A DNA stretch of 64,000 bases from the NCBI GenBank assembly GCA_034521595.1, contig JAXHMG010000003.1, forward strand, positions 2,784,001 through 2,848,000, written 5' to 3'. Below, piece by piece: positions 1-64,000 of this stretch (position 1 is the stretch's first letter; each line of letters begins with the position of its first letter). A model generated the notes under the pieces. That model was not told where the DNA came from and did no database searches. It saw nothing but the letters and a program-made list of their open reading frames with translations. The stretch is from Gemmatimonadota bacterium (GTDB lineage Bacteria > Gemmatimonadota > Gemmatimonadetes > Longimicrobiales > Gaopeijiaceae). A program made the translations under genes and the position numbers.

Positions 1-80
1 GCCGGTCGTTGCGGTCCGGACTTCCCGTACGGGCGCACGTGCCAACGTCGCTCGTGCTCGGGTCCGCACGCAACGAAGCT

Positions 81-1040
81 TCAAATCAGGAAGAAGAAGG
101 CTCCGACATAACCGACGAGGAGGAAGGCCCCCTCCCACCGGCGCAGACGCCAGCCGAGCCAGAGCAGCGGGAAGAGGACCACCGACATGACGGTCACGAC
201 CGCGAGCTCGTGGGTGAGGACCGTTCGCGCGATCGGAATGGGCGAGACCGTCGCGGTCACCCCCAGGATGCCCGCGAGATTGAAGATGTTCGATCCGATC
301 ACGTTTCCGACGGCGATATCCGCCTCTTTGCGGATGGCCGCGACGATCGCCGTAGCGAGCTCCGGGAGTGACGTCCCCACCGCCACCACCGTGAGTCCGA
401 TCACGACTTCGGAGATCCCGAGCGCCGTTCCCACGCCGACCGCGCCTTCGACGATCAAATAACCCCCGGCCACGAGTCCCAGCGAGCCCGCGAGCACGAA
501 CAACACGTCCTTGAGCCGCGGTGGCGCCGGCTCCGGCTCCTCCGCGACGAACTCCTCGTACTCCCCCAGGATCTCGGGCGCCTTGTCTCCCACGGAACGG
601 AAGGCGAAAAACAGGTACGCCCCGAGCACCCCGATTAGAACGATCCCGTCGACGCGGCTCACGCTCAGGTCCCAGAAGAGGGGGTACAGCAGAAGGGTGA
701 TGGCCAACATGATCGGCATCTCGCGCCAAACCACCCTGGAATGGACGTTCAACGGAGTGATGAGCGACGTCAGGCCCAGGATGAGCCCCATGTTGGCGAG
801 GTTCGACCCCAGAACGTTCCCGGTGGCGATGTCCGGTCGGCCTTCCAGGGCCGCGACCACGCAAACGACGAGCTCCGGCGCCGAGGTTCCGAGCGACACC
901 ACGGTGAGCCCCACCACGATAGAGCTGACACCGAAGGCCGCGGCCAGTCGCGCCGCCCCCCGCACCATCCACTCGGCGCCGAAGTAGAGCGCGCCGATTC
1001 CGACGACCAGGAGGACCACGTCCACCACGAGAGGGCTCAT
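81..1040 (-). CDS. Calcium/sodium antiporter (YrbG family)
   Basis: Hydrophobic 319 aa protein with two alpha repeats, GTSAPEL...GNVLGSN and GTSLPEL...GNVIGSN. Confidence 0.92.
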   Translation of the reverse strand: MSPLVVDVVLLVVGIGALYFGAEWMVRGAARLAAAFGVSSIVVGLTVVSLGTSAPELVVCVVAALEGRPDIATGNVLGSNLANMGLILGLTSLITPLNVHSRVVWREMPIMLAITLLLYPLFWDLSVSRVDGIVLIGVLGAYLFFAFRSVGDKAPEILGEYEEFVAEEPEPAPPRLKDVLFVLAGSLGLVAGGYLIVEGAVGVGTALGISEVVIGLTVVAVGTSLPELATAIVAAIRKEADIAVGNVIGSNIFNLAGILGVTATVSPIPIARTVLTHELAVVTVMSVVLFPLLWLGWRLRRWEGAFLLVGYVGAFFFLI

Positions 1041-1050
1041 CGGTCGCTCC

Positions 1051-2832
1051 TCACGTGTCGCGGCGGTGGAGCCAGGACTCGAATTCGTCGCGTGTCTTGG
1101 TGTTCAGGACGTCTCCCGGCTCCAGCCAGCCCCGTCGAGCCTGGTCGACCCCGTACCGCATGTCCGCGAGTCCCTCGGGTCCGTGGGCGTCCGTGCTGAT
1201 CACCACCGGGACACCCAATTCTTTCGCTCGGTGAACGTGCACGTCGCTCAGATCCAACCGGTTGGGGTTCGCGTTGAGCTCGACCGCCACGGATAGCTCG
1301 GCCGCCGCTTGAAGCACCGCTTCCACATCGACCGCGAACGGCTCGCGGCGGTTGATGATCCGGCCCGTGGGGTGTGCCAATATATCGACGGCGGGGTGTG
1401 CCATGGCCCGGAGCACCCGATCGGTCATCGTCGTGCGGTCCTGGTCCATCAGCGTGTGCACGGAGACGAGCACCAGATCCAGCCCGTCGAGAATCTCGTC
1501 GGGCAGGTCGAGCGAACCGTCCTTCAGGATGTCGATCTCGGCGCTCCGCAGGAGCAGGATCTCGGGGACGCGCTCCCGGACCTCCTCCACCTCCCGCCAC
1601 TGTGCACGCGCCCGGTCCGGCGTGAGCCCACCGACCATCGCCATGGCCTGGCTGTGGTCCGTCACGGCCATGTACCGGTAGCCCCTCCCGACGCAGGCCC
1701 GGGCCATGTCCTCGAGGGAAGCCCGTCCGTCGCTCCACGTGGAGTGCATCTGGAGGTCGCCGCGGACGTCCTCGAGCGTCACGAGCCCGGGAAGCGCGCC
1801 GTCCACTCCGGCCTCGATCTCCCCACGGTTCTCCCGGAGCTCGGGCGGGATCCAGGGCAAGCCGACCGACGCGTAGACGTCCTCCTCGCTCGTTCCCGCG
1901 ACACGCTCGCCGAACGCGTGCTCGTCCTCCGCCTCCTCGTCCGTCCCGTCGTCCGCATCCTCCGCGGCCTGGAAGACGCCCCATTCGTTGACCCGCAGCC
2001 CCGCACGGACGGCGCGTGTGCGAAGCGCGACGTTGTGCTCCTTGGAGCCGGTGAAGTACACGAGCGCCGCACCGAATCCATTCTCGGGGATGACGCGGAG
2101 GTCCACCTGCAGACCCGAGCGCAGGACGATGCTCCCCTTGGTGGACCCGGAACCGAGCACCCGGACGGTTCCGGCGTAGGAGACGAAGTGCTCCACGATC
2201 TCCCGGCCATCGCCCTCGCACGACACGAGGAGATCGACGTCACCGATGGTTTCCTTGCGTCGGCGCAGCGAGCCGGCCACCTCCAAGCCGCGGATCCCCG
2301 GAGCGGCTCCCATGTGTTCGAGCATCCCTTCGATGAGGCGCTCGGCTTCGTCGATCCGGAAGCGTCCCGTGTGCTTCCGGTAGTCCTCCACGGCGCGCCG
2401 CAGGTTATCCACGCTCTTCGGCCCGAAGCCTTCCAGGCCCGCCAGCGTTCCCCCGGCGAGCGCCTCGTCCAGGTCGTCCACCGTGCGCACCCCCAGCTCC
2501 TCGAAGAGCTTGCGCACCTTCTTGGGTCCGAGTCCCTCGAGGCGTACGAGCTCGGCGAGGGATCGCGGGTACTCGGCCGCGACCTCCTCGAGCCGGCCGA
2601 TGGTGCCGGTCTCCAGGAGCTCGACGATGTGCGCCGCCACGTTGGCACCGATGTCGGGCAGCTCGGCGAGGTCCTCGCCCTCCGAGACCATCTCCGCCAG
2701 GGACCGCCCGGAGCTCCGAACCGTGTTCACCGCGTTGCGGTACGCCCGGATCCGGAACGGATTGGCGCCCTGGATCTCGAGGAGGTCGGCGAGCGTGTCG
2801 AGCTCACGGGCGATATCGAGGTTCTCCATCAT
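1051..2832 (-). CDS. polX: DNA polymerase X / PHP-domain 3'-5' exonuclease
   Basis: ANPFRIRAY N-terminus, GSLRR, GDVDLL, YFTGSKEHN, IPPELRE; PHP motifs MHSTWSDG, TDHS, AHPTGR, STDAH. Confidence 0.95.
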   Translation of the reverse strand: MMENLDIARELDTLADLLEIQGANPFRIRAYRNAVNTVRSSGRSLAEMVSEGEDLAELPDIGANVAAHIVELLETGTIGRLEEVAAEYPRSLAELVRLEGLGPKKVRKLFEELGVRTVDDLDEALAGGTLAGLEGFGPKSVDNLRRAVEDYRKHTGRFRIDEAERLIEGMLEHMGAAPGIRGLEVAGSLRRRKETIGDVDLLVSCEGDGREIVEHFVSYAGTVRVLGSGSTKGSIVLRSGLQVDLRVIPENGFGAALVYFTGSKEHNVALRTRAVRAGLRVNEWGVFQAAEDADDGTDEEAEDEHAFGERVAGTSEEDVYASVGLPWIPPELRENRGEIEAGVDGALPGLVTLEDVRGDLQMHSTWSDGRASLEDMARACVGRGYRYMAVTDHSQAMAMVGGLTPDRARAQWREVEEVRERVPEILLLRSAEIDILKDGSLDLPDEILDGLDLVLVSVHTLMDQDRTTMTDRVLRAMAHPAVDILAHPTGRIINRREPFAVDVEAVLQAAAELSVAVELNANPNRLDLSDVHVHRAKELGVPVVISTDAHGPEGLADMRYGVDQARRGWLEPGDVLNTKTRDEFESWLHRRDT

Positions 2833-4844
2833 CGGATGCGACCCCCCAGCGCTTCGAGCTTCTCGAGAAAGGCTTCGTAGTCGAGCACGGTCACTCCGAG
2901 CTCCTCGGCCTTCTCGAGCTTCGAGCCCGCGTTCTCTCCGGCCACGACGAAGTCGGTGTTGCCCGAGACGGACCCCGCCACCCGCCCCCCGACGTCGCGC
3001 CAGGCGTCCTCCGCCGTCGAGCGGGCCACGGGCAGGGAACCGGTGAACACGGCCGTGCCCCGGTCCTCGGACCGCGCTTCGGTGACCGCGGGCGCCACCG
3101 GTTCGATGCCGCGCGAGAGCAGCTGATCGATGGCCGTCGCATTACGCTCGTCCTCGAAGAAGCTCGCGATCGCCTCGCTCATCTTCGGGCCGATGCCCGG
3201 CACCTCGGCGAGCTCGTCGCGCGACGCCGTACGGATGGCGTCGAAGTCACGAAAGTCGAGGGCCAGCGCCCGCGCGACCGTCACGCCGACCTCCGGAATG
3301 CCGAGCGCGACGAGGAAGCGGTCGAGGTCGGGCTTCCGCTTCGACCGGATCGCGTCCACGAGCGCGGCCGCCGACTTCTCGGCGAAGCCATCCAGCGTGC
3401 TCAGGGGCTCGGCGTCGAGGTCGAAGAGCTCGTGCAGCCCACGAACCCAACCCAGATCCACGAGGAGGTTCGCCGTCTCGACCCCGAGCCCCTCGATGTC
3501 GAGCGCCGAGCGCGACCCGAAGTGGACGATCCGGGCCTTGAGCTGCGCCGGACACCCGAAGCGGTTCGGACATCGCGTGCGCGGACCGTCCCGCTCCACG
3601 GGCGTGCCGCACACCGGACAGGTATCCGGCATCTCGAACGGAGGAGACCGGTCGTCCCGGTGCTCGATGACCTCGACCACCTGAGGGATCACGTCGCCGG
3701 CCCGCTGCACGCGCACGGTATCCCCTTCCCGCAGGTCCCTCCGCCGGAGCTCCTCGCGGTTGTGCAGCGAGGCGCGGGACACGGTCACCCCCCCGACGAC
3801 CACGGGGCGCAGGAAGGCCACGGGCGTCAGCACGCCGGTGCGGCCCACCTGAACGTCGATCTTGTCGAGACGGGTCACCTCCTGACGGGGCTCGAACTTG
3901 TACGCGAGCGCCCAGCGAGGGTGGTGCGAGGTCGAGCCCATGGCCCGCCGGGCCTCGAAGTCGTCGAGCTTGATCACCACCCCGTCGATCTCGTAGTCGA
4001 GCTCGTCCCGGGCCTCGGCGAACCGCCCATGGTAGGCGAGCACCTCCTCGACGCTCGTCACGACCTCGACCCGGTCCGGCAGCTTGAATCCCCAGTCACG
4101 GATCGCGGCCATGCTCTCCGTATCCGAGGCGAAGGGCGGGTCGGCGACGAGCACGTCGTAGACCAACACGTCGAGACGTCGCCGGGCGGTGACGGCGGGA
4201 TCGAGCTGACGGATGGCCCCGGCCGCGGAGTTGCGCGGTGAGGCATAGGGCTCGTGTCCCTCGTCGACCAAGCGCGCGTTGAAGTCCTGGAAGTCGGAGA
4301 TGTACATCAGCACCTCCCCCCGGAGGGCGACGAAGCGGGCCGGAGCCCTGTGGTCGTCCCGGAGCCGGAGCGGGACCGACCGGATCGTGCGGATGTTCTC
4401 GGTGACCTTCTCGCCCAGGTGCCCGTCCCCCCGCGTGACGGCTCGCACGAGCGCCCCCTCCTCGTACACCAACTCGATGGAGGCACCGTCGAGCTTCGGC
4501 TCGAGCACGTAGGACGGATCCACGCCATCGCCGAGCGCTTTGCGGACACGGGCGTCGAAGCGGCGGACCTGGTCCGGATCCTCGGTCGAGTCCAGGGAGA
4601 GCATGGGCTCGACGTGGCGCACGGTCTCGAACCCCTCCTGCGGTGGCGCGCCCACCCGCTGGGTGGGGGAGTCCGCGGTACGCAGCTCGGGATACCGCTC
4701 CTCGAGGGCGAGGAGGCGCGAGAACATGCGATCGTACTCGGCGTCGGAGACGGCGGGCCGCGCCTCCACGTAGTAAAGATGCGCATGCCGCTCGATCTCG
4801 GCGCGCAGCCGCTCGGCCTCCCGAACCACTTCGTCAGGGGGCAT
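2829..4844 (-). CDS. ligA: NAD-dependent DNA ligase
   Basis: DAEYD, EPKLDG adenylation motif, RGEV, SPRNSAAG, DGVVIK, VGRTG, RAGDVIP, zinc finger, HhH repeats and BRCT-like tail. Confidence 0.96.
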   Translation of the reverse strand: MPPDEVVREAERLRAEIERHAHLYYVEARPAVSDAEYDRMFSRLLALEERYPELRTADSPTQRVGAPPQEGFETVRHVEPMLSLDSTEDPDQVRRFDARVRKALGDGVDPSYVLEPKLDGASIELVYEEGALVRAVTRGDGHLGEKVTENIRTIRSVPLRLRDDHRAPARFVALRGEVLMYISDFQDFNARLVDEGHEPYASPRNSAAGAIRQLDPAVTARRRLDVLVYDVLVADPPFASDTESMAAIRDWGFKLPDRVEVVTSVEEVLAYHGRFAEARDELDYEIDGVVIKLDDFEARRAMGSTSHHPRWALAYKFEPRQEVTRLDKIDVQVGRTGVLTPVAFLRPVVVGGVTVSRASLHNREELRRRDLREGDTVRVQRAGDVIPQVVEVIEHRDDRSPPFEMPDTCPVCGTPVERDGPRTRCPNRFGCPAQLKARIVHFGSRSALDIEGLGVETANLLVDLGWVRGLHELFDLDAEPLSTLDGFAEKSAAALVDAIRSKRKPDLDRFLVALGIPEVGVTVARALALDFRDFDAIRTASRDELAEVPGIGPKMSEAIASFFEDERNATAIDQLLSRGIEPVAPAVTEARSEDRGTAVFTGSLPVARSTAEDAWRDVGGRVAGSVSGNTDFVVAGENAGSKLEKAEELGVTVLDYEAFLEKLEALGGRIR

Positions 4845-5015
4845 CTCGGGCGCATCGGGGCCGTCGCTCCGCTGATTCGAGGTCAGAGGTCCAAGGACTC
4901 CGTCGCGGGGGGGTGGTGTCGCGGATCCAGCGATGGCAAATATGGCGACGGATCCCCTTTACGGACTACGGGGCTCCACGCCCTTCGATTTCCGCCCCCC
5001 GTACCGGAGCGCTCC

Positions 5016-6197
5016 GTGAACGTTCCCAGCCTCCGAGCCGACACCCCGGGCTGCGCCCACCGCGTGCACCTCAACAATGCGGGGGCGGCGCTGATGCCCA
5101 CACCGGTGCTCGACGCCGTGCACGAGCACCTCGACCTCGAAGCGCGCATCGGCGGATACGAGGCCGAAGCGGAGCGGCAGGAGGCGATCGCCGAAGCGTA
5201 CGCGGCGGTGGGCGCGCTCCTCGGTGCACCGGCGCACAACATCGCGTTCACCGAGCACGCGACTGCCTCCTTCGTCGCCGCCCTCTCCGCGATCCCCTTC
5301 CGGCCGGGCGACGTGATCGCAACCACTCGACACGACTACACGTCGAACCAGATCCAATACCTCTCACTCGCTCGTCGGTTCGGAGTCGAGATCGTGCGCG
5401 TGCCGGACGCTCCCGGAGGCGGCGTGGACCTGGCGGCGATGGAAGAGGTCATCCACCGCCGTCGCCCCAAGCTCGTCGCGGTCACGCACGTCCCCACCAA
5501 CTCTGGCCTGGTCCAGGACGTGGCCGGGATCGGGCGGCTGTGCCGCGCGCGGGACGTCCCCTACCTGGTGGACGGATGCCAGTCCGTGGGCCAGATGCCC
5601 ACCGACGTCGAGGAGATCGGATGTGATTTCTTCTCCGCAACGGCCCGAAAATACCTGCGAGGCCCGAGGGGCGGGGGCTTTCTCTACGTGTCGGATCGCG
5701 CGCTCGACAGGGGGATGGAGCCCCTGTTCCCGGATCTCCGCGGCGCGGACCTCGTCTCCGAAGATCTCTACCAACCGGCGCCGGACGCGCGGCGGTTCGA
5801 AACATGGGAGTTCTCGTGGGCCCTCGTGCTGGGAACGGGGGCGGCCGCGCGGTACGCTCGGGAGGTCGGCCTGGAGCCCATCCGTGACCGTGTGCGGCAA
5901 CTCGCCGGACGGCTCCGCAGCTCGCTCGCATCCATGGTCGGCGTGGACGTCCTGGACAGGGGCTCCGAGCTCGGCGCGATCGTGACCGCCCACGTCTCAG
6001 GTCAAGATCCTGCCGCGCTGGTGCGATCGCTCAGGACCCGGGGGATCAACACGTCGTCCCAGACGCGCCTGGACGCACCCATGGATTTCGAGGCCAAGGC
6101 GGTGGATGGCGCGCTCCGGATCTCACCGCACTACTACAACCACGACGAAGATCTCGAAGCCTTCACCGAGGCGCTGGCGGACATCGTGGAAAGCTGA
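5016..6197 (+). CDS. PLP-dependent class V aminotransferase / cysteine desulfurase-like protein
   Basis: HLNNAGAA, VDGCQSVGQ, ATARKYLRGPRG, RISPHYYN. GTG start at 5016 chosen within the longer ORF. Confidence 0.85.
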   Translation: MNVPSLRADTPGCAHRVHLNNAGAALMPTPVLDAVHEHLDLEARIGGYEAEAERQEAIAEAYAAVGALLGAPAHNIAFTEHATASFVAALSAIPFRPGDVIATTRHDYTSNQIQYLSLARRFGVEIVRVPDAPGGGVDLAAMEEVIHRRRPKLVAVTHVPTNSGLVQDVAGIGRLCRARDVPYLVDGCQSVGQMPTDVEEIGCDFFSATARKYLRGPRGGGFLYVSDRALDRGMEPLFPDLRGADLVSEDLYQPAPDARRFETWEFSWALVLGTGAAARYAREVGLEPIRDRVRQLAGRLRSSLASMVGVDVLDRGSELGAIVTAHVSGQDPAALVRSLRTRGINTSSQTRLDAPMDFEAKAVDGALRISPHYYNHDEDLEAFTEALADIVES

Positions 6198-6298
6198 GGG
6201 GGCGCGCCGGCGGCCCCCGCCTCATCCTTGCCGACCGCGTCAGGCGACCGGCATGTTGCGACATTCTGCCTCTGACGCGGCTCGATGCCGAGGTCTCC

Positions 6299-7117
6299 GT
6301 GACGCGACTGGCCCTCTACCAGCCGGACGCCCGCTCCGGCGCGCGCCTGTCATCCGCTCTGGGGAACGAGCACCGCCTCGCCGTCTGCGAGTCGTGGGCC
6401 GAGCTGGAACGGACGCTGGCGTCCGGCACGGTGGAGGGGTGCGTGCTCGACGCCGACCATCCCGCGCCCCGGGAATCCCTGGACCGCATCAAGAGCCTGC
6501 GACGGGCCCATCCCGAGCTCGCGCTCATCGGCTTCACGGACCGTGACGGGCCTCTCGACTACTACGCGTTGGGCGCCTCGGGCCTGGACGGCTTCGTCTC
6601 CGGGGGGGACGGCGCCATGACCACGCGCAACGCGGTCGAGGCCGCTCTGGCGGTCCACCGCGGTCGGGCGACCGAGCGCGCGCTGGAGCCGCATCTTCCC
6701 GCACCCGCCCCGGAGGTGGTGGGTTGGGGGGTGATCCACGCGGGCTCTGCGGCGACGACGGAAGACCTCGCCGCGGCGCTGGGGACCTCGTTGCGAGCGC
6801 TCAGGGAACGCCTGCGCGAGCGCAACCTGCCACCCCCCGCGACACTCCTCGTCTGGGGCCGGCTGGTCGCCGCCGCCGCAAGACTTCACAGGGACGGAGG
6901 AACCGTCGAGGACGCGGCCTTCGCCCTCGGCTACGCCGCGGCTCCTTCGCTCGCCCGAGCCATCCGGAACCGAACCGGAGCCACCCCGGGGGAGCTGGCC
7001 GAAGTCGGCCCGGACCTCGTCCTCCGCGGGCTGGTTGGCGAGGTTACCGGCATCCCAGTCCAGGTTCGTCTCCACCCCGGTGGCGACAACGCGCGCACCT
7101 CCGAGGACCGTTCATGA
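6299..7117 (+). CDS. AraC-type HTH regulator with receiver-like N-terminus
   Basis: N-terminal alpha/beta region (CVLDAD, ALIGFT) and C-terminal TVEDAAFALGYAAAPSLARAIRNRTGATP. Confidence 0.75.
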   Translation: MTRLALYQPDARSGARLSSALGNEHRLAVCESWAELERTLASGTVEGCVLDADHPAPRESLDRIKSLRRAHPELALIGFTDRDGPLDYYALGASGLDGFVSGGDGAMTTRNAVEAALAVHRGRATERALEPHLPAPAPEVVGWGVIHAGSAATTEDLAAALGTSLRALRERLRERNLPPPATLLVWGRLVAAAARLHRDGGTVEDAAFALGYAAAPSLARAIRNRTGATPGELAEVGPDLVLRGLVGEVTGIPVQVRLHPGGDNARTSEDRS

Positions 7118-9759
7118 GCGACTACGACCTACCCGACCTTCCGTCCGACAAGGACCTCGGCATCACGGAGGAAGACCTCCGCTCCCTGGAAGAGACCGGC
7201 GAGGCCCCACGCGACGGTGGATCCCGGGAATCGCCGGCCGACGGTGGCGCCGGCGGAAGCCCTCCGACGCGGAGCCATGCGGACGAGCACGAGCCCAGGC
7301 GTTGGCGGGGTCCGCTGACGCTCGCTCTACTCCTTGCTCTCTCCTGGACGGCCAGCATCCGCTCCGGGCTGCCCGAGCCCGTGCCGGCCGACGCTCCCGA
7401 CACCGCCTTCTCGGCGGCACGCGCCATGGCGGTGGTCTCCGACATCGCACGGGCGCCTCGTCCTCCGGGATCGCCCGAGCACGCGCGGGTCCGTGAGAAC
7501 CTCGTCTCCAGGCTGACGGCGCTGGGCCTCGAGCCGAGCGTCCAGACCACGACCGCCGCGCTGGAGGGGGACGGCTTCGCCCGGACCGCGACCGTTCGAA
7601 ACGTCGTCGCCCGCGTACCGGGAACCGACCCGACCGGAGCGCTGCTCCTCACGGCCCACTACGACGGAACCGAGCTCTCACCGGCGGCGGCGGACAACGC
7701 CTCGGGAGTCGCCACCGTGCTCGAAGCGGTGCGCGCGATCCAGGCCGGCGATCCGCTCCGCAACGACGTGATCGTGCTCTTCACCGACGCCGAGGAGGTC
7801 GGCCTTCTCGGCGCCGAAGCGTTCGTCCGCGACCACCCGTGGCTCGAGGACGTGGAAGTGGTGGTGTCGTTCGAGATGCGCGGCTCGGCCGGCCCGTCGA
7901 TCCTCTTCGAGACCGGGAGCGAGAACGGCACCGTCGTCCGGGCTCTCCGGGACGCCACACCCGACGCCTTCGGCACTTCCCTGGGAGAGGCGTTCTACCC
8001 GTACATGCCGAATGCCACCGACTTCACCGTCTTCGAGCGGGCGGGCAAGCAGGGGCTCAACTTCGCGGCCGTCGACAACGCGTCGGTCTATCACACGCCG
8101 AGAGACCTCCCTTCCGAGCTTTCGAATCGGACCCTGCAACACCACGGGCTGCACGCGATGGCCGCGCTGCGCGGGCTCGGCAACGACGACCTGAGCGACG
8201 TGCGTGGGCCCGATGCAGTGTACTTTTCGGTCCCGGGGATCGGCCTGGTGACGTACGGCAGCCGCTGGGTGATCCCGTTGAGCGGCCTGTTGGTCCTCGG
8301 CGCCCTCGGAGCGTTCGTGCTGGCCCTGCGCCGAGGGGCCCGAACCACGGCGGTGCTGGCCGGATTCGGTCTGTCGATCGTCGCGCTCTCCCTCGGCTAC
8401 GGTGCCGGCCTGGTGCTCGTCGACTGGGCTCGCGGCGCGCACGCCGAGGCGGGACGGCTGCCGGCGGCCCTCTTCTACGGCGAAGGTTGGTACGTGCTGG
8501 CCATCGCCGCTGCCGCGCTCGTCGTGGTGAGCACGCTGTTGTCGGTGGTGCGCAGCCGCATGTCCCTGCCGGAGCTCACGCTGGGAGTGGTAATCCTCCC
8601 CCTGGCGGCGGCCATCGGGCTCTCGATCGTCTTTCCCGAGGCCGCCGCGCCCCTGCAGTGGGCGACCCTGTCCACCCTCCTTTCGGCCGCGCTGCTCGTT
8701 CTGCTGGGGTCCCGCGGCAGCAGCCACACGGGATGGCTCGCCGCGCTCCTGCTCGCCGTGCCCGCCTTCGTCTTTCTGGTGCCGGCCGCCGAGCTCCTCT
8801 GGCTGGCGGGCACGTTGCGTCTGGCCGGAGCGCTGGGCGCGTTCATCGTGTTGAGCCTCCTCCTCGCGCTGCCGGCGATCGACCACCTTCGGGAGCCGAA
8901 CGGATGGTGGGTGCCGGCCCTGGCGCTCCTCGCCGCGGTCGGCGCCGTCGGCATGGCGCGCCTCGGAAGCGACGTGAGCCCCCTCACCCCCGTGCCCTCG
9001 ACCCTGGTGTACCAGTACGAGCACGGGAGCGAGAACGGCTTCTGGATCACGGATTCCGCCACGGTCGAGGCCGGAGGCCCCACCTCTCAGGCCTCGGAGT
9101 GGCTCGCCGCACGGGCGGGAACCGGCTTCACCCAACGAATGGACTTCACGGAAGTGGGCTACCGGCCCGGAAGGGCCCCCGTCGCCGAGGCGCCCGCCGC
9201 CTCGGTCCTCGAACCGGTGCTGACGATTCGAAACGACACCACGGAGGGGATCGTGCGGCGGGTCACCCTCGACATCCGTTCCCGCATCGGGGCCGAGCGC
9301 CTGTACTTCGCCCGTTCGGTCGGCGCCGAGAGCACGCGGATCACGTCGGTGAACGGGCGAGCGCTCGCGAACCCCTACGACCTCACCTGGGTCGACCACT
9401 GGGGCGTTCCGGACTCGGTGGTGGTGCTCGGCCTGGAGATGCCGGCCGGCTCGGAGATCGATCTCGTGGTCTCCGAGCACCACCTCCGGCCGGCCGAGAT
9501 CCTGGGACCCGGGACGTTCCAGCGCCCGCCGGGCCTCGAGGCGAACGTCCTCCGCATGAGCGACCGGGCGATTCTCACCACCCGCCTGCAGCCGGAGACG
9601 GTCCCGTCCGAGGCGCCGCCACCGGCGGACACCTTGCCGAGCCTGGATACCCTGCCGGCCCTCGACACCCTGCCAACCCTCGACCCGCTCCCCGGCGACA
9701 CGGCCACGACCGGCGCGAGCCCGGCGGCCGAGACGCGAACCCGGGACGGAGGCGCTTGA
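7114..9759 (+). CDS. Membrane-bound M28 family metallopeptidase
   Basis: AHYDG, AADNASG, DAEEVGLLG, TDFTVF and YHT motifs followed by several TM helices. ATG at 7114 overlaps the upstream stop. Confidence 0.9.
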   Translation: MSDYDLPDLPSDKDLGITEEDLRSLEETGEAPRDGGSRESPADGGAGGSPPTRSHADEHEPRRWRGPLTLALLLALSWTASIRSGLPEPVPADAPDTAFSAARAMAVVSDIARAPRPPGSPEHARVRENLVSRLTALGLEPSVQTTTAALEGDGFARTATVRNVVARVPGTDPTGALLLTAHYDGTELSPAAADNASGVATVLEAVRAIQAGDPLRNDVIVLFTDAEEVGLLGAEAFVRDHPWLEDVEVVVSFEMRGSAGPSILFETGSENGTVVRALRDATPDAFGTSLGEAFYPYMPNATDFTVFERAGKQGLNFAAVDNASVYHTPRDLPSELSNRTLQHHGLHAMAALRGLGNDDLSDVRGPDAVYFSVPGIGLVTYGSRWVIPLSGLLVLGALGAFVLALRRGARTTAVLAGFGLSIVALSLGYGAGLVLVDWARGAHAEAGRLPAALFYGEGWYVLAIAAAALVVVSTLLSVVRSRMSLPELTLGVVILPLAAAIGLSIVFPEAAAPLQWATLSTLLSAALLVLLGSRGSSHTGWLAALLLAVPAFVFLVPAAELLWLAGTLRLAGALGAFIVLSLLLALPAIDHLREPNGWWVPALALLAAVGAVGMARLGSDVSPLTPVPSTLVYQYEHGSENGFWITDSATVEAGGPTSQASEWLAARAGTGFTQRMDFTEVGYRPGRAPVAEAPAASVLEPVLTIRNDTTEGIVRRVTLDIRSRIGAERLYFARSVGAESTRITSVNGRALANPYDLTWVDHWGVPDSVVVLGLEMPAGSEIDLVVSEHHLRPAEILGPGTFQRPPGLEANVLRMSDRAILTTRLQPETVPSEAPPPADTLPSLDTLPALDTLPTLDPLPGDTATTGASPAAETRTRDGGA
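9628..9701 (+). repeat. 18-bp coding tandem repeat (about 4 copies, DTLPxL)
   Basis: Encodes DTLPSL DTLPAL DTLPTL DPLPG at the peptidase C-terminus. Confidence 0.7.
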
Positions 9760-9784
9760 GTATTTCTTGAGTACGATATGAGTA
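9757..9784. promoter_or_regulatory. Triple TGAGTA direct repeat with 11-bp period (copy 1)
   Basis: TGAGTA at 9757, 9768 and 9779, between convergent genes. Function unknown. Confidence 0.5.
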
Positions 9785-9814
9785 TACCAGCCCGGGCCAC
9801 ACCGGAATCCCGAC

Positions 9815-10399
9815 CTACGGCGTGTACCCGCGCAGCCGGTTGTAGCGCTCCACCTGGCCCTCGTCGAGAATCTCCGCCGTCTCGAGATGCGCATTCAGGT
9901 GCACCGCGCGAAGGCGTCCCCGCGCCTCCCCGATCTCCACGCTCAGTCGTTCGACGTCGTCCGGCGTGACGTGACCGTGGGCGAACCGGCGATCGAGCTC
10001 GGTTTCCAGCGAAAGCACCTCGGCGCCGATCGCTCGCGCTTCCTCGGCCATGCGTTCTTCGATCTCGCCGATCGCACGGCGCTGAGGGTCGGTCAGCGAA
10101 AGCTCCTCCGCGAGCTCGAGGGCGTGCTTCGGTCCCGGGACGCCGTTGAGCTCCGCGGAAAGCGCGAACCCCATGCCTTCACCGCGCTCGAGGCCCCGCG
10201 CCTCCTCCTCGGAAAGCGCCTTGACGGCCCGATCTTCCAGCTCTGCATACGCAGACGCCGCGGAGTCGTGCTCCGCATGGCCCGAATGGGGATCCTGGGC
10301 CCGAGCCCCGGCCGCGAAGACGGACCCGAGGATGAGTCCCGTCGCAACGAGCCCCAGCGCCCGGACGCTCGGGCTCCGGATCGAACGCAGCGTTGTCAT
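9815..10399 (-). CDS. Periplasmic Spy/CpxP-like or heavy-metal-binding protein
   Basis: Signal peptide, His-rich N-terminus, GMGFALSAELNGVPGPKHALEL, LSLTDPQ and helical LTxxQ-type ends. Confidence 0.7.
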   Translation of the reverse strand: MTTLRSIRSPSVRALGLVATGLILGSVFAAGARAQDPHSGHAEHDSAASAYAELEDRAVKALSEEEARGLERGEGMGFALSAELNGVPGPKHALELAEELSLTDPQRRAIGEIEERMAEEARAIGAEVLSLETELDRRFAHGHVTPDDVERLSVEIGEARGRLRAVHLNAHLETAEILDEGQVERYNRLRGYTP

Positions 10400-10417
10400 A
10401 TCGTCGCTTCTCTCTCG

Positions 10418-11371
10418 TTACTTCGGTGGCAAGACGCGCTCGAGGCGGGATCGGTCCCACCCGCCGAGGTCGGCCGCCGCCGCGTAGGTGCTCTCCAGGA
10501 ATTCCCGGAGCGCCGCATCGGGATCGGGCGCGGAGCGAACCTCCTCGTACGGTAACACGAACTCCCCGAGGGCAGGATGGAAGGACGCGCCCGCCGGATG
10601 GACCGGATGCGCCCGGTACCCCTCGGGCTCCGGGTACGCGTACGCGTAGAACGCCGCCTCGCCCAGCCCCGTTCCGGGCCAGAAGCCGGCGCTCGCCAGC
10701 TCGTCGGAATACGCCTCTTCCATGACCCAATCGGCCACGTTCGGCGCTCCCCCGGGATGCTTCGGCGCGGGCCGCCCGGAGAAGCGGGTGACGGCCAGAT
10801 CGAACGCACCCCAGAAGAAGTGCGCGGGGCTCGATTTTCCCACGAAGCCGGCGCGGAAGCGCTTGAAGACCCGGTCCACCTGGACCAGCGCCCGCCAGAA
10901 GGCGTGCACGTCCGCCGCGTCGTACGGCCGACGCGCCCGGTCTTCGGCGAACGGAACCGACACCTCGACCTCGACCGGCCGTGCCAGGATCGAAACCTCG
11001 ATCCGCAGGTCCGTCAGCCCTCCCATGAGCTCCCGGTAGAAGTCGGACACCGACATGGGCCCCAAGCCCATGCTCCACTTCCTACCCCACGACGTGCTGA
11101 TCCGGAGCGCATGGTCGACGAAGTCGAAGTCGATCGCGAAGCTCTCCCCGCGGTAGGGAATCGGCGACGTGGTGAGGCCCCGGCTGGTCACGTACAGAGT
11201 GGAGCCCCACGAATGGTTGATCCAAGGCGAGAGCTCGAGGCGCACCTTCCCGACGATCTGGGTCCAGAGGTGGACGGCGGTCAGCGTCTCTTGCCACTCC
11301 TCGAGCGGAGGAAGGGTGGGCCAGGAATCGGGGTTCGGGGCGTCAACGCTCATCTTGACGTCATCTCCCAT
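10418..11371 (-). CDS. DUF5996-like (Ava_C0101-like) conserved protein
   Basis: HLWTQIVGKVRL, RGLTTSPIP, HFFWGAFDLAVTRFSGRPAP, SAGFWPG, AFYAYAYPEP. Confidence 0.8.
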   Translation of the reverse strand: MGDDVKMSVDAPNPDSWPTLPPLEEWQETLTAVHLWTQIVGKVRLELSPWINHSWGSTLYVTSRGLTTSPIPYRGESFAIDFDFVDHALRISTSWGRKWSMGLGPMSVSDFYRELMGGLTDLRIEVSILARPVEVEVSVPFAEDRARRPYDAADVHAFWRALVQVDRVFKRFRAGFVGKSSPAHFFWGAFDLAVTRFSGRPAPKHPGGAPNVADWVMEEAYSDELASAGFWPGTGLGEAAFYAYAYPEPEGYRAHPVHPAGASFHPALGEFVLPYEEVRSAPDPDAALREFLESTYAAAADLGGWDRSRLERVLPPK

Positions 11372-11515
11372 CGCGATCCTCTCGTTTTCGGGCGGTGCGG
11401 GAACGGCGCCGATTTCCGCGCCGAAAGGGGCTGGTCCATCTCCCCCGGAGTGTGCAGACTTTCTACGAACATATCACGGCGCAACGGCAAACCACGACCC
11501 GAACCGAACCGCTCC

Positions 11516-12121
11516 ATGACCCGAGAGCTCCTGCAGGGATTGACCCACTTCAAGAAGGACTACTTCCGGACCTACGAAGACCGGTACCGGAAGCTCGTCG
11601 CCGAGGGGCAGAAGCCCGGCACCCTCTTCATCGGATGCTCGGACTCGCGCGTCGTGCCGTCGATCATCACCGACTCGGGTCCGGGGGACCTGTTCGTCGT
11701 GCGCAACGTCGGAAACATCGTGCCCCGCTACGAGGTCGACGAGGGTCATCACGGTGTTTCGGCGGCGATCGACTTTGCCGTGGACGTGCTGGAAGTACGG
11801 GACATCGTCGTCTGTGGGCACTCCCACTGCGGCGCGATGCAGGCGCTCTACGACACGTCGTCGGACCTCTCGGAGAACCTCCGCCGCTGGCTCGAGCTGG
11901 CGGCTCCGGCGAAGGTCGACGAGCCCGTATCGGAGGCGATGCTCCGGCGTACCGAGCAGCGCTCCATCGTCGTTCAGCTCGACCGGCTCATGGAGTTTCC
12001 CAACGTGCGCTCGAAGGTCGAAGCCGGACGGATCGCGCTGCACGGATGGCACTACGTGATCGAAGACGGGACCGTGCACATCCTGGACGCCGGATCGGGT
12101 GCGTTCGTGCCGCACGGGTAG
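11516..12121 (+). CDS. Beta-class carbonic anhydrase
   Basis: CSDSRV, VVRNVGN and CGHSHCGAM zinc ligands. Confidence 0.93.
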   Translation: MTRELLQGLTHFKKDYFRTYEDRYRKLVAEGQKPGTLFIGCSDSRVVPSIITDSGPGDLFVVRNVGNIVPRYEVDEGHHGVSAAIDFAVDVLEVRDIVVCGHSHCGAMQALYDTSSDLSENLRRWLELAAPAKVDEPVSEAMLRRTEQRSIVVQLDRLMEFPNVRSKVEAGRIALHGWHYVIEDGTVHILDAGSGAFVPHG

Positions 12122-12190
12122 GCCCGGTTCGACTGGCGGCGGCCGCTCCGTCGACACGGATTTTTTGCGTCAGGCGCCTCGGTCGCGTAT

Positions 12191-13051
12191 GTGACAGCTA
12201 TGAACAGCCCGTCCGCCGACCCGACCCCGGCACCGCATCCGGTGACTACCCACAGCCCCATACGGGTGGCTCTATTCGCCACGTGCCTGGCCGACCGCTT
12301 CTTCGCCGACGCCTGCGCGGACAGCGTGCGCGTGCTCGAGCGATTCGGCGTCGAAGTCGACGTGCCCGAGGGCCAGACGTGTTGCGGCCAGCCGGCGTAC
12401 AACACGGGGCACCGTGAGGAAGCCGCCCGCATGGCGCGCCAGACCGCCCGGACCTTCGCCGACGCCGACTACGTGGTGCTCCCGTCCGGCAGCTGCGCGG
12501 GCATGATCCGGAGCTTCTACCCCGGACTTCTGGACACGCCGGGCGCCGAGGACCCCGGCGCCCGCACACCCGCCGCGGTGGCGCGGTCACGCGCCTCGCC
12601 CCTCTCCGCCCGTGCCTACGAGCTCGCCGAGTTCCTCGTGCGGGTGCTCGAGGTCTTGACCCCAGCGCCCGACGGCACCCATGTCCCGCTCGGCACCGGC
12701 CTCGCCGGCCGGCGCATCGCCTACCACCACGGCTGCCACGCGCTCCGCGAGCTCGGGGTGCGTGACGAGCCGCTCGCGCTTCTCCGCGCGTGCGGCGCCG
12801 AGGTCGTCGCCTGGGACGGTGACATCGAGTGCTGCGGCTTCGGCGGTCTCTTCAGCACGAAGTTTCCCGCGGTCTCGGCGGGCATGGCGGACCGCAAGCT
12901 CGACGCGCTCTCCCCGGGAGTGGACGCCGTGGCGTCCGCCGACGGCGGCTGTCTCCTCCAGCTCGCGGGGCGGGCGCGGCACCGGAGCGCCGGGGCCCAG
13001 CCCCCATTCGTCCACCTGGCGACCCTCCTCCGCGAAGGGATCGGCGCATGA
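12191..13051 (+). CDS. lutA: Lactate utilization Fe-S protein, CCG domain (LutA/YkgE)
   Basis: FATCLAD, QTCCGQP, SGSCAG, HGCH, ECCGFGG, DGGC. Confidence 0.88.
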   Translation: MTAMNSPSADPTPAPHPVTTHSPIRVALFATCLADRFFADACADSVRVLERFGVEVDVPEGQTCCGQPAYNTGHREEAARMARQTARTFADADYVVLPSGSCAGMIRSFYPGLLDTPGAEDPGARTPAAVARSRASPLSARAYELAEFLVRVLEVLTPAPDGTHVPLGTGLAGRRIAYHHGCHALRELGVRDEPLALLRACGAEVVAWDGDIECCGFGGLFSTKFPAVSAGMADRKLDALSPGVDAVASADGGCLLQLAGRARHRSAGAQPPFVHLATLLREGIGA

Positions 13052-14448
13052 GCGAGGCGTTCCGGCCCGCCCACTACGGCACCAACGCCGCACGCATCAT
13101 CCGCGACGAGCCCACGATGCGCACCGCCGTGACCGAGGCCACGCGCTCCAAAGACGAACGGCGGCAAGCCGCCTGGGCCGAGATCGACGCCGACGCGTGG
13201 CGCGACTGGGCACGCGACCTCAAGACGCACGTGCTCACGCACCTCGCCGACTACCTCGAGGAAGCCGAGGATCGCCTGATCGAGAACGGCGTCCACGTCC
13301 ATTGGGCGGAGACGGCGGAAGACGCGTGCCGCACGGTCACCCGGATCGCCGACGGGCGCGGCGTCCGGCGCGTCGTCAAAGCCAAGAGCATGTTGACCGA
13401 GGAGGTGGGGCTAAACGCCCACCTGGAGGCCGGGGGCCTCGAGGTGCGGGAAACCGATCTCGGCGAGTTCATCATCCAGCTCCTGGACGAGCCTCCGAGT
13501 CATATCGTGGGCCCCTCGCTCCACCGGAGCCTCGACGACTGCCGCCGCCTCTTTCACGAGCGCTTCGGCACGCCCCCGGACGCCACTCCGGAGACCCTCG
13601 CGGCCACGGCGCGGCGGGTGCTTCGCGACGACTTCCTCCGGGCCGACATGGGTGTGTCGGGCGCGAACTTCCTGGCGGCCGACACCGGAACCCTCGCGCT
13701 CATCGAGAACGAGGGAAACATCCGCATCTCGACCTCCGTTCCGCCCGTCCACGTGGCGCTGGTGGGCATCGAGAAGCTCGTTCCGACCTTCGAAGACCTC
13801 TCGGGGATGATTCAGCTCACGGCCCGGTCGGCGACGGGTCAGCCGATCGGCAACTACACGTCGCTCATCCAGGGGCCCCGCCGGCCGGGTGAGCGCGACG
13901 GCCCGGAGGAGGTCCACGTCGTGCTGGTCGACAACGGGCGCAGCCGCCTGCTGGCCGACGACCACGCCTGGGAGACGCTCCGGTGTGTGCGGTGCGGTTC
14001 CTGCCTGAACATCTGCCCCGTTTACCGGCAGACGGGCGGCCACGCGTACGGGTGGGCGTATTCGGGGCCGATCGGCGCGATCCTGGCGCCGGGCCTGCTC
14101 GGACTCGAGGAATCGATGCCGCTTCCGTACGCCTCGAGTCTGTGCGGCGCTTGCGCGGAGGTATGTCCGGTTCGTATTCCAATACCGGAGCTGCTGGTCT
14201 ACTGGCGGGAGCGCGCGGCCGAGGAAGGCCTCGCGCCCCGCACCGAGACGGCGGCGATGAAGGCGTGGGCGACATTGGCGGAGCACCCCGGTGCGTTCGG
14301 GGCGGCCGCCGAAGCGATACGCGTGCTTCCGCGGGGCAAAGCTGGACGGGCGCTGCCGGTGTTGCGGGGCTGGGTGGAGGAACGTGCGGCGCCGGAACCG
14401 AGTGGTGAGCGTTTTCTTGACACCTGGAACAGGAGGGAGGACAGGTGA
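13048..14448 (+). CDS. lutB: Lactate utilization iron-sulfur protein (LutB/YkgF)
   Basis: KSMLTEE, ETDLGEFI, ENEGN, RSATGQ, CVRCGSCLNICPVY, SSLCGACAEVCPV. Confidence 0.92.
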   Translation: MSEAFRPAHYGTNAARIIRDEPTMRTAVTEATRSKDERRQAAWAEIDADAWRDWARDLKTHVLTHLADYLEEAEDRLIENGVHVHWAETAEDACRTVTRIADGRGVRRVVKAKSMLTEEVGLNAHLEAGGLEVRETDLGEFIIQLLDEPPSHIVGPSLHRSLDDCRRLFHERFGTPPDATPETLAATARRVLRDDFLRADMGVSGANFLAADTGTLALIENEGNIRISTSVPPVHVALVGIEKLVPTFEDLSGMIQLTARSATGQPIGNYTSLIQGPRRPGERDGPEEVHVVLVDNGRSRLLADDHAWETLRCVRCGSCLNICPVYRQTGGHAYGWAYSGPIGAILAPGLLGLEESMPLPYASSLCGACAEVCPVRIPIPELLVYWRERAAEEGLAPRTETAAMKAWATLAEHPGAFGAAAEAIRVLPRGKAGRALPVLRGWVEERAAPEPSGERFLDTWNRREDR

Positions 14449-15062
14449 GTCCGCGCAACCGGATTCTAGGACACGTGCGAGCGGCCACCGCGACCCGGCC
14501 GGAGGCACCTCATCCCGGCAGGTTCGACGGGACGTACGCGACCGACGACGACCGGACCCCGGTCGAGCGGTTCAGTGACCTGTTCACGACCTCAGGCGGC
14601 GAGATCGAGCGGTTCGAAGACGTCGAAGCGGCCGCGCGTTGGCTCGCTCGCTACGCGGACGACTACGACGGCGTCACGGTCGGGGCGACGGTGCCGACCG
14701 CGCTCCGTCCGGCGCTGCCCTCCACCTGCCCGGACCTCGCGCCGCTCGGCGTCACGCTGGCGGCCGCGGCCATCGCCGAAACCGGATCGCTCGTGCTCGA
14801 CGCACGGGACGGCCGCCGCACGCAGTTGCTCGCACCGACCCACGTCGTCTTCGTGAAGGCACGGGATATCCATTCCACCCTCGTCGACGCGCTGAGCGAT
14901 CTCCGCGGCGACCTCCCCTCGGCGATCGGCCTCCATTCGGGTCCGTCGAAGTCGGCGGACATCGGCCAGATCCTGGTGCGCGGCGTGCACGGGCCGGGCC
15001 GCATCGTGGCCGCCATCCTCGGGGAACACCCGGATGAGCTCCGAGGAGGCCGGCACGGCTGA
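14445..15062 (+). CDS. lutC: LUD-domain protein (LutC/YkgG)
   Basis: AIAETGS, SGPSKSADI and GVHGP; third gene of the operon. Confidence 0.88.
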   Translation: MSPRNRILGHVRAATATRPEAPHPGRFDGTYATDDDRTPVERFSDLFTTSGGEIERFEDVEAAARWLARYADDYDGVTVGATVPTALRPALPSTCPDLAPLGVTLAAAAIAETGSLVLDARDGRRTQLLAPTHVVFVKARDIHSTLVDALSDLRGDLPSAIGLHSGPSKSADIGQILVRGVHGPGRIVAAILGEHPDELRGGRHG

Positions 15063-15077
15063 GTTCGGCGCGGGCTG

Positions 15078-15983
15078 CTAAGGGAGCGTCGCAGCCTCCG
15101 GGGGGAACAACAGGAGCGGGTATCGAACCGTTCTCACCACCGACGAGGCGACGCTCCCGAGCAGCGTCCGGGCCATGAAGCCGTGCCCGTGCGTGCCGAG
15201 CGCGATCACATCCGGAGCGAGCGACTCGGCCACCGCCGCGACGCCGTCGACCGCGAGAGGGGCGGCGCGCGTGCGCGTATTGAAGGTCACCGGAGCGTCC
15301 TCGGGCAACCGCTCGCGCGCGCCGGCCACCTGTTCCCGCAAGAGGGGCTCCGCGTCGAAGGGCCGGTACACCGGCGAGCCGACCGCGTAGACGTAGAGCA
15401 GGTCCACGACGAGCTCTCGCGGCCCCGAATCGGACGGCGACGCCACCACCGGAGCGAACCAATCGACGACGGTGGCCAGAGCCCTCCGCGCATGCGAGGA
15501 GAAATCGGTTGCCACGAGGATACGCGTGACCGGGCCTTCGAGGGGCGAATGAGCCACGAGACACGGTCTGCCGGTAGTGCGAAGGACCCGATCCGCCGTG
15601 GTACCGAGGAGATCATCCAATGCCCTGTGCGGCCGGTGAGGGCCGAGCACCACCACATCGGCGGCCACCCGCTCCGCGTACCCGACGATCTCCTTGGAGG
15701 GCGCCCCGATCACGACCTCGGGATCCCCGTGCGACAGCGCGTCGGCGGCGACCCGCCCGAGCTGCTCGCGCAACGTTCGCCGAGCGACGCCCAGCCACTC
15801 TTCACGCTCGTTGGGGTCGAGCGAGCCCTGCCAGTACGGAAACACCGGCTTCGGCACGCAGTGGAACGCTCGGAAAGACGCGCCGGCGTCCCGTGCCAGG
15901 GAAGCTCCGGTTCGGAGGGCCTTATCGGCTCCCTCGGTCAAGTCCGAGGTCGCGAGTACGACGCGTAGGGTCCGCGCATCCAT
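15078..15983 (-). CDS. Tandem-domain universal stress protein
   Basis: Two USP domains (LATSDL...GTTADRVLR and VATDFS...GTHGHG...LGSVA). Confidence 0.88.
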   Translation of the reverse strand: MDARTLRVVLATSDLTEGADKALRTGASLARDAGASFRAFHCVPKPVFPYWQGSLDPNEREEWLGVARRTLREQLGRVAADALSHGDPEVVIGAPSKEIVGYAERVAADVVVLGPHRPHRALDDLLGTTADRVLRTTGRPCLVAHSPLEGPVTRILVATDFSSHARRALATVVDWFAPVVASPSDSGPRELVVDLLYVYAVGSPVYRPFDAEPLLREQVAGARERLPEDAPVTFNTRTRAAPLAVDGVAAVAESLAPDVIALGTHGHGFMARTLLGSVASSVVRTVRYPLLLFPPEAATLP

Positions 15984-16098
15984 GGGTCACCGACCAAGCC
16001 AGGAGACGTGTGTGGCCCGGTAAGTTGCTACCGCGATCCGTTCGTTGGAAGACGGCACACCGACCGGCGGGCCGTCCGCGCAGCGTTGACGGGCCCGA

Positions 16099-17169
16099 TT
16101 ACAGCCGGATCGTGCCGCCGATCCCCGGCAGGTGGAGGTTCGCCGCCGGGAGCCCGGCTTCCCGCCACGCCCGCCGGGTGAGCGCCGGCGGCTCGAGCGG
16201 GTCTTCGTCCGTCAGGCGGAAGGTGCCCCAGTGCATGCCGACGAACGCACCGGCCGCGCCGAGATCGCGATACGCCTGAACGGCTTCCCGGGGATTCATG
16301 TGCGACTCGGCCATGAACCATCGGGGCTCGTAGGCGCCGATCGGCAGGATCGAGGCCCGGAACGGTCCCAGCCGGGATCCGATCTCGCGAAAAGCGGGGC
16401 AGTAGCCCGAGTCCCCGCCGAAGAAGACGCCGCGCGCCGCGTCGGAGGACCCCGCCGGCAACGCCGCCCATCCCCCCCACAGCTCCCGGTTCACGCCGAG
16501 GGCCCGACGCGTCCAGTGGCGCACCGGCAGGCAGACGAGCCGAACGGGCCCACCGGGTCCGTCGACCAGGACCTCGTGCCACCAGTCGAGCTCGACCACC
16601 TGCCGCACCCCACGCCTGCGCAGCCACGGTCCATATCCCAGAGGCACGTACCAGGCGAGCCCGTTCCCGAACCGATCACGGAGGTGCCGCACGGTCCGCG
16701 CATCCAGGTGGTCGTAGTGCCCGTGCGAGAGCAGCACACCATCCAGCGGGGGGAGCTCGGAGAGCGACAGCCCCGGGTCGCTCAAGCGGGGACCGCCCAA
16801 CAGGGAGAACGGCCCGGCCCGGGCCGACCAGATGGGATCCGTCAGCAGGTTCAGCCCACCGATCTGCAGCAGGAACGTCGCGTGGCCGACGAAGGTCAGG
16901 CGAAGCTCGTCCACATCGGCGTGCGGATAGGCGGGCTCCGGGGTGCCGGTGGGCACCTCTCCGGGATCGGGGTTGGGCGGCAGGTCGGCTCCGAATCGAT
17001 CCCACATCCAGGCGAAGAACCCGCCCGGCCGCGCTTCCGCCTCGGGATGCCGCGGCCAGGGACTGTGGAATCCGCCGTCGGGGGCGTGGTGCTCGCCCAC
17101 CGTCCGTCCGGCGGGGAGCGGAGGCGCTTCGGGCGCGCGCCGGGTCACCGCCAAGGATCGAAGGTTCAT
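16099..17169 (-). CDS. MBL-fold hydrolase (NAPE-PLD/RomA-like)
   Basis: GHATF, TDPIWS, SHGHYDHLD, GDSGY, PIGAYEP, MHWGTF. Start codon uncertain. Confidence 0.85.
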   Translation of the reverse strand: MNLRSLAVTRRAPEAPPLPAGRTVGEHHAPDGGFHSPWPRHPEAEARPGGFFAWMWDRFGADLPPNPDPGEVPTGTPEPAYPHADVDELRLTFVGHATFLLQIGGLNLLTDPIWSARAGPFSLLGGPRLSDPGLSLSELPPLDGVLLSHGHYDHLDARTVRHLRDRFGNGLAWYVPLGYGPWLRRRGVRQVVELDWWHEVLVDGPGGPVRLVCLPVRHWTRRALGVNRELWGGWAALPAGSSDAARGVFFGGDSGYCPAFREIGSRLGPFRASILPIGAYEPRWFMAESHMNPREAVQAYRDLGAAGAFVGMHWGTFRLTDEDPLEPPALTRRAWREAGLPAANLHLPGIGGTIRL

Positions 17170-17351
17170 CCCTGAAACATATGGACGCACACCCACGGCC
17201 AACATCCGTCCGAAAGCGGCCCCGGCCGCCACATCCGAGGCTCCGGCCGCGATTATGCCTCGGATGCGCGCGACCACGCAGCGTTGACATGTCGGTTTGC
17301 CCGTAGGAATGTAGGCGCTTGGTCTTCAAGCGCCCTACGCTCCCCGGCACG

Positions 17352-20300
17352 ATGCGGCTCCGGCCCCTCCTATCCTTCTTTCTTGTCACGCTGGTCGCAG
17401 CGCCCGCCACGTTGGCGGGACAGACGGCCGCACCCTACCTCGATCCCGACAGGCCGCTCACGGAGCTCACGGTCGACCTCTGGACCGAGGACGATGGGCT
17501 GCCGCAGAACATGGCGTCGGCCATAGCGCAGACGCCCGACGGGTTCATGTGGCTCGGCATGGAACGCGGCCTGGTCCGCTTCGACGGCGCGACGTTTCGC
17601 GTCTACGACCCCGAGAACACCCCAGAGCTCTCGACGCCGTGGATCACCGCGCTCTGGCCCGACCCCGACGGCACTTTGTGGATCGGCACGGCCGGCGGCG
17701 GGCTCCTGCGCTTCAGATCCGGAACGTTCGCGAAGCACACGACCGGGCACGGCCTTCCCGGTAACGACATCCGGGCCCTCTTCCGGGACACGGAAGGGCG
17801 GCTCTGGGTCGGTACTCGCGATGCCGGCGCCGCGCGCAGGGAGGACGACGGAACCTTCACCGTCTTCACCACCGACGACGGCTTGGCGAGCGACTTCGTG
17901 CTCGACATCGGCCAGGACCGAGCCGGCGCGATCTGGCTGGGCACGGCGGAAGGCCTGACCCGCATCGAGGGGAACGAAACCCGCACATACAGCCGTAACG
18001 AGAGCATGCCGGGCGGACGGGTCAACGCCGTGCTCGGCGCGCGCGACGGGTCGCTCTGGGCCGGAACCTCGGACGGCGGGCTCGTACGCGTCCGGGACGG
18101 CACGCTCACCACACTCTCGACGGCCGACGGCCTCAGCAGCGACTACGTGACGTCGCTGTACGAGAATCCGGTCGGCACGCTTTGGGTGGGCACCAACGGT
18201 GGCGGCCTCAACCGGATCCGGGACGGACGGATCACGTCGCTCACGACGGCGGACAACCTGCCCGGGGACCTGATCCTGTCCGTCGCGGGCGATCGCGACG
18301 GCGGGGTCTGGCTGGGCATGACCGGTGCCGGCTTGGGACGCATGCGGGAAGGGCTCTTCCGGGTGGTGGGCCGCCCCGAGGGGCTGTCCACGGACATCGC
18401 CCTGGCGCTCGCCGAAGATGCGGGCGGGAACCTCTGGATCGGAACCGCGGGCGGTGGACTCAACCGGCTGACCGAGGGCGGCATCGAGACCTACACCACC
18501 GAGCAGGGGCTCGGGCACGACGTGATCCTGGCCGTCGAGCCCACGGCGACCCCGAACGACGTGTGGGTGGGGATGGCCGCCGGAGGGCTCAGCCGGGTCA
18601 CCGACGAGGGCGTGACGACGTTCGAGGAGGACGACGGGCTCCTCACGACGCAGATTGCCGACATCGAAGCGTCCCCCGAAGGCGGCGTCTGGCTCGCCAC
18701 CGGGGGAAACGGGCTTCAGCGGTGGAACGACGGCCCCGCGGGCGTGCTGACGTCGGACGACGGCCTGCCGAGCGACGTCGTGACCACGCTGCACTTTGCG
18801 GACGACGGCGCGCTCTGGATCGGCACACAGAACGGCCTCGGGCGTTTGGAAGACGGCGAGGTCGCAGCGCTGTCGATCGGCGCACCCGGCACGCCCGCGA
18901 ATCACGTCACCGAACTTTCCACGGGACGAGACGGCTCGCTCTGGGTCACGACGAACGGAGGACTGGGTCGCGTGCGGGGCTCCGACGTCTCGTTCTTCGG
19001 TCCGGAGGACGGACCGTTCGGAGGCCAGGTGCACGCGGCGGTCGAGGACACGCTCGGCTTCGTGTGGGTGTCGACGAACGAAGGCATCGCACGGATGCGG
19101 GTCTCCGACCTCGAAGACGAAGGGGCGAGGCCCGTTCCGTTCCGAATGTTCGAGCGCGCCGACGGCCTCCGCTCCAACGAGGCCAACGGGGGCGTGAATC
19201 CGGCCGGCATCCGGCGGCGTGACGGGAGCATCTGGTTCCCGACGATGAGGGGCGCGGCAAGCATCCAGCCGATGGACTCCTTCCCCGAGCGACCGACGCC
19301 CGAGCCGATCCTCGAGTCGGTCGTGGTGAACGAGGTTCCCCATCCCATCGGGGACGGCACGGCGCTCGAGACACAGCACCGAACCCTCGAGTTCCACTTC
19401 ACGGCACCCACGTACGTCGCGCCGGAGGAGATCAACTTCCGCTATCGGCTCGACGGGTTCGACGACGAATGGGTCGAGTCCGGAGACCGCCGAGCCGCCT
19501 ACTACACCAACCTGCCGCCGGGGACCTACCGCTTTCAGGTCGCCGTGCGTCGGGGAGCCGGAGAATGGACGGACGCCTCGGCGGCCCAGACCGTCACGCT
19601 CGAGCCGTTCTTCCACGAAACCGGGCTCTTCCGCGGCGTGGCGGCCCTGCTGTTGCTGGTGGGCGGCGGGACCCTGTACCGGTGGCGGGTGCGCAGGCTC
19701 GAAGACCGGCAGAGGGAGCTGCTGACCCTCACCGCGGAGCAGCAGCGCGCGGAGCGGGCGCTGCGGGAGAGCCAGAACCGGCTGACGCTCGCGCTTCGAT
19801 CCGGCCGCATGGGGACGTGGGAGTGGGACCTGCACACGGGCGCGCTCACCCTCGACCAGGCGAGCGCCGACGCGCTGGGCGCGCACCCGGCCACGGGCGA
19901 GGAGATGCTCGAGGCGCTGCGCCCGAAGCTCTCCCCCGAGGACCACGCCAAGCTCGCCGAGCTCGAGTCTCAGGTGGCGGCCGGAGCCGAGTCCATCCAC
20001 CTCGACTTCGCCCTCGCAACCGACTCGGGTGCGCGGTACGTGGAGCTTCGCGGGCAAACCTTCTTCGACGACCAGGGCCGGCCGGACCACGTGATGGGCG
20101 TCGTCGCTGACGTGTCCGACCTGATGACCACGCAGGCCGAGCTGCGGCGCCGGGAGGAAGAGCTTCGTGAAGCCCAGAAGATGGAAGCCGTGGGCCGGCT
20201 CGCCGGCGGCGTCGCACACGACTTCAACAACCTGCTCACGGCGATCCTCGGCCGCGCGCACTTCCTCGCGGACCATGTCTCTGACACCGAGGCTCGCGAA

Positions 20301-21308
20301 GACCTCGAAGAGATCCAGCGTTCCGCCGAACGTGCCGCGAACCTCACGCAGCAGCTGCTCATGTTCAGCAGACGGCAGGTCGTGCAGCCGCAGGTTCTCG
20401 ACCTGAACACGCTGATCCAGGAGGTCGAGCGGATGTTGCGCCGGCTCGTGCGCGAGGACGTCACCTTCGAGACCCGCCTCGACCCCGAGCTGGTGCCCGT
20501 CCGCATCGACCCCGGCAGCATGGAACAGATCCTCGTCAACCTGGTGGTCAACGCCCAGGACGCCATGCCGGAAGGGGGCGTGCTCCGCATCGAGACGTCC
20601 AACGATGCGGACACGCACGCCGTGGTGACCGTGTCCGATACCGGCGAGGGCATGACCGCGGAGACGCTCGAGCACGTGTTCGACCCCTTCTACACGACCA
20701 AGCCGGTAGGCAAAGGAACCGGGCTCGGTCTCTCCACGGTCTACGGCATCGTGCAGCAGGCACGGGGTGAGGTACGGGTGGACAGCCGGCCGGGCGACGG
20801 CACGACCTTCCGCATCTACCTCCCACGGGTTCCCGACGAGGACGCCCCCGCCGTGGAGGCGACCGACACGCTCCCGGCCGAATCCCACGCCACGGCCGAC
20901 GGGAACGGGACGGATGCCGGGTCCCGGCCATCCCACACCATCCTGCTCGTCGAGGACGACGACGCCGTACGTCCCCTCATGGCGAGAGTCCTGGAGCGGG
21001 CGGGCTATGCCGTGATCGAGGCGTCGTCGGGCAGCGAGGCGCTCGAGATCACCGCCGGCCCGAACCGAAGCATCGACCTCATCGTCTCGGACGTGGTGAT
21101 GCCCGGGATGAGCGGTAGAGAGCTCTCCGACGCCGTCCGCGAGCACTGTCCCGACGCCGCCGTGCTGCTCGTCTCCGGGCACCACGAAGACGAGGTCCTC
21201 CGAAAGGGCATCAACGAACAGGAAGTCGCCTTCCTGCGGAAGCCCTTCGACACCCGGGACCTCGTCCAGGCCGTCCGGACGGTCCTCGATCCGGAGGGGG
21301 CGCGGTAG
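17352..21308 (+). CDS. Hybrid sensor histidine kinase (beta-propeller repeats, Y_Y_Y, TM, PAS, HisKA, HATPase, REC)
   Basis: Repeated DGLP/LWIGT units, YTNLPPGTYRF, GGVAHDFNN, GKGTGLGL, and C-terminal SDVVMP...KPF. Confidence 0.92.
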   Translation: MRLRPLLSFFLVTLVAAPATLAGQTAAPYLDPDRPLTELTVDLWTEDDGLPQNMASAIAQTPDGFMWLGMERGLVRFDGATFRVYDPENTPELSTPWITALWPDPDGTLWIGTAGGGLLRFRSGTFAKHTTGHGLPGNDIRALFRDTEGRLWVGTRDAGAARREDDGTFTVFTTDDGLASDFVLDIGQDRAGAIWLGTAEGLTRIEGNETRTYSRNESMPGGRVNAVLGARDGSLWAGTSDGGLVRVRDGTLTTLSTADGLSSDYVTSLYENPVGTLWVGTNGGGLNRIRDGRITSLTTADNLPGDLILSVAGDRDGGVWLGMTGAGLGRMREGLFRVVGRPEGLSTDIALALAEDAGGNLWIGTAGGGLNRLTEGGIETYTTEQGLGHDVILAVEPTATPNDVWVGMAAGGLSRVTDEGVTTFEEDDGLLTTQIADIEASPEGGVWLATGGNGLQRWNDGPAGVLTSDDGLPSDVVTTLHFADDGALWIGTQNGLGRLEDGEVAALSIGAPGTPANHVTELSTGRDGSLWVTTNGGLGRVRGSDVSFFGPEDGPFGGQVHAAVEDTLGFVWVSTNEGIARMRVSDLEDEGARPVPFRMFERADGLRSNEANGGVNPAGIRRRDGSIWFPTMRGAASIQPMDSFPERPTPEPILESVVVNEVPHPIGDGTALETQHRTLEFHFTAPTYVAPEEINFRYRLDGFDDEWVESGDRRAAYYTNLPPGTYRFQVAVRRGAGEWTDASAAQTVTLEPFFHETGLFRGVAALLLLVGGGTLYRWRVRRLEDRQRELLTLTAEQQRAERALRESQNRLTLALRSGRMGTWEWDLHTGALTLDQASADALGAHPATGEEMLEALRPKLSPEDHAKLAELESQVAAGAESIHLDFALATDSGARYVELRGQTFFDDQGRPDHVMGVVADVSDLMTTQAELRRREEELREAQKMEAVGRLAGGVAHDFNNLLTAILGRAHFLADHVSDTEAREDLEEIQRSAERAANLTQQLLMFSRRQVVQPQVLDLNTLIQEVERMLRRLVREDVTFETRLDPELVPVRIDPGSMEQILVNLVVNAQDAMPEGGVLRIETSNDADTHAVVTVSDTGEGMTAETLEHVFDPFYTTKPVGKGTGLGLSTVYGIVQQARGEVRVDSRPGDGTTFRIYLPRVPDEDAPAVEATDTLPAESHATADGNGTDAGSRPSHTILLVEDDDAVRPLMARVLERAGYAVIEASSGSEALEITAGPNRSIDLIVSDVVMPGMSGRELSDAVREHCPDAAVLLVSGHHEDEVLRKGINEQEVAFLRKPFDTRDLVQAVRTVLDPEGAR

Positions 21309-21332
21309 GTTCGTCGTAGGAGTCGCGGACGA

Positions 21333-21773
21333 CTACTGGAGCGTAAACGGATCCGACAGCCGCATCGCTTCCGGGAGCTCGCCGCCCACGTCCGTTAACG
21401 TGAACCAGGCCCGGTAGGTGCCGGGCTCGACGCCGCGGATGCTCAGCTCCCACTCGAGCGCGTCTCCCGGCGGGATCGGGGTCGGGGGGATCAGGACGGC
21501 CGCGCAAATCACGTGCTCCGGTGGCTGCAGGACGCCGTCCACGACGGGTCGCAGGCGCTTCATGCAGTCATGGTGGACCATCACGTCAGCGGACCCTTCG
21601 TTTCGGATCACGGCCGTGATGTGCTCCTCCTCGACCGTCGGGTCGACCTCGATGCGGACGTCCCGCTCGAGGCGGGTGCCGAGAAGATCCCCGCACCCGC
21701 CCAGGGCGAGGGCGCCGAGCACGAGCACCGTGCCGACCGCGGCTCGAGTCCCGACCTTCGGTGGCTTGGGCAT
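21333..21773 (-). CDS. Hypothetical lipoprotein
   Basis: MPKPPK...LALGGC lipobox and an Ig-like C-terminus (PGTYR). Confidence 0.6.
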   Translation of the reverse strand: MPKPPKVGTRAAVGTVLVLGALALGGCGDLLGTRLERDVRIEVDPTVEEEHITAVIRNEGSADVMVHHDCMKRLRPVVDGVLQPPEHVICAAVLIPPTPIPPGDALEWELSIRGVEPGTYRAWFTLTDVGGELPEAMRLSDPFTLQ

Positions 21774-21943
21774 GTCCGAATCCGTTCGAGGGGAGCCTTC
21801 CACGGCGAGGGTATGTGGTGGAAACGAGCGAGGGGCGCGTGGCGTGACGGGAGACCTCGCCTGCGCAGACCTCCTGTAAGAAACCCCGGACACACGACAC
21901 CAACCGTCACGGAATCCATCATCACGGAGTTCGTGGCGAAACG

Positions 21944-22474
21944 ATGAGTGTGGAGCGCGAAACGACCATGAGCGATCGGCGGAACGCCTTCCTTCACATG
22001 GTCCGGGAGAACACTGCCCGGCTGCGGCGGATCTGTCGCGCCTACGCGGAGGACCGCGAGGACGAGCAGGATCTCTTCCAGGAAATCCTGTTCCAGGCGT
22101 GGCGATCGCTCCCTTCGTTCGAGGGCGAGGCACGTCCCGGGACCTGGCTGTACCGAGTGGCTCTGAACACCGCCCTCGGCCGAAAGAGGAAGCGGGACGT
22201 GCGGAGCCGAGCTCACCTGAGCGAGGACGACCCGGTAATGGGCTCCCGGCCTCCCCGGCCCGATCGGGAGCTGTCCCAAAAGCGCCGGGTGGAACGGTTG
22301 TACGCCGCCATCGACCGGCTGAGTGAGATGGATCGCGCGCTCGTCCTCATGTACCTGGACGAGCACAGCTACGCGGAGATGGGGGACGTGCTCGGACTCA
22401 GCGAGAGCCACGTGGGCGTGAAGCTCCATCGCATCAGGAAGAAGCTATCGGAATGGCTGGAGGACGAATCATGA
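21944..22474 (+). CDS. ECF RNA polymerase sigma factor
   Basis: DLFQEI, TWLYRVALNT and SYAEMGDVLGLSESHVGVKLHR. Confidence 0.92.
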   Translation: MSVERETTMSDRRNAFLHMVRENTARLRRICRAYAEDREDEQDLFQEILFQAWRSLPSFEGEARPGTWLYRVALNTALGRKRKRDVRSRAHLSEDDPVMGSRPPRPDRELSQKRRVERLYAAIDRLSEMDRALVLMYLDEHSYAEMGDVLGLSESHVGVKLHRIRKKLSEWLEDES

Positions 22475-23058
22475 CGTTGGATGCATATCGAGACGATTGG
22501 AACGAGCTGGACCCGGATCACGAGGCACTGGACGAGGAGCGCCTCCTCGAGCGGGTTCGCGAGGAGTCGGACGCGTTCGAAAGGAAGATCCGACGACGGG
22601 ACCTGCTCGAGACCCTGGCGGCCGCATTCGTGGTGCTCGCGTTCGGCTACGAGGCGGCGACCTCCACGACGTGGCTTGCCCGGCTCGGGGCCCTGATCGT
22701 CATCGGCAGCTCCGTCTTCGTCGTCTGGTGGCTGCGCCGGGCCCGCAAGGCCGGCCCGGCCCGTTCCATGGACCTGACGGTGGGCGACCGGCTGCGGGCC
22801 GAGCGGGAGCGGGTCGATATCCAGATCCACCTACTGGAGAACGTCCTGTGGTGGTACGTCGGTCCGCTCGCCGTGGGCACGGTTCTGTTCACCCTGGGGC
22901 TCGAGGCGGGGACAGCCGCCACCGCGGTCACCCTTTCCGTCATCGCCGCTGGATGCGCCTTCGTCTGGCGGCTCAACATGCGGGCCGTGCGGCGTGCGCT
23001 CCGTCCGCGACGCAACGAGCTCACACGACTCCTTCGAGATCTGCAAGAGGAGGCATAG
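22471..23058 (+). CDS. Membrane protein, probable anti-sigma partner
   Basis: Overlaps the sigma stop codon, has about 4 TM helices and a WWYVGP motif. Confidence 0.6.
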   Translation: MTLDAYRDDWNELDPDHEALDEERLLERVREESDAFERKIRRRDLLETLAAAFVVLAFGYEAATSTTWLARLGALIVIGSSVFVVWWLRRARKAGPARSMDLTVGDRLRAERERVDIQIHLLENVLWWYVGPLAVGTVLFTLGLEAGTAATAVTLSVIAAGCAFVWRLNMRAVRRALRPRRNELTRLLRDLQEEA

Positions 23059-23062
23059 ATCC

Positions 23063-24100
23063 ATGAAGCGCACGATCATCGCTCTGTCGCTCGTGAGCAC
23101 CGCATTCGCCCTTTCGGCGGCTCCCGCGGCTACCCAAGAAAGCGGGGACGTCCGGAACGACAGAATGATTCTGGAGCGGGGCCGGCTGCTGACGGGCTGG
23201 CTCTTCGACAGCAGGGCCGACTCGATATCGGAACGGATGGCCGAGCGATACCGTTCCGCGCTCGGCGGTGCCGAGGGCGTGGCACGGTCGGTCCGGAGCA
23301 TCAGCGGGCAGCTCGGCCAGGAGGAGGACGTGGAGCAGGAGGCTGCGTTCACCCGTACGTCCGACGATCACTACTACCGGATCGCGCGGTACGCCGGTGC
23401 TCCCGCAACGACCATCACGGTCCACTGGGCCTGGAACGAGGCCGGTGAGATTACGTACCTGCGCGTCCAACCCACGCCGGAGCCGGCCGTCACCGGCCAC
23501 GAGGACTACCGGACGAAGGCCGAGCTCACCCTTCCGTTCGAGGGTGCGTGGTACGTCTTCTGGGGTGGCCGAGAGCCCCACCTCAACCACCATGTGAGGG
23601 CACCCGCGCAGCGCTTCGCCTACGATTTCCTGGTGCTCGAGAACGGAAGGTCGCACACGGGAACCGGTGGGTCGAACGAGGACTATCACTGCTTCGGACG
23701 GCCGATCCTGGCACCGGCCGCCGGGCGGGTGACCGACGTCGTGGATACGGTCCCGGACAATTCCCCCGGAGAGATGAACGAGGAGGCGCCCGCGGGAAAT
23801 CACGTCGTCCTCGACCACGGAGGCGGCGAGCACTCGGTGCTAGCCCACCTTCGCCGGAACTCGGTGATCGTGGAGGAGGGGGACCGCGTCGAGGCAGGCC
23901 GCCGGTTGGGCGCCTGCGGAAACAGTGGCCGCAGCTCCGAGCCCCACCTGCACTATCACCTCCAGACGGAGCCCGAATTCGGCGAGGGCGTGGGCCTTCC
24001 GGCTTCGTTCCACGACTACATTGCCGACGGCGAGCTTATGGAGCGGGGGGAGCCGATGCGGGATCAGGTCATCCGGCCGGCGCCGGAGGACGGGGGCTAG
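23063..24100 (+). CDS. Secreted M23 family metallopeptidase
   Basis: Signal peptide, NHH...RFAYDF, GNHVVLDH, LAHL and GNSGRSSEPHLHY. Confidence 0.88.
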   Translation: MKRTIIALSLVSTAFALSAAPAATQESGDVRNDRMILERGRLLTGWLFDSRADSISERMAERYRSALGGAEGVARSVRSISGQLGQEEDVEQEAAFTRTSDDHYYRIARYAGAPATTITVHWAWNEAGEITYLRVQPTPEPAVTGHEDYRTKAELTLPFEGAWYVFWGGREPHLNHHVRAPAQRFAYDFLVLENGRSHTGTGGSNEDYHCFGRPILAPAAGRVTDVVDTVPDNSPGEMNEEAPAGNHVVLDHGGGEHSVLAHLRRNSVIVEEGDRVEAGRRLGACGNSGRSSEPHLHYHLQTEPEFGEGVGLPASFHDYIADGELMERGEPMRDQVIRPAPEDGG

Positions 24101-24131
24101 CCGCCCGCGCAGCGCACCTCTTCTACCCCCC

Positions 24132-26807
24132 TTACCCACCCCGCATCGACTCGATCGGGTCGACCCGCGAGGCCCGGCGGGCCGGCACGTAGCTCGCCGT
24201 GAGTCCGATGGCGGCCATGGCGAGGGCGGTGCCGGCGAACGTCCACGGGTCCCACTGGGTGATCCCGTAGAGCATGCTGGACAGCGCCCGGACGGCGAGC
24301 AGCGCAACGGCCAGACCCAGGACGATCCCGAGCGCGACCACCCGTGCGCCCTGACCCACGACCATGCGCCGCACGCGTCCGGCCTCGGCGCCGAGCGCCA
24401 TCCGCACGCCGATCTCCCGGGTGCGTTGGGTGACGACGTAGGAGAGCACGCCGTACAGGCCGATCACGCCGAGCGTCAGGGCCAACCCGGCGGCCACGGC
24501 CAGGATCAGCATCGTGAACGAGAGGTCGATCATGGAGCGATCCACGAGCCCCCGCATCGTGTACACGCGGTACATGGGTGCGCTGGGCGCCACTTCCCGC
24601 ACCGCCTCCCGGATGGCCGGAGCCAGGGACTCGGCCCCGGGGCCCCGCACCACGTAGCCGGGCGACGTCAGGGCCCAGGACCTCGGGGTGGGACCGATCA
24701 GCGGGAAGTAGACCGTGGGCTCGGCCTCGCGGCGGAAGTCGTACTGGTGCACGTCGTCCACGACGCCGACCACCGTGTGCCACTCCTCGAGCTCGGTGGT
24801 CCGGATGCGGCGACCGACCGGGTCTTCGTCCGGCCAGAGCAGGTCCGCGGCGCCGCGGCTGACGACCACGTTTCCCGGCAGGACCGCGTCGTCGTCCACG
24901 AACCCGCGGCCCTGCAGCACCTCGATGCCCATCGCCCGAAAGTAGTCGCCGCCCGCGAAGGTGTAGCCGATTCGGGGCGCGGCATCCCCTTCGTCCGGTC
25001 CCGAGCGCTCCGTGACGATCCGGGTGCTCGCCACCCCTTCGTCGAGGGGAACGTTCTCCACGATGCCCACCTGCTCCACGCCGGGCATGGCACGGAGGCG
25101 GTCCATGAAGTCGAGGTGGAAGCGGGCCCACGTCGGTCCGTCGACCAGGTGCTCCTCGTCGGGCGCGAACTGGAAGGTCAGGATCTCCTCGGTGTCATAG
25201 CCGGGATCTACGGAATGAAGCTGTTGGAAGCTTCTGAGCAGAAGGCCGGAGCCGACGAGCAACACCAGGGCGAGCGCGGTCTGCGCGACCACCAGCCCGT
25301 CCCGCCCCCACCAGCGCCGGCGGGTCGACCCGCGCGCCCCGTCCTTGAGGCGATCGAGATCGGGCGCGGACGAGCGGACGGCCGGCCCCAGGCCGCACGC
25401 CAACGCCGCGAAGGCCGACGCACCCAGAACGAAGAGCACGGTCGTCGGAGAGAGCCCGACGTCGGCGACGCGCGGCAACCCGTCCGGTGCCACGCTCCGG
25501 AAGGCCGGCAGCCCGAGCCGTGCCAGGGCGAGCGCGCCGGCGCCGGCCAACCCGGCCACCACGGCCGCTTCGGCGAGCTGCGAGCGGATCAGGTCGCCGC
25601 GGCCCGCCCCGATCGCGCGACGCACCGCCAGGTCTCGCCCCCGCGTCTCGGCACGGACGGTGAACAGACCGGCCACGTTCGCGCAGGCGATGAGGAGCAC
25701 GACCGTGACGCTGGCCATGAGGATCCAGAGCGGGCCCGTCACGTCGCCGAGCAGGCGGTCGCGCAAGGAGCGCACGACGGGCCGGTGCCGCTCGATGATC
25801 CGGGTATAGCTCGGAGGCCCGCCCCAGAGCTCCGGCAGCCGGTCCGCCAGCGCGTCGAGCTCCCGGGTCAGCGAGGCGTGGTCGGCGCCGTCGGTGAGCC
25901 GTCCCACGAGATTGAAATCGCCGAAGCGACCCGGTGCGGGCACGTCCGCGGCCGCGTGCTCGTCCGGGATCCACGCCGCGACGCCATCCACCGGGAAGCG
26001 GAAATCGGGCCCCATGACCCCGATGATCTCCTTCGGGCCGTTGACGAAGTAGTGGCTCCGGCCGATCACCGCCGGGTCGGCCCCGAACCACGTGGTCCAG
26101 AGCTCGTGGCTGAGCAGCGCGACGGTGCCGTCCTCGCCCTCCACGGGGAGGCGGCCCAGGATGGGCTCGACCCCCAGCGTGCTGAAGAGCGAACGCGACG
26201 GCATCGACTGGCGCAGACGCTCGACCCGGTCGCCTGCCCTCAGCGTCGCGGTGAACGAGTTGAACGTCGCGAGGTCCTCGAGCTGCGTCGCCTGATCGCG
26301 GTAGTGCAGGAAGAACTCGAGCGGCACCCCGAACTCGTCCGGCAGATCCGAGCCCGGAGCCGAGGCCGCGATGTGCACGAGCCGGTCGGAGTCTTCGTAC
26401 GGAAGCGGACGGAGGAGCACCGCGTCCACCACGCCGAAGAGGGCCGCGTTGGCTCCGAGCGCGAGCGCCAGGGTCGCAACGGCCGCGAAGGCGAATCCCG
26501 GTGATTTCCGGAGCGAGCGCCCGGCTTGTCGCAGATCTCCGATCCATTGTCCCATCATCGTCCCCACCCCCATCTCGTCGTCGGATGTCACGTTCCCTTC
26601 ACGCCGCCACACCGGTCGCCACCGCTCGGCGAGGCCGGACCACACCAGATCGATGCACGTCGCCAGCGCGCACCATGCTCCCGCCACCGGCCCCCGCTCG
26701 AACGCCCGCGCGACGTCGTCCTCGGCCTGCCCGACGAGCTCCGGGCCGAACCGGGTCCGAAACGAGCGCGGGTAGGTCCGAAGCAGGAACCGGAGCAGGA
26801 GCGTCAC
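24132..26807 (-). CDS. Duplicated orphan ABC permease (ADOP, MacB/FtsX-like)
   Basis: DLRQAGRSLRKSPGF, LLRPLPY, LLIACANVA and RTREIGVRMALGA. Confidence 0.9.
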   Translation of the reverse strand: MTLLLRFLLRTYPRSFRTRFGPELVGQAEDDVARAFERGPVAGAWCALATCIDLVWSGLAERWRPVWRREGNVTSDDEMGVGTMMGQWIGDLRQAGRSLRKSPGFAFAAVATLALALGANAALFGVVDAVLLRPLPYEDSDRLVHIAASAPGSDLPDEFGVPLEFFLHYRDQATQLEDLATFNSFTATLRAGDRVERLRQSMPSRSLFSTLGVEPILGRLPVEGEDGTVALLSHELWTTWFGADPAVIGRSHYFVNGPKEIIGVMGPDFRFPVDGVAAWIPDEHAAADVPAPGRFGDFNLVGRLTDGADHASLTRELDALADRLPELWGGPPSYTRIIERHRPVVRSLRDRLLGDVTGPLWILMASVTVVLLIACANVAGLFTVRAETRGRDLAVRRAIGAGRGDLIRSQLAEAAVVAGLAGAGALALARLGLPAFRSVAPDGLPRVADVGLSPTTVLFVLGASAFAALACGLGPAVRSSAPDLDRLKDGARGSTRRRWWGRDGLVVAQTALALVLLVGSGLLLRSFQQLHSVDPGYDTEEILTFQFAPDEEHLVDGPTWARFHLDFMDRLRAMPGVEQVGIVENVPLDEGVASTRIVTERSGPDEGDAAPRIGYTFAGGDYFRAMGIEVLQGRGFVDDDAVLPGNVVVSRGAADLLWPDEDPVGRRIRTTELEEWHTVVGVVDDVHQYDFRREAEPTVYFPLIGPTPRSWALTSPGYVVRGPGAESLAPAIREAVREVAPSAPMYRVYTMRGLVDRSMIDLSFTMLILAVAAGLALTLGVIGLYGVLSYVVTQRTREIGVRMALGAEAGRVRRMVVGQGARVVALGIVLGLAVALLAVRALSSMLYGITQWDPWTFAGTALAMAAIGLTASYVPARRASRVDPIESMRGG

Positions 26808-27148
26808 GACCCCGCGCCCAACCGCTCGAGCGCCAGGGCCGCGGCTCCTTCGAGGCGGCGTGCCTCGTCGGCCAGAACCTTCCGGCCCTCCTCCGTCAGC
26901 GCGTAATACCGTCGCGTCCGGCCCGGATGGGGGCCGTGCTCGTCCGGCTCCCCGGTCTCGGCCACGAACCCCGTGGAAGTCAGGCGGGCGATGACCCGGT
27001 AGAGCGAGCCCGCCCGCGGCGAGAGCGCACCCTCGGATTCACGCTCCACCGCATCGCGAACCGCGTAGCCGTGCATCGGCCCCTCGGCGATGGCGAGGAG
27101 CACGTGATAGTCCAGCGGGCTGAGGCCGCCGTCGGAGGTCGGTGTCAT
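26804..27148 (-). CDS. PadR family transcriptional regulator
   Basis: MHGYAV, GSLYRVIARL and RRYYALTEEG; overlaps the permease start. Confidence 0.9.
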   Translation of the reverse strand: MTPTSDGGLSPLDYHVLLAIAEGPMHGYAVRDAVERESEGALSPRAGSLYRVIARLTSTGFVAETGEPDEHGPHPGRTRRYYALTEEGRKVLADEARRLEGAAALALERLGAGS

Positions 27149-27200
27149 GGCACGCTCGGTTCCGGCCTGCGCTCGGCGGGCCAAGGACAGCATCGTTCAC

Positions 27201-27219
27201 ATATACGCTAAATGTATAT
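27201..27219. promoter_or_regulatory. Candidate PadR operator
   Basis: ATATAC-N7-GTATAT inverted repeat in an AT-rich patch upstream of padR. Confidence 0.45.
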
Positions 27220-27258
27220 ATATACCCAGCATATTCGTGTGCGTGGCGGACGTCAAGC

Positions 27259-28479
27259 TCAGCGGGGCAGCCGCACCCCGACCACCGACTGGACGTCGAG
27301 CGAGTCCGCTTGAACGGCCAGCAGCCATCCGTCGCGCACGACCGGCGGAACGCCTTCGAAGGCGGCATAGCCGGCGCGGTACTGGCCGAGGAAGCGCCCG
27401 TCCGGAGCGAACACTTCGAACACGGGGCCCGGCTCGCCCTTCCGTTGCACCCAGACGTTCCCCTGCTCGTCCACCGTCAGGTGCTCGAGCACCGGAGCGC
27501 GGTCGGGGAGCACCTCGTCCCAGTCGACCGAGATGCGACCGGCGCGCTCCATGAACTCCTCGACGCGCCCGATGGCTTCACGGCGTTCGTCCTCCCCGAT
27601 CGGGGGCGGCTCCGCCGCGATGTCGACGACCACCGTCGTGTCTCCGTCGGGCGTGAGGCGCACCAAACGGTAGGCGTCCGAAACGGCCGTCCAAATCGAC
27701 CCTCGAGGATCGACGGTCTGGAGGCGCTCCGGGCTGAACGGCACGTTCGCGGTGCCTCGCTCGAATCGCAGGCCGCGGACCGGCTCGGGTCCCACCAGGA
27801 CGGAGTCGACCGTGCCCGTGCTCGGCTCCATGCGCTTGTAGTACGACCGGAGAGTGCCCGTGACCAGGCCCGGCTCCTGCGCACCGGCCGGCCCGAAACT
27901 GTCGTCGGCGTGCCTCCACTGCACCCAGATCCGTCCGTCATCCGTGACCCGGCCGTCCCAGAGATAGCTGTACCCGTTCACGAACGACGGATGCGTCTCG
28001 AAACCCCCGTCCGGCAGCCAGCGCGTGAGCGCGTTCCGGCCGTGATCGTTGAGCCAGATCGCGCCTTCCGCATCGACGTGCACGCCGTTCGCGCTCGCGA
28101 TCTCGCGCGGGCCCTCCCCACTCGTGCCGACGACCTCGATCAAGGCGCCCGTCGTGTCGAACCGGTAGAGCTCGGAAGCCTGATGATCGAGCACCAGCAC
28201 GGTCTCGTCCGGCTCGAGGGCGATGCCCCGGACGTCCCCGAACACGACGTCCGACCCGGTGCCGACCTCGAAGGCGACATCGAGCTCGTGCGTGGGCTCG
28301 GTGGGAATCGCGCCGTACCGGGCGTGGACGACGCCGGACTCCGTCGTGTCGAACGTCACCTCGGGCACGGCGGCGGGGCGTTCGGTCGCGGGCTCACAGC
28401 CCATCACGCCGAGCGCGGCGAAAACGCCCGCGAGCACCGCAATGCCCGAATCACGCATCCGAAAAGTCCTTCGAGCCAT
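27259..28479 (-). CDS. Six-bladed beta-propeller (NHL-like) lipoprotein
   Basis: GVMGC lipobox, GTSGEGPREI and VDEQGNVWV; GGAGG RBS before the ATG. Confidence 0.75.
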   Translation of the reverse strand: MARRTFRMRDSGIAVLAGVFAALGVMGCEPATERPAAVPEVTFDTTESGVVHARYGAIPTEPTHELDVAFEVGTGSDVVFGDVRGIALEPDETVLVLDHQASELYRFDTTGALIEVVGTSGEGPREIASANGVHVDAEGAIWLNDHGRNALTRWLPDGGFETHPSFVNGYSYLWDGRVTDDGRIWVQWRHADDSFGPAGAQEPGLVTGTLRSYYKRMEPSTGTVDSVLVGPEPVRGLRFERGTANVPFSPERLQTVDPRGSIWTAVSDAYRLVRLTPDGDTTVVVDIAAEPPPIGEDERREAIGRVEEFMERAGRISVDWDEVLPDRAPVLEHLTVDEQGNVWVQRKGEPGPVFEVFAPDGRFLGQYRAGYAAFEGVPPVVRDGWLLAVQADSLDVQSVVGVRLPR

Positions 28480-28508
28480 GTGGCCTCCAGGGAAAAAGGG
28501 GCATGATA

Positions 28509-28536
28509 TGAGTATGATATGAGTATCTTTTGAGTA
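28509..28536. promoter_or_regulatory. Triple TGAGTA direct repeat with 11-bp period (copy 2)
   Basis: TGAGTA at 28509, 28520 and 28531, between divergent genes. Confidence 0.55.
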
Positions 28537-28624
28537 TTGATCGGCGGGTGCCCCGATCGTGGTCGGAAGATACGTTGCCCAACCGAGCGACGCTTCAGCG
28601 GTCCCACCCCAACCACCCGGGATC

Positions 28625-30235
28625 ATGCCCCACACCCGTTTCCACCCCATCCTCGCCCTCGTCCTCTTCACGCTCGCCGCCTGCGCGCCGTCCGGTGACG
28701 AAGCGGCGGACGACGGTCCGTGGGACGTCCTCGTCACCGGTGGAACGGTGGTCGACGGCACGGGCGAACCCGGGGTCGTGGCAGATGTGGCGGTTCGCGG
28801 CGACCGGATCGTGCGCGTCTCCGTGTCTCCGCTCCCCCACGAGCCCGCTGCCCGGGTGATCGACGCGAGCGGGCTGGTGGTCGCCCCGGGCTTCATTGAC
28901 GTGCACGCTCACCTCGACCCGCTGCTCGACCTGCCGGAGGCGGAGAGCCACGTGCGCCAGGGGGTCACGACCGCGCTCGGCGGACCGGACGGGGGCGGGC
29001 CCTGGCCGCTCGGCGAGCACCTCGACTCGGCCGCCGCGCTCGGTGTGGGCATGAACGTGGCGCTCCTCACCGGACACAACACCATCCGGCGCCGTGTCAT
29101 GGGCTCGGACGCGCGGGCCCCGACGGACCAGGAGCTCGAGGAGATGCGCCAGATGGTAGCGCGCGCGATGGGCGAGGGCGCGTTCGGGCTCTCGACGGGG
29201 CTCCGGTACGTGCCCGGCACCTACTCCGAGGTCGACGAGGTGGTGGCGCTCGCTCGGGTCGCCGCGGACTCGGGCGGGATCTATACCTCGCACCTGCGGG
29301 AAGAAGGGCTCGAGCTCATCGAAGGGGTGGCCGAGCTCATCGAGATCGGGCGGCGCGCCAGCATCACGGCCGTCCTCACGCACCACAAGGTGGTCGGCTA
29401 CCCCATGTGGGGCTCGAGCGAGCGGACCCTCGCCATGGTGGATTCGGCGCGGGAAGCGGGCATCGACGTGCGCATCGACCAGTACCCGTACACGGCTACG
29501 TACACGGGCATCAGCATCCTGCTACCGCCCTGGTCGCTCGCCGGCGGAGACTCGGCGTTCGCCCGGCGGATCGAGGATCCGGTGCTCCGAGACAGCATCA
29601 AGGCGGGCACCGTCTTCAACATCGTCAACGACCGGGGCGGCAACGACCTGAGCCGCGTGCAGCTCGCGCGGGTCGAGTGGATGCCCGAGCTCGAGGGACG
29701 CACGCTGGAGGACTGGGCGGAGATGCGGGGCATGGCCCCCACGCCCGAGAACGGCGCCGAGCTCGTGATCGAGGCCATGGAGCGGGGCGGCGCGTCGGCC
29801 ATCTACCACGCGCTCGACGAAGGGGATGTGGAGCGGATCATGCGCCACCCCCAGACGATGATCGCCTCGGACGGACGCCTGACCGAGCCGGGGACCGGAC
29901 ACCCGCACCCGCGCTGGTACGGCACCTTCCCGCGCGTGCTCGGCCGCTACGTGCGTGAGGAGGGTGTGCTGACGTTGGAGGAAGCGGTCCGCAAGATGAC
30001 GTCGATGCCGGCCGACGTCATGGGCCTCCCCGACCGCGGGCGCGTGGCCGAGAGCATGCGGGCCGACCTCGTCGTCTTCGACCCCGAAGCCGTCATCGAC
30101 CGCGCCACCTTCCAGGATCCCCACCAGTATCCGGACGGAATCGACTTCGTGATGGTGAACGGGGTGGTGACGGTGGACGACGGGGTCTACCGGGACGTGC
30201 GGCCCGGTCGGGTGCTGCGGCGAGGTGGTGGGTAG
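28625..30235 (+). CDS. N-acyl-D-amino-acid deacylase (amidohydrolase), lipoprotein
   Basis: LAAC lipobox, APGFIDVHAH, STGLRYVPG, HPRWYGTFPR and ADLVVFDP. Confidence 0.9.
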   Translation: MPHTRFHPILALVLFTLAACAPSGDEAADDGPWDVLVTGGTVVDGTGEPGVVADVAVRGDRIVRVSVSPLPHEPAARVIDASGLVVAPGFIDVHAHLDPLLDLPEAESHVRQGVTTALGGPDGGGPWPLGEHLDSAAALGVGMNVALLTGHNTIRRRVMGSDARAPTDQELEEMRQMVARAMGEGAFGLSTGLRYVPGTYSEVDEVVALARVAADSGGIYTSHLREEGLELIEGVAELIEIGRRASITAVLTHHKVVGYPMWGSSERTLAMVDSAREAGIDVRIDQYPYTATYTGISILLPPWSLAGGDSAFARRIEDPVLRDSIKAGTVFNIVNDRGGNDLSRVQLARVEWMPELEGRTLEDWAEMRGMAPTPENGAELVIEAMERGGASAIYHALDEGDVERIMRHPQTMIASDGRLTEPGTGHPHPRWYGTFPRVLGRYVREEGVLTLEEAVRKMTSMPADVMGLPDRGRVAESMRADLVVFDPEAVIDRATFQDPHQYPDGIDFVMVNGVVTVDDGVYRDVRPGRVLRRGGG

Positions 30236-30284
30236 GGGGGTGCTCGGGAAACTCCAGGGTGTGGCACGGCGGGCGAGGGTCGTC

Positions 30285-30698
30285 CTACGCCCCCCTGGGC
30301 AACAGCCTCGGCCTTCCGACCAACTCCATCGCACCGAAGTCCCGCTCGTCCAGCGTCACGATGGCATGCGCGCCGAGTCGCTCGGCCACCGCGGCGACCA
30401 CGGCATCCACCAACCCGATATCGAGATCGACATACCGCGAGCAGAGCTCGTGGGCTCGATGCAGATCGTCCGGCGTGCCCCACTCGACGACAAAGAGCCC
30501 CTCGGCAAGATCCGTCCTCCAGGCGGAGCGAGCCGTCCGGCCGAGGTAGCGGCCGACCAGGTAGTCGACCTCCGGAAGGATCGCCCAGGGCAGGATCCAG
30601 TCCGCCCCGCCGTCGTCGTAGAGGTCACGGATGGCTCGGTGGTGACGGTCACTCCCGTCGATGAGCGCCACCAGAGCGCCCGTGTCGGCGACGATCAC
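30285..30698 (-). CDS. PIN-domain toxin (VapC family)
   Basis: MIVADTG, LPEV, GLVDA and TLDERDF acidic PIN residues. Confidence 0.88.
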   Translation of the reverse strand: MIVADTGALVALIDGSDRHHRAIRDLYDDGGADWILPWAILPEVDYLVGRYLGRTARSAWRTDLAEGLFVVEWGTPDDLHRAHELCSRYVDLDIGLVDAVVAAVAERLGAHAIVTLDERDFGAMELVGRPRLLPRGA

Positions 30699-30934
30699 CG
30701 GGTATCACGGCCCATGTCGTCGAGCCGATCCTCGGAGCGCTCTGCGAGGTCGCCGCTCCGGCTTCGCCCGGCCCCGATGCTCGATGGACGTCGCGCAGGG
30801 GGCCCCTTACGCGCGTACTCCGAAACCGCTTCCCGGACGAGCTCAGCCGCCGACCGGCCCTCGGTCTCGGCCTGAGCCTTCAGCCGGTGATAGTCGGACC
30901 GATCCAGGTAGACCGTCGTCTTGATCGTGGCCAT
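30695..30934 (-). CDS. Ribbon-helix-helix (CopG-like) antitoxin
   Basis: KTTVYL...RSAAELVREAV; overlaps the PIN gene. Confidence 0.85.
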   Translation of the reverse strand: MATIKTTVYLDRSDYHRLKAQAETEGRSAAELVREAVSEYARKGPPARRPSSIGAGRSRSGDLAERSEDRLDDMGRDTR

Positions 30935-30938
30935 AAGG

Positions 30939-30952
30939 TACCATATATGGTA
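30939..30952. promoter_or_regulatory. Perfect palindrome, candidate TA operator
   Basis: TACCATATATGGTA 4 bp upstream of the antitoxin ATG. Confidence 0.6.
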
Positions 30953-30995
30953 TATGGCATTCTATCAATTCGTGCTGGACTCGTCCGAAGCAGCA

Positions 30996-31159
30996 TCACC
31001 GAATGGCGCGCACGGCCGCCCCGGTAGCCAAGTCGACGAGCATCGCCGCCGTGAAGCTGAGGAGCGTACCGATGAGGAGGCAATACGCCAAGAAATACCG
31101 ACGCCCGTGCGGGTCGCCGTCCGATCGATCTGGAACACGAAGTCCGCCAACAGATGTCC
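30996..31159 (-). pseudogene. Internally deleted DUF3307-like remnant
   Basis: GHLLADFVFQ in one frame and YCLLIGTLLSFTAA...stop in another. Confidence 0.45.
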
Positions 31160-31211
31160 GGCGTGGCGCGCCATGCGGGTCGACCCGGGGATCACCCTCC
31201 GCGAGGACTGA
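31158..31211 (+). pseudogene. 3' tip of an ADOP/MacB-like permease
   Basis: PAWRAMRVDPGITLRED-stop resembles the PARRASRVDP terminus of the permease at 24132. Confidence 0.55.
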
Positions 31212-31283
31212 ATTCGACTAGGGTCGGTAGCGTCCGACCCTTCGGCTCGGTGAGCGTCGATGGCCCGTCGGACATGGGTCGTG

Positions 31284-34200
31284 TCACTCCCGAAGAACGC
31301 GGTGGATGATGTCCAGGAGCGTGTCGGCGGTGTAGGGTTTGGGCAGGAAGTGCTCCACTCCCGAACCGAGAGCCCGCATCACGCGGCCGGTCGCCCCGAT
31401 CCCGCTCGCGCCGATGATCTTCACCTCGGGGTTCATGCGCTTCAGGGCGTGTACGGTGGCGGGACCATCCATGATCGGCATGACCATGTCGGTGAGCACG
31501 ACGTCGATCTCCTCGCTCATCCGGCCGTAGATCGCGACCGCGTCGGCACCGTCGGCGGCGGTGACCACCCGGTACCCGAATGCCTCGAGCGTTTGCCGGG
31601 TGATGTCACGGATCGAGCTTTCGTCATCGATGACCAGAACGGTCTCCCCGTTGCCGCGCGGGGCTTCTTCCCCATCCCGAGCCGGGGACCGGGTGTCGTC
31701 GGAGTCCAGGGCGGCGGGAAAATAGAGTCTGAAGGTGGTTCCGGTGCCGGGCTCCGAATACACGTTCACGAATCCGCCGTGGCTTTTCAGGATTGCCGCG
31801 ACGGTGGACAAGCCGAGGCCCGTTCCTTTGCCGACCTCCTTCGTCGTGAAGAACGGATCGAAGACCTGGGACGCGACGTCCTGCGGCATTCCGGTGCCCG
31901 TGTCCACGACGGAGACCCGGACGTGCGGACCCGGCGATGCGGCGTGGGCCATGGACGCGTAGTGCTCGTCCAGCTCCGCGTTCTCGGCGGTCACCGTAAT
32001 TCGGCCGCCGTCCGGCATGGCGTCCCGGGCGTTGACCAACAGGTTCATAAAGACCTGGTGGACCTGGGTGGGATCGCCGCGGAGGGGCCAGAGATCGTCC
32101 GGTACCTGCCGGACCAAGGTGATGTTCTTCGGAAAGGTGTCCCGCACGATGCGCTCCATGTCGGCGAGCGTGCGCTCCAGGTCCACGACGAGATCGGCAC
32201 GGTCGACGCCCCGGGCGAACCCGAGCACTTGTTGGACCATATCGGCGCCCCGCTGCGCGCTCGATTCGATGGCGAGCAGGGTCTCGGTGAGCCCAGGGTC
32301 GTCGATCTCCTCCTTCAGGAGGCCGATGGATAGGAGGATCGGCGCGAGCACGTTGTTCAGGTCGTGGGTGATGCCCCCGGCCAGGGTCCCGATGCTCTCC
32401 ATGCGCTGGGCCCGGAGGAACTGCTGGAGGAGCTTCTTCCGCTCCGTGATGTCGGTGTTGATGACCAGGATGCGATACGGCTCACCGTTCTCGTCACGCA
32501 CAAGGGACCACCGCCCTTCGACGGTGACGATCGACCCGTCCTTGCGCTTGTGATCGAGCTCTCCCGACCATTCACCCTGTTCCAGCACGGCGGTCGTGGC
32601 CTCGTCGAAGCGGACGGGGTCTTCGTAGAGCAAGTCGCGTATAGACCTGCCCCACACCTCATCCGGACTCCACTGATAAAGGCGCTCCGCCCCGGCGTTC
32701 CAATACACGACGGAGTGGTCGAGCTCACGCACCAGAATCGCGTCCTGGGCCCGGTCCAAAAGCTCCGCTTGCTCCCGGAGCCGGAGCTCCGCCCGGCGTT
32801 CCGCGGTGACGTCCCGGAAGTAGACGGCGAGACCCTCGGAGGACGGGTAGGCCCGGATGTCGAACCACCGGTCGCGGGGTGGACAGAACTGCCGGAACTC
32901 GACGCTTCGTGACTCTTCGACAGCTCGCCGGTACTCCACGTCCGCTTTCGTGCCTTTGGCCTCGGGGAAGCGGTCCCAGACCTCTTGGCCGAGCAGCTCG
33001 TCCCGGGAGCGCTCGAGGACGCGCTCGGCCTCGGAGTTCAGGAAGGTGAAGCGCCAGTCACGGTCGAGCATGTAGAAGGCGTCGGTGACGCTCTCGAGGG
33101 TCGTAGCGAAGCGACGTGCCAACGCCTCCGCTTCCCGCCTGAGCTCCATCTGGTCGTGGATATCGATGGCAGAGCCGTACCACTTCACGAGGTTCCCGTC
33201 GCGGTCACGAAAGGGGATGGCCTGCGTGAGATGCCACCGCCAGGCACCGTCGTGGCGACGGATCCGGAACTCCATACGGTAGGTGTCTCCGGTCTCGACG
33301 CTATGGCGCCACGCCTCCGTCGTCCGGGCACGGTCGTCGGGGTGGATGAGCTCCAACCATCCGTCGTCCGCCAGGTACTCTTCCGTGACACCGCTGTATT
33401 CGTGCATGCGCCGGGTCTGGTAGTCGATCCTGCCGTCCGGCTCGGCACTCCACACGACCAGGGGGAGGGACTCGGCTACCTGGCGGAAGCGGCGGTCGCT
33501 CTCCCGTAAAGCTTCCTCGGCTGCCTTGAGGTCCTGTATGTCCTGGAACGCGCCTTGCACGCTCCGGATGACCCCCTGTTCGTCGCGCACGGCTTCCCCG
33601 ATCTCACGCACCCAACGCAGCGCACCATCCCCTCGAACGATCTGGAGGATTTCGTCGAAGGGCTCCCCGTCCGTGGCGCACCGTCGGAAGCGATCCTCGA
33701 TGAGGCCACGCCATTCCGGCGCGTAGAACTCGAAGGCCTCCTCGATGGTCGGCGCGTAGCCGGGCGGCATCCCGTGGAGCAAGGCGACCTCGTCCGACCA
33801 GGCGGTCCGCTCGGGATCCATATCCACACGCCACCCCCCGATGAGGGCCATGCGCCCGATGACCCCCAGCATGCGCTCCCGCTCGGCCAGACGGCCCTCC
33901 ACGGCGCGTCGGTGCGTCACGTCCTGGAAATAAACCGCCAGCCCTTCGGTCGAGGGATACGCGCTCACCGAGAACCAGCGTTCCAGAGGGGGATAGAAGG
34001 CCTCGAAGGTAACGCTGCTGTTGTCCTCGAGGGCCCGGTGGTATTCGGTGTAGAACGGGGAGCCTACCGCCTCGGGGAACTCGTCCCACACGATGTTTCC
34101 CAGGAGCTCTTCCCGCCGGCGCTCGAGCACCCGCTCGGCCTCGGAGTTGAGGAAGGTGAAGCGCCACGCTCCGTCCAGGGTGAAGAAGGCGTCGGTGATG

Positions 34201-34724
34201 CTCTCCAGGGTGGTGGAGAGGCGACGGGCGAGGCCTCTCGCCTCCTCGTTGGCGCGCACCTTGCCGGTAGTCTCCGTCACCACCACCAGCACCCCTTCGA
34301 TATCGCCGTCGTCTCCCCTCACCGGGCTGTAGCTGTAGGTCCAGTAGGCATCCTCGAGCCTTCCGTTCCGTTCGATAGGGACCAGTTGGTCCTCGTGCCA
34401 GGTCGCCCGTCCTTCGTGCATGACCTGGTCGACCTGCGGTCCGATGACGTCCCAGATCTCGGTCCAGCAGTCTCGAGCTCGCTGCCCGAGAGCGGCGGGA
34501 TGCCGGCTGTCCTCGCCCAGGCTCGGGCGGTAGGCGTCGTTGTAGATCTGGACGAGCTCCGGCCCCCACAACAGGACCATGGGGTGCCGTGACTCGAGGA
34601 CTGTCCCGACGGTGATCCTGAGGCTCGTAGGCCACTGGTCGGGCGCCCCGAGGGGCGTCGACGCCCAATCGTGGCGGCGGCAGCGGGCGGCCATCTCGCC
34701 GGAGCCGGGGAAGATCTGTTGCAC
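31284..34724 (-). CDS. Cytoplasmic multi-PAS hybrid histidine kinase
   Basis: DWASTPLG N-domain, several PAS/PAC units, GGITHDLNN, GKGTGLGL and a C-terminal REC (TDMVMP, LPKPY). Confidence 0.92.
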   Translation of the reverse strand: MQQIFPGSGEMAARCRRHDWASTPLGAPDQWPTSLRITVGTVLESRHPMVLLWGPELVQIYNDAYRPSLGEDSRHPAALGQRARDCWTEIWDVIGPQVDQVMHEGRATWHEDQLVPIERNGRLEDAYWTYSYSPVRGDDGDIEGVLVVVTETTGKVRANEEARGLARRLSTTLESITDAFFTLDGAWRFTFLNSEAERVLERRREELLGNIVWDEFPEAVGSPFYTEYHRALEDNSSVTFEAFYPPLERWFSVSAYPSTEGLAVYFQDVTHRRAVEGRLAERERMLGVIGRMALIGGWRVDMDPERTAWSDEVALLHGMPPGYAPTIEEAFEFYAPEWRGLIEDRFRRCATDGEPFDEILQIVRGDGALRWVREIGEAVRDEQGVIRSVQGAFQDIQDLKAAEEALRESDRRFRQVAESLPLVVWSAEPDGRIDYQTRRMHEYSGVTEEYLADDGWLELIHPDDRARTTEAWRHSVETGDTYRMEFRIRRHDGAWRWHLTQAIPFRDRDGNLVKWYGSAIDIHDQMELRREAEALARRFATTLESVTDAFYMLDRDWRFTFLNSEAERVLERSRDELLGQEVWDRFPEAKGTKADVEYRRAVEESRSVEFRQFCPPRDRWFDIRAYPSSEGLAVYFRDVTAERRAELRLREQAELLDRAQDAILVRELDHSVVYWNAGAERLYQWSPDEVWGRSIRDLLYEDPVRFDEATTAVLEQGEWSGELDHKRKDGSIVTVEGRWSLVRDENGEPYRILVINTDITERKKLLQQFLRAQRMESIGTLAGGITHDLNNVLAPILLSIGLLKEEIDDPGLTETLLAIESSAQRGADMVQQVLGFARGVDRADLVVDLERTLADMERIVRDTFPKNITLVRQVPDDLWPLRGDPTQVHQVFMNLLVNARDAMPDGGRITVTAENAELDEHYASMAHAASPGPHVRVSVVDTGTGMPQDVASQVFDPFFTTKEVGKGTGLGLSTVAAILKSHGGFVNVYSEPGTGTTFRLYFPAALDSDDTRSPARDGEEAPRGNGETVLVIDDESSIRDITRQTLEAFGYRVVTAADGADAVAIYGRMSEEIDVVLTDMVMPIMDGPATVHALKRMNPEVKIIGASGIGATGRVMRALGSGVEHFLPKPYTADTLLDIIHRVLRE

Positions 34725-34889
34725 GTAGGCACCGGGGTGAGCGTTGGGGAGGGGCTATGCTCCCCTGAGTATTGCTCGTCGTTGGACGAAGGGCAAAGGT
34801 ACCGATGTGCTCGGGGCCCAGGCAGCGCGCATTGCACCACCCGTCAGGGATATCTACCGTGTGCAAAGCCATCCGCCCCCCAGCAGCGT

Positions 34890-35597
34890 TTGACCTTGAC
34901 CCTCTCCGACGCCAAGACCTCGCACCTCGCCCCGGAAGCCCCACACGCGGAGCTTGCCCGGAGCTACCTCGAACACCTCCTGGCGGGACGCCGGACCGAG
35001 GCGGGCGACCTCGTGCTGGACGCCGTCCGCGCGGGAACCCACGTCAAACAGGTCTACCTCCACGTCTTCCAGCCCGTACAGTGGGAGATCGGTCGGCTCT
35101 GGCAGACGGACCGGATCAGCGTGGCGAAAGAGCACTTCTGCACCGCCGCCACCCAGTTGATCATCTCGCAACTCTACCCATGGGTGTTCTCGGGAGTGCG
35201 CGAACGGGGCACCATGGTCGCGACGGCCGTGCCGGGCGAGTTGCACGAGCTGGGCATCCGGATGGTCGCCGACTTCTTCGAGATGGCGGGATGGGAGACG
35301 GCCTACCTCGGCGCGAACGTTCCGGCGGACGGCGTTGCGCAAATGGTCGACGAAAAGGCGGCGGACGTGTTGGCGGTGTCCGCCTCACTCCTCGAGCACG
35401 TCGATGCGGTCCGGGAGGTCGTGGATACCGTGCGGGCGCTCCCGGGGCGCGACGACCTGATCATTCTGGTGGGCGGACACCCCTTCAACGCGGACCCCGA
35501 GCTCTGGCGAAGCCTGGGCGCCAACGGCTACGCCCACGATGCGGAGCAAGCGGTGGCACGGGCCGAGGCGATGGTGCCGGGGCGAGGTGCGTCATGA
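34890..35597 (+). CDS. Stand-alone cobalamin-binding protein (CarH/AerR-type B12 domain)
   Basis: EIGRLW-x9-EH, GELHELG, YLGANVP, VGG and GANGYA. TTG start uncertain. Confidence 0.88.
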   Translation: MTLTLSDAKTSHLAPEAPHAELARSYLEHLLAGRRTEAGDLVLDAVRAGTHVKQVYLHVFQPVQWEIGRLWQTDRISVAKEHFCTAATQLIISQLYPWVFSGVRERGTMVATAVPGELHELGIRMVADFFEMAGWETAYLGANVPADGVAQMVDEKAADVLAVSASLLEHVDAVREVVDTVRALPGRDDLIILVGGHPFNADPELWRSLGANGYAHDAEQAVARAEAMVPGRGAS

Positions 35598-36517
35598 CGG
35601 ACGACGGTAAGGAAGCACCCGACTCGGACCGGTGGACGGAAGGTCTGATGCGGATCAACAACGAACAGGCGAACGAGCTTCGGGAGACACGCAGGGCTCT
35701 CGAGCGTGGCCGCGCGGGCGAGTCGATGTCGGAGGAGGCGCTATTCGACGAACTCACGCGGGTCAACAACGACTTCGCCAATCTCCAGCGAGAGCTCGTG
35801 CGCGCGAACACCCGTCTCCAACAGCTCAATGAAGAGAAGAACCGCTTCCTGGGGATGGCCGCCCACGACCTCCGGACTCCACTCGGCGTGATTTCGAGCT
35901 ATGCCGAATTCCTCGAGGAGGAGGCGACGGAACGCCTGACCGAGGAGGAGGTCCATTTCGTCCAGTTGATCCGCCGCACGGGTGATTTTCTGCTACGCAT
36001 GGTGAACGAGCTCCTGGACGTGGCGAGCATCGAAGCGGGGCGTCTCGAGCTGCGAGTGGGAGAGTCGGACCTGATGTCCCTGGTGCGGAACACCGTGCGT
36101 TTGATTTCGCCCATCGCCGCGGCGAAGTCCGTGGAGCTGAAGGTGGCGGACACGACCGAGATCGAGCCGTTCTACTTCGACCCGGACCGGGTGGAACAGG
36201 TGCTACACAACCTGCTCGGCAACGCCGTGAAGTTCTCCGAGAAGAATGACGTGGTGAATGTGCGGCTCGATCAGGACGGTGACGACGCCTGGGTGCACGT
36301 CGAGGACGAGGGCGTGGGCATCCCGGAGGATCTCCAGTCGCAACTCTTTCAGCCATTCGGCGGAGCGAGTCGCCCCGGGACGGCCGGCGAGGAAGGCACC
36401 GGGCTCGGACTCGCCATCGTTCGCCGCATCGTGGAGGCCCATGGCGGGGTCGTGCGCGTGAAGAGCCGAGTCGGAGAAGGGACGACGTTCAGCTTTTCGC
36501 TCCCCTTGGTCCGGTGA
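35594..36517 (+). CDS. Histidine kinase with coiled-coil N-terminus
   Basis: ELTRVNNDFANLQREL, AAHDLRTPL, NAVKFS and GTGLGL; ATGA overlap with the B12 gene. Confidence 0.9.
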   Translation: MTDDGKEAPDSDRWTEGLMRINNEQANELRETRRALERGRAGESMSEEALFDELTRVNNDFANLQRELVRANTRLQQLNEEKNRFLGMAAHDLRTPLGVISSYAEFLEEEATERLTEEEVHFVQLIRRTGDFLLRMVNELLDVASIEAGRLELRVGESDLMSLVRNTVRLISPIAAAKSVELKVADTTEIEPFYFDPDRVEQVLHNLLGNAVKFSEKNDVVNVRLDQDGDDAWVHVEDEGVGIPEDLQSQLFQPFGGASRPGTAGEEGTGLGLAIVRRIVEAHGGVVRVKSRVGEGTTFSFSLPLVR

Positions 36518-37185
36518 TCGCGGCGCAAAGGCCCGAAGGGCGGGCCGCACGCATCCTTCTCGTCGACGACGCGCCGGACCGGGTGCTCCTGGTCTCCCGC
36601 ATCCTGAGCGAAGCCGACCACCGGGTGTGGACCGTCGGCTCGGGAGAAGCGGCCCTGGAACGTCTCGACGAGGTCGCACCCGATCTCGTGCTTCTGGATG
36701 TCGTGCTTCCCGGGATGTCCGGGCTGGCCACGTGCCGCCACATCCGGAGCTCGAGAGCGGGCCCCCGAATACGCGTCGTGCTCTTCTCGGGGCTCGCAAT
36801 CACGTCCGAGACGCAGGCCGAAGGGATCGAGGCCGGTGCCGACGGCTACCTCACGTGGCCGTTGTCCCAAAGGGAGCTTCTGGCGCGGGTCGACCTCGCG
36901 TTACGCACGACCCGCACGGATCCAACAGTGCGTCCGGAGACTCCGCCTGATTCCCCCGCGCCCCGACCTCGAACCGCCATCGGCGTCCCCATCCTCACGC
37001 CACGCCAGGAGGAAGTGGTGGCGCTCGTGGCCGCAGGGCGCACATCGGCGGAGATCGCAGCCCTGCTCGACATCGCCCCGGGCACGGTCGAGACGCATCG
37101 CAAGGCCGCCATGCGTCGCATCGGAGCACGGTCGACGGCCGAGCTCGTGCGTTACGCGCTCCTGAACGGCATCGCGCACGTTTGA
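36514..37185 (+). CDS. Response regulator, REC plus LuxR HTH
   Basis: LVDD, LLDVVLP and LTPRQEEV...TVETHRK. Confidence 0.88.
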   Translation: MIAAQRPEGRAARILLVDDAPDRVLLVSRILSEADHRVWTVGSGEAALERLDEVAPDLVLLDVVLPGMSGLATCRHIRSSRAGPRIRVVLFSGLAITSETQAEGIEAGADGYLTWPLSQRELLARVDLALRTTRTDPTVRPETPPDSPAPRPRTAIGVPILTPRQEEVVALVAAGRTSAEIAALLDIAPGTVETHRKAAMRRIGARSTAELVRYALLNGIAHV

Positions 37186-37317
37186 CAGAGCTCGGCCGAC
37201 GACCTACCCGTTTCTGGGTATAGAAGGGAGCGGCGGCATCTCGTACCTTCCGGCATGCCCGTCGGCCATGTCCCATCGAGGCACGGCCGCAGCCCCCCAG
37301 GCGAATCAGAGCGAAGC

Positions 37318-37602
37318 GTGACCACACCCACCATCGTCCTCAAGCTTTACGTGGCGGGACAGACGCCGCGAACCCGGGCGGCGCTGGAGAACCTCGAGTG
37401 TGTCTGCAAGGAAGCGCTCGAGGATCAGTGCGAGATTCAGGTTATCGACGTCCTCGAGCACCCACAGCTCGCGGAAGACGAGAAGATCTTGGCCACGCCC
37501 ACCGTGATCCGGGAACTTCCCCCACCTTTGCGGCGGGTCATCGGCGACCTCTCGGAGAAGGAAAAGGTCCTCATCGGACTCGACCTCGTCACGAAGCCAT
37601 AG
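37318..37602 (+). CDS. kaiB: Circadian clock protein KaiB
   Basis: LKLYVAG, IDVLEHPQLAEDEKILATPT, LPPPLRRVIGDLS and KVLIGLDL. Confidence 0.95.
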   Translation: MTTPTIVLKLYVAGQTPRTRAALENLECVCKEALEDQCEIQVIDVLEHPQLAEDEKILATPTVIRELPPPLRRVIGDLSEKEKVLIGLDLVTKP

Positions 37603-37641
37603 TAAGCCACGGTCGCGCCTCGCCCCCAACCCCAGCGCACA

Positions 37642-39150
37642 ATGCAAGACACCGGTAGCGTCGAGAAGCTACGCACCTTCGTTCCCGGCCTCGACCATGT
37701 GGCTGGAGGGGGCATTCCGGCGGGCCGCACCACGTTGGTGAGCGGCACCGCGGGAAGCGCCAAGAGCACCCTGGCAGCCCAGTTTCTCGCGGGAGGCATC
37801 CGGGAGGCAGGCGAACCGGGAGTCTTCGTGACCTTCGAGGAGCCACCCGCGGACCTCAGGCGTAACCTGATCTCTTTCGGCTGGGACGTGGCGCGCTGGG
37901 AGAACGAGGACCTCTGGGCGTTCGTCGATGCGTCCCCGGAGCCCGAGGACGATGCGGTCGAGGCCGGCTCCTACGACATGGGCGCGCTCCTGGCCAGGAT
38001 CCGGCACGCGGTCGAACGTGTCGGGGCGAAGCGGGTGAGCATCGATTCCATCGGGGCCGTGTTCACCCAGTTCGAAGACAGCGCTACGGTGCGTAGGGAG
38101 TTGTTTCGGATCTCCGCAGCGCTCAAGCGGATGGAGCTCACGGCCATCCTCACGTCCGAGCGCTCCGAGGAGTACGGCTCGATCTCACGCTACGGTGTGG
38201 AGGAGTTCGTCGCCGACAACGTGATCGTCCTCCGCAACGCCCTCGCCCTCGACCGAAGGCGCCGCACGCTCGAGATCCTGAAGTTCCGTGGCACGACGCA
38301 TTACAAGGGTGAGATCCCGTTCACGGTCGTCGGAGAGAGAGGCGTCGTCGTGATCCCGCTCTCCGCCCTCGAGCTCACCCACCGCTCGACGTCGACCCGG
38401 ACTCCATCCGGCAGTCCAGACCTGGACACGATGTGCGGCGGCGGGTTTTTCCGTGACTCGATGATCCTGGTGTCGGGCGCGACCGGGACGGGAAAGACAC
38501 TGCTCGCGACTGAGTTCATCGAGGGTGGCGTGGAGGAGGACGAGCGCTGCCTACTGTTCGGATTCGAGGAGAGCCCGGACCAACTCCGGAGGAACGCCTC
38601 CGGGTGGGGCGTCGATTTCGCGAGCATGGAGCAGGACGGGCTCCTGCGCCTCGAGTGCCGTTATCCGGAGACCGCCGGACTGGAGGACCATCTGATCGCC
38701 ATTCGCGAGGCCGTGGAAGACTTCAAGCCCGCGCGCGTCGCCGTGGACAGCCTGTCCGCGCTCGAGCGTGTCTCGACGGAGCGCGCGTTCCGCGAGTTCA
38801 TCATCGCCCTGACGTCCTTCCTGAAGAGCCAGAACGTGACGGGATTGTTCACCGCGACCTCCCCTAATCTGCTCGGGGGATCGTCGGTGACCGAAGCCCA
38901 CATCTCGACCATCACCGACTCCATCATCCTGCTCCGCTACGTCGAGTCGTACGGTGCGATCAAGAGGGGGCTGGCCGTGCTCAAGATGCGCGGCTCGCCT
39001 CACGACCATAATATACGTGAATTCATGATCGACGGAGCAGGCATGCACATCGGAGACTCGTTCCAGCACGTGACCGGCCTTCTGGCCGGCCACCCCGAAT
39101 ACGGGGCCCCGAACGACTCCGGAGCGCCGGGGCCCCGCCCAACCTCGTGA
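37642..39150 (+). CDS. kaiC: Circadian clock protein KaiC (double RecA-like domain)
   Basis: CI GTAGSAKS/FEE, GVEEFVADNV; CII GATGTGKT/FEES, HISTITD phospho-site and LKMRGS. Confidence 0.96.
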   Translation: MQDTGSVEKLRTFVPGLDHVAGGGIPAGRTTLVSGTAGSAKSTLAAQFLAGGIREAGEPGVFVTFEEPPADLRRNLISFGWDVARWENEDLWAFVDASPEPEDDAVEAGSYDMGALLARIRHAVERVGAKRVSIDSIGAVFTQFEDSATVRRELFRISAALKRMELTAILTSERSEEYGSISRYGVEEFVADNVIVLRNALALDRRRRTLEILKFRGTTHYKGEIPFTVVGERGVVVIPLSALELTHRSTSTRTPSGSPDLDTMCGGGFFRDSMILVSGATGTGKTLLATEFIEGGVEEDERCLLFGFEESPDQLRRNASGWGVDFASMEQDGLLRLECRYPETAGLEDHLIAIREAVEDFKPARVAVDSLSALERVSTERAFREFIIALTSFLKSQNVTGLFTATSPNLLGGSSVTEAHISTITDSIILLRYVESYGAIKRGLAVLKMRGSPHDHNIREFMIDGAGMHIGDSFQHVTGLLAGHPEYGAPNDSGAPGPRPTS

Positions 39151-39164
39151 GATAGACGATACTC

Positions 39165-41408
39165 GTGCAGCCCACGGACACACCCGCCGGAAGACAGCCT
39201 GCCGAAGGCGCCGCGCGCATCCTCGTGGCCGACGATCGTGCCCCCACGCGAGAAGCCGCGATGCGGATCCTCTCGAAGGCTGGATTCGACGTGCGTGGCG
39301 CCGAAGACGGACCCGGTGCCCTCGAGAGCATCGAGTCGTGGGGTCCGGACCTGGTCCTGCTCGACGTCGTCATGCCGGGTATGGACGGCCTCGAGGTACT
39401 CGAGCGAGTACGGGCACGGTTCGAGTTCGCGGATACCGTGATGGTGCTTCTCAGCTCCTTTCGTCTGAGCCCCGAGGACCAGGCGAAAGGGCTCGAAGCC
39501 GGCGCTGACGGCTACATCGCACGACCCGTAGATCATCAGGAGCTGCTGGCACGGGTACGTACGCACCTCCGTACCCAGCAGCTGGCACGCGAGCTGAGGG
39601 CGAGCGAGCAACGCTTCCGGGACCTCCTCGACAACCAGCCCGATGGCGTGTTGGTCGTGGACGAAGCCGGGATCATCCAGTTCGCGAACCCGGCAGCCGA
39701 GAAGCTGCTGAGTCGGCCGGCACGCGAGCTCATCGGCACGGACTTCGGCTTCCCCCTCACGGCGGGCGCCGAGACGGAGCTCGATCTCACGTCCTCCGAG
39801 GGCACCCGGGTGGTCGCCATGCGCGTCGGCGACACCACCTGGGACGGGCGAGCGGCCTGGCTCACGACGCTGCGCGACGAGACCCAGCGCCAGGCCGCGG
39901 CGGAACGCATGGCCGAACAAGCGGAGCTGCTCGACCGCGCTCAGGACGCCATCTTCACCTTGAACCTCGACGGGACCATCCGGTTCTGGAACGAGGGCGC
40001 ACAGCACCTCTACGGGTGGCCTCCCGACGAAGTGGAGGGCCAGTCCGTGCATACCCTGCTCTTCCCGAGCCCACAGGAAGGGGAGGTCATCATGGCTCAG
40101 GTGCTGGAGCAGACGGACTGGCGGGGAGAGATGGAGCAGTGTCGTCGTAATGGGAGCACCGTCACGGTCGAGGGCCGATGGTCCGTGGTCCCCGACGAGA
40201 ACGGCGAACCGGCGCGTATCCTGTGCGTGAACACGGATGTGACGGAACAGAAGGAGCTCCTGAGCCAGTTTCTGCGAGCGCAGCGGATGGAAAGCGTGGG
40301 GAGGCTCGCCGGCGGGATCGCCCACGATTTGAACAACGTTCTGGCCCCCATCTTGATGTCCATCGAGATGCTCCAGGAGGACACGGTCGACCCCGAGACG
40401 CTCGAGATCCTCGCCACGGTCCAGGAGAGCGCCCAGCGGGGCGCCGACCTCGTCAAGCAGGTCTTGCTCTTCTCCCGGGGCGTGGGAGGGGCCCGCATCG
40501 CCGTGGACGTGGCCAAAACGCTACAGGACCTCGGAAGGGTGGTCCGAGACACCTTCCCGAAGACCATCCAGCTCGAGTCCCGCATTCCGGACGACCTCTG
40601 GAAGATCAAGGGCGACCCCACGCAGATCCATCAGGTCTTCATGAACCTGTTCGTGAACGCACGGGACGCCATGCCGCAAGGAGGCCGGCTTCGCTTGGAA
40701 GCGGCCAACATGACGCTCGACGAACAGTACATGGCCATGATTGGCGAGGCCACCGCCGGGCCGCATGTCCGGGTCACGATCACCGACACCGGCGTCGGAA
40801 TGAGCGCGGAAGTGCTCGAGATGGCCTTCGAGCCCTTCTTCACCACGAAGGAAGTGGGGAGCGGAACGGGCCTCGGCCTGTCGACGGTCGCGGCCATCAT
40901 CAAGTCCCACGGGGGACTCATGAACCTCTCGTCGGAGCCCCGGAAAGGGACAACCTTCCAGGTTTTCCTCCCCGCCGAGCAGAGTGAAGCGACGGTCGAG
41001 CCCGCGAGCCCTCCGGTCGAGCGCCTCCTGGGATGCGGCGAGCTCATCCTCGTCGTTGATGACGAACGCTCCATCCGAAGCATCACGCAGCAGACGCTCG
41101 AAGCGTTCGGTTACAGAGCCGTCACGGCGTTGGACGGCGCCGACGCACTGGCCGTCTACGGCATGCGCGGCCAGGAGATCTCGGCAGTGCTCGTGGACAT
41201 GATGATGCCCGTCATGGACGGGACGACCACCATCCGGGCGTTGCGCCGGATCGATCCGGACGTCCCGATCCTCGCATCGAGCGGCGTGGCCGAACACAGT
41301 GAGGTTGCACGCATGGATGAGCTCGCTGTCGGCTACTTCCTTTCGAAACCCTACACTGCGACGGATCTGCTCACGGCGCTCAAGGAAGTGCTGCCGGACG
41401 CAGAATGA
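39165..41408 (+). CDS. Hybrid histidine kinase REC-PAS-PAS-HisKA-HATPase-REC
   Basis: N-terminal LLDVVMP, FANPAAE, FWNEGA, GGIAHDLNN, GSGTGLGL and VDMMMP. Confidence 0.92.
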   Translation: MQPTDTPAGRQPAEGAARILVADDRAPTREAAMRILSKAGFDVRGAEDGPGALESIESWGPDLVLLDVVMPGMDGLEVLERVRARFEFADTVMVLLSSFRLSPEDQAKGLEAGADGYIARPVDHQELLARVRTHLRTQQLARELRASEQRFRDLLDNQPDGVLVVDEAGIIQFANPAAEKLLSRPARELIGTDFGFPLTAGAETELDLTSSEGTRVVAMRVGDTTWDGRAAWLTTLRDETQRQAAAERMAEQAELLDRAQDAIFTLNLDGTIRFWNEGAQHLYGWPPDEVEGQSVHTLLFPSPQEGEVIMAQVLEQTDWRGEMEQCRRNGSTVTVEGRWSVVPDENGEPARILCVNTDVTEQKELLSQFLRAQRMESVGRLAGGIAHDLNNVLAPILMSIEMLQEDTVDPETLEILATVQESAQRGADLVKQVLLFSRGVGGARIAVDVAKTLQDLGRVVRDTFPKTIQLESRIPDDLWKIKGDPTQIHQVFMNLFVNARDAMPQGGRLRLEAANMTLDEQYMAMIGEATAGPHVRVTITDTGVGMSAEVLEMAFEPFFTTKEVGSGTGLGLSTVAAIIKSHGGLMNLSSEPRKGTTFQVFLPAEQSEATVEPASPPVERLLGCGELILVVDDERSIRSITQQTLEAFGYRAVTALDGADALAVYGMRGQEISAVLVDMMMPVMDGTTTIRALRRIDPDVPILASSGVAEHSEVARMDELAVGYFLSKPYTATDLLTALKEVLPDAE

Positions 41409-41420
41409 ATCGATGTGTGG

Positions 41421-42707
41421 TCAGCCGGTAACGCGGCCTCCGACCTGCTCGGCGGACCACTCGAGCAGCTCGTGCACTGCCTCGACCCACGCGTCGGAGA
41501 AACGTTCGCTGTCCGTAAACCAGGCCTGTACGGAATCGAGCGCCCCAACCACACCCCCGCGGTCGTCCGCCACGGCGGCGGCGAGCACCGTCCCCGCGCC
41601 GGGAATGCGGCCGCGCTCATTTTCGGGAAGACTCCGCGTGAAATGTTCGTCGGCCACGGCGAGCCCGTCGTCATCCATGAACCGGGTCCGCATGTCCCGC
41701 AGCGTCTTGGCGGCCGAGGCGAGCGAGGCGTAGCGACCGGGAGTCGCCGTGGAAACGTGCGCGACCAACTCATCGTGGAGCAGCTGCAGATGGCGCTCCA
41801 GGAGGAGTAGCGGCATGCCTCTCGCGGCCAACACGTGCCCGAGCCAGAGCACCCGCTCGATCGCCCTCGACTCGGGGATCCGGGCCAGCGTCACGAGCCA
41901 CGCGCTGTCGCTGCGAGTGAACGCGAGCCCTCGGTCGCCGTATCGCGCCGCGTAGTACGGGAACGCGTCCCATGACCGCTCGCCCGCCCGCAACGCGACG
42001 TCCAGCTCGTCGTCCTCGACCGTCACGCGATGTGTGCCGGCCTCCGGGTTCAGCTCGAGAGCGGGAACCCACGCCGTCGTATCCGGAACCGGATGGATTA
42101 CGCTCATGACCGCCTCGATGCCCTCGAAGACCACGAGCGCCGCTTCGCCCGCTTCCTGACGCTCCCCTTCCGAGACGGACGTACCGTCGAGCCGCTCCAC
42201 GAAGCGAGCCCATTCGGGGCTCGCCTCCTCCTCTCGGCCGAAAAAGAACGTCAAGTCCCGCTTGTTGTAGGCGCCCGGACCGCGAACCATGCCCTGACCC
42301 AGAAGTCTCCCTCCGAGAAGGGACCCTCGAAACGTATAGAGGCAGCCGAGCAGACCCCCCGCCCGAGCCGGATCCATGCGGCGGATGCGATGCGCCAGCA
42401 GGTGCGCCCGGACCTCCGCGAGCGAACAGGTTTGCGGTCCCTCCGAGCCGAGCGTCTCCAGGTCACGGGCGGCCAGTTCGGAACGCGACAGGGAGGCCTG
42501 CTTGAACGGCTCGATGCGCGGATCCGTCGCCGCTTCGAGGAGCTCTTCGAAGCTCCGCCAGATCGTGCGCATGGCACGTAGATAGGTCACCAGCGCATCG
42601 GCCGGAAGCGTCCCCTCTCGCAACGCCGTAGCGGAAGGAAGCGCATCGAGGCGCTCATGTGTCTCACGCGTCTCGGACTTGAGCCGATCTCTGAGGCCAG
42701 ATGTCAT
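41421..42707 (-). CDS. Biliverdin-producing heme oxygenase fused to a helical (putative globin-like) domain
   Basis: RLKSETRETH proximal His, Y-x-x-x-GSLLGG and W..F...LD, then about 200 extra aa (FPYYAARYGDRG...). Confidence 0.78.
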   Translation of the reverse strand: MTSGLRDRLKSETRETHERLDALPSATALREGTLPADALVTYLRAMRTIWRSFEELLEAATDPRIEPFKQASLSRSELAARDLETLGSEGPQTCSLAEVRAHLLAHRIRRMDPARAGGLLGCLYTFRGSLLGGRLLGQGMVRGPGAYNKRDLTFFFGREEEASPEWARFVERLDGTSVSEGERQEAGEAALVVFEGIEAVMSVIHPVPDTTAWVPALELNPEAGTHRVTVEDDELDVALRAGERSWDAFPYYAARYGDRGLAFTRSDSAWLVTLARIPESRAIERVLWLGHVLAARGMPLLLLERHLQLLHDELVAHVSTATPGRYASLASAAKTLRDMRTRFMDDDGLAVADEHFTRSLPENERGRIPGAGTVLAAAVADDRGGVVGALDSVQAWFTDSERFSDAWVEAVHELLEWSAEQVGGRVTG

Positions 42708-42911
42708 GGGTCCTTCAACAGGGGTTCCGCCAGAACAGCGGTCTTCGGTACCGTGCAGCCGCGACATCATGATGTCAACGCAAACCGACTCGACACGCAA
42801 CGGGAGGCAAGTGAAGCGGGATGGGAGAAGGCACGGGGGACGGAGGATAGCGAGCGATCGCGCAACACAATACATTGCGCCACTGACTTCGTCCTACCCG
42901 AGGAGGAGCCC

Positions 42912-43271
42912 ATGCCCGCCGTTCCCGACATCCAGCCCCTCGAAACCCGGACCGCGTCCCACCTCGACACCCTGCGGCACATCTTGGGCTCCGACCGCGC
43001 CATCGCCGAGTTGCTGGAGGTGTCGCCGTCGCAGGTGTCGCGGTGGCGACGGGGGCAGGTGCCGGACGACGAGAACGCCGACCGGCTCGGCGGCCTCGCG
43101 CTCGTGGTGGAGATGCTCGCGCGGTGGCTCCACCCGGACACCATCGAAGGGTGGCTTCACGGCCCGCACCTCCATTTGAACGACCGAACCCCGGCTCATC
43201 TGCTTCGCCAGGGCCGGGTGGCGGACGTGATCGGCGCGCTCGAAGCCGAAAAGGCCGGCGTCTTCGGTTGA
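42912..43271 (+). CDS. Xre/MbcA/ParS-type antitoxin
   Basis: HTH (AELLEVSPSQVSRW) and WLHGPHLHLNDRTP; AGGAGG RBS. Confidence 0.85.
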   Translation: MPAVPDIQPLETRTASHLDTLRHILGSDRAIAELLEVSPSQVSRWRRGQVPDDENADRLGGLALVVEMLARWLHPDTIEGWLHGPHLHLNDRTPAHLLRQGRVADVIGALEAEKAGVFG

Positions 43272-43281
43272 GCGCCCGCAC

Positions 43282-43887
43282 GTGAGCGCCCGCACGCTCT
43301 GGCGGGTCTTTCCCTGGGACGAGCGCGCATCCGAAGGAGACCGGTTCTCCCCTTCCTTCGTCCCCCCGCCGACCGGGCGAGGCCGGTTCGACCTGCCCCA
43401 CGACATCTCGCGGGTCCTCTACCTGGCCGAGAGCCCCGAGCACGCGGTCGCCGAGCTCCTGCACCCCTGGCGGGGCCGGAGCGTGGATGCTCGCCACCTG
43501 GTGCGCGCCGGACGCCCGCTGGCCGCGGTAGAAGTGCAGGTGGACGAGGACCGGAGCGGGACGAAAGTGGCCGACCTCTGCGAGCCCGACGTCCTCGTCG
43601 CGCTCGACGTCGCGCCCGACCGGACCGCCTCGAGGCACCGCACGCTCACCCAACCGATCGCACGCACCGTCTGGGACGCGGGGTTCGCGGGCCTGCGGTG
43701 GTGGTCGCGCTTCTGGGGCGACTGGCACACGACCGTGCTCTTCACCGCCCGGCTGGAGGAGGGAGTGGCGGAGCGCGGAGGCGGGGTCGCGCGCCCGCTC
43801 AGCTTCGGGACCCCCGAGCCGCTCACCCCCACATCGCCCGCCGTCGCCGAAGCGGCGCGGGCGTTGGGGATCGCGGTCGAGGGCTGA
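43282..43887 (+). CDS. RES domain toxin
   Basis: LWRV, GRFD, LYLAES...AVAE and GLRWWS. Confidence 0.85.
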   Translation: MSARTLWRVFPWDERASEGDRFSPSFVPPPTGRGRFDLPHDISRVLYLAESPEHAVAELLHPWRGRSVDARHLVRAGRPLAAVEVQVDEDRSGTKVADLCEPDVLVALDVAPDRTASRHRTLTQPIARTVWDAGFAGLRWWSRFWGDWHTTVLFTARLEEGVAERGGGVARPLSFGTPEPLTPTSPAVAEAARALGIAVEG

Positions 43888-43993
43888 GTCGGCCCCGACA
43901 GGGGGCGCCGCCTTGCCCGCCGGCCGAAGCACCCATATCCTCGCATGCGCCTCCCCCACCAATATCGTACCTGTCCCCTCCGGGAGGTCCCGC

Positions 43994-44554
43994 ATGGCTG
44001 TTCGTTTTGCGTCCGACGACCCCGGCGCGCTCGAGACCGTTCTCTCGATTCTGCCGCAGTTGATCCTCATCGTCGACGAGGAGCTGACCCTCCGCTACAT
44101 GAACCGGCCGCAAGGCGGATATCGGCCGGACCAGGTGGTCGGCATGAGCATCTTCGAGGTCGTCGACCCGGAGTATCGCGACGAGGTGCGCAGCCTCCTC
44201 GAGGGTGTGTTCGCTTCCGGGGAGCCCGCGGTCTACGAGGTCGCGGCGCTCAATGCCCAGGGCGAGCGGCAGTGGCACGAAGGTGTCATGCTGCATCTTC
44301 CCGGTGAGGACATGGAGCCCACGGTCGTCATCTCCACGACGAACGTGACGGAGCGGCGGCAACTCCAAGAGGAGGCGGCGACGCTGCGGTCCCTCATCCC
44401 CCTGTGCTCCTGGTGCAAGCGGGTCCGTACGGACAGCGGCTACTGGGCGACCGTGGAATCCTACCTCGAACGGGCCGGGAAGTCCCGGGTCACCCACAGC
44501 CTCTGCACGACCTGCGAGGCCACCATGCTCGACGCGGCGTCCGGGGATCGCTGA
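43994..44554 (+). CDS. PAS protein with C-terminal Cys-rich domain
   Basis: PAS (RYMNR, VVGMSIFEVVDPE) followed by IPLCSWCKRVR...GYW...THSLCTTC. Confidence 0.78.
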   Translation: MAVRFASDDPGALETVLSILPQLILIVDEELTLRYMNRPQGGYRPDQVVGMSIFEVVDPEYRDEVRSLLEGVFASGEPAVYEVAALNAQGERQWHEGVMLHLPGEDMEPTVVISTTNVTERRQLQEEAATLRSLIPLCSWCKRVRTDSGYWATVESYLERAGKSRVTHSLCTTCEATMLDAASGDR

Positions 44555-44677
44555 GGGGGCCGAACGGGCCGGCCCGACCCGTAGAGGATCCCGTAAGGGG
44601 TGACTCGGCTGAGCCCCACGGGCAGTGGTGGGTGATGTTCGACGGATGACCACTGAATGGTGGTCGACGGAAAGGCT

Positions 44678-45100
44678 TCAGTCGGTGGAAGAAGCGAGCG
44701 TGGCCAAGAGTTGCTTGGGTGTCACGACGGGGATCGAGGAGGACTGGAAATCGGACGGGTTCCGAGTCACGAGGTAGTCCGCGCTCGCGCGCTGAGCGGA
44801 TACACCCTGAACCGCGTCCTCGACGTCGCCCCAGCCCAGGGAGAGTGCCCGAAGGAGGACGTCCTGATCCAGGGGCGTCACCGTGACGTGATCTAGAAGG
44901 TCGATGAGAGCCGCCACAGCGCGTTTGTGACCGAGATGCTTGGAGGCGAGGTAGTAGAGCGTCGTCACCGAGTGGGCCGCGACAAGCCCTTCGACCTCGA
45001 TGCCGTCCAGGAGGGAGAGCACGGTCGCGGAATCCTCCACCCACGGCTCCCGAGCCGCCAGGACATCGAGGATGACGTTGATGTCCAGGAAGAGGCGCAT
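44678..45100 (-). CDS. PIN-domain toxin
   Basis: FLDINVILD, DVEDAVQ and VTRNPSDF. Confidence 0.88.
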   Translation of the reverse strand: MRLFLDINVILDVLAAREPWVEDSATVLSLLDGIEVEGLVAAHSVTTLYYLASKHLGHKRAVAALIDLLDHVTVTPLDQDVLLRALSLGWGDVEDAVQGVSAQRASADYLVTRNPSDFQSSSIPVVTPKQLLATLASSTD

Positions 45101-45342
45101 CAGGAATGCTTCTGCTCGAGGTGGCGCCGGTAGTCTTCCACGGACGTATCGCTCGGCAGGATGCCGCGAAGCCGCCGCACCCACGGAGCCAATGTCGGCT
45201 CGGATGGAGCGTCGAGTTGGCGCAGGTAGGAGGTGACGAGTTGGGAAATGCTCGTGTTGTGCCGAGTGCTGTAGCGGCGGGCCCGTTCGATCACCTGCTC
45301 ATCGACGCTGAGAGTGAGCTTTTTCTTGGAAGTCATCATCAC
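45100..45342 (-). CDS. DUF6364-like RHH antitoxin
   Basis: KKLTLSVDEQVIERARRY...SISQLV; abuts the PIN gene. Confidence 0.82.
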   Translation of the reverse strand: MMMTSKKKLTLSVDEQVIERARRYSTRHNTSISQLVTSYLRQLDAPSEPTLAPWVRRLRGILPSDTSVEDYRRHLEQKHS

Positions 45343-45354
45343 TCCGCCGGAGTC

Positions 45355-45386
45355 TATACGTATACACTACCTCAAGATATACGTAC
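45355..45386. promoter_or_regulatory. Paired TATACGTA boxes, candidate TA operator
   Basis: Palindrome TATACGTATA at 45355 and TATACGTAC at 45378. Confidence 0.55.
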
Positions 45387-45468
45387 AACACAAGGAGGGG
45401 AAGCGCCCATCCAGGTAGCGCATGCGTAATCGGCCGCGCGCGTACCCCGAGGAGATCCTCCCACCCGC

Positions 45469-46593
45469 CTACCCGACCGGCAGCGACAGCACGAACCGCG
45501 CTCCGACCGGCTCCGCGTCTTCCACCCGGACCGTGCCGCCGTGCGCCTCGGCGACCATCCGGCAGAACCGCAGTCCGAGCCCGCGACTGTCGGCGACCCG
45601 GCGCCCCGAGCCGCGCTCGAGCCGCGTGTACTTCTCGAAGATCCGCTCCCGGAGCTCTTCGGGGACGCCCGGTCCTTCGTCCTGCACGGAGAGGCGAACG
45701 TCTCCGCCGGGCCCCGCTTCGGCTTCGAGCAGGATCCGCCCGCCGTCGGGGCCGTACTTCACGCAGTTGTCGACCAGGTTCGAGAGCACCCGGAAGAGCA
45801 ACGAATGGTCACAGGCGACGGCGAGCTCGTCGGTGACGGGCGCGACCTCGATGCCCGGTGCCCGCGCGCGGACGGCACGGGCGACCTCGTGGATAAGCTC
45901 GCCCGCCGGGACCGTCTCGCGTTCGATCTCGAGGCGCCCGTCCTCGGCCAACTGGAGGTCCAGCAGATCGAGCGCCATGCGGTGCATGCGCTCGGCCGCG
46001 CCACGGATCTCGGCCGCGTCGGCGCGCACCTGTTCGGCGTCCAGGTCGTCCGCCGTCTCCAGCAACTCGGCCAGCGCCATGACCGTCGTGATCGGGCTCT
46101 TCAGGTCGTGGACGACGAAGCCGTTGAGCTCCTCCTTGAGACGCTGCGTCTCGCGGAGCTCCTGGTTCGTGCACACCAGGTCCGCCCGGGCCCTGGCCAG
46201 GGCACTGACGTCGCGAAAGATGACCACGGCGCCGTTGATCGAGCCGCCGTCTCCCCGGAGCGGCCGCGCCGAGCATTCGATCGTCACCTCGTCCGCCAGC
46301 TCCGGGTTGCGGATGAGCATCTCGACATCATCGGGCTCTTCACCCGCGAGCGCCCGAACCAGGGGATAGTCGGCTTCCGGGAAGGGGGTGTCGGTGCCCG
46401 GAACGAAGACCCCGTAGTGGTCGGCCCACTCCGAGGGCGGCCGGTCCGTCCGCATGATTCCGAGGATGCGGTCGGCCACTCCGTTGGAGTATAGGATGCG
46501 GCCATCCGTGTTCGCGATCGACACGCCGCTCGCGAGCGCCTCGAGGACGGCATGGACGTTCGCCGAGGAAAGGTCCCCCGGGAGCTTGGTCAT
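45469..46593 (-). CDS. PAS-domain histidine kinase
   Basis: YSNGVA PAS, VHDLKSP, NCVKY, DEGPG and GLGL. Confidence 0.9.
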   Translation of the reverse strand: MTKLPGDLSSANVHAVLEALASGVSIANTDGRILYSNGVADRILGIMRTDRPPSEWADHYGVFVPGTDTPFPEADYPLVRALAGEEPDDVEMLIRNPELADEVTIECSARPLRGDGGSINGAVVIFRDVSALARARADLVCTNQELRETQRLKEELNGFVVHDLKSPITTVMALAELLETADDLDAEQVRADAAEIRGAAERMHRMALDLLDLQLAEDGRLEIERETVPAGELIHEVARAVRARAPGIEVAPVTDELAVACDHSLLFRVLSNLVDNCVKYGPDGGRILLEAEAGPGGDVRLSVQDEGPGVPEELRERIFEKYTRLERGSGRRVADSRGLGLRFCRMVAEAHGGTVRVEDAEPVGARFVLSLPVG

Positions 46594-46823
46594 AGGACAC
46601 ACGTGGGCTGTGTTGGAGCAGGGAGGTGCTCGGAACGCCTTGGGGGGGGCAGCCTCAGTTTACCCATAGCGCCGCCCGGGGCCATGACGCCGTCGGATCG
46701 GAGGGATTCCGTGCTCCAGCGGTCTCGATCCACGCACCGCACCCCCACCCCGGGTGGCGTGAACGCCCCACCCCCCACAGATTGACGAAGATTAAATTAG
46801 GTGTCCCTCAATCTGGAGGTACC

Positions 46824-47276
46824 ATGACCAGCGCGCGTTCGACCTTCCTCGCCATGGGCATGAGCTTGCTCCTCGTCGCGTGTGGCGGCGACGACGATCC
46901 TACCGGCGTCAACGGAGGAAACGGCAACGGGGACGACGACATGGTGCTCGACAACCCGTCGTTCGCCGACGACATCAACCCGATCTTCTCCGAGCAGGGC
47001 TGCTCGGCGAGCCAGTGCCACGGCGGGGGCGAGGCCGGCCTCACGCTGAGCTCGGACGCCGCCGCCAACCGGGCCGAGCTCGTGGACGTGGCGTCGACCC
47101 AGGAGTCCGAGTTCCTGCGCGTCGATCCCGGGGACGCCGAGAACAGCTACCTCGTCATCAAGCTCGAGGGCCGGCAGAGCGTCGGGGACCAGATGCCGCT
47201 CGACCAGTCACCGATCGACGACATCGACCTCGGCAACATCCGCAACTGGATCGACAACGGGGCGCCGGACAACTGA
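46824..47276 (+). CDS. Lipoprotein with cytochrome c-like domain (CX4CH)
   Basis: LVAC lipobox, SFADDINPIF, CSASQCH, PGDAENSYL, QMP and WIDNGA. Confidence 0.75.
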   Translation: MTSARSTFLAMGMSLLLVACGGDDDPTGVNGGNGNGDDDMVLDNPSFADDINPIFSEQGCSASQCHGGGEAGLTLSSDAAANRAELVDVASTQESEFLRVDPGDAENSYLVIKLEGRQSVGDQMPLDQSPIDDIDLGNIRNWIDNGAPDN

Positions 47277-47354
47277 GCGAGGCACCGGTAGAGGATGAGG
47301 CTCTCACCGGCTCGGTGGGCTGACTTCGTCCCATCCCACCATCTGCAGCACCGA

Positions 47355-47430
47355 CGGCCGGCCCCAACCTGAGGGGTCGGCCGTTTCTCTCGCCTGGAGG
47401 TCACCGCGCGACTCGCTGGGCTCGGACTCC
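47355..47430 (+). repeat. 76-bp direct repeat copy 1, starting with a terminator-like hairpin
   Basis: Five mismatches to 48052-48127; CGGCCGGCCCC...GGGGTCGGCCG followed by TTTCTCT. Confidence 0.85.
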
Positions 47431-47459
47431 ACGGATATCCTCGTCCTGGGAGCCTGTGA

Positions 47460-47636
47460 CTCCTCAACCACCGACGACACCCGAAGGTCGCGGACGATCA
47501 TCCTGATATGGCCGTCCGCCAGCGGTACGCTTATGTTCTCGTCCAGAAGGGCCGAGACTTGAAGCCCGGCGCGGCCGCCACGGTAAAGGCCGCTCTGGAG
47601 TTCCTCGACGCCTGGGAGAAATCTGATGTCGAATAG
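47460..47636 (+). pseudogene. 5'-truncated HicA-like toxin fragment
   Basis: Open frame ...HRRHPK...VQKGRDLKPG...VKAALEFLD overlapping the hicB start. Confidence 0.4.
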
Positions 47637-48021
47637 CGTGAAAGAGTACCTGCGCCTCCCGTACACCAGGAGGGCCGAGAAGATAGAGAACGAGGGCGTG
47701 ACGGAGTTCGTCGCGTATGTTGAAGAGATCCCGTGGGTCCGGGTTCACGCGGACGAGCGGGAGGAAGCCTACTTTCTGCTCGGGGAGAGCCTCGAAGATG
47801 CATTACAGGCCATGATCGACGCGGGCGACGAGATTCCGATCCCGGCCGGAACCTTTGAGCGCTATGGTGAGCCCCACAGCACCGAGTCGGCCCCGGACAA
47901 GCCGCGGTGGTCGACGAGTATGCAGCCCGATGCGATAAACTTCGAGCCCGACTACGAGACCGAGAGTTGGGCGTCAGGAAACGTAGACCCGGAACGGGCG
48001 CTCACGAGCGAGATTGCCTAA
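47626..48021 (+). CDS. HicB family antitoxin
   Basis: YLRLPY, FVAYVEEIP, EEA...L and GDEIPIP. Confidence 0.8.
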   Translation: MSNSVKEYLRLPYTRRAEKIENEGVTEFVAYVEEIPWVRVHADEREEAYFLLGESLEDALQAMIDAGDEIPIPAGTFERYGEPHSTESAPDKPRWSTSMQPDAINFEPDYETESWASGNVDPERALTSEIA

Positions 48022-48051
48022 CAGCGCCCATCCAGTCATTCCCGACGTGAG

Positions 48052-48127
48052 CGGCCGGCCCCAACCGAAGGGGTCGGCCGTTTCTCTTGCCTGGAGGTCA
48101 CCGCGCGACCCGCTGCGCTCGGACTCC
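48052..48127 (+). repeat. 76-bp direct repeat copy 2, terminator-like hairpin after hicB
   Basis: Near-identical to 47355-47430. Confidence 0.85.
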
Positions 48128-48237
48128 CGGACTCTACGAGAGTGTCAAATTCTCAACCGTTGGTTTTGTCCAAGGGCAAACCGGTGATGGCAGAAGCGGG
48201 ATGTGCCGGCGTTCCGTCGCGCGGATGGAGCGAAGGA

Positions 48238-51200
48238 GCTTCAATGAGGCCGCGCCCCGAAGGACGCGGAAGGCCGGAAGACCTTCAAGCGTGGCGTGAA
48301 GCGCCAGCACTCGCTTCAATGAGGCCGCGCCCCGAAGGACGCGGAAGGCCACGGCACGCCGTACTGATCCGTGCACCAGAGATCGCTTCAATGAGGCCGC
48401 GCCCCGAAGGACGCGGAAGGACTCGAGATAGCGACCCCGATGGCTCGAGATTTCAGCATGCTTCACGAGCCGCGCCCCGAAGGACGCGGAAGGCGGAGAC
48501 CTCCGCAGTCGGCCAGCTATCCTCGTGCTTCAATGAGGCCGCGCCCCCGAAGGACGCGGAAGGCGCAAGCGACGCACTGCGCCGAAGCTCGGATGGACTC
48601 GGGCCTGCTTCCAGTGAGGCCGCGCCCCGAAGGACGCGGAAGGCTCGAGGGCGGTCAGGCTGAACGCAAGCCGCTAGAGCGCGTACGGCGCATGCTCTCG
48701 ACGAAGGCCGCAGCCCCGAAGCCGAGGCGCGCGAAGGACGCGCGGTACAAGGCCGCTCGGATCGCGCGCCTGGCGTCTGTGTCGATAGCTTCAATGAGGC
48801 CGCGCCCCGAAGGACGCGGAAGGACCTGAACGACGGCGAGACGCGTGCCTCACGTCGTGCCGAGCTTCAATGAGGCCGCGCCCGAAGGACGCGGAAGGGA
48901 GGACAGCACGCTCCACTCGGGGCGCGGAGATCTGCGCGGCTTCAATGAGGCCGCGCCCCGAAGGACGCGGAAGGGCGCACGGTTTCGATGGCGACCGGAT
49001 GAATGACCTATCGCGCTTCAGATGAGGCCGCGCCCCGAAGGACGCGGAAGGGTGGGGCTCGAAGCAGCCCGATGCCATGCTTCGATCGCCCGCGCTTCAA
49101 TGAGGCCGCGCCCCGAAGGACGCGGAAGGTGCTCCGGGCGATCGTCATGCGACGCACCTCGCAGTGCCTCGCGCTTCAATGAGGCCGCGCCCCGAAGGAC
49201 GCGGAAGGGTCAGCGAGCGACGGCGTCGACCACGATGTTCGAGCACGTCGCTTCAATGAGGCCGCGCCCCGAAGGACGCGGAAGGAGGCGTCGCGTGCCG
49301 TAGCGCGCGGACGGAGTCGAGCAGCTGAGCGGGCTTCAATGAGGCCGCGCCCCGAAGGACGCGGAAGGGGCTGTCAGTCCGAGCATCATCGCGCTCGCAG
49401 GTCGTCGCTTCAATGAGGCCGCGCCCCGAAGGACGCGGAAGGAGTCATCGACCGGCTCGACGACTGCATGATGTGCGACAGCAGCTTCAATGAGGCCGCG
49501 CCCCGAAGGACGCGGAAGGGCGCTCGACCTATGCCAGCCCGACGGCGACGCTCGAGGCTTCAATGAGGCCGCGCCCCGAAGGACGCGGAAGGCGGAGGGA
49601 TGCGGACGCGAATCGGCGGCACGTGCGGCGCGGCTTCAATGAGGCCGCGCCCCGAAGGACGCGGAAGGCGGCGCTCGAGTTCCGACGCGCGAATCGTCGA
49701 CCGCAGCGCTTCAATGAGGCCGCGCCCCGAAGGACGCGGAAGGGCGAGGCCATGGCCTCCGGATGTCGTAGGACAGCTCCGCACGCTTCAATGAGGCCGC
49801 GCCCCGAAGGACGCGGAAGGGATGCGCGCACCGGATGTAGCCGGATCCGGCGCACGCTCGGCACAGCTTCAATGAGGCCGCGCCCCGAAGGACGCGGAAG
49901 GAGCGCGTAGACGACCACGCACGCGACGGCTACCGAACCGCGCTTCAATGAGGCCGCGCCCCGAAGGACGCGGAAGGGGGACGAGTTGCCGCTGGTCGCG
50001 CGACTAAGTCCATCGAGCTGCTTCATGGAGGCCGCGCCCCGAAGGACGCGGAAGGGAGCCTCGGTCGCGACGGTCGACGGACAGCGCGGCATGCGCTTCA
50101 ATGAGGCCGCGCCCCGAAGGACGCGGAAGGAGCCGAGCTCGACCGACCGCGGTCAACTCGCGCCGAGCGCTTCAATGAGGCCGCGCCCCGAAGGACGCGG
50201 AAGGGCGCCGAGCTCTCGGACGCGCTGGCATGCGGCAGTCGACTGCTTCAATGAGGCCGCGCCCCGAAGGACGCGGAAGGCGCGGCACGCACGGACCAGT
50301 ACACTCGCACCGCGCGCTTCAATGAGGCCGCGCCCCGAAGGACGCGGAAGGGCGCGAGCGACGTGCCGCACGACGCTCGAGCATCCGGCACTCGCTTCAA
50401 TGAGGCCGCGCCCCGAAGGACGCGGAAGGTCCACCCGTCCGCTGATCGGCAGATCGTCATTCTGTCGCTTCAATGAGGCCGCGCCCCGAAGGACGCGGAA
50501 GGGCGAGTCTGCGCCGGTCGACGCTGACTTGTCGACTGCTTCAATGAGGCCGCGCCCCGAAGGACGCGGAAGGCGTCGGAGCGCCGTCCGAGTACGCTGG
50601 AAACGCTGTGGCTTCGATGAGGCCGCGCCCCGAAGGACGCGGAAGGACGAGGAAGACGTGACCGAGCGGCCGTCAGACAAGCGCTTCAATGAGGCCGCGC
50701 CCCGAAGGACGCGGAAGGGTCGCTGGGCTTTCGGACGTGTCGATCGGATCGGCTTCGCGGGCTTCAATGAGGCCGCGCCCCGAAGGACGCGGAAGGGCCT
50801 GGCCGGTCGAGCCGATGCGTCTCAGCGACACGGTCAGGGCTTCAATGAGGCCGCGCCCCGAAGGACGCGGAAGGAGGACCACCCGCTCGGCGCATGCTCG
50901 TACGCGTCTCGAGGCTTCGATGAGGCCGCGCCCCGAAGGACGCGGAAGGCGACGAGCCGTCGCGATGATCTCGATGCGATCAGTACGTGCTTCAATGAGG
51001 CCGCGCCCCGAAGGACGCGGAAGGGAGCTCGAGCTCATCGGCTGTCGGCGCCGAGTCGGCCGCGCTTCAATGAGGCCGCGCCCGAAGGACGCGGAAGGCA
51101 CAGTGCGCGCGGCGACGAAGACGGTCGAGCAATCGCATGCTTCAATGAGGCCGCGCCCCGAAGGACGCGGAAGGGCGGCTGGACGTCGACGAGTCTGGCA

Positions 51201-51849
51201 CGTCCACGGCGCGCTTCGATGAGGCCGCGCCCCGAAGGACGCGGAAGGGCGAGGTCGACGACCGTGCGTGGACCACGACGCTGGTCACGTCGCTTCAATG
51301 AGGCCGCGCCCCGAAGGACGCGGAAGGCGACGCGGTCAGCGAGCTCGACGAGGACAGCCGATGAGTGCTTCAATGAGGCCGCGCCCCGAAGGACGCGGAA
51401 GGACGCGGTGGCGTCCGGTCTCGACCGGACCAACCCGACGCTTCAATGAGGCCGCGCCCCGAAGGACGCGGAAGGGTCGGACTCGGCCGCGCGTCGACGG
51501 AACGCGGTCGCGGCGCTTCAATGAGGCCGCGCCCCGAAGGACGCGGAAGGGGCCGACGCGGCGATGTGGCGTGCTCGCTGACGTCGCTCGGGCTTCAATG
51601 AGGCCGCGCCCCGAAGGACGCGGAAGGAGCATGGCGATGGTCGCGAGCGCGGAGCGACCGACAGAGTGCTTCAATGAGGCCGCGCCCCGAAGGACGCGGA
51701 AGGGATAGGACGCACGGGATCGGCCATCCGATCGCGCCGCTTCAATGAGGCCGCGCCCCGAAGGACGCGGAAGGGCTGGCACCGTGCCGTGGCCGTCCGT
51801 GCGTGGTCGAGTGGCTTCAATGAGGCCGCGCCCCGAAGGACGCGGAAGG
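48238..51849 (-). CRISPR. Type I-G (I-U) CRISPR array, about 48 repeats
   Basis: 36-bp repeat CCTTCCGCGTCCTTCGGGGCGCGGCCTCATTGAAGC on the minus strand with unique spacers; degenerate copies cluster at the end distal to cas2. Confidence 0.98.
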
Positions 51850-52022
51850 GGCACCGGTGGCAAGTGCCCTGATGCCACAATGCTGGACGCCACCATGCGA
51901 GCGCCGCAGCCAGATGACAACCGGGGGACCGTGTCACTCCGTCCAGCACTACACATAAACCGTTGTTGTCAAACAACTCCGAACGCTTCCCGTGATCCGG
52001 GGATCACTCAGCCGCTCGCGAA
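51850..52022 (-). promoter_or_regulatory. CRISPR leader
   Basis: Lower-GC noncoding segment between the cas2 stop and the first intact repeat. Confidence 0.75.
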
Positions 52023-52322
52023 TCATACGATATGCGAGCGAATGGCGGGCTCGTAACTCCGTCCTACGATCTCGAGGTGGTTCTCGAGCGGCCGATGTGC
52101 CCGGCCAAGATCCAGGATCATCACCTGATCTTCATCCTCCTGGATTGCCTGACGGAGCTCGATTCGCATTCGAATCAGCTCACGGTCGGTCAGTTCACAT
52201 AGAAATACGCTGAACTGCGCCCAGTCCCCGAACCCGTGCAGTTCGTTGAAAACTTTGTCTCGCCGCTTGTCGTCCGAGACATCGTAGGCCACGAGGTATC
52301 GGCGGCGTCGTGTCTCCGTCAT
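52023..52322 (-). CDS. cas2: CRISPR-associated endonuclease Cas2
   Basis: YLVAYDVSDDKR and QFSVFLC. Confidence 0.95.
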   Translation of the reverse strand: MTETRRRRYLVAYDVSDDKRRDKVFNELHGFGDWAQFSVFLCELTDRELIRMRIELRQAIQEDEDQVMILDLGRAHRPLENHLEIVGRSYEPAIRSHIV

Positions 52323-54043
52323 CGCGTCGTCATCGGAGGATAGGCAGGGATGTCACCTCTGAGCCAGCGGCTGAGGAGGCGTGCCTGCACACGTATCACG
52401 GATCGCCAGGAGCAGCGGTATCCGAACAGGGGATGGGTGACGAGCTGATCCAAACGCGCCTCATAGGCTCGCAGAAAGGCCTTTCGGCCCTTGGGCCCAA
52501 GCATGCAGCTGGCCTGCGACCGCTTGAAATTGCGCTTGGTCACCATGGCCGTGTTGATCGCGGTGAGGACGGCGCTGTCTACCACCAGGGGACGAAACTC
52601 TTCCATCAGATCGAGGGCGAGTGCCGGTCGACCGTGTCTCGGTTGATGGAAGAGCCCCCACCATGGGTCGAGCCCTTCCGCCATGAGGGCCACCGTACAC
52701 TCCTTCGCGAGGATGGCGTAACCGAAGGAAAGGAGGGCATTGACAGGATCACGAGGCGGACGGCGGTTGCGCCCGTCGAAATCCCACTCGCTCTCGAAAT
52801 CACGGGGCCTGAGCGCCCCTCCGAACGCCCTGAAATAGTGCGAAGCCAAGCCACCTTCGAGCCCGAGCAACTCTCCGATGGACTGTGCATGCGGAACCTT
52901 CTTCAGAAGCGCCTGCATCGCGGCTCCGACGTCTTTCGGACGTGGCCTTACATTGCGACCGATGAGGGTCCGCTGATTCGCCCCCTTTGCCTCGACGATC
53001 CGCCTGGCGAACGCGAGGCAGCGCTCTGGATCCCCTGCGGCTCCGAACTGGGCCTGCCGATCGAAGGCGTTTCGCAAGCCCATGCCGTGTGTAACCCCGT
53101 AGAACCAATGTCCAGTGGAGAAATGGACGATGGGGATCGACGCCTCGCAGAGCAGGTGAATGGCTTGGGCGGATACCGAGACATTGCCGAGGATCACCAG
53201 TTGGCTCACGTCCTTGAGCCGCGCGCGGCCGAGTTCCGCGCCGCTCCGCTTCACGACGAGCACTTTTTTGCTCTTACCGACCTTGGCTCCCTGTTCCTGC
53301 ACATAGAACGGCAGCGCTTCATCCCGTGACGGATACAAGCGCCGTACGGGCGGGTGTGTATCCGTCGGACCCGCGTGCTCGCCCGTCGGGATGGCTTTGA
53401 GGACCAGAGTCTCATCGGGCAGGCAGATCCCACTCAAGGAGCAACCGCGGCACTTTGGGCTGTCATCGAGAGGAGGGGGGATAGTGGTCGATCGCTGAGC
53501 TGCATGCGCCTTCTCGACGAGTTCCTGCGTCCGATTCTCGAGCGCAGCATCGAACGGAACGTCTACCCTGGTCCGCGAGGCGGCGAAGTACAGCACGCCA
53601 TGATCACTCCGATACCCGTGCTCGCGCAGCAATAATCCCTGCGCCATCAGTTGTACCCGCTCGGGCTCCCAGCTCCGCTCAGGGGTATCGGGAACACGGC
53701 CCCGTTTCGTTTCTACGGGAACCGCCTCCTCCCCGGCCGTGGAAACCAGATCGAGCTTGGCCGTTAGCCCGAGAGCTTCAGACCCGAGACTCACCGAGCG
53801 AGCGATCTCGGGCCGTTGGTCCTCTTCGTCCGCCGCCTCCCCGTCACCCGACGTCTCCGCCGAAGGGTCAGGAAGAACGTGGTCGAGGCGGTCGACCCTA
53901 CGATGCACCTCCCGACCTTCTTCGGTGAAGCGATTGTCGTCCCAGCGCCCCTCGACGTGCATCAGGTGAAATAGGCGGGGGCAGTACGCATACTCGTTGA
54001 GCATACGCACAGGAAGGAGGTGACGCGGACCGCCGTGACTCAC
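52319..54043 (-). CDS. cas1: Cas4-Cas1 fusion
   Basis: Cas4 part: YCPR, VETKRG, QLMAQ, CRGCSLSGIC. Cas1 part: GLEG, RRPPRDPVNALLSFGY, LALDLMEEFR. Confidence 0.95.
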   Translation of the reverse strand: MSHGGPRHLLPVRMLNEYAYCPRLFHLMHVEGRWDDNRFTEEGREVHRRVDRLDHVLPDPSAETSGDGEAADEEDQRPEIARSVSLGSEALGLTAKLDLVSTAGEEAVPVETKRGRVPDTPERSWEPERVQLMAQGLLLREHGYRSDHGVLYFAASRTRVDVPFDAALENRTQELVEKAHAAQRSTTIPPPLDDSPKCRGCSLSGICLPDETLVLKAIPTGEHAGPTDTHPPVRRLYPSRDEALPFYVQEQGAKVGKSKKVLVVKRSGAELGRARLKDVSQLVILGNVSVSAQAIHLLCEASIPIVHFSTGHWFYGVTHGMGLRNAFDRQAQFGAAGDPERCLAFARRIVEAKGANQRTLIGRNVRPRPKDVGAAMQALLKKVPHAQSIGELLGLEGGLASHYFRAFGGALRPRDFESEWDFDGRNRRPPRDPVNALLSFGYAILAKECTVALMAEGLDPWWGLFHQPRHGRPALALDLMEEFRPLVVDSAVLTAINTAMVTKRNFKRSQASCMLGPKGRKAFLRAYEARLDQLVTHPLFGYRCSWRSVIRVQARLLSRWLRGDIPAYPPMTTR

Positions 54044-54047
54044 GGCT

Positions 54048-55580
54048 CTACACCGCGCTCTTGAACGTTCCGAGCCCAAAGTGGCAGCCGAATCCCAACG
54101 CGAGCGGGCCGCGCACGGGCTCGGGAAAGGTGAGGTGCCAGAAGCTCCCCCCGGTGTCCGGTTGGACGCTCCTCCGTCGCTTCCCGCGACTTCGGAATCG
54201 GTAGAAGTGAACGGGACGCCGTTCGCGGCCCTTCACAGTCACGCTCTCCCGGGGCTCGACCACCGGTTCCGGCATGCCGCGTAGACGGCACTCTCGGCGA
54301 ATCTGTTCCGCCACACCGAGATTCTTCTTCCGAAACCACGGGTGCAGGTACGGCGTCACCGACACCCATTCTGTCGCATGGGCCAAGAGGTGCCGGTCCG
54401 CGAAGTCGTCGAGTGTGCCATGCCGCTCGAAGGTCACGGCCCATTCCTCTCCCCCGCTCAACCAGATGCGATCCAGGCCCACGAGCGCGTCTAACGCGTG
54501 CTCGTCCAAGCCGCCTGCAGCATGAACAACGACGTGATCGACGTGCCCGTCTCCGTCCATGTCTTCGGGAAGATAGAACGCGTGCTGGTGCCGATTGTCG
54601 TCACCCATGTCGTGACCGGAGAGGATCGGCGGGACGTCGCCATCGGCCTCCGAGATACGGTCGGCCTTCGCCATGGCCGCCCTGCGCACCACCTCGCCCA
54701 CTTTGATCGCGTCCTCGATGCGGGGAAGTGGCTTGCCGGCAAGAATCAGGCGTACCGTTGTAGTGCGCTCGGCCGGACGCTTCTTCCACAAGAACGAGGA
54801 GCGAGCTCCGAAAGCGTCAGCGGGGCGAACGTAATCCGCGTTCGCGACGCCCGGGTGTCGACTCCATCCCTGGGCACGGACATCTCCGGTGTCGAGCCGA
54901 AGCGCGTCGATGAAGCGTTCAGGCAAGGTCGCCAAGAGACGCTTTTGTCTAACGCCCAGCCGCCCTTCGTCGAGTCCCAGGGAGGCCACCTGGTCATCGC
55001 GCCACGCCTCGTACTGGTCGGGAGATACGGGTGTCGCGACCGATACGACCTCACTCTCGACCGTGTCGGCGAACGCGCTCGCATCATCGAGTGGAGCACA
55101 GTTCGGCACGCCCTCCCACCCCTCGAGCAACCGTGCTTCGACCCAGCTTTCAGCTCGCCCCAGGTATCCGAGGCGGTCGAGGAGCAGGGCGAGATGGGTT
55201 CGCTGGCCAGCGTCCAGGGACAAATCCGGCCAGTGCATCACCACATCCTCGTTCCGAGGAACACTGGCGAACGCGTCGAAAACCAGCGTCGTCTTTTCGC
55301 CGCGTCCTTCCCGGATGGGCATGTAATGTCGGGTGTGTGCAGACGACGCAGGGGGAAGAGCGAATCTCGGCTCCCGGGCTGCCAGGGCGGTCACCAACCG
55401 TTCGAGGTCGGCCTCGGAGATCTCGTCGGAATCAACCTTTCTGTGCCAGATCGCCACGAGCGTACGAAGCACTCGCCACGGCGACGGAGGCCACTCCACG
55501 GCAGCTTCGTTCACATGGGTCCCCCACGGCGTCGCATGGTATCGTCCGGCGAGAAAGCGGAACGCGATGGCCGTGCTCAC
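54048..55580 (-). CDS. csb2: Type I-G Csb2 (Cas5/Cas6 fusion)
   Basis: YHATPWG, EWPPSPWR, YLGRAES, WVSVTP and GPLALGFGCHFGLG. Confidence 0.92.
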   Translation of the reverse strand: MSTAIAFRFLAGRYHATPWGTHVNEAAVEWPPSPWRVLRTLVAIWHRKVDSDEISEADLERLVTALAAREPRFALPPASSAHTRHYMPIREGRGEKTTLVFDAFASVPRNEDVVMHWPDLSLDAGQRTHLALLLDRLGYLGRAESWVEARLLEGWEGVPNCAPLDDASAFADTVESEVVSVATPVSPDQYEAWRDDQVASLGLDEGRLGVRQKRLLATLPERFIDALRLDTGDVRAQGWSRHPGVANADYVRPADAFGARSSFLWKKRPAERTTTVRLILAGKPLPRIEDAIKVGEVVRRAAMAKADRISEADGDVPPILSGHDMGDDNRHQHAFYLPEDMDGDGHVDHVVVHAAGGLDEHALDALVGLDRIWLSGGEEWAVTFERHGTLDDFADRHLLAHATEWVSVTPYLHPWFRKKNLGVAEQIRRECRLRGMPEPVVEPRESVTVKGRERRPVHFYRFRSRGKRRRSVQPDTGGSFWHLTFPEPVRGPLALGFGCHFGLGTFKSAV

Positions 55581-55590
55581 GGCTACCCTC

Positions 55591-58806
<3,216 letters not shown>

Positions 58807-58814
<8 letters not shown>

Positions 58815-61236
58815 CGGCCGCCCCTTCCTCCACACCCGATGCGCTCCAATCTGCTAGCCGGACCAGCGCTTCCAACCAACTGAGCTGAAAAGGGCCATGA
58901 GCTTCGAGTAGCGCCTGCGTGCGCTCGGTCCAGGAAGGTCCGGATGGGCCCCTTCCGAGGCGCATGAGGTCGAGCCGAAGCTCGGTTTGAGGAACACGAA
59001 CACCATTCATGCCGAGGGCCGGAAGGATATCGCCATCCCATATCCCCCGTGCCACCAGCCGTCCGTCGTCCGGCATGGGCTCCGTGGGCATCGCCCGCAA
59101 ACCCATGCGCACCTTCCCGTGGTGGGCGGCGATCAAGAAGGCAATGAGATCACGGTCGGCGTGGTCCGGGTTGTGTGCGAGCCATGCGAGCATGGAGGCC
59201 AGCTCATGACGGAAGAAGGGCCGCCGTTGGGTCGTTTCGCCATCGACCACTCGGTACCGCGGCCGCCCTCGCCCGGGCGACTTCGCCCAGAGCCGCTCCT
59301 CCCGCCCTTCTCCGGGCTCGGCCGCGTCCAGGAGCGCCGTTCGAAACGCGGGGTGCGCCTTCCCGATATCGTGCCACAATGCCGCCGTACTCACGGCTTT
59401 TGCTTCCGATATGGGTAACGCAACGCTTTCCGTGATGCGTTCGGCCTCCTGCTTCGCGTCCTCGAGATGAGCCGACAGTTCGACCCACGTCCGCGCGTGG
59501 CTGCGTGGGTCACCTCCGTACACCTCGTGCAAACCACCCTCCGCAAGCGTGAGAAGATCGAGCACGTCCGCTTTGCTCGAGGGTTCGAAACCCAGCTCGA
59601 CGTCGTATCCACCATCCGTAGACCGGAGCAAGAGAACAGCCCCCGGGACGATGGAGTCATTCTTGGTCTTCCGCTGCCAACGCTCCAGCAAAGGGTCCCA
59701 TTGCCAGGCGGCACGGGCGCGCTTCCGCACGGACTTCTTCAGGTACTCGTCGAACTGTCCCATCGAAACGTTACAGAGCTCCTCGCGTTGCGGAGAGGGT
59801 ATTTCGTTCGCGGGACCGTCTTCGAAGACGCGCCAATAGACCTGAACCTGCGGGGGACCTTCGTCGCGAATGTACGGGGCGATATCGACGTCGAAGCCCT
59901 GAAGGTCCGGATCCGTGTTGAACAGCTCGAGAAAGTCTTTCCTTCGGACCACCTGATGGACCGGACGCTCACCGGAAACGGGGTTGAGCGACGCTGGAGA
60001 AACGTCGTCGCCGGCCGCTTCGAGAATAGCACGGGAAGTAGCCAGGTCCGCCGCATCGTAGGGCGCCGCATCCTTTCCTTCGAGCTGCATATCGATCCAG
60101 ACGACCTCCGCCCCCTCCTCCACCTCTCCGTATCGATTACAACGCCCGAAGCGTTGGACCATAGAGCTCCAGGGTGCCAGCTCCGTGAACAAGCACGAGG
60201 ATGTGATATCCACTCCGGCTTCGATGGCCTGGGTCGCCACGACGATCCGTCCTTCCCCACTCGAAACACCCTGCTGAAGCTGATCCTCGATAACCGCCCG
60301 CTCCGCCGACCGGAACCGCGCGTGGAGAAGCAGCGCTTCGACGTCGGGCACGACCTCCCGGATGGCTGCGTACAACGCTTGTGCTCGGTCGACGCGATTG
60401 ACGACGATCAGCGTTTGAGAGCCGGGTTGATGATATTCCGCCACTTCGGCGGCCAGGGACTCCGTGTATTCGGCAACGGCGTTCTTCGCGGTTCCTTCTA
60501 ACGTCACCTCGCTTCTCGAAAGGACCTTCTTCGCCGAGAGCCGGCCGGAAACCCTCTGCCGATCCTCGGCCGAGATGCGAAGCACGGCGAGATCACGAGT
60601 ATGCGGAGCAAAATCGACCGTTTCCAGCCAGTCCTCCCGGAGCGTGGCCGAGAGCCACAAGCTCCGGCTCGTTCGTGCCTGAGGCCACACGCGCCGGAAC
60701 GCATCGAGCTGGGCTGAAGTCTCCAGTGCCGGGCCCATCAACTGCACCTCGTCGTAGACCCACATCGCATCGTTGTGGAGGAGCGCGTAGTCGAGCGGCC
60801 ACAGGTAGCGGCTCATGCCATAACCCCTCATCAACGCTCGGGAGAGCAACATGTCCTGCGTTCCGACAAGAAACGCGGCGCGATCGGGCTGGTCACGCCA
60901 ATCGTCTTCGACCCTACCACCCATCAGTGTCCGGACCAGTGGAGGCTCGAGGCTTCGTGCCGTGAAATACGGCTCAGCACGCTCTATCCATTCCCCGACC
61001 ACCGTCGATGTCTGGTCTACGAGCACCCGCATCGGGAGGCAGTACACAAGGCGGGTCGGCGTGGCCTCGTCGGCGTTGAGTCGCTTCCACAACCACGCCA
61101 CCGCCACGCCGGCCGTCTTTCCCAATCCGGTCGGAACGTCCACGACATCCGGCCACGCTTCCTGGCCCATCCGGGCTTGGTGGGGAAACGGCTCGTTGCC
61201 CGTAACGTCTCTGAAGAAGGTGGAATAGCCTGCCAT
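58807..61236 (-). CDS. cas3: Type I-G Cas3 helicase with C-terminal HD nuclease
   Basis: PTGLGKT, GTQDMLLSR, DEVQ, SAT, QRFGRCNR; C-terminal WHDIGK, RHELAS, HHG and RLAD. Confidence 0.95.
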
Positions 61237-61424
61237 CGAACGACCTCGCCTGAGTCGAATGAATGCGGTGGATCGAGGGTTGCCGAAGTTTAGAGTTGGG
61301 GTATGACAACCGTGACGCTCGCGCAATGTATGGGTACGGATAAGCCGCGCGCGAGCCGCGGTTCGCACCCACCGTCCACTGCGTCAACAACGTCCCCATT
61401 ACGCACGGCCCCCTCCCCCCACGC

Positions 61425-61481
61425 TTGACCCTCCTCCCCGGCGACCGTACGTTTCACTCCCTGAAACGAAGAATCATTCTT
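61425..61481 (+). promoter_or_regulatory. Sigma70-like suf promoter with overlapping inverted repeats
   Basis: TTGACC-N17-TACGTT, then CGTTTCA-N5-TGAAACG and AAGAAT-C-ATTCTT (Fur-box-like). Confidence 0.6.
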
Positions 61482-61545
61482 GATAAGGACGTGCTCGGGC
61501 ATCGCGCCCGCGCGCACGTTATTTGTCGATAGCAGCGAGGGCCGC

Positions 61546-62355
61546 ATGAGCGAGGCTCCCATACTGAAGATCGAAGGGCTCGAAGCGAAGGTCGCGGACG
61601 AGGAGTTTCCGATCCTGAACGGGGTCGACCTCGAGGTCCGGAAGGGCGAGATCCACGCCATCATGGGGCCCAACGGCTCGGGCAAGAGCACGCTGGCGAA
61701 GGTGCTGGCGGGACATCCGGGCTACCTGGTCACGAGCGGGTCGGTCACCTACCAAGGTGAGGACCTGTTGGATCTCGAGACCGACGAGCGGAGCCGCGCC
61801 GGCATCTTCCTGGCGTTCCAGTACCCGGTGGAGGTTCCCGGCGTCTCGATCGCGAACTTCCTCCGCACGGCCGTGCAGGCCCACCTGCCGGAAGGCGAGG
61901 AGGTCGACCTCTTCGAGTTCTCCGACACCCTCACCGAGCGGATGCAGATGCTCGAGATGGACGTGTCGTTCGCCGAGCGCCATGTGAACGACGGGTTCAG
62001 CGGTGGAGAGAAGAAGCGGAACGAGATCTTGCAGATGGCGATGCTCGAGCCGTCGCTCGCCCTCCTGGACGAGACCGATTCGGGGCTCGACATCGACGCG
62101 CTCAAGACGGTCGCGGACGGCGTGAACAAGCTGACCGCGCAGCACCCGGACATGTCGATCGTCCTGATCACGCACTACCAGCGGCTGCTCGACTACATCA
62201 AGCCCGACATCGTCCACGTGATGATGGAAGGGAAGCTGGTGCGCTCGGGCGGGCCCGAGCTGGCCCTCGAGCTGGAGAAGGAAGGCTACAAGGACTGGCG
62301 TCCCGAGGTAGCAGCGCCGAACACCCGGGCCGACGCCGACAGCGCCGAAGCCTGA
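61546..62355 (+). CDS. sufC: Fe-S cluster assembly ATPase
   Basis: [29 protein letters not shown] and [10 protein letters not shown]. Confidence 0.97.
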
Positions 62356-62377
62356 CCCCATACCGGAGGACCCTCCC

Positions 62378-63793
62378 ATGCCTCAGAACGACACGATCAA
62401 AGACCTCAACCTCGACGAACATCGGTACGACTTCGTCACCGAGGGCAAGCCCAAGTTCCGGGCGGAGAAGGGCCTGTCGGAGGCGGTCGTACGGCAGATC
62501 TCGGAGCACAAGGAAGAGCCGGAGTGGATGCTCGAGTACCGCCTGAAGGCGCTCGACATCTACAACAAGAAGCCGATGCCCACCTGGGGCGGCGACCTGA
62601 CCGACCTCGAAGACACCCTCGAAGAGATCTACTTCTACGTCCGCCCCCAGGACAAGATGGAGCGCTCCTGGGACGACGTCCCCGACGAGATCAAGGACAC
62701 GTTCGAGAAGCTCGGCATCCCCGAGGCAGAGCGGAACGTTCTGGCCGGGGTGGGTGCGCAGTACGAGTCCGAGATGGTCTACCACTCGCTCAAGCAGGAG
62801 TGGGAGGAGCAGGGCGTCATCTTCGATTCGATCGAGGACGGCCTGAAGAACCATCCGGAGATCTTCCGCGAGTACTTCGGCACGGTGATTCCGGCCGGGG
62901 ACAACAAGTTCGCCGCGATGAACGCGGCGGTGTGGTCGGGCGGCTCCTTCGTCTACATCCCGAAGGGCGTGTCGCTCGAGACGCCGCTGCAGGCCTATTT
63001 CCGCGTCAACTCGGAGCGGATGGGTCAGTTCGAGCGGACGCTCATCATCGTCGAGGAAGGCGCGCAGGCGCACTACATCGAAGGCTGCACGGCGCCGGTC
63101 TACTCCACCGAGTCGTTCCACTCGGGCGTCATCGAGATCGTGGTCAAGGACAACGCGCGCTTCCGCTACACGACGATCCAGAACTGGTCGAACAACATGT
63201 ACAACCTGGTGACCCAGCGGGCGATGGTCGAAGCCGGGGGGCACATGGAATGGCTGGACGGGAACCTGGGCTCGAAGCTCACCATGAAGTACCCCTCCTG
63301 CTACCTGCTGGGCGAGGGCGCGCACGGAGAGATCCTCTCCATCGCGTACTCCGGCAACGGTCAGCACCAGGACACGGGCGGCAAGGTCGTGCACGTCGCG
63401 CCGAACACGACGTCCTCGATCGTCTCGAAGTCGATCTCGAAGGGGACCGGACGGTCTACCTACCGGGGTCTGTGCAAGGTCTACGAGGGCGCGCACCACG
63501 CCCGCTCGAACGTCGAGTGCGACGCGCTGCTCATCAACGATACCTCGCGCACCGACACCTACCCCTACATCGAGATCGACGAGCAGGACGCGAACGTCGG
63601 GCACGAGGCCTCCGTCTCGAAGATCGGGGAGGAGCAGCTCTTCTACCTGACCAGCCGGGGCATTCCGGAGGACGAGGCGATGGCCATGATCGTGCGCGGC
63701 TTCATCGAGCCGATCGCCAAGGAGCTGCCGCTGGAGTACGCGGTCGAGCTCAACCGCCTCATCGAGCTCGAGATGGAAGGCTCGGTCGGTTGA
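62378..63793 (+). CDS. sufB: Fe-S cluster assembly protein
   Basis: [25 protein letters not shown] and [14 protein letters not shown]. Confidence 0.97.
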
Positions 63794-63827
63794 CCGGGGC
63801 TCCGCTCCCGCAGCGCACTTCACACCC

Positions 63828-64000
63828 ATGCACGATATCGGCTTCATGGAAGGCATTACCGACGCGTTGAACGGCGCCGCGGTCGAGCACGTCTCACGGG
63901 GCGAGCCCGAGTGGCTCCGCGAGCGCCGCGCCCACGCCTGGGACGTCTACGAGCGGACCCCGCTCCCGACGACCAAGCTGGAGGAGTGGCGCTACACCGA
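63828..64000 (+). CDS. sufD: Fe-S cluster assembly protein (partial, runs off the window)
   Basis: EPEWLRERRAHAW...LPTTKLEEWRYT following sufB. Confidence 0.8.
   Translation, partial: MHDIGFMEGITDALNGAAVEHVSRGEPEWLRERRAHAWDVYERTPLPTTKLEEWRYT

Follow-up and report, generated by a model that had tools for sequence, protein, structure and literature searches.

The window, a stretch of 64,000 nucleotides from a Gemmatimonadota bacterium, contained a gene block of 12.7 kb (approximate limits 30240..42990, including a PIN gene at 30285-30698) in which all eight open reading frames were present, intact and free of stop codons. The forward strand carried a stand-alone B12 domain of the CarH/photocobilin type (34890..35597; B12-binding_2 and B12-binding, ~235 residues), a sensor-less histidine kinase (35594..36517; HisKA-HATPase with His91 and a coiled coil with RINNE/RVNN repeats), a response regulator composed of a REC domain (Asp62) and a LuxR helix-turn-helix (36514..37185), KaiB (37318..37602; 94 residues), a double-domain KaiC (37642..39150) and a hybrid kinase of the order REC-PAS-PAS-HisKA-HATPase-REC, with Asp67 in the N-terminal REC (39165..41408). 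On the reverse strand, this run was flanked by a divergent multi-PAS hybrid histidine kinase of 1146 residues (31284..34724; five PAS, HisKA, HATPase and REC) and by a convergent gene (41421..42707) for a heme oxygenase (residues 1–208) fused to a photoglobin (residues ~229–342) and a C-terminal helical extension.

The start of the B12 gene was placed near 34890/34896, not at 34671. The B12 gene and the kinase gene overlapped by the 4 bp ATGA (35594-35597), and the kinase and REC-LuxR genes by the 4 bp GTGA (36514-36517); both overlaps were real. The gaps that followed were 132 bp between REC-LuxR and kaiB, 39 bp between kaiB and kaiC, and 14 bp between kaiC and the hybrid kinase. The co-oriented run and its two flanking genes, as laid out in the preliminary description, were borne out by these open reading frames and domain calls. 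Contigs assembled independently from a public run, which may stem from the same sample as the window genome, matched positions 31083-36504 and 37172-39318 with no differences and no gaps.

The block was absent from the same site in a genome of the same genus, where an amidohydrolase match was followed after ~170 bp by an Xre/RES match. The multi-PAS kinase at 31284..34724 belonged to the inserted block and had no conserved counterpart at this position in the related cassettes described below. No terminal repeat longer than 9 bp was found at the block ends, and a promoter and terminator scan gave results at chance level.

The B12 domain and the heme oxygenase–photoglobin fusion

The B12 protein was composed of a four-helix cap (PF02607, E 2.7e-13) and a Rossmann B12 domain (PF02310, E 2.4e-22). 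Its top PDB match was the photocobilin 8J2W; AppA-SCHIC and AerR were matched more weakly. Motifs G68-x-x-W71, E81-H82, G116-x-x-H119 and G141-x-x-x-P145 corresponded to all four elements of the signature GxxW, EH, GxxH and GxxxP, which has been experimentally validated for light-sensing B12 domains (PMC11796333) and was invariant in 23/23 aligned homologues. The light-sensing type proposed earlier for this domain was thus upheld at the level of its motifs. The motifs W-x9-EH and E-x-H were shared with the photocobilins SasPcob (8J2W/8J2X) and AbDPcob (8J2Y), as were the biliverdin-binding Asp and Trp positions of the photoglobin (PMC10979010).

The B12 protein lacked the N-terminal globin carried by most of its close homologues, and no globin domain was found upstream of it or elsewhere in the window genome except in the heme oxygenase fusion. 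A homologue search with the B12 domain gave 3470 sequences. Photocobilins in the strict sense are single polypeptides with both the B12 domain and the photoglobin, whereas in the window the two were encoded by separate, convergent genes, with the globin fused to a heme oxygenase. Photocobilins regulate a partner enzyme, and stand-alone ones did so in trans (Zhang et al. 2024, PMC10979010); the predicted partner in the window is a histidine kinase beside kaiBC. Orthologues of this kinase lie behind photocobilin genes elsewhere, and have an N-terminal segment of ~100 residues that is missing here. The window genome also encoded an adenosyltransferase and two further strong B12-domain matches, and no phytochrome was found in it. 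A rhodopsin search of the genome gave no match, and neither did its positive control.

The heme oxygenase domain (PF01126, E 4e-13) was aligned with HmuO (Z 24.4, rmsd 2.1, 200 aligned residues). It contained the proximal His17 and a Gly-rich distal helix with G128 and G132, and Arg127 at a position where 26/36 homologues have Glu. By fold and key residues, it is predicted to be a biliverdin-producing heme oxygenase. The second domain matched the photoglobin of 8J2W with E 1.6e-7, using a globin profile of 18 rows including seven photocobilin N-terminal globins. The best structural match of the fusion outside heme oxygenases was again 8J2W (Z 10.8, a middling value for a helical fold; rmsd 2.5, 108 aligned). 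These matches assign the domain to the globin folds akin to 8J2W and the phycobiliproteins. Residues D267, W288 and R296 were invariant in 36/36 homologues and T264 was kept in 34/36; T264 and D267 aligned with the C-x-x-D of other photoglobins, which have Cys, Ser or Thr three residues before the Asp. Together, the B12 gene and the fusion gene appear to encode a split photocobilin that comes with a biliverdin source of its own.

The bilin-making partner named in the preliminary description was confirmed in part. A bilin domain of the photocobilin type was present, namely the photoglobin, which that description had not recognised, but the conserved partner of the kai genes was this globin and not the heme oxygenase, the fused form adjoining this KaiC type in this window only. 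Moreover, the fusion gene, being convergent, cannot be co-transcribed with the B12–kai run. A survey of the photoglobin family already contains a heme oxygenase–photoglobin fusion, stand-alone globins next to B12 domains and an association with two-component systems; the words 'kai' and 'circadian' do not occur in its main text (Schneider et al. 2021, PMC8717448).

An input set by redox conditions or by the state of cofactors (B12 form, heme/biliverdin, oxygen) in place of light, acting on a stress-type Kai module without a timing role, appears improbable. The weaker matches to AppA-SCHIC and AerR and a host without detected phototrophy would agree with such an input. So would the heme oxygenase, whose turnover requires heme, oxygen and a reductant. 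The biliverdin-binding BBAG-2 globins are relatives that are photoinert on their own (PMC10151467), and roles independent of a clock have been put forward for Kai proteins of other bacteria (PMC11372060). However, the complete validated light signature was present without variation among the aligned homologues, and the genomes with the full cassette were all phototrophs (5/5).

KaiC class and the absence of KaiA

The KaiC of the window scored 612.6 bits with TIGR02655 (cut-off 546), and 668 bits to the ancestral KaiC-beta, 572 to KaiC1 and 316 to Rhodobacter KaiC. The phosphosites S422/T423 (ST) and the catalytic EE pairs were kept, the Walker A motif was GTAGSAKS, and E385 and R432 were KaiC-beta-like, whereas the C-terminal tail helix was absent. 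With its double domain, ST sites and greater nearness to KaiC1 than to KaiC2, the protein is KaiC3/group III-like in sequence.

The KaiB2C2 hourglass of Rhodobacter sphaeroides (8DB3/8DBA/8FWI) is also a KaiA-less kaiB/kaiC pair adjoining a PAS kinase. Its KaiC2 has SS sites and a coiled-coil tail and the hourglass is reset by ATP/ADP, not by a photoreceptor, whereas the window KaiC had ST sites and no coiled-coil tail, in the order kaiB-kaiC. None of the features that define the KaiB2C2 class (KaiC2 sequence, SS sites and coiled-coil extension, as given in PMC5520375 and PMC11372060) was seen in the window KaiC. The hourglass precedent put forward earlier was a KaiC2 case, and it is not directly applicable to a KaiC of this type (668 against 316 bits).

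In KaiC trees, the window protein was the sister of Acetobacteraceae KaiCs with moderate support (92/91 in one tree, 87 in another), and it nested, also with moderate support and in a tree without a named KaiC3 reference, among KaiCs linked to kaiA3. It was 64–68% identical to its relatives, with a branch of 0.55 compared with 0.01–0.21 in its sisters. The tail helix was kept in 8/8 scored KaiA3-linked KaiCs; among 11 scored KaiCs without kaiA3, five had no tail helix and six had a different one. The helix is thus a weak marker, and its use as a mark of KaiA3 partners only partly holds. A frameshift as the source of the odd tail was rejected; the independent contigs over 37172-39318 showed no difference.

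No match to Pfam KaiA was found in the window genome, which is 93.25% complete, and a custom KaiA3-like profile gave none (best E 0.14). Pfam KaiA also misses KaiA3-like proteins, as a single-sequence PDB search missed KaiA, so the custom profile is the relevant test of absence, not Pfam alone. The lack of kaiA first noticed in the window, together with that of photosynthesis genes, extended to this 93%-complete genome. Photo_RC had no match there either, and the host showed no detected phototrophy.

Related cassettes in Acetobacteraceae

The order B12 sensor-kinase-globin-kaiB-kaiC recurred in another phylum, in five phototrophic Acetobacteraceae, which argues that the grouping did not arise by chance. 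Among 121 relatives of the genome G402, five had the same order with a KaiA3-like gene, and all five carried the B12 gene and reaction-centre genes. The KaiA3-like protein of one cassette genome was identical to a protein of Rhodovastum atsumiense. KaiA3-like genes, encoding a REC domain with a KaiA-like C-terminus and lying upstream of kaiB, were located at L027, L029, L032, L063, L068, L145 and L146. For their KaiA-type domain, the top matches were KaiA in a profile search (E 1.8e-4), as were the top three in a fold search (Z 9.4, 9.3 and 8.8).

The slot filled by this receiver–KaiA fusion in the Acetobacteraceae was occupied by the receiver–LuxR protein in the window. The window receiver scored 72–84 bits against seven KaiA3-like receivers and 66 against the best REC of its own genome outside the block; by sequence, the receivers of REC-LuxR and of the KaiA3-like proteins are closest kin. 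The N-terminal REC of the hybrid kinase belonged to the same subfamily. The earlier description 'without kaiA' therefore stands for this genome, but as a derived state. Linkage of kaiBC in other genomes extended to the B12 gene, the kinase and the globin; a link to the heme oxygenase was seen here only. In a further genome (G239), the order was photocobilin-kinase-kaiB-hybrid kinase, with neither KaiA3 nor a KaiC that matched. The hybrid kinase of the window was 50% identical over 744 residues to the kinase behind that kaiB.

The KaiA3-KaiB3-KaiC3 system of Synechocystis PCC 6803 has the same KaiC type, its order kaiA3-kaiB-kaiC is shared by the related cassettes, and its KaiA3 combines, like the KaiA3-like proteins, a receiver with a conserved Asp and a KaiA-like bundle, whereas the window has no KaiA3 (Koebler et al. 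2024, PMC11372060). In the sections of that report drawn on here, the cognate kinase of KaiA3 is stated as not identified and no photoreceptor input is named.

A circadian oscillator in the window that sustains itself and is entrained by light, through a KaiA-independent KaiC or a kaiA3 missing from the assembly, is very improbable. Oscillation has been observed for group III KaiCs combined with their cognate KaiB and KaiA3 (PMC12081879), and the genome is only 93% complete, but a KaiA-like domain was not found in it and the kaiA3 slot held another gene. At three positions, the window KaiC also had the states associated with arrhythmicity in KaiC-beta, Ser being missing at Se48 and Glu and Arg standing at Se394 and Se441, respectively. 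These states were shared by the KaiA3-linked relatives, and mark the group without proving arrhythmicity.

Most KaiC3-type loci were without B12 genes, and many photocobilin–kinase loci were without kai genes. A B12 or globin gene was found at 0/15 other KaiC loci of the phylum. At 14 B12 loci in relatives, kai genes were missing at 13 and kaiC at all 14, and the photocobilin–kinase loci of Azospirillum lacked kai genes. In overlapping Acetobacterales-wide samples only the seed genome had the cassette (1/251, 1/201 and 1/151), which is thus rare. No B12 gene was present at the KaiA3 locus L154 or with the plasmid KaiC matches L151 and L152. Distant KaiC-like ATPases close to a globin or B12 gene (L015, L045 and L150; 142-263 bits) were excluded as support. 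In a first tree, the kai-linked B12 domains formed an exclusive clade (support 99). This clade was weakened once 30 homologues of unknown context were added, and the window and Acetobacteraceae B12 domains were then no longer sisters.

Photocobilin–kinase pairs without kai genes bear on a rather doubtful reading, in which photocobilin, kinase and LuxR regulator form a functional light switch and KaiB and KaiC are uncoupled passengers, the link having run through the replaced KaiA3. KaiA3 was not found, the KaiC lacked the tail helix of the KaiA3-linked proteins and had a long branch, and the kinase and B12 protein were likewise short of domains. Nevertheless, kaiB, kaiC and the hybrid kinase were intact and closely spaced, the KaiC retained 64–68% identity to its relatives together with its catalytic and phosphosite residues, and the tail is a weak marker. 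In G239, moreover, KaiB is still flanked by the same two kinases, with KaiA3 and a matching KaiC both missing.

A possible light input to KaiB–KaiC

An even chance is given to the reading that the block represents a light-sensing phosphorelay cassette travelling with a KaiC3-type module, of which the window would have a derived form that lacks KaiA3. Without light, the B12 domain carrying AdoCbl would be a dimer; green light would cleave the Co–C bond and open it, as the chemistry of photocobilins suggests for a protein with these motifs. The heme oxygenase domain would produce biliverdin and fill the fused photoglobin, and the loaded photoglobin may dock on the B12 domain in trans, adding red-light sensitivity. 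Depending on whether it is lit or dark, the B12 domain would then toggle the sensor-less kinase directly downstream, as gene coupling and conservation suggest. This kinase would phosphorylate one receiver subfamily, to judge from the kinship of the receivers. In the Acetobacteraceae a KaiA domain is attached to the receiver, so that KaiA3 activity and, with it, the phosphorylation of KaiC would be governed by light. In the window, receivers of this subfamily are joined to a LuxR DNA-binding domain and, separately, to the hybrid kinase behind kaiC. In the weakest step, KaiC and KaiB without KaiA3 might form a switch or memory that is slow and driven from outside, with KaiB binding and release by KaiC probably gating the hybrid kinase. 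The window system is probably a driven switch rather than a self-sustained clock.

The clock of Synechococcus is reset indirectly, through ATP/ADP and the quinone redox state. The cassette points to a direct light input to a bacterial protein timer, and its kinase is a candidate for the KaiA3 kinase. Tentatively, a photocobilin-controlled kinase would be the missing KaiA3 kinase of anoxygenic phototrophs such as Rhodovastum atsumiense, and the window the same input rewired after loss of KaiA3, with a self-supplying heme oxygenase–photoglobin, driving a KaiB–KaiC light-memory switch in a non-phototroph. Both a candidate KaiA3 kinase and a candidate light sensor are found in the related cassettes. 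One of their KaiA3-like proteins has the same sequence as its counterpart in a cultured purple bacterium, so that about six purified proteins could serve to rebuild the pathway. The putative split photocobilin joins its globin to the enzyme that makes the pigment, an arrangement of interest for red/green optogenetic kinases. Sharing the input and the type of receiver but lacking KaiA3, the window offers a natural comparison.

Organization and insertion of the kaiBC block

The region was composed of eight intact genes. A divergent five-PAS hybrid kinase (31284–34724, − strand) was followed by a + strand run of genes for a B12-binding protein (34890–35597), a sensor-less histidine kinase (35594–36517), a REC-LuxR regulator (36514–37185), KaiB (37318–37602), KaiC (37642–39150), and a REC-PAS-PAS-HK-REC kinase (39165–41408), and a heme oxygenase (HO) fusion (41421–42707, − strand) converged on this run. 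The 4-bp overlaps claimed in the preliminary description for the B12, histidine kinase, and response regulator genes were present among the first three + strand genes. Contigs of a public run labelled 'salt pan metagenome', perhaps the sample of origin, matched the window at 31083–36504 and 37172–39318 with zero differences. A small PAS protein (43997–44554, + strand) and a PAS-histidine kinase (45469–46602, − strand) were located just outside the block. The B12 protein, the HO fusion, and kaiC were each single-copy in the window's own genome (3.49 Mb, 93.25% complete). The reported absence of kaiA extended to this genome, in which neither a KaiA nor a KaiA3-like domain was found, and the same held for photosynthesis, as no reaction centre was found genome-wide. 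Phytochrome was also not found in this 93.25% complete genome.

The B12 gene was found in none of six same-genus genomes, and the window-type KaiC in none of 69 same-family genomes. In one comparison genome (G657), the flanking amidohydrolase was followed after ~170 bp by the Xre/RES pair, and thus the whole 12.7-kb block, with the HO fusion and the divergent kinase in it, was missing there as one unit. The block had a GC content of 66.2%, lower than the 69.7% and 68.1% of its two flanks. Terminal repeats of the block were not found. Three toxin-antitoxin-type modules (PIN, 30285–30698; Xre/RES, 42825–43887; PIN, 44678–45342) surrounded the block, which is typical of a variable insertion site.

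The putative split photocobilin

The best PDB match of the window B12 protein was SasPcob (8J2W, E 8.4e-20), and all four motifs of an experimentally validated light signature (PMC11796333) were present in the alignment. Its homologues were mostly ~350 aa among the 120 matches listed, and a globin-type N-terminus, present in 6/6 homologues inspected at sequence level, was missing from the window protein. A PduO-type cob(I)alamin adenosyltransferase was located ~40 kb from the cassette (C3:2868072–2868572), and two other strong B12-domain matches in this genome were read, by size, as probable MetH and a mutase subunit. Sensing of cofactor or redox state as the input, in place of light, is unlikely in our judgement.

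The HO fusion family gave 49 matches among 8000 candidates, of which 36 were aligned. In the predicted model (pLDDT 93.5), residues 4–206 matched HmuO (Z 24.4), and residues 229–342 had 8J2W as the best non-HO structural match (Z 10.8, r.m.s.d. 2.5, 108 aligned), followed by allophycocyanins. An 18-row globin profile matched solely 8J2W, 8J2X, 8J2Y, and, weakly, allophycocyanin in the PDB. Residues D267, W288, and R296 were invariant in 36/36 rows; Arg127 of the window fusion corresponded to Glu in 26/36 rows, and the proximal His was absent from four of the 36 homologues. The window sensor appears to be a split photocobilin, with the B12 protein and the HO-globin encoded separately, and the two may bind each other. 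In photocobilins, both coupling of biliverdin to B12 and control of an enzyme in trans have been demonstrated (Zhang et al., PMC10979010).

An HO-photoglobin fusion was previously listed by Schneider et al. (PMC8717448), who also described stand-alone globins adjoining B12 domains and two-component genes; the term 'kai' does not occur in the main text of that paper. Related globins, BBAG-2, were photoinert when alone (PMC10151467). Other HO-photoglobin fusions (L001, L002, L004–L006, and further loci) often had no B12 gene inside the fetched flanks, and because of this the fusion may have its own role, for example in storing bilin or detoxifying heme.

KaiC class and linkage to B12 genes

The window KaiC passed TIGR02655 and retained both EE pairs and S422/T423. 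Its scores were 668 bits for 8ZN5, ~572 for cyanobacterial KaiC, and 316 for the Rhodobacter protein, represented by entries 8DB3, 8DBA, and 8FWI. Glu at Se394 and Arg at Se441 were common to the window KaiC and 8ZN5, Ser at Se48 was missing, and the KaiA3-linked relatives matched the window KaiC at all three positions. The similarity to 8ZN5 and cyanobacterial KaiC, the ST sites, and the context point to the KaiC3/group III class; class features were as given in PMC5520375 and 10.1101/700500. The KaiC phylogeny proposed earlier, built with no named KaiC3 among its rows, placed the window KaiC as sister to Acetobacteraceae KaiCs (support 92/91, 22 rows), as did a 23-row tree (support 87) from which L032 and L063 (partial) and L015 and L045 (distant) had been omitted. 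The entry 8ZN5 is a reconstructed, arrhythmic KaiC-beta, and oscillation of group III KaiCs was seen only when their cognate KaiA3 was present (PMC12081879). A self-sustained clock is very improbable here in our judgement.

The preliminary description had joined kaiBC to both a B12 gene and a bilin-making enzyme. The B12 link recurred in Acetobacteraceae and, with kaiB only, in G239, a genome of the window's family, whereas the HO-fused globin was found beside this KaiC type solely in the window. The globin-family scan yielded 37 genome and 40 metagenome loci. The order B12 gene, kinase, stand-alone globin, response regulator, kaiB, and kaiC was found in three of the genome loci (L027, L029, and L032, Alphaproteobacteria), with KaiC 68% identical to that of the window, and two metagenome loci (L063 and L068) followed this order as far as a contig end. 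The photocobilin gene of L027 (7972–8656) and kaiC of L032 (12001–13462) were each broken over two frames, by assembly error or as pseudogenes.

The 'response regulator' of these cassettes was a fusion of a receiver and the KaiA C-terminal domain. Pfam did not detect this KaiA domain; a 9-row profile had KaiA as its top five PDB matches (best E 1.8e-4), and the top three structural matches of the model were KaiA (Z 9.4, r.m.s.d. 3.5, 105 aligned; 9.3; and 8.8). The KaiA3-like gene was found in five genomes in a search of 121 relatives of G402. The newly found G717 and G718 combined it with the B12 gene, kinase, globin, kaiB, and kaiC. In G717, the KaiA3-like protein was identical to WP_162530416.1 of Rhodovastum atsumiense, the B12 protein (236 aa) was globin-less like that of the window, and a hybrid kinase sat between the kinase and the globin. 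Gln occupied the Asp position in the fused N-terminal globins of L029, L032, and L146 (3/3 aligned), which would fit a separate globin taking over. Reaction-centre genes, and a heme oxygenase at another site, occurred in all five KaiA3-like cassette genomes.

Three features of the Acetobacteraceae set were missing from the window: the segment at the N-terminus of the kinase, the KaiA domain, and the tail helix of KaiC. This helix was present in 8/8 scored kaiA3-linked KaiCs; the 11 scored KaiCs without kaiA3 had another helix (six) or none (five, including the window). Loss in the window, and not gain in Acetobacteraceae, is moderately supported by the tree.

The close B12 subtype was found in 2/401 phylum genomes, the window's own and G239, each time beside kaiB. 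In G239 (L125:5868–11032), the order was ABM, photocobilin, kinase, kaiB, and REC-PAS-PAS-HK-REC; KaiC was not matched there in the search of phylum genomes, and the ABM monooxygenase might supply the tetrapyrrole in place of HO. A second KaiB-like ORF in the window's genome (C3:155190–155519, − strand) was divergent; a REC-PAS protein came directly after it, the kinase matches further downstream were weak, and KaiC was absent from the vicinity. Because KaiB was paired with REC-PAS without KaiC at both loci, the arrangement suggests that KaiB acts on REC-PAS kinases.

The window-type KaiC occurred in 15/400 other phylum genomes, with no B12 or globin gene in any of these loci (4–20 kb, some incomplete) and a kaiA3-like gene in four. 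Among 14 B12 loci of relatives (from 13/80 genomes), one had kaiB and none had kaiC. The B12 protein matched 11 plasmid records; of three loci examined, two from Azospirillum contained photocobilin and kinase without kai, and one from Skermanella had kai limited to a distant KaiC-like ATPase. The Azospirillum thermophilum plasmid (NZ_CP029356.1; L148:8599–10893) carried photocobilin and this kinase type close to a cluster of flagellar genes, and represents a tractable control system, cultured and in a non-kai context. One of 251 genomes of the phylum of G404 had a kaiA3-kaiB-kaiC locus, and the B12 gene was absent there. REC-KaiA3-like genes, missed by Pfam KaiA, were located upstream of kaiB-kaiC at L105, L107, L108, and L154 with no B12 gene nearby, and at L097 (8026–8907, genome G078) a PAS-like N-terminus replaced the receiver in this position. 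The kai-linked B12 domains fell inside one 37-row group (support 91) in a tree with 30 added homologues of unknown context, yet were not sisters. The five Acetobacteraceae genomes count as about one event because they are kin. On this evidence, photocobilin and kinase form the core module, with kai as one among its partners. Uncoupling of the Kai proteins from this module in the window's genome is rather unlikely in our judgement.

Proposed signal path

The window REC-LuxR receiver scored 72–84 bits against the seven KaiA3-like receivers, 82 bits against the window hybrid kinase receiver, 77 bits against the regulator that follows the sensor-less kinase type in two other loci (L044 and L045), and ≤66 bits against other receivers of its genome, in a comparison of 94 matches, 44 of them from that genome. 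Among the kinases, one clade held 11/39 rows, nine of these from cassette loci. The cognate kinase of KaiA3 was stated as not yet identified by Koebler et al. (PMC11372060).

From the observed domains, motifs, gene order, and kinship, we infer the interactions, the light response, and any timing. Light would act on AdoCbl of the B12 protein, biliverdin in the HO-globin would broaden light sensing, and the light state of the sensor would switch the adjacent kinase, which would phosphorylate the receiver subfamily shared by REC-LuxR, the KaiA3-like proteins, and the hybrid kinase; we rate this path at about even chances. A receiver-KaiA fusion would give light direct control over KaiC phosphorylation. 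For the window, the predicted targets of the receivers are the LuxR regulator and the hybrid kinase, with KaiB-KaiC as a putative slow driven switch.

Every part has been published already, and we did not find their coupling in the literature. Full-text searches, covering few subscription papers, gave matches unrelated by title and abstract for KaiC/KaiB with cobalamin, and no published match for Rhodovastum with KaiC; among the matches listed, none joined KaiC with adenosylcobalamin or with Gemmatimonadota. On these searches, the proposed B12/bilin input to a KaiA3BC-type module is new, and the Rhodovastum-type cassette offers the best case for testing it, ahead of the window.
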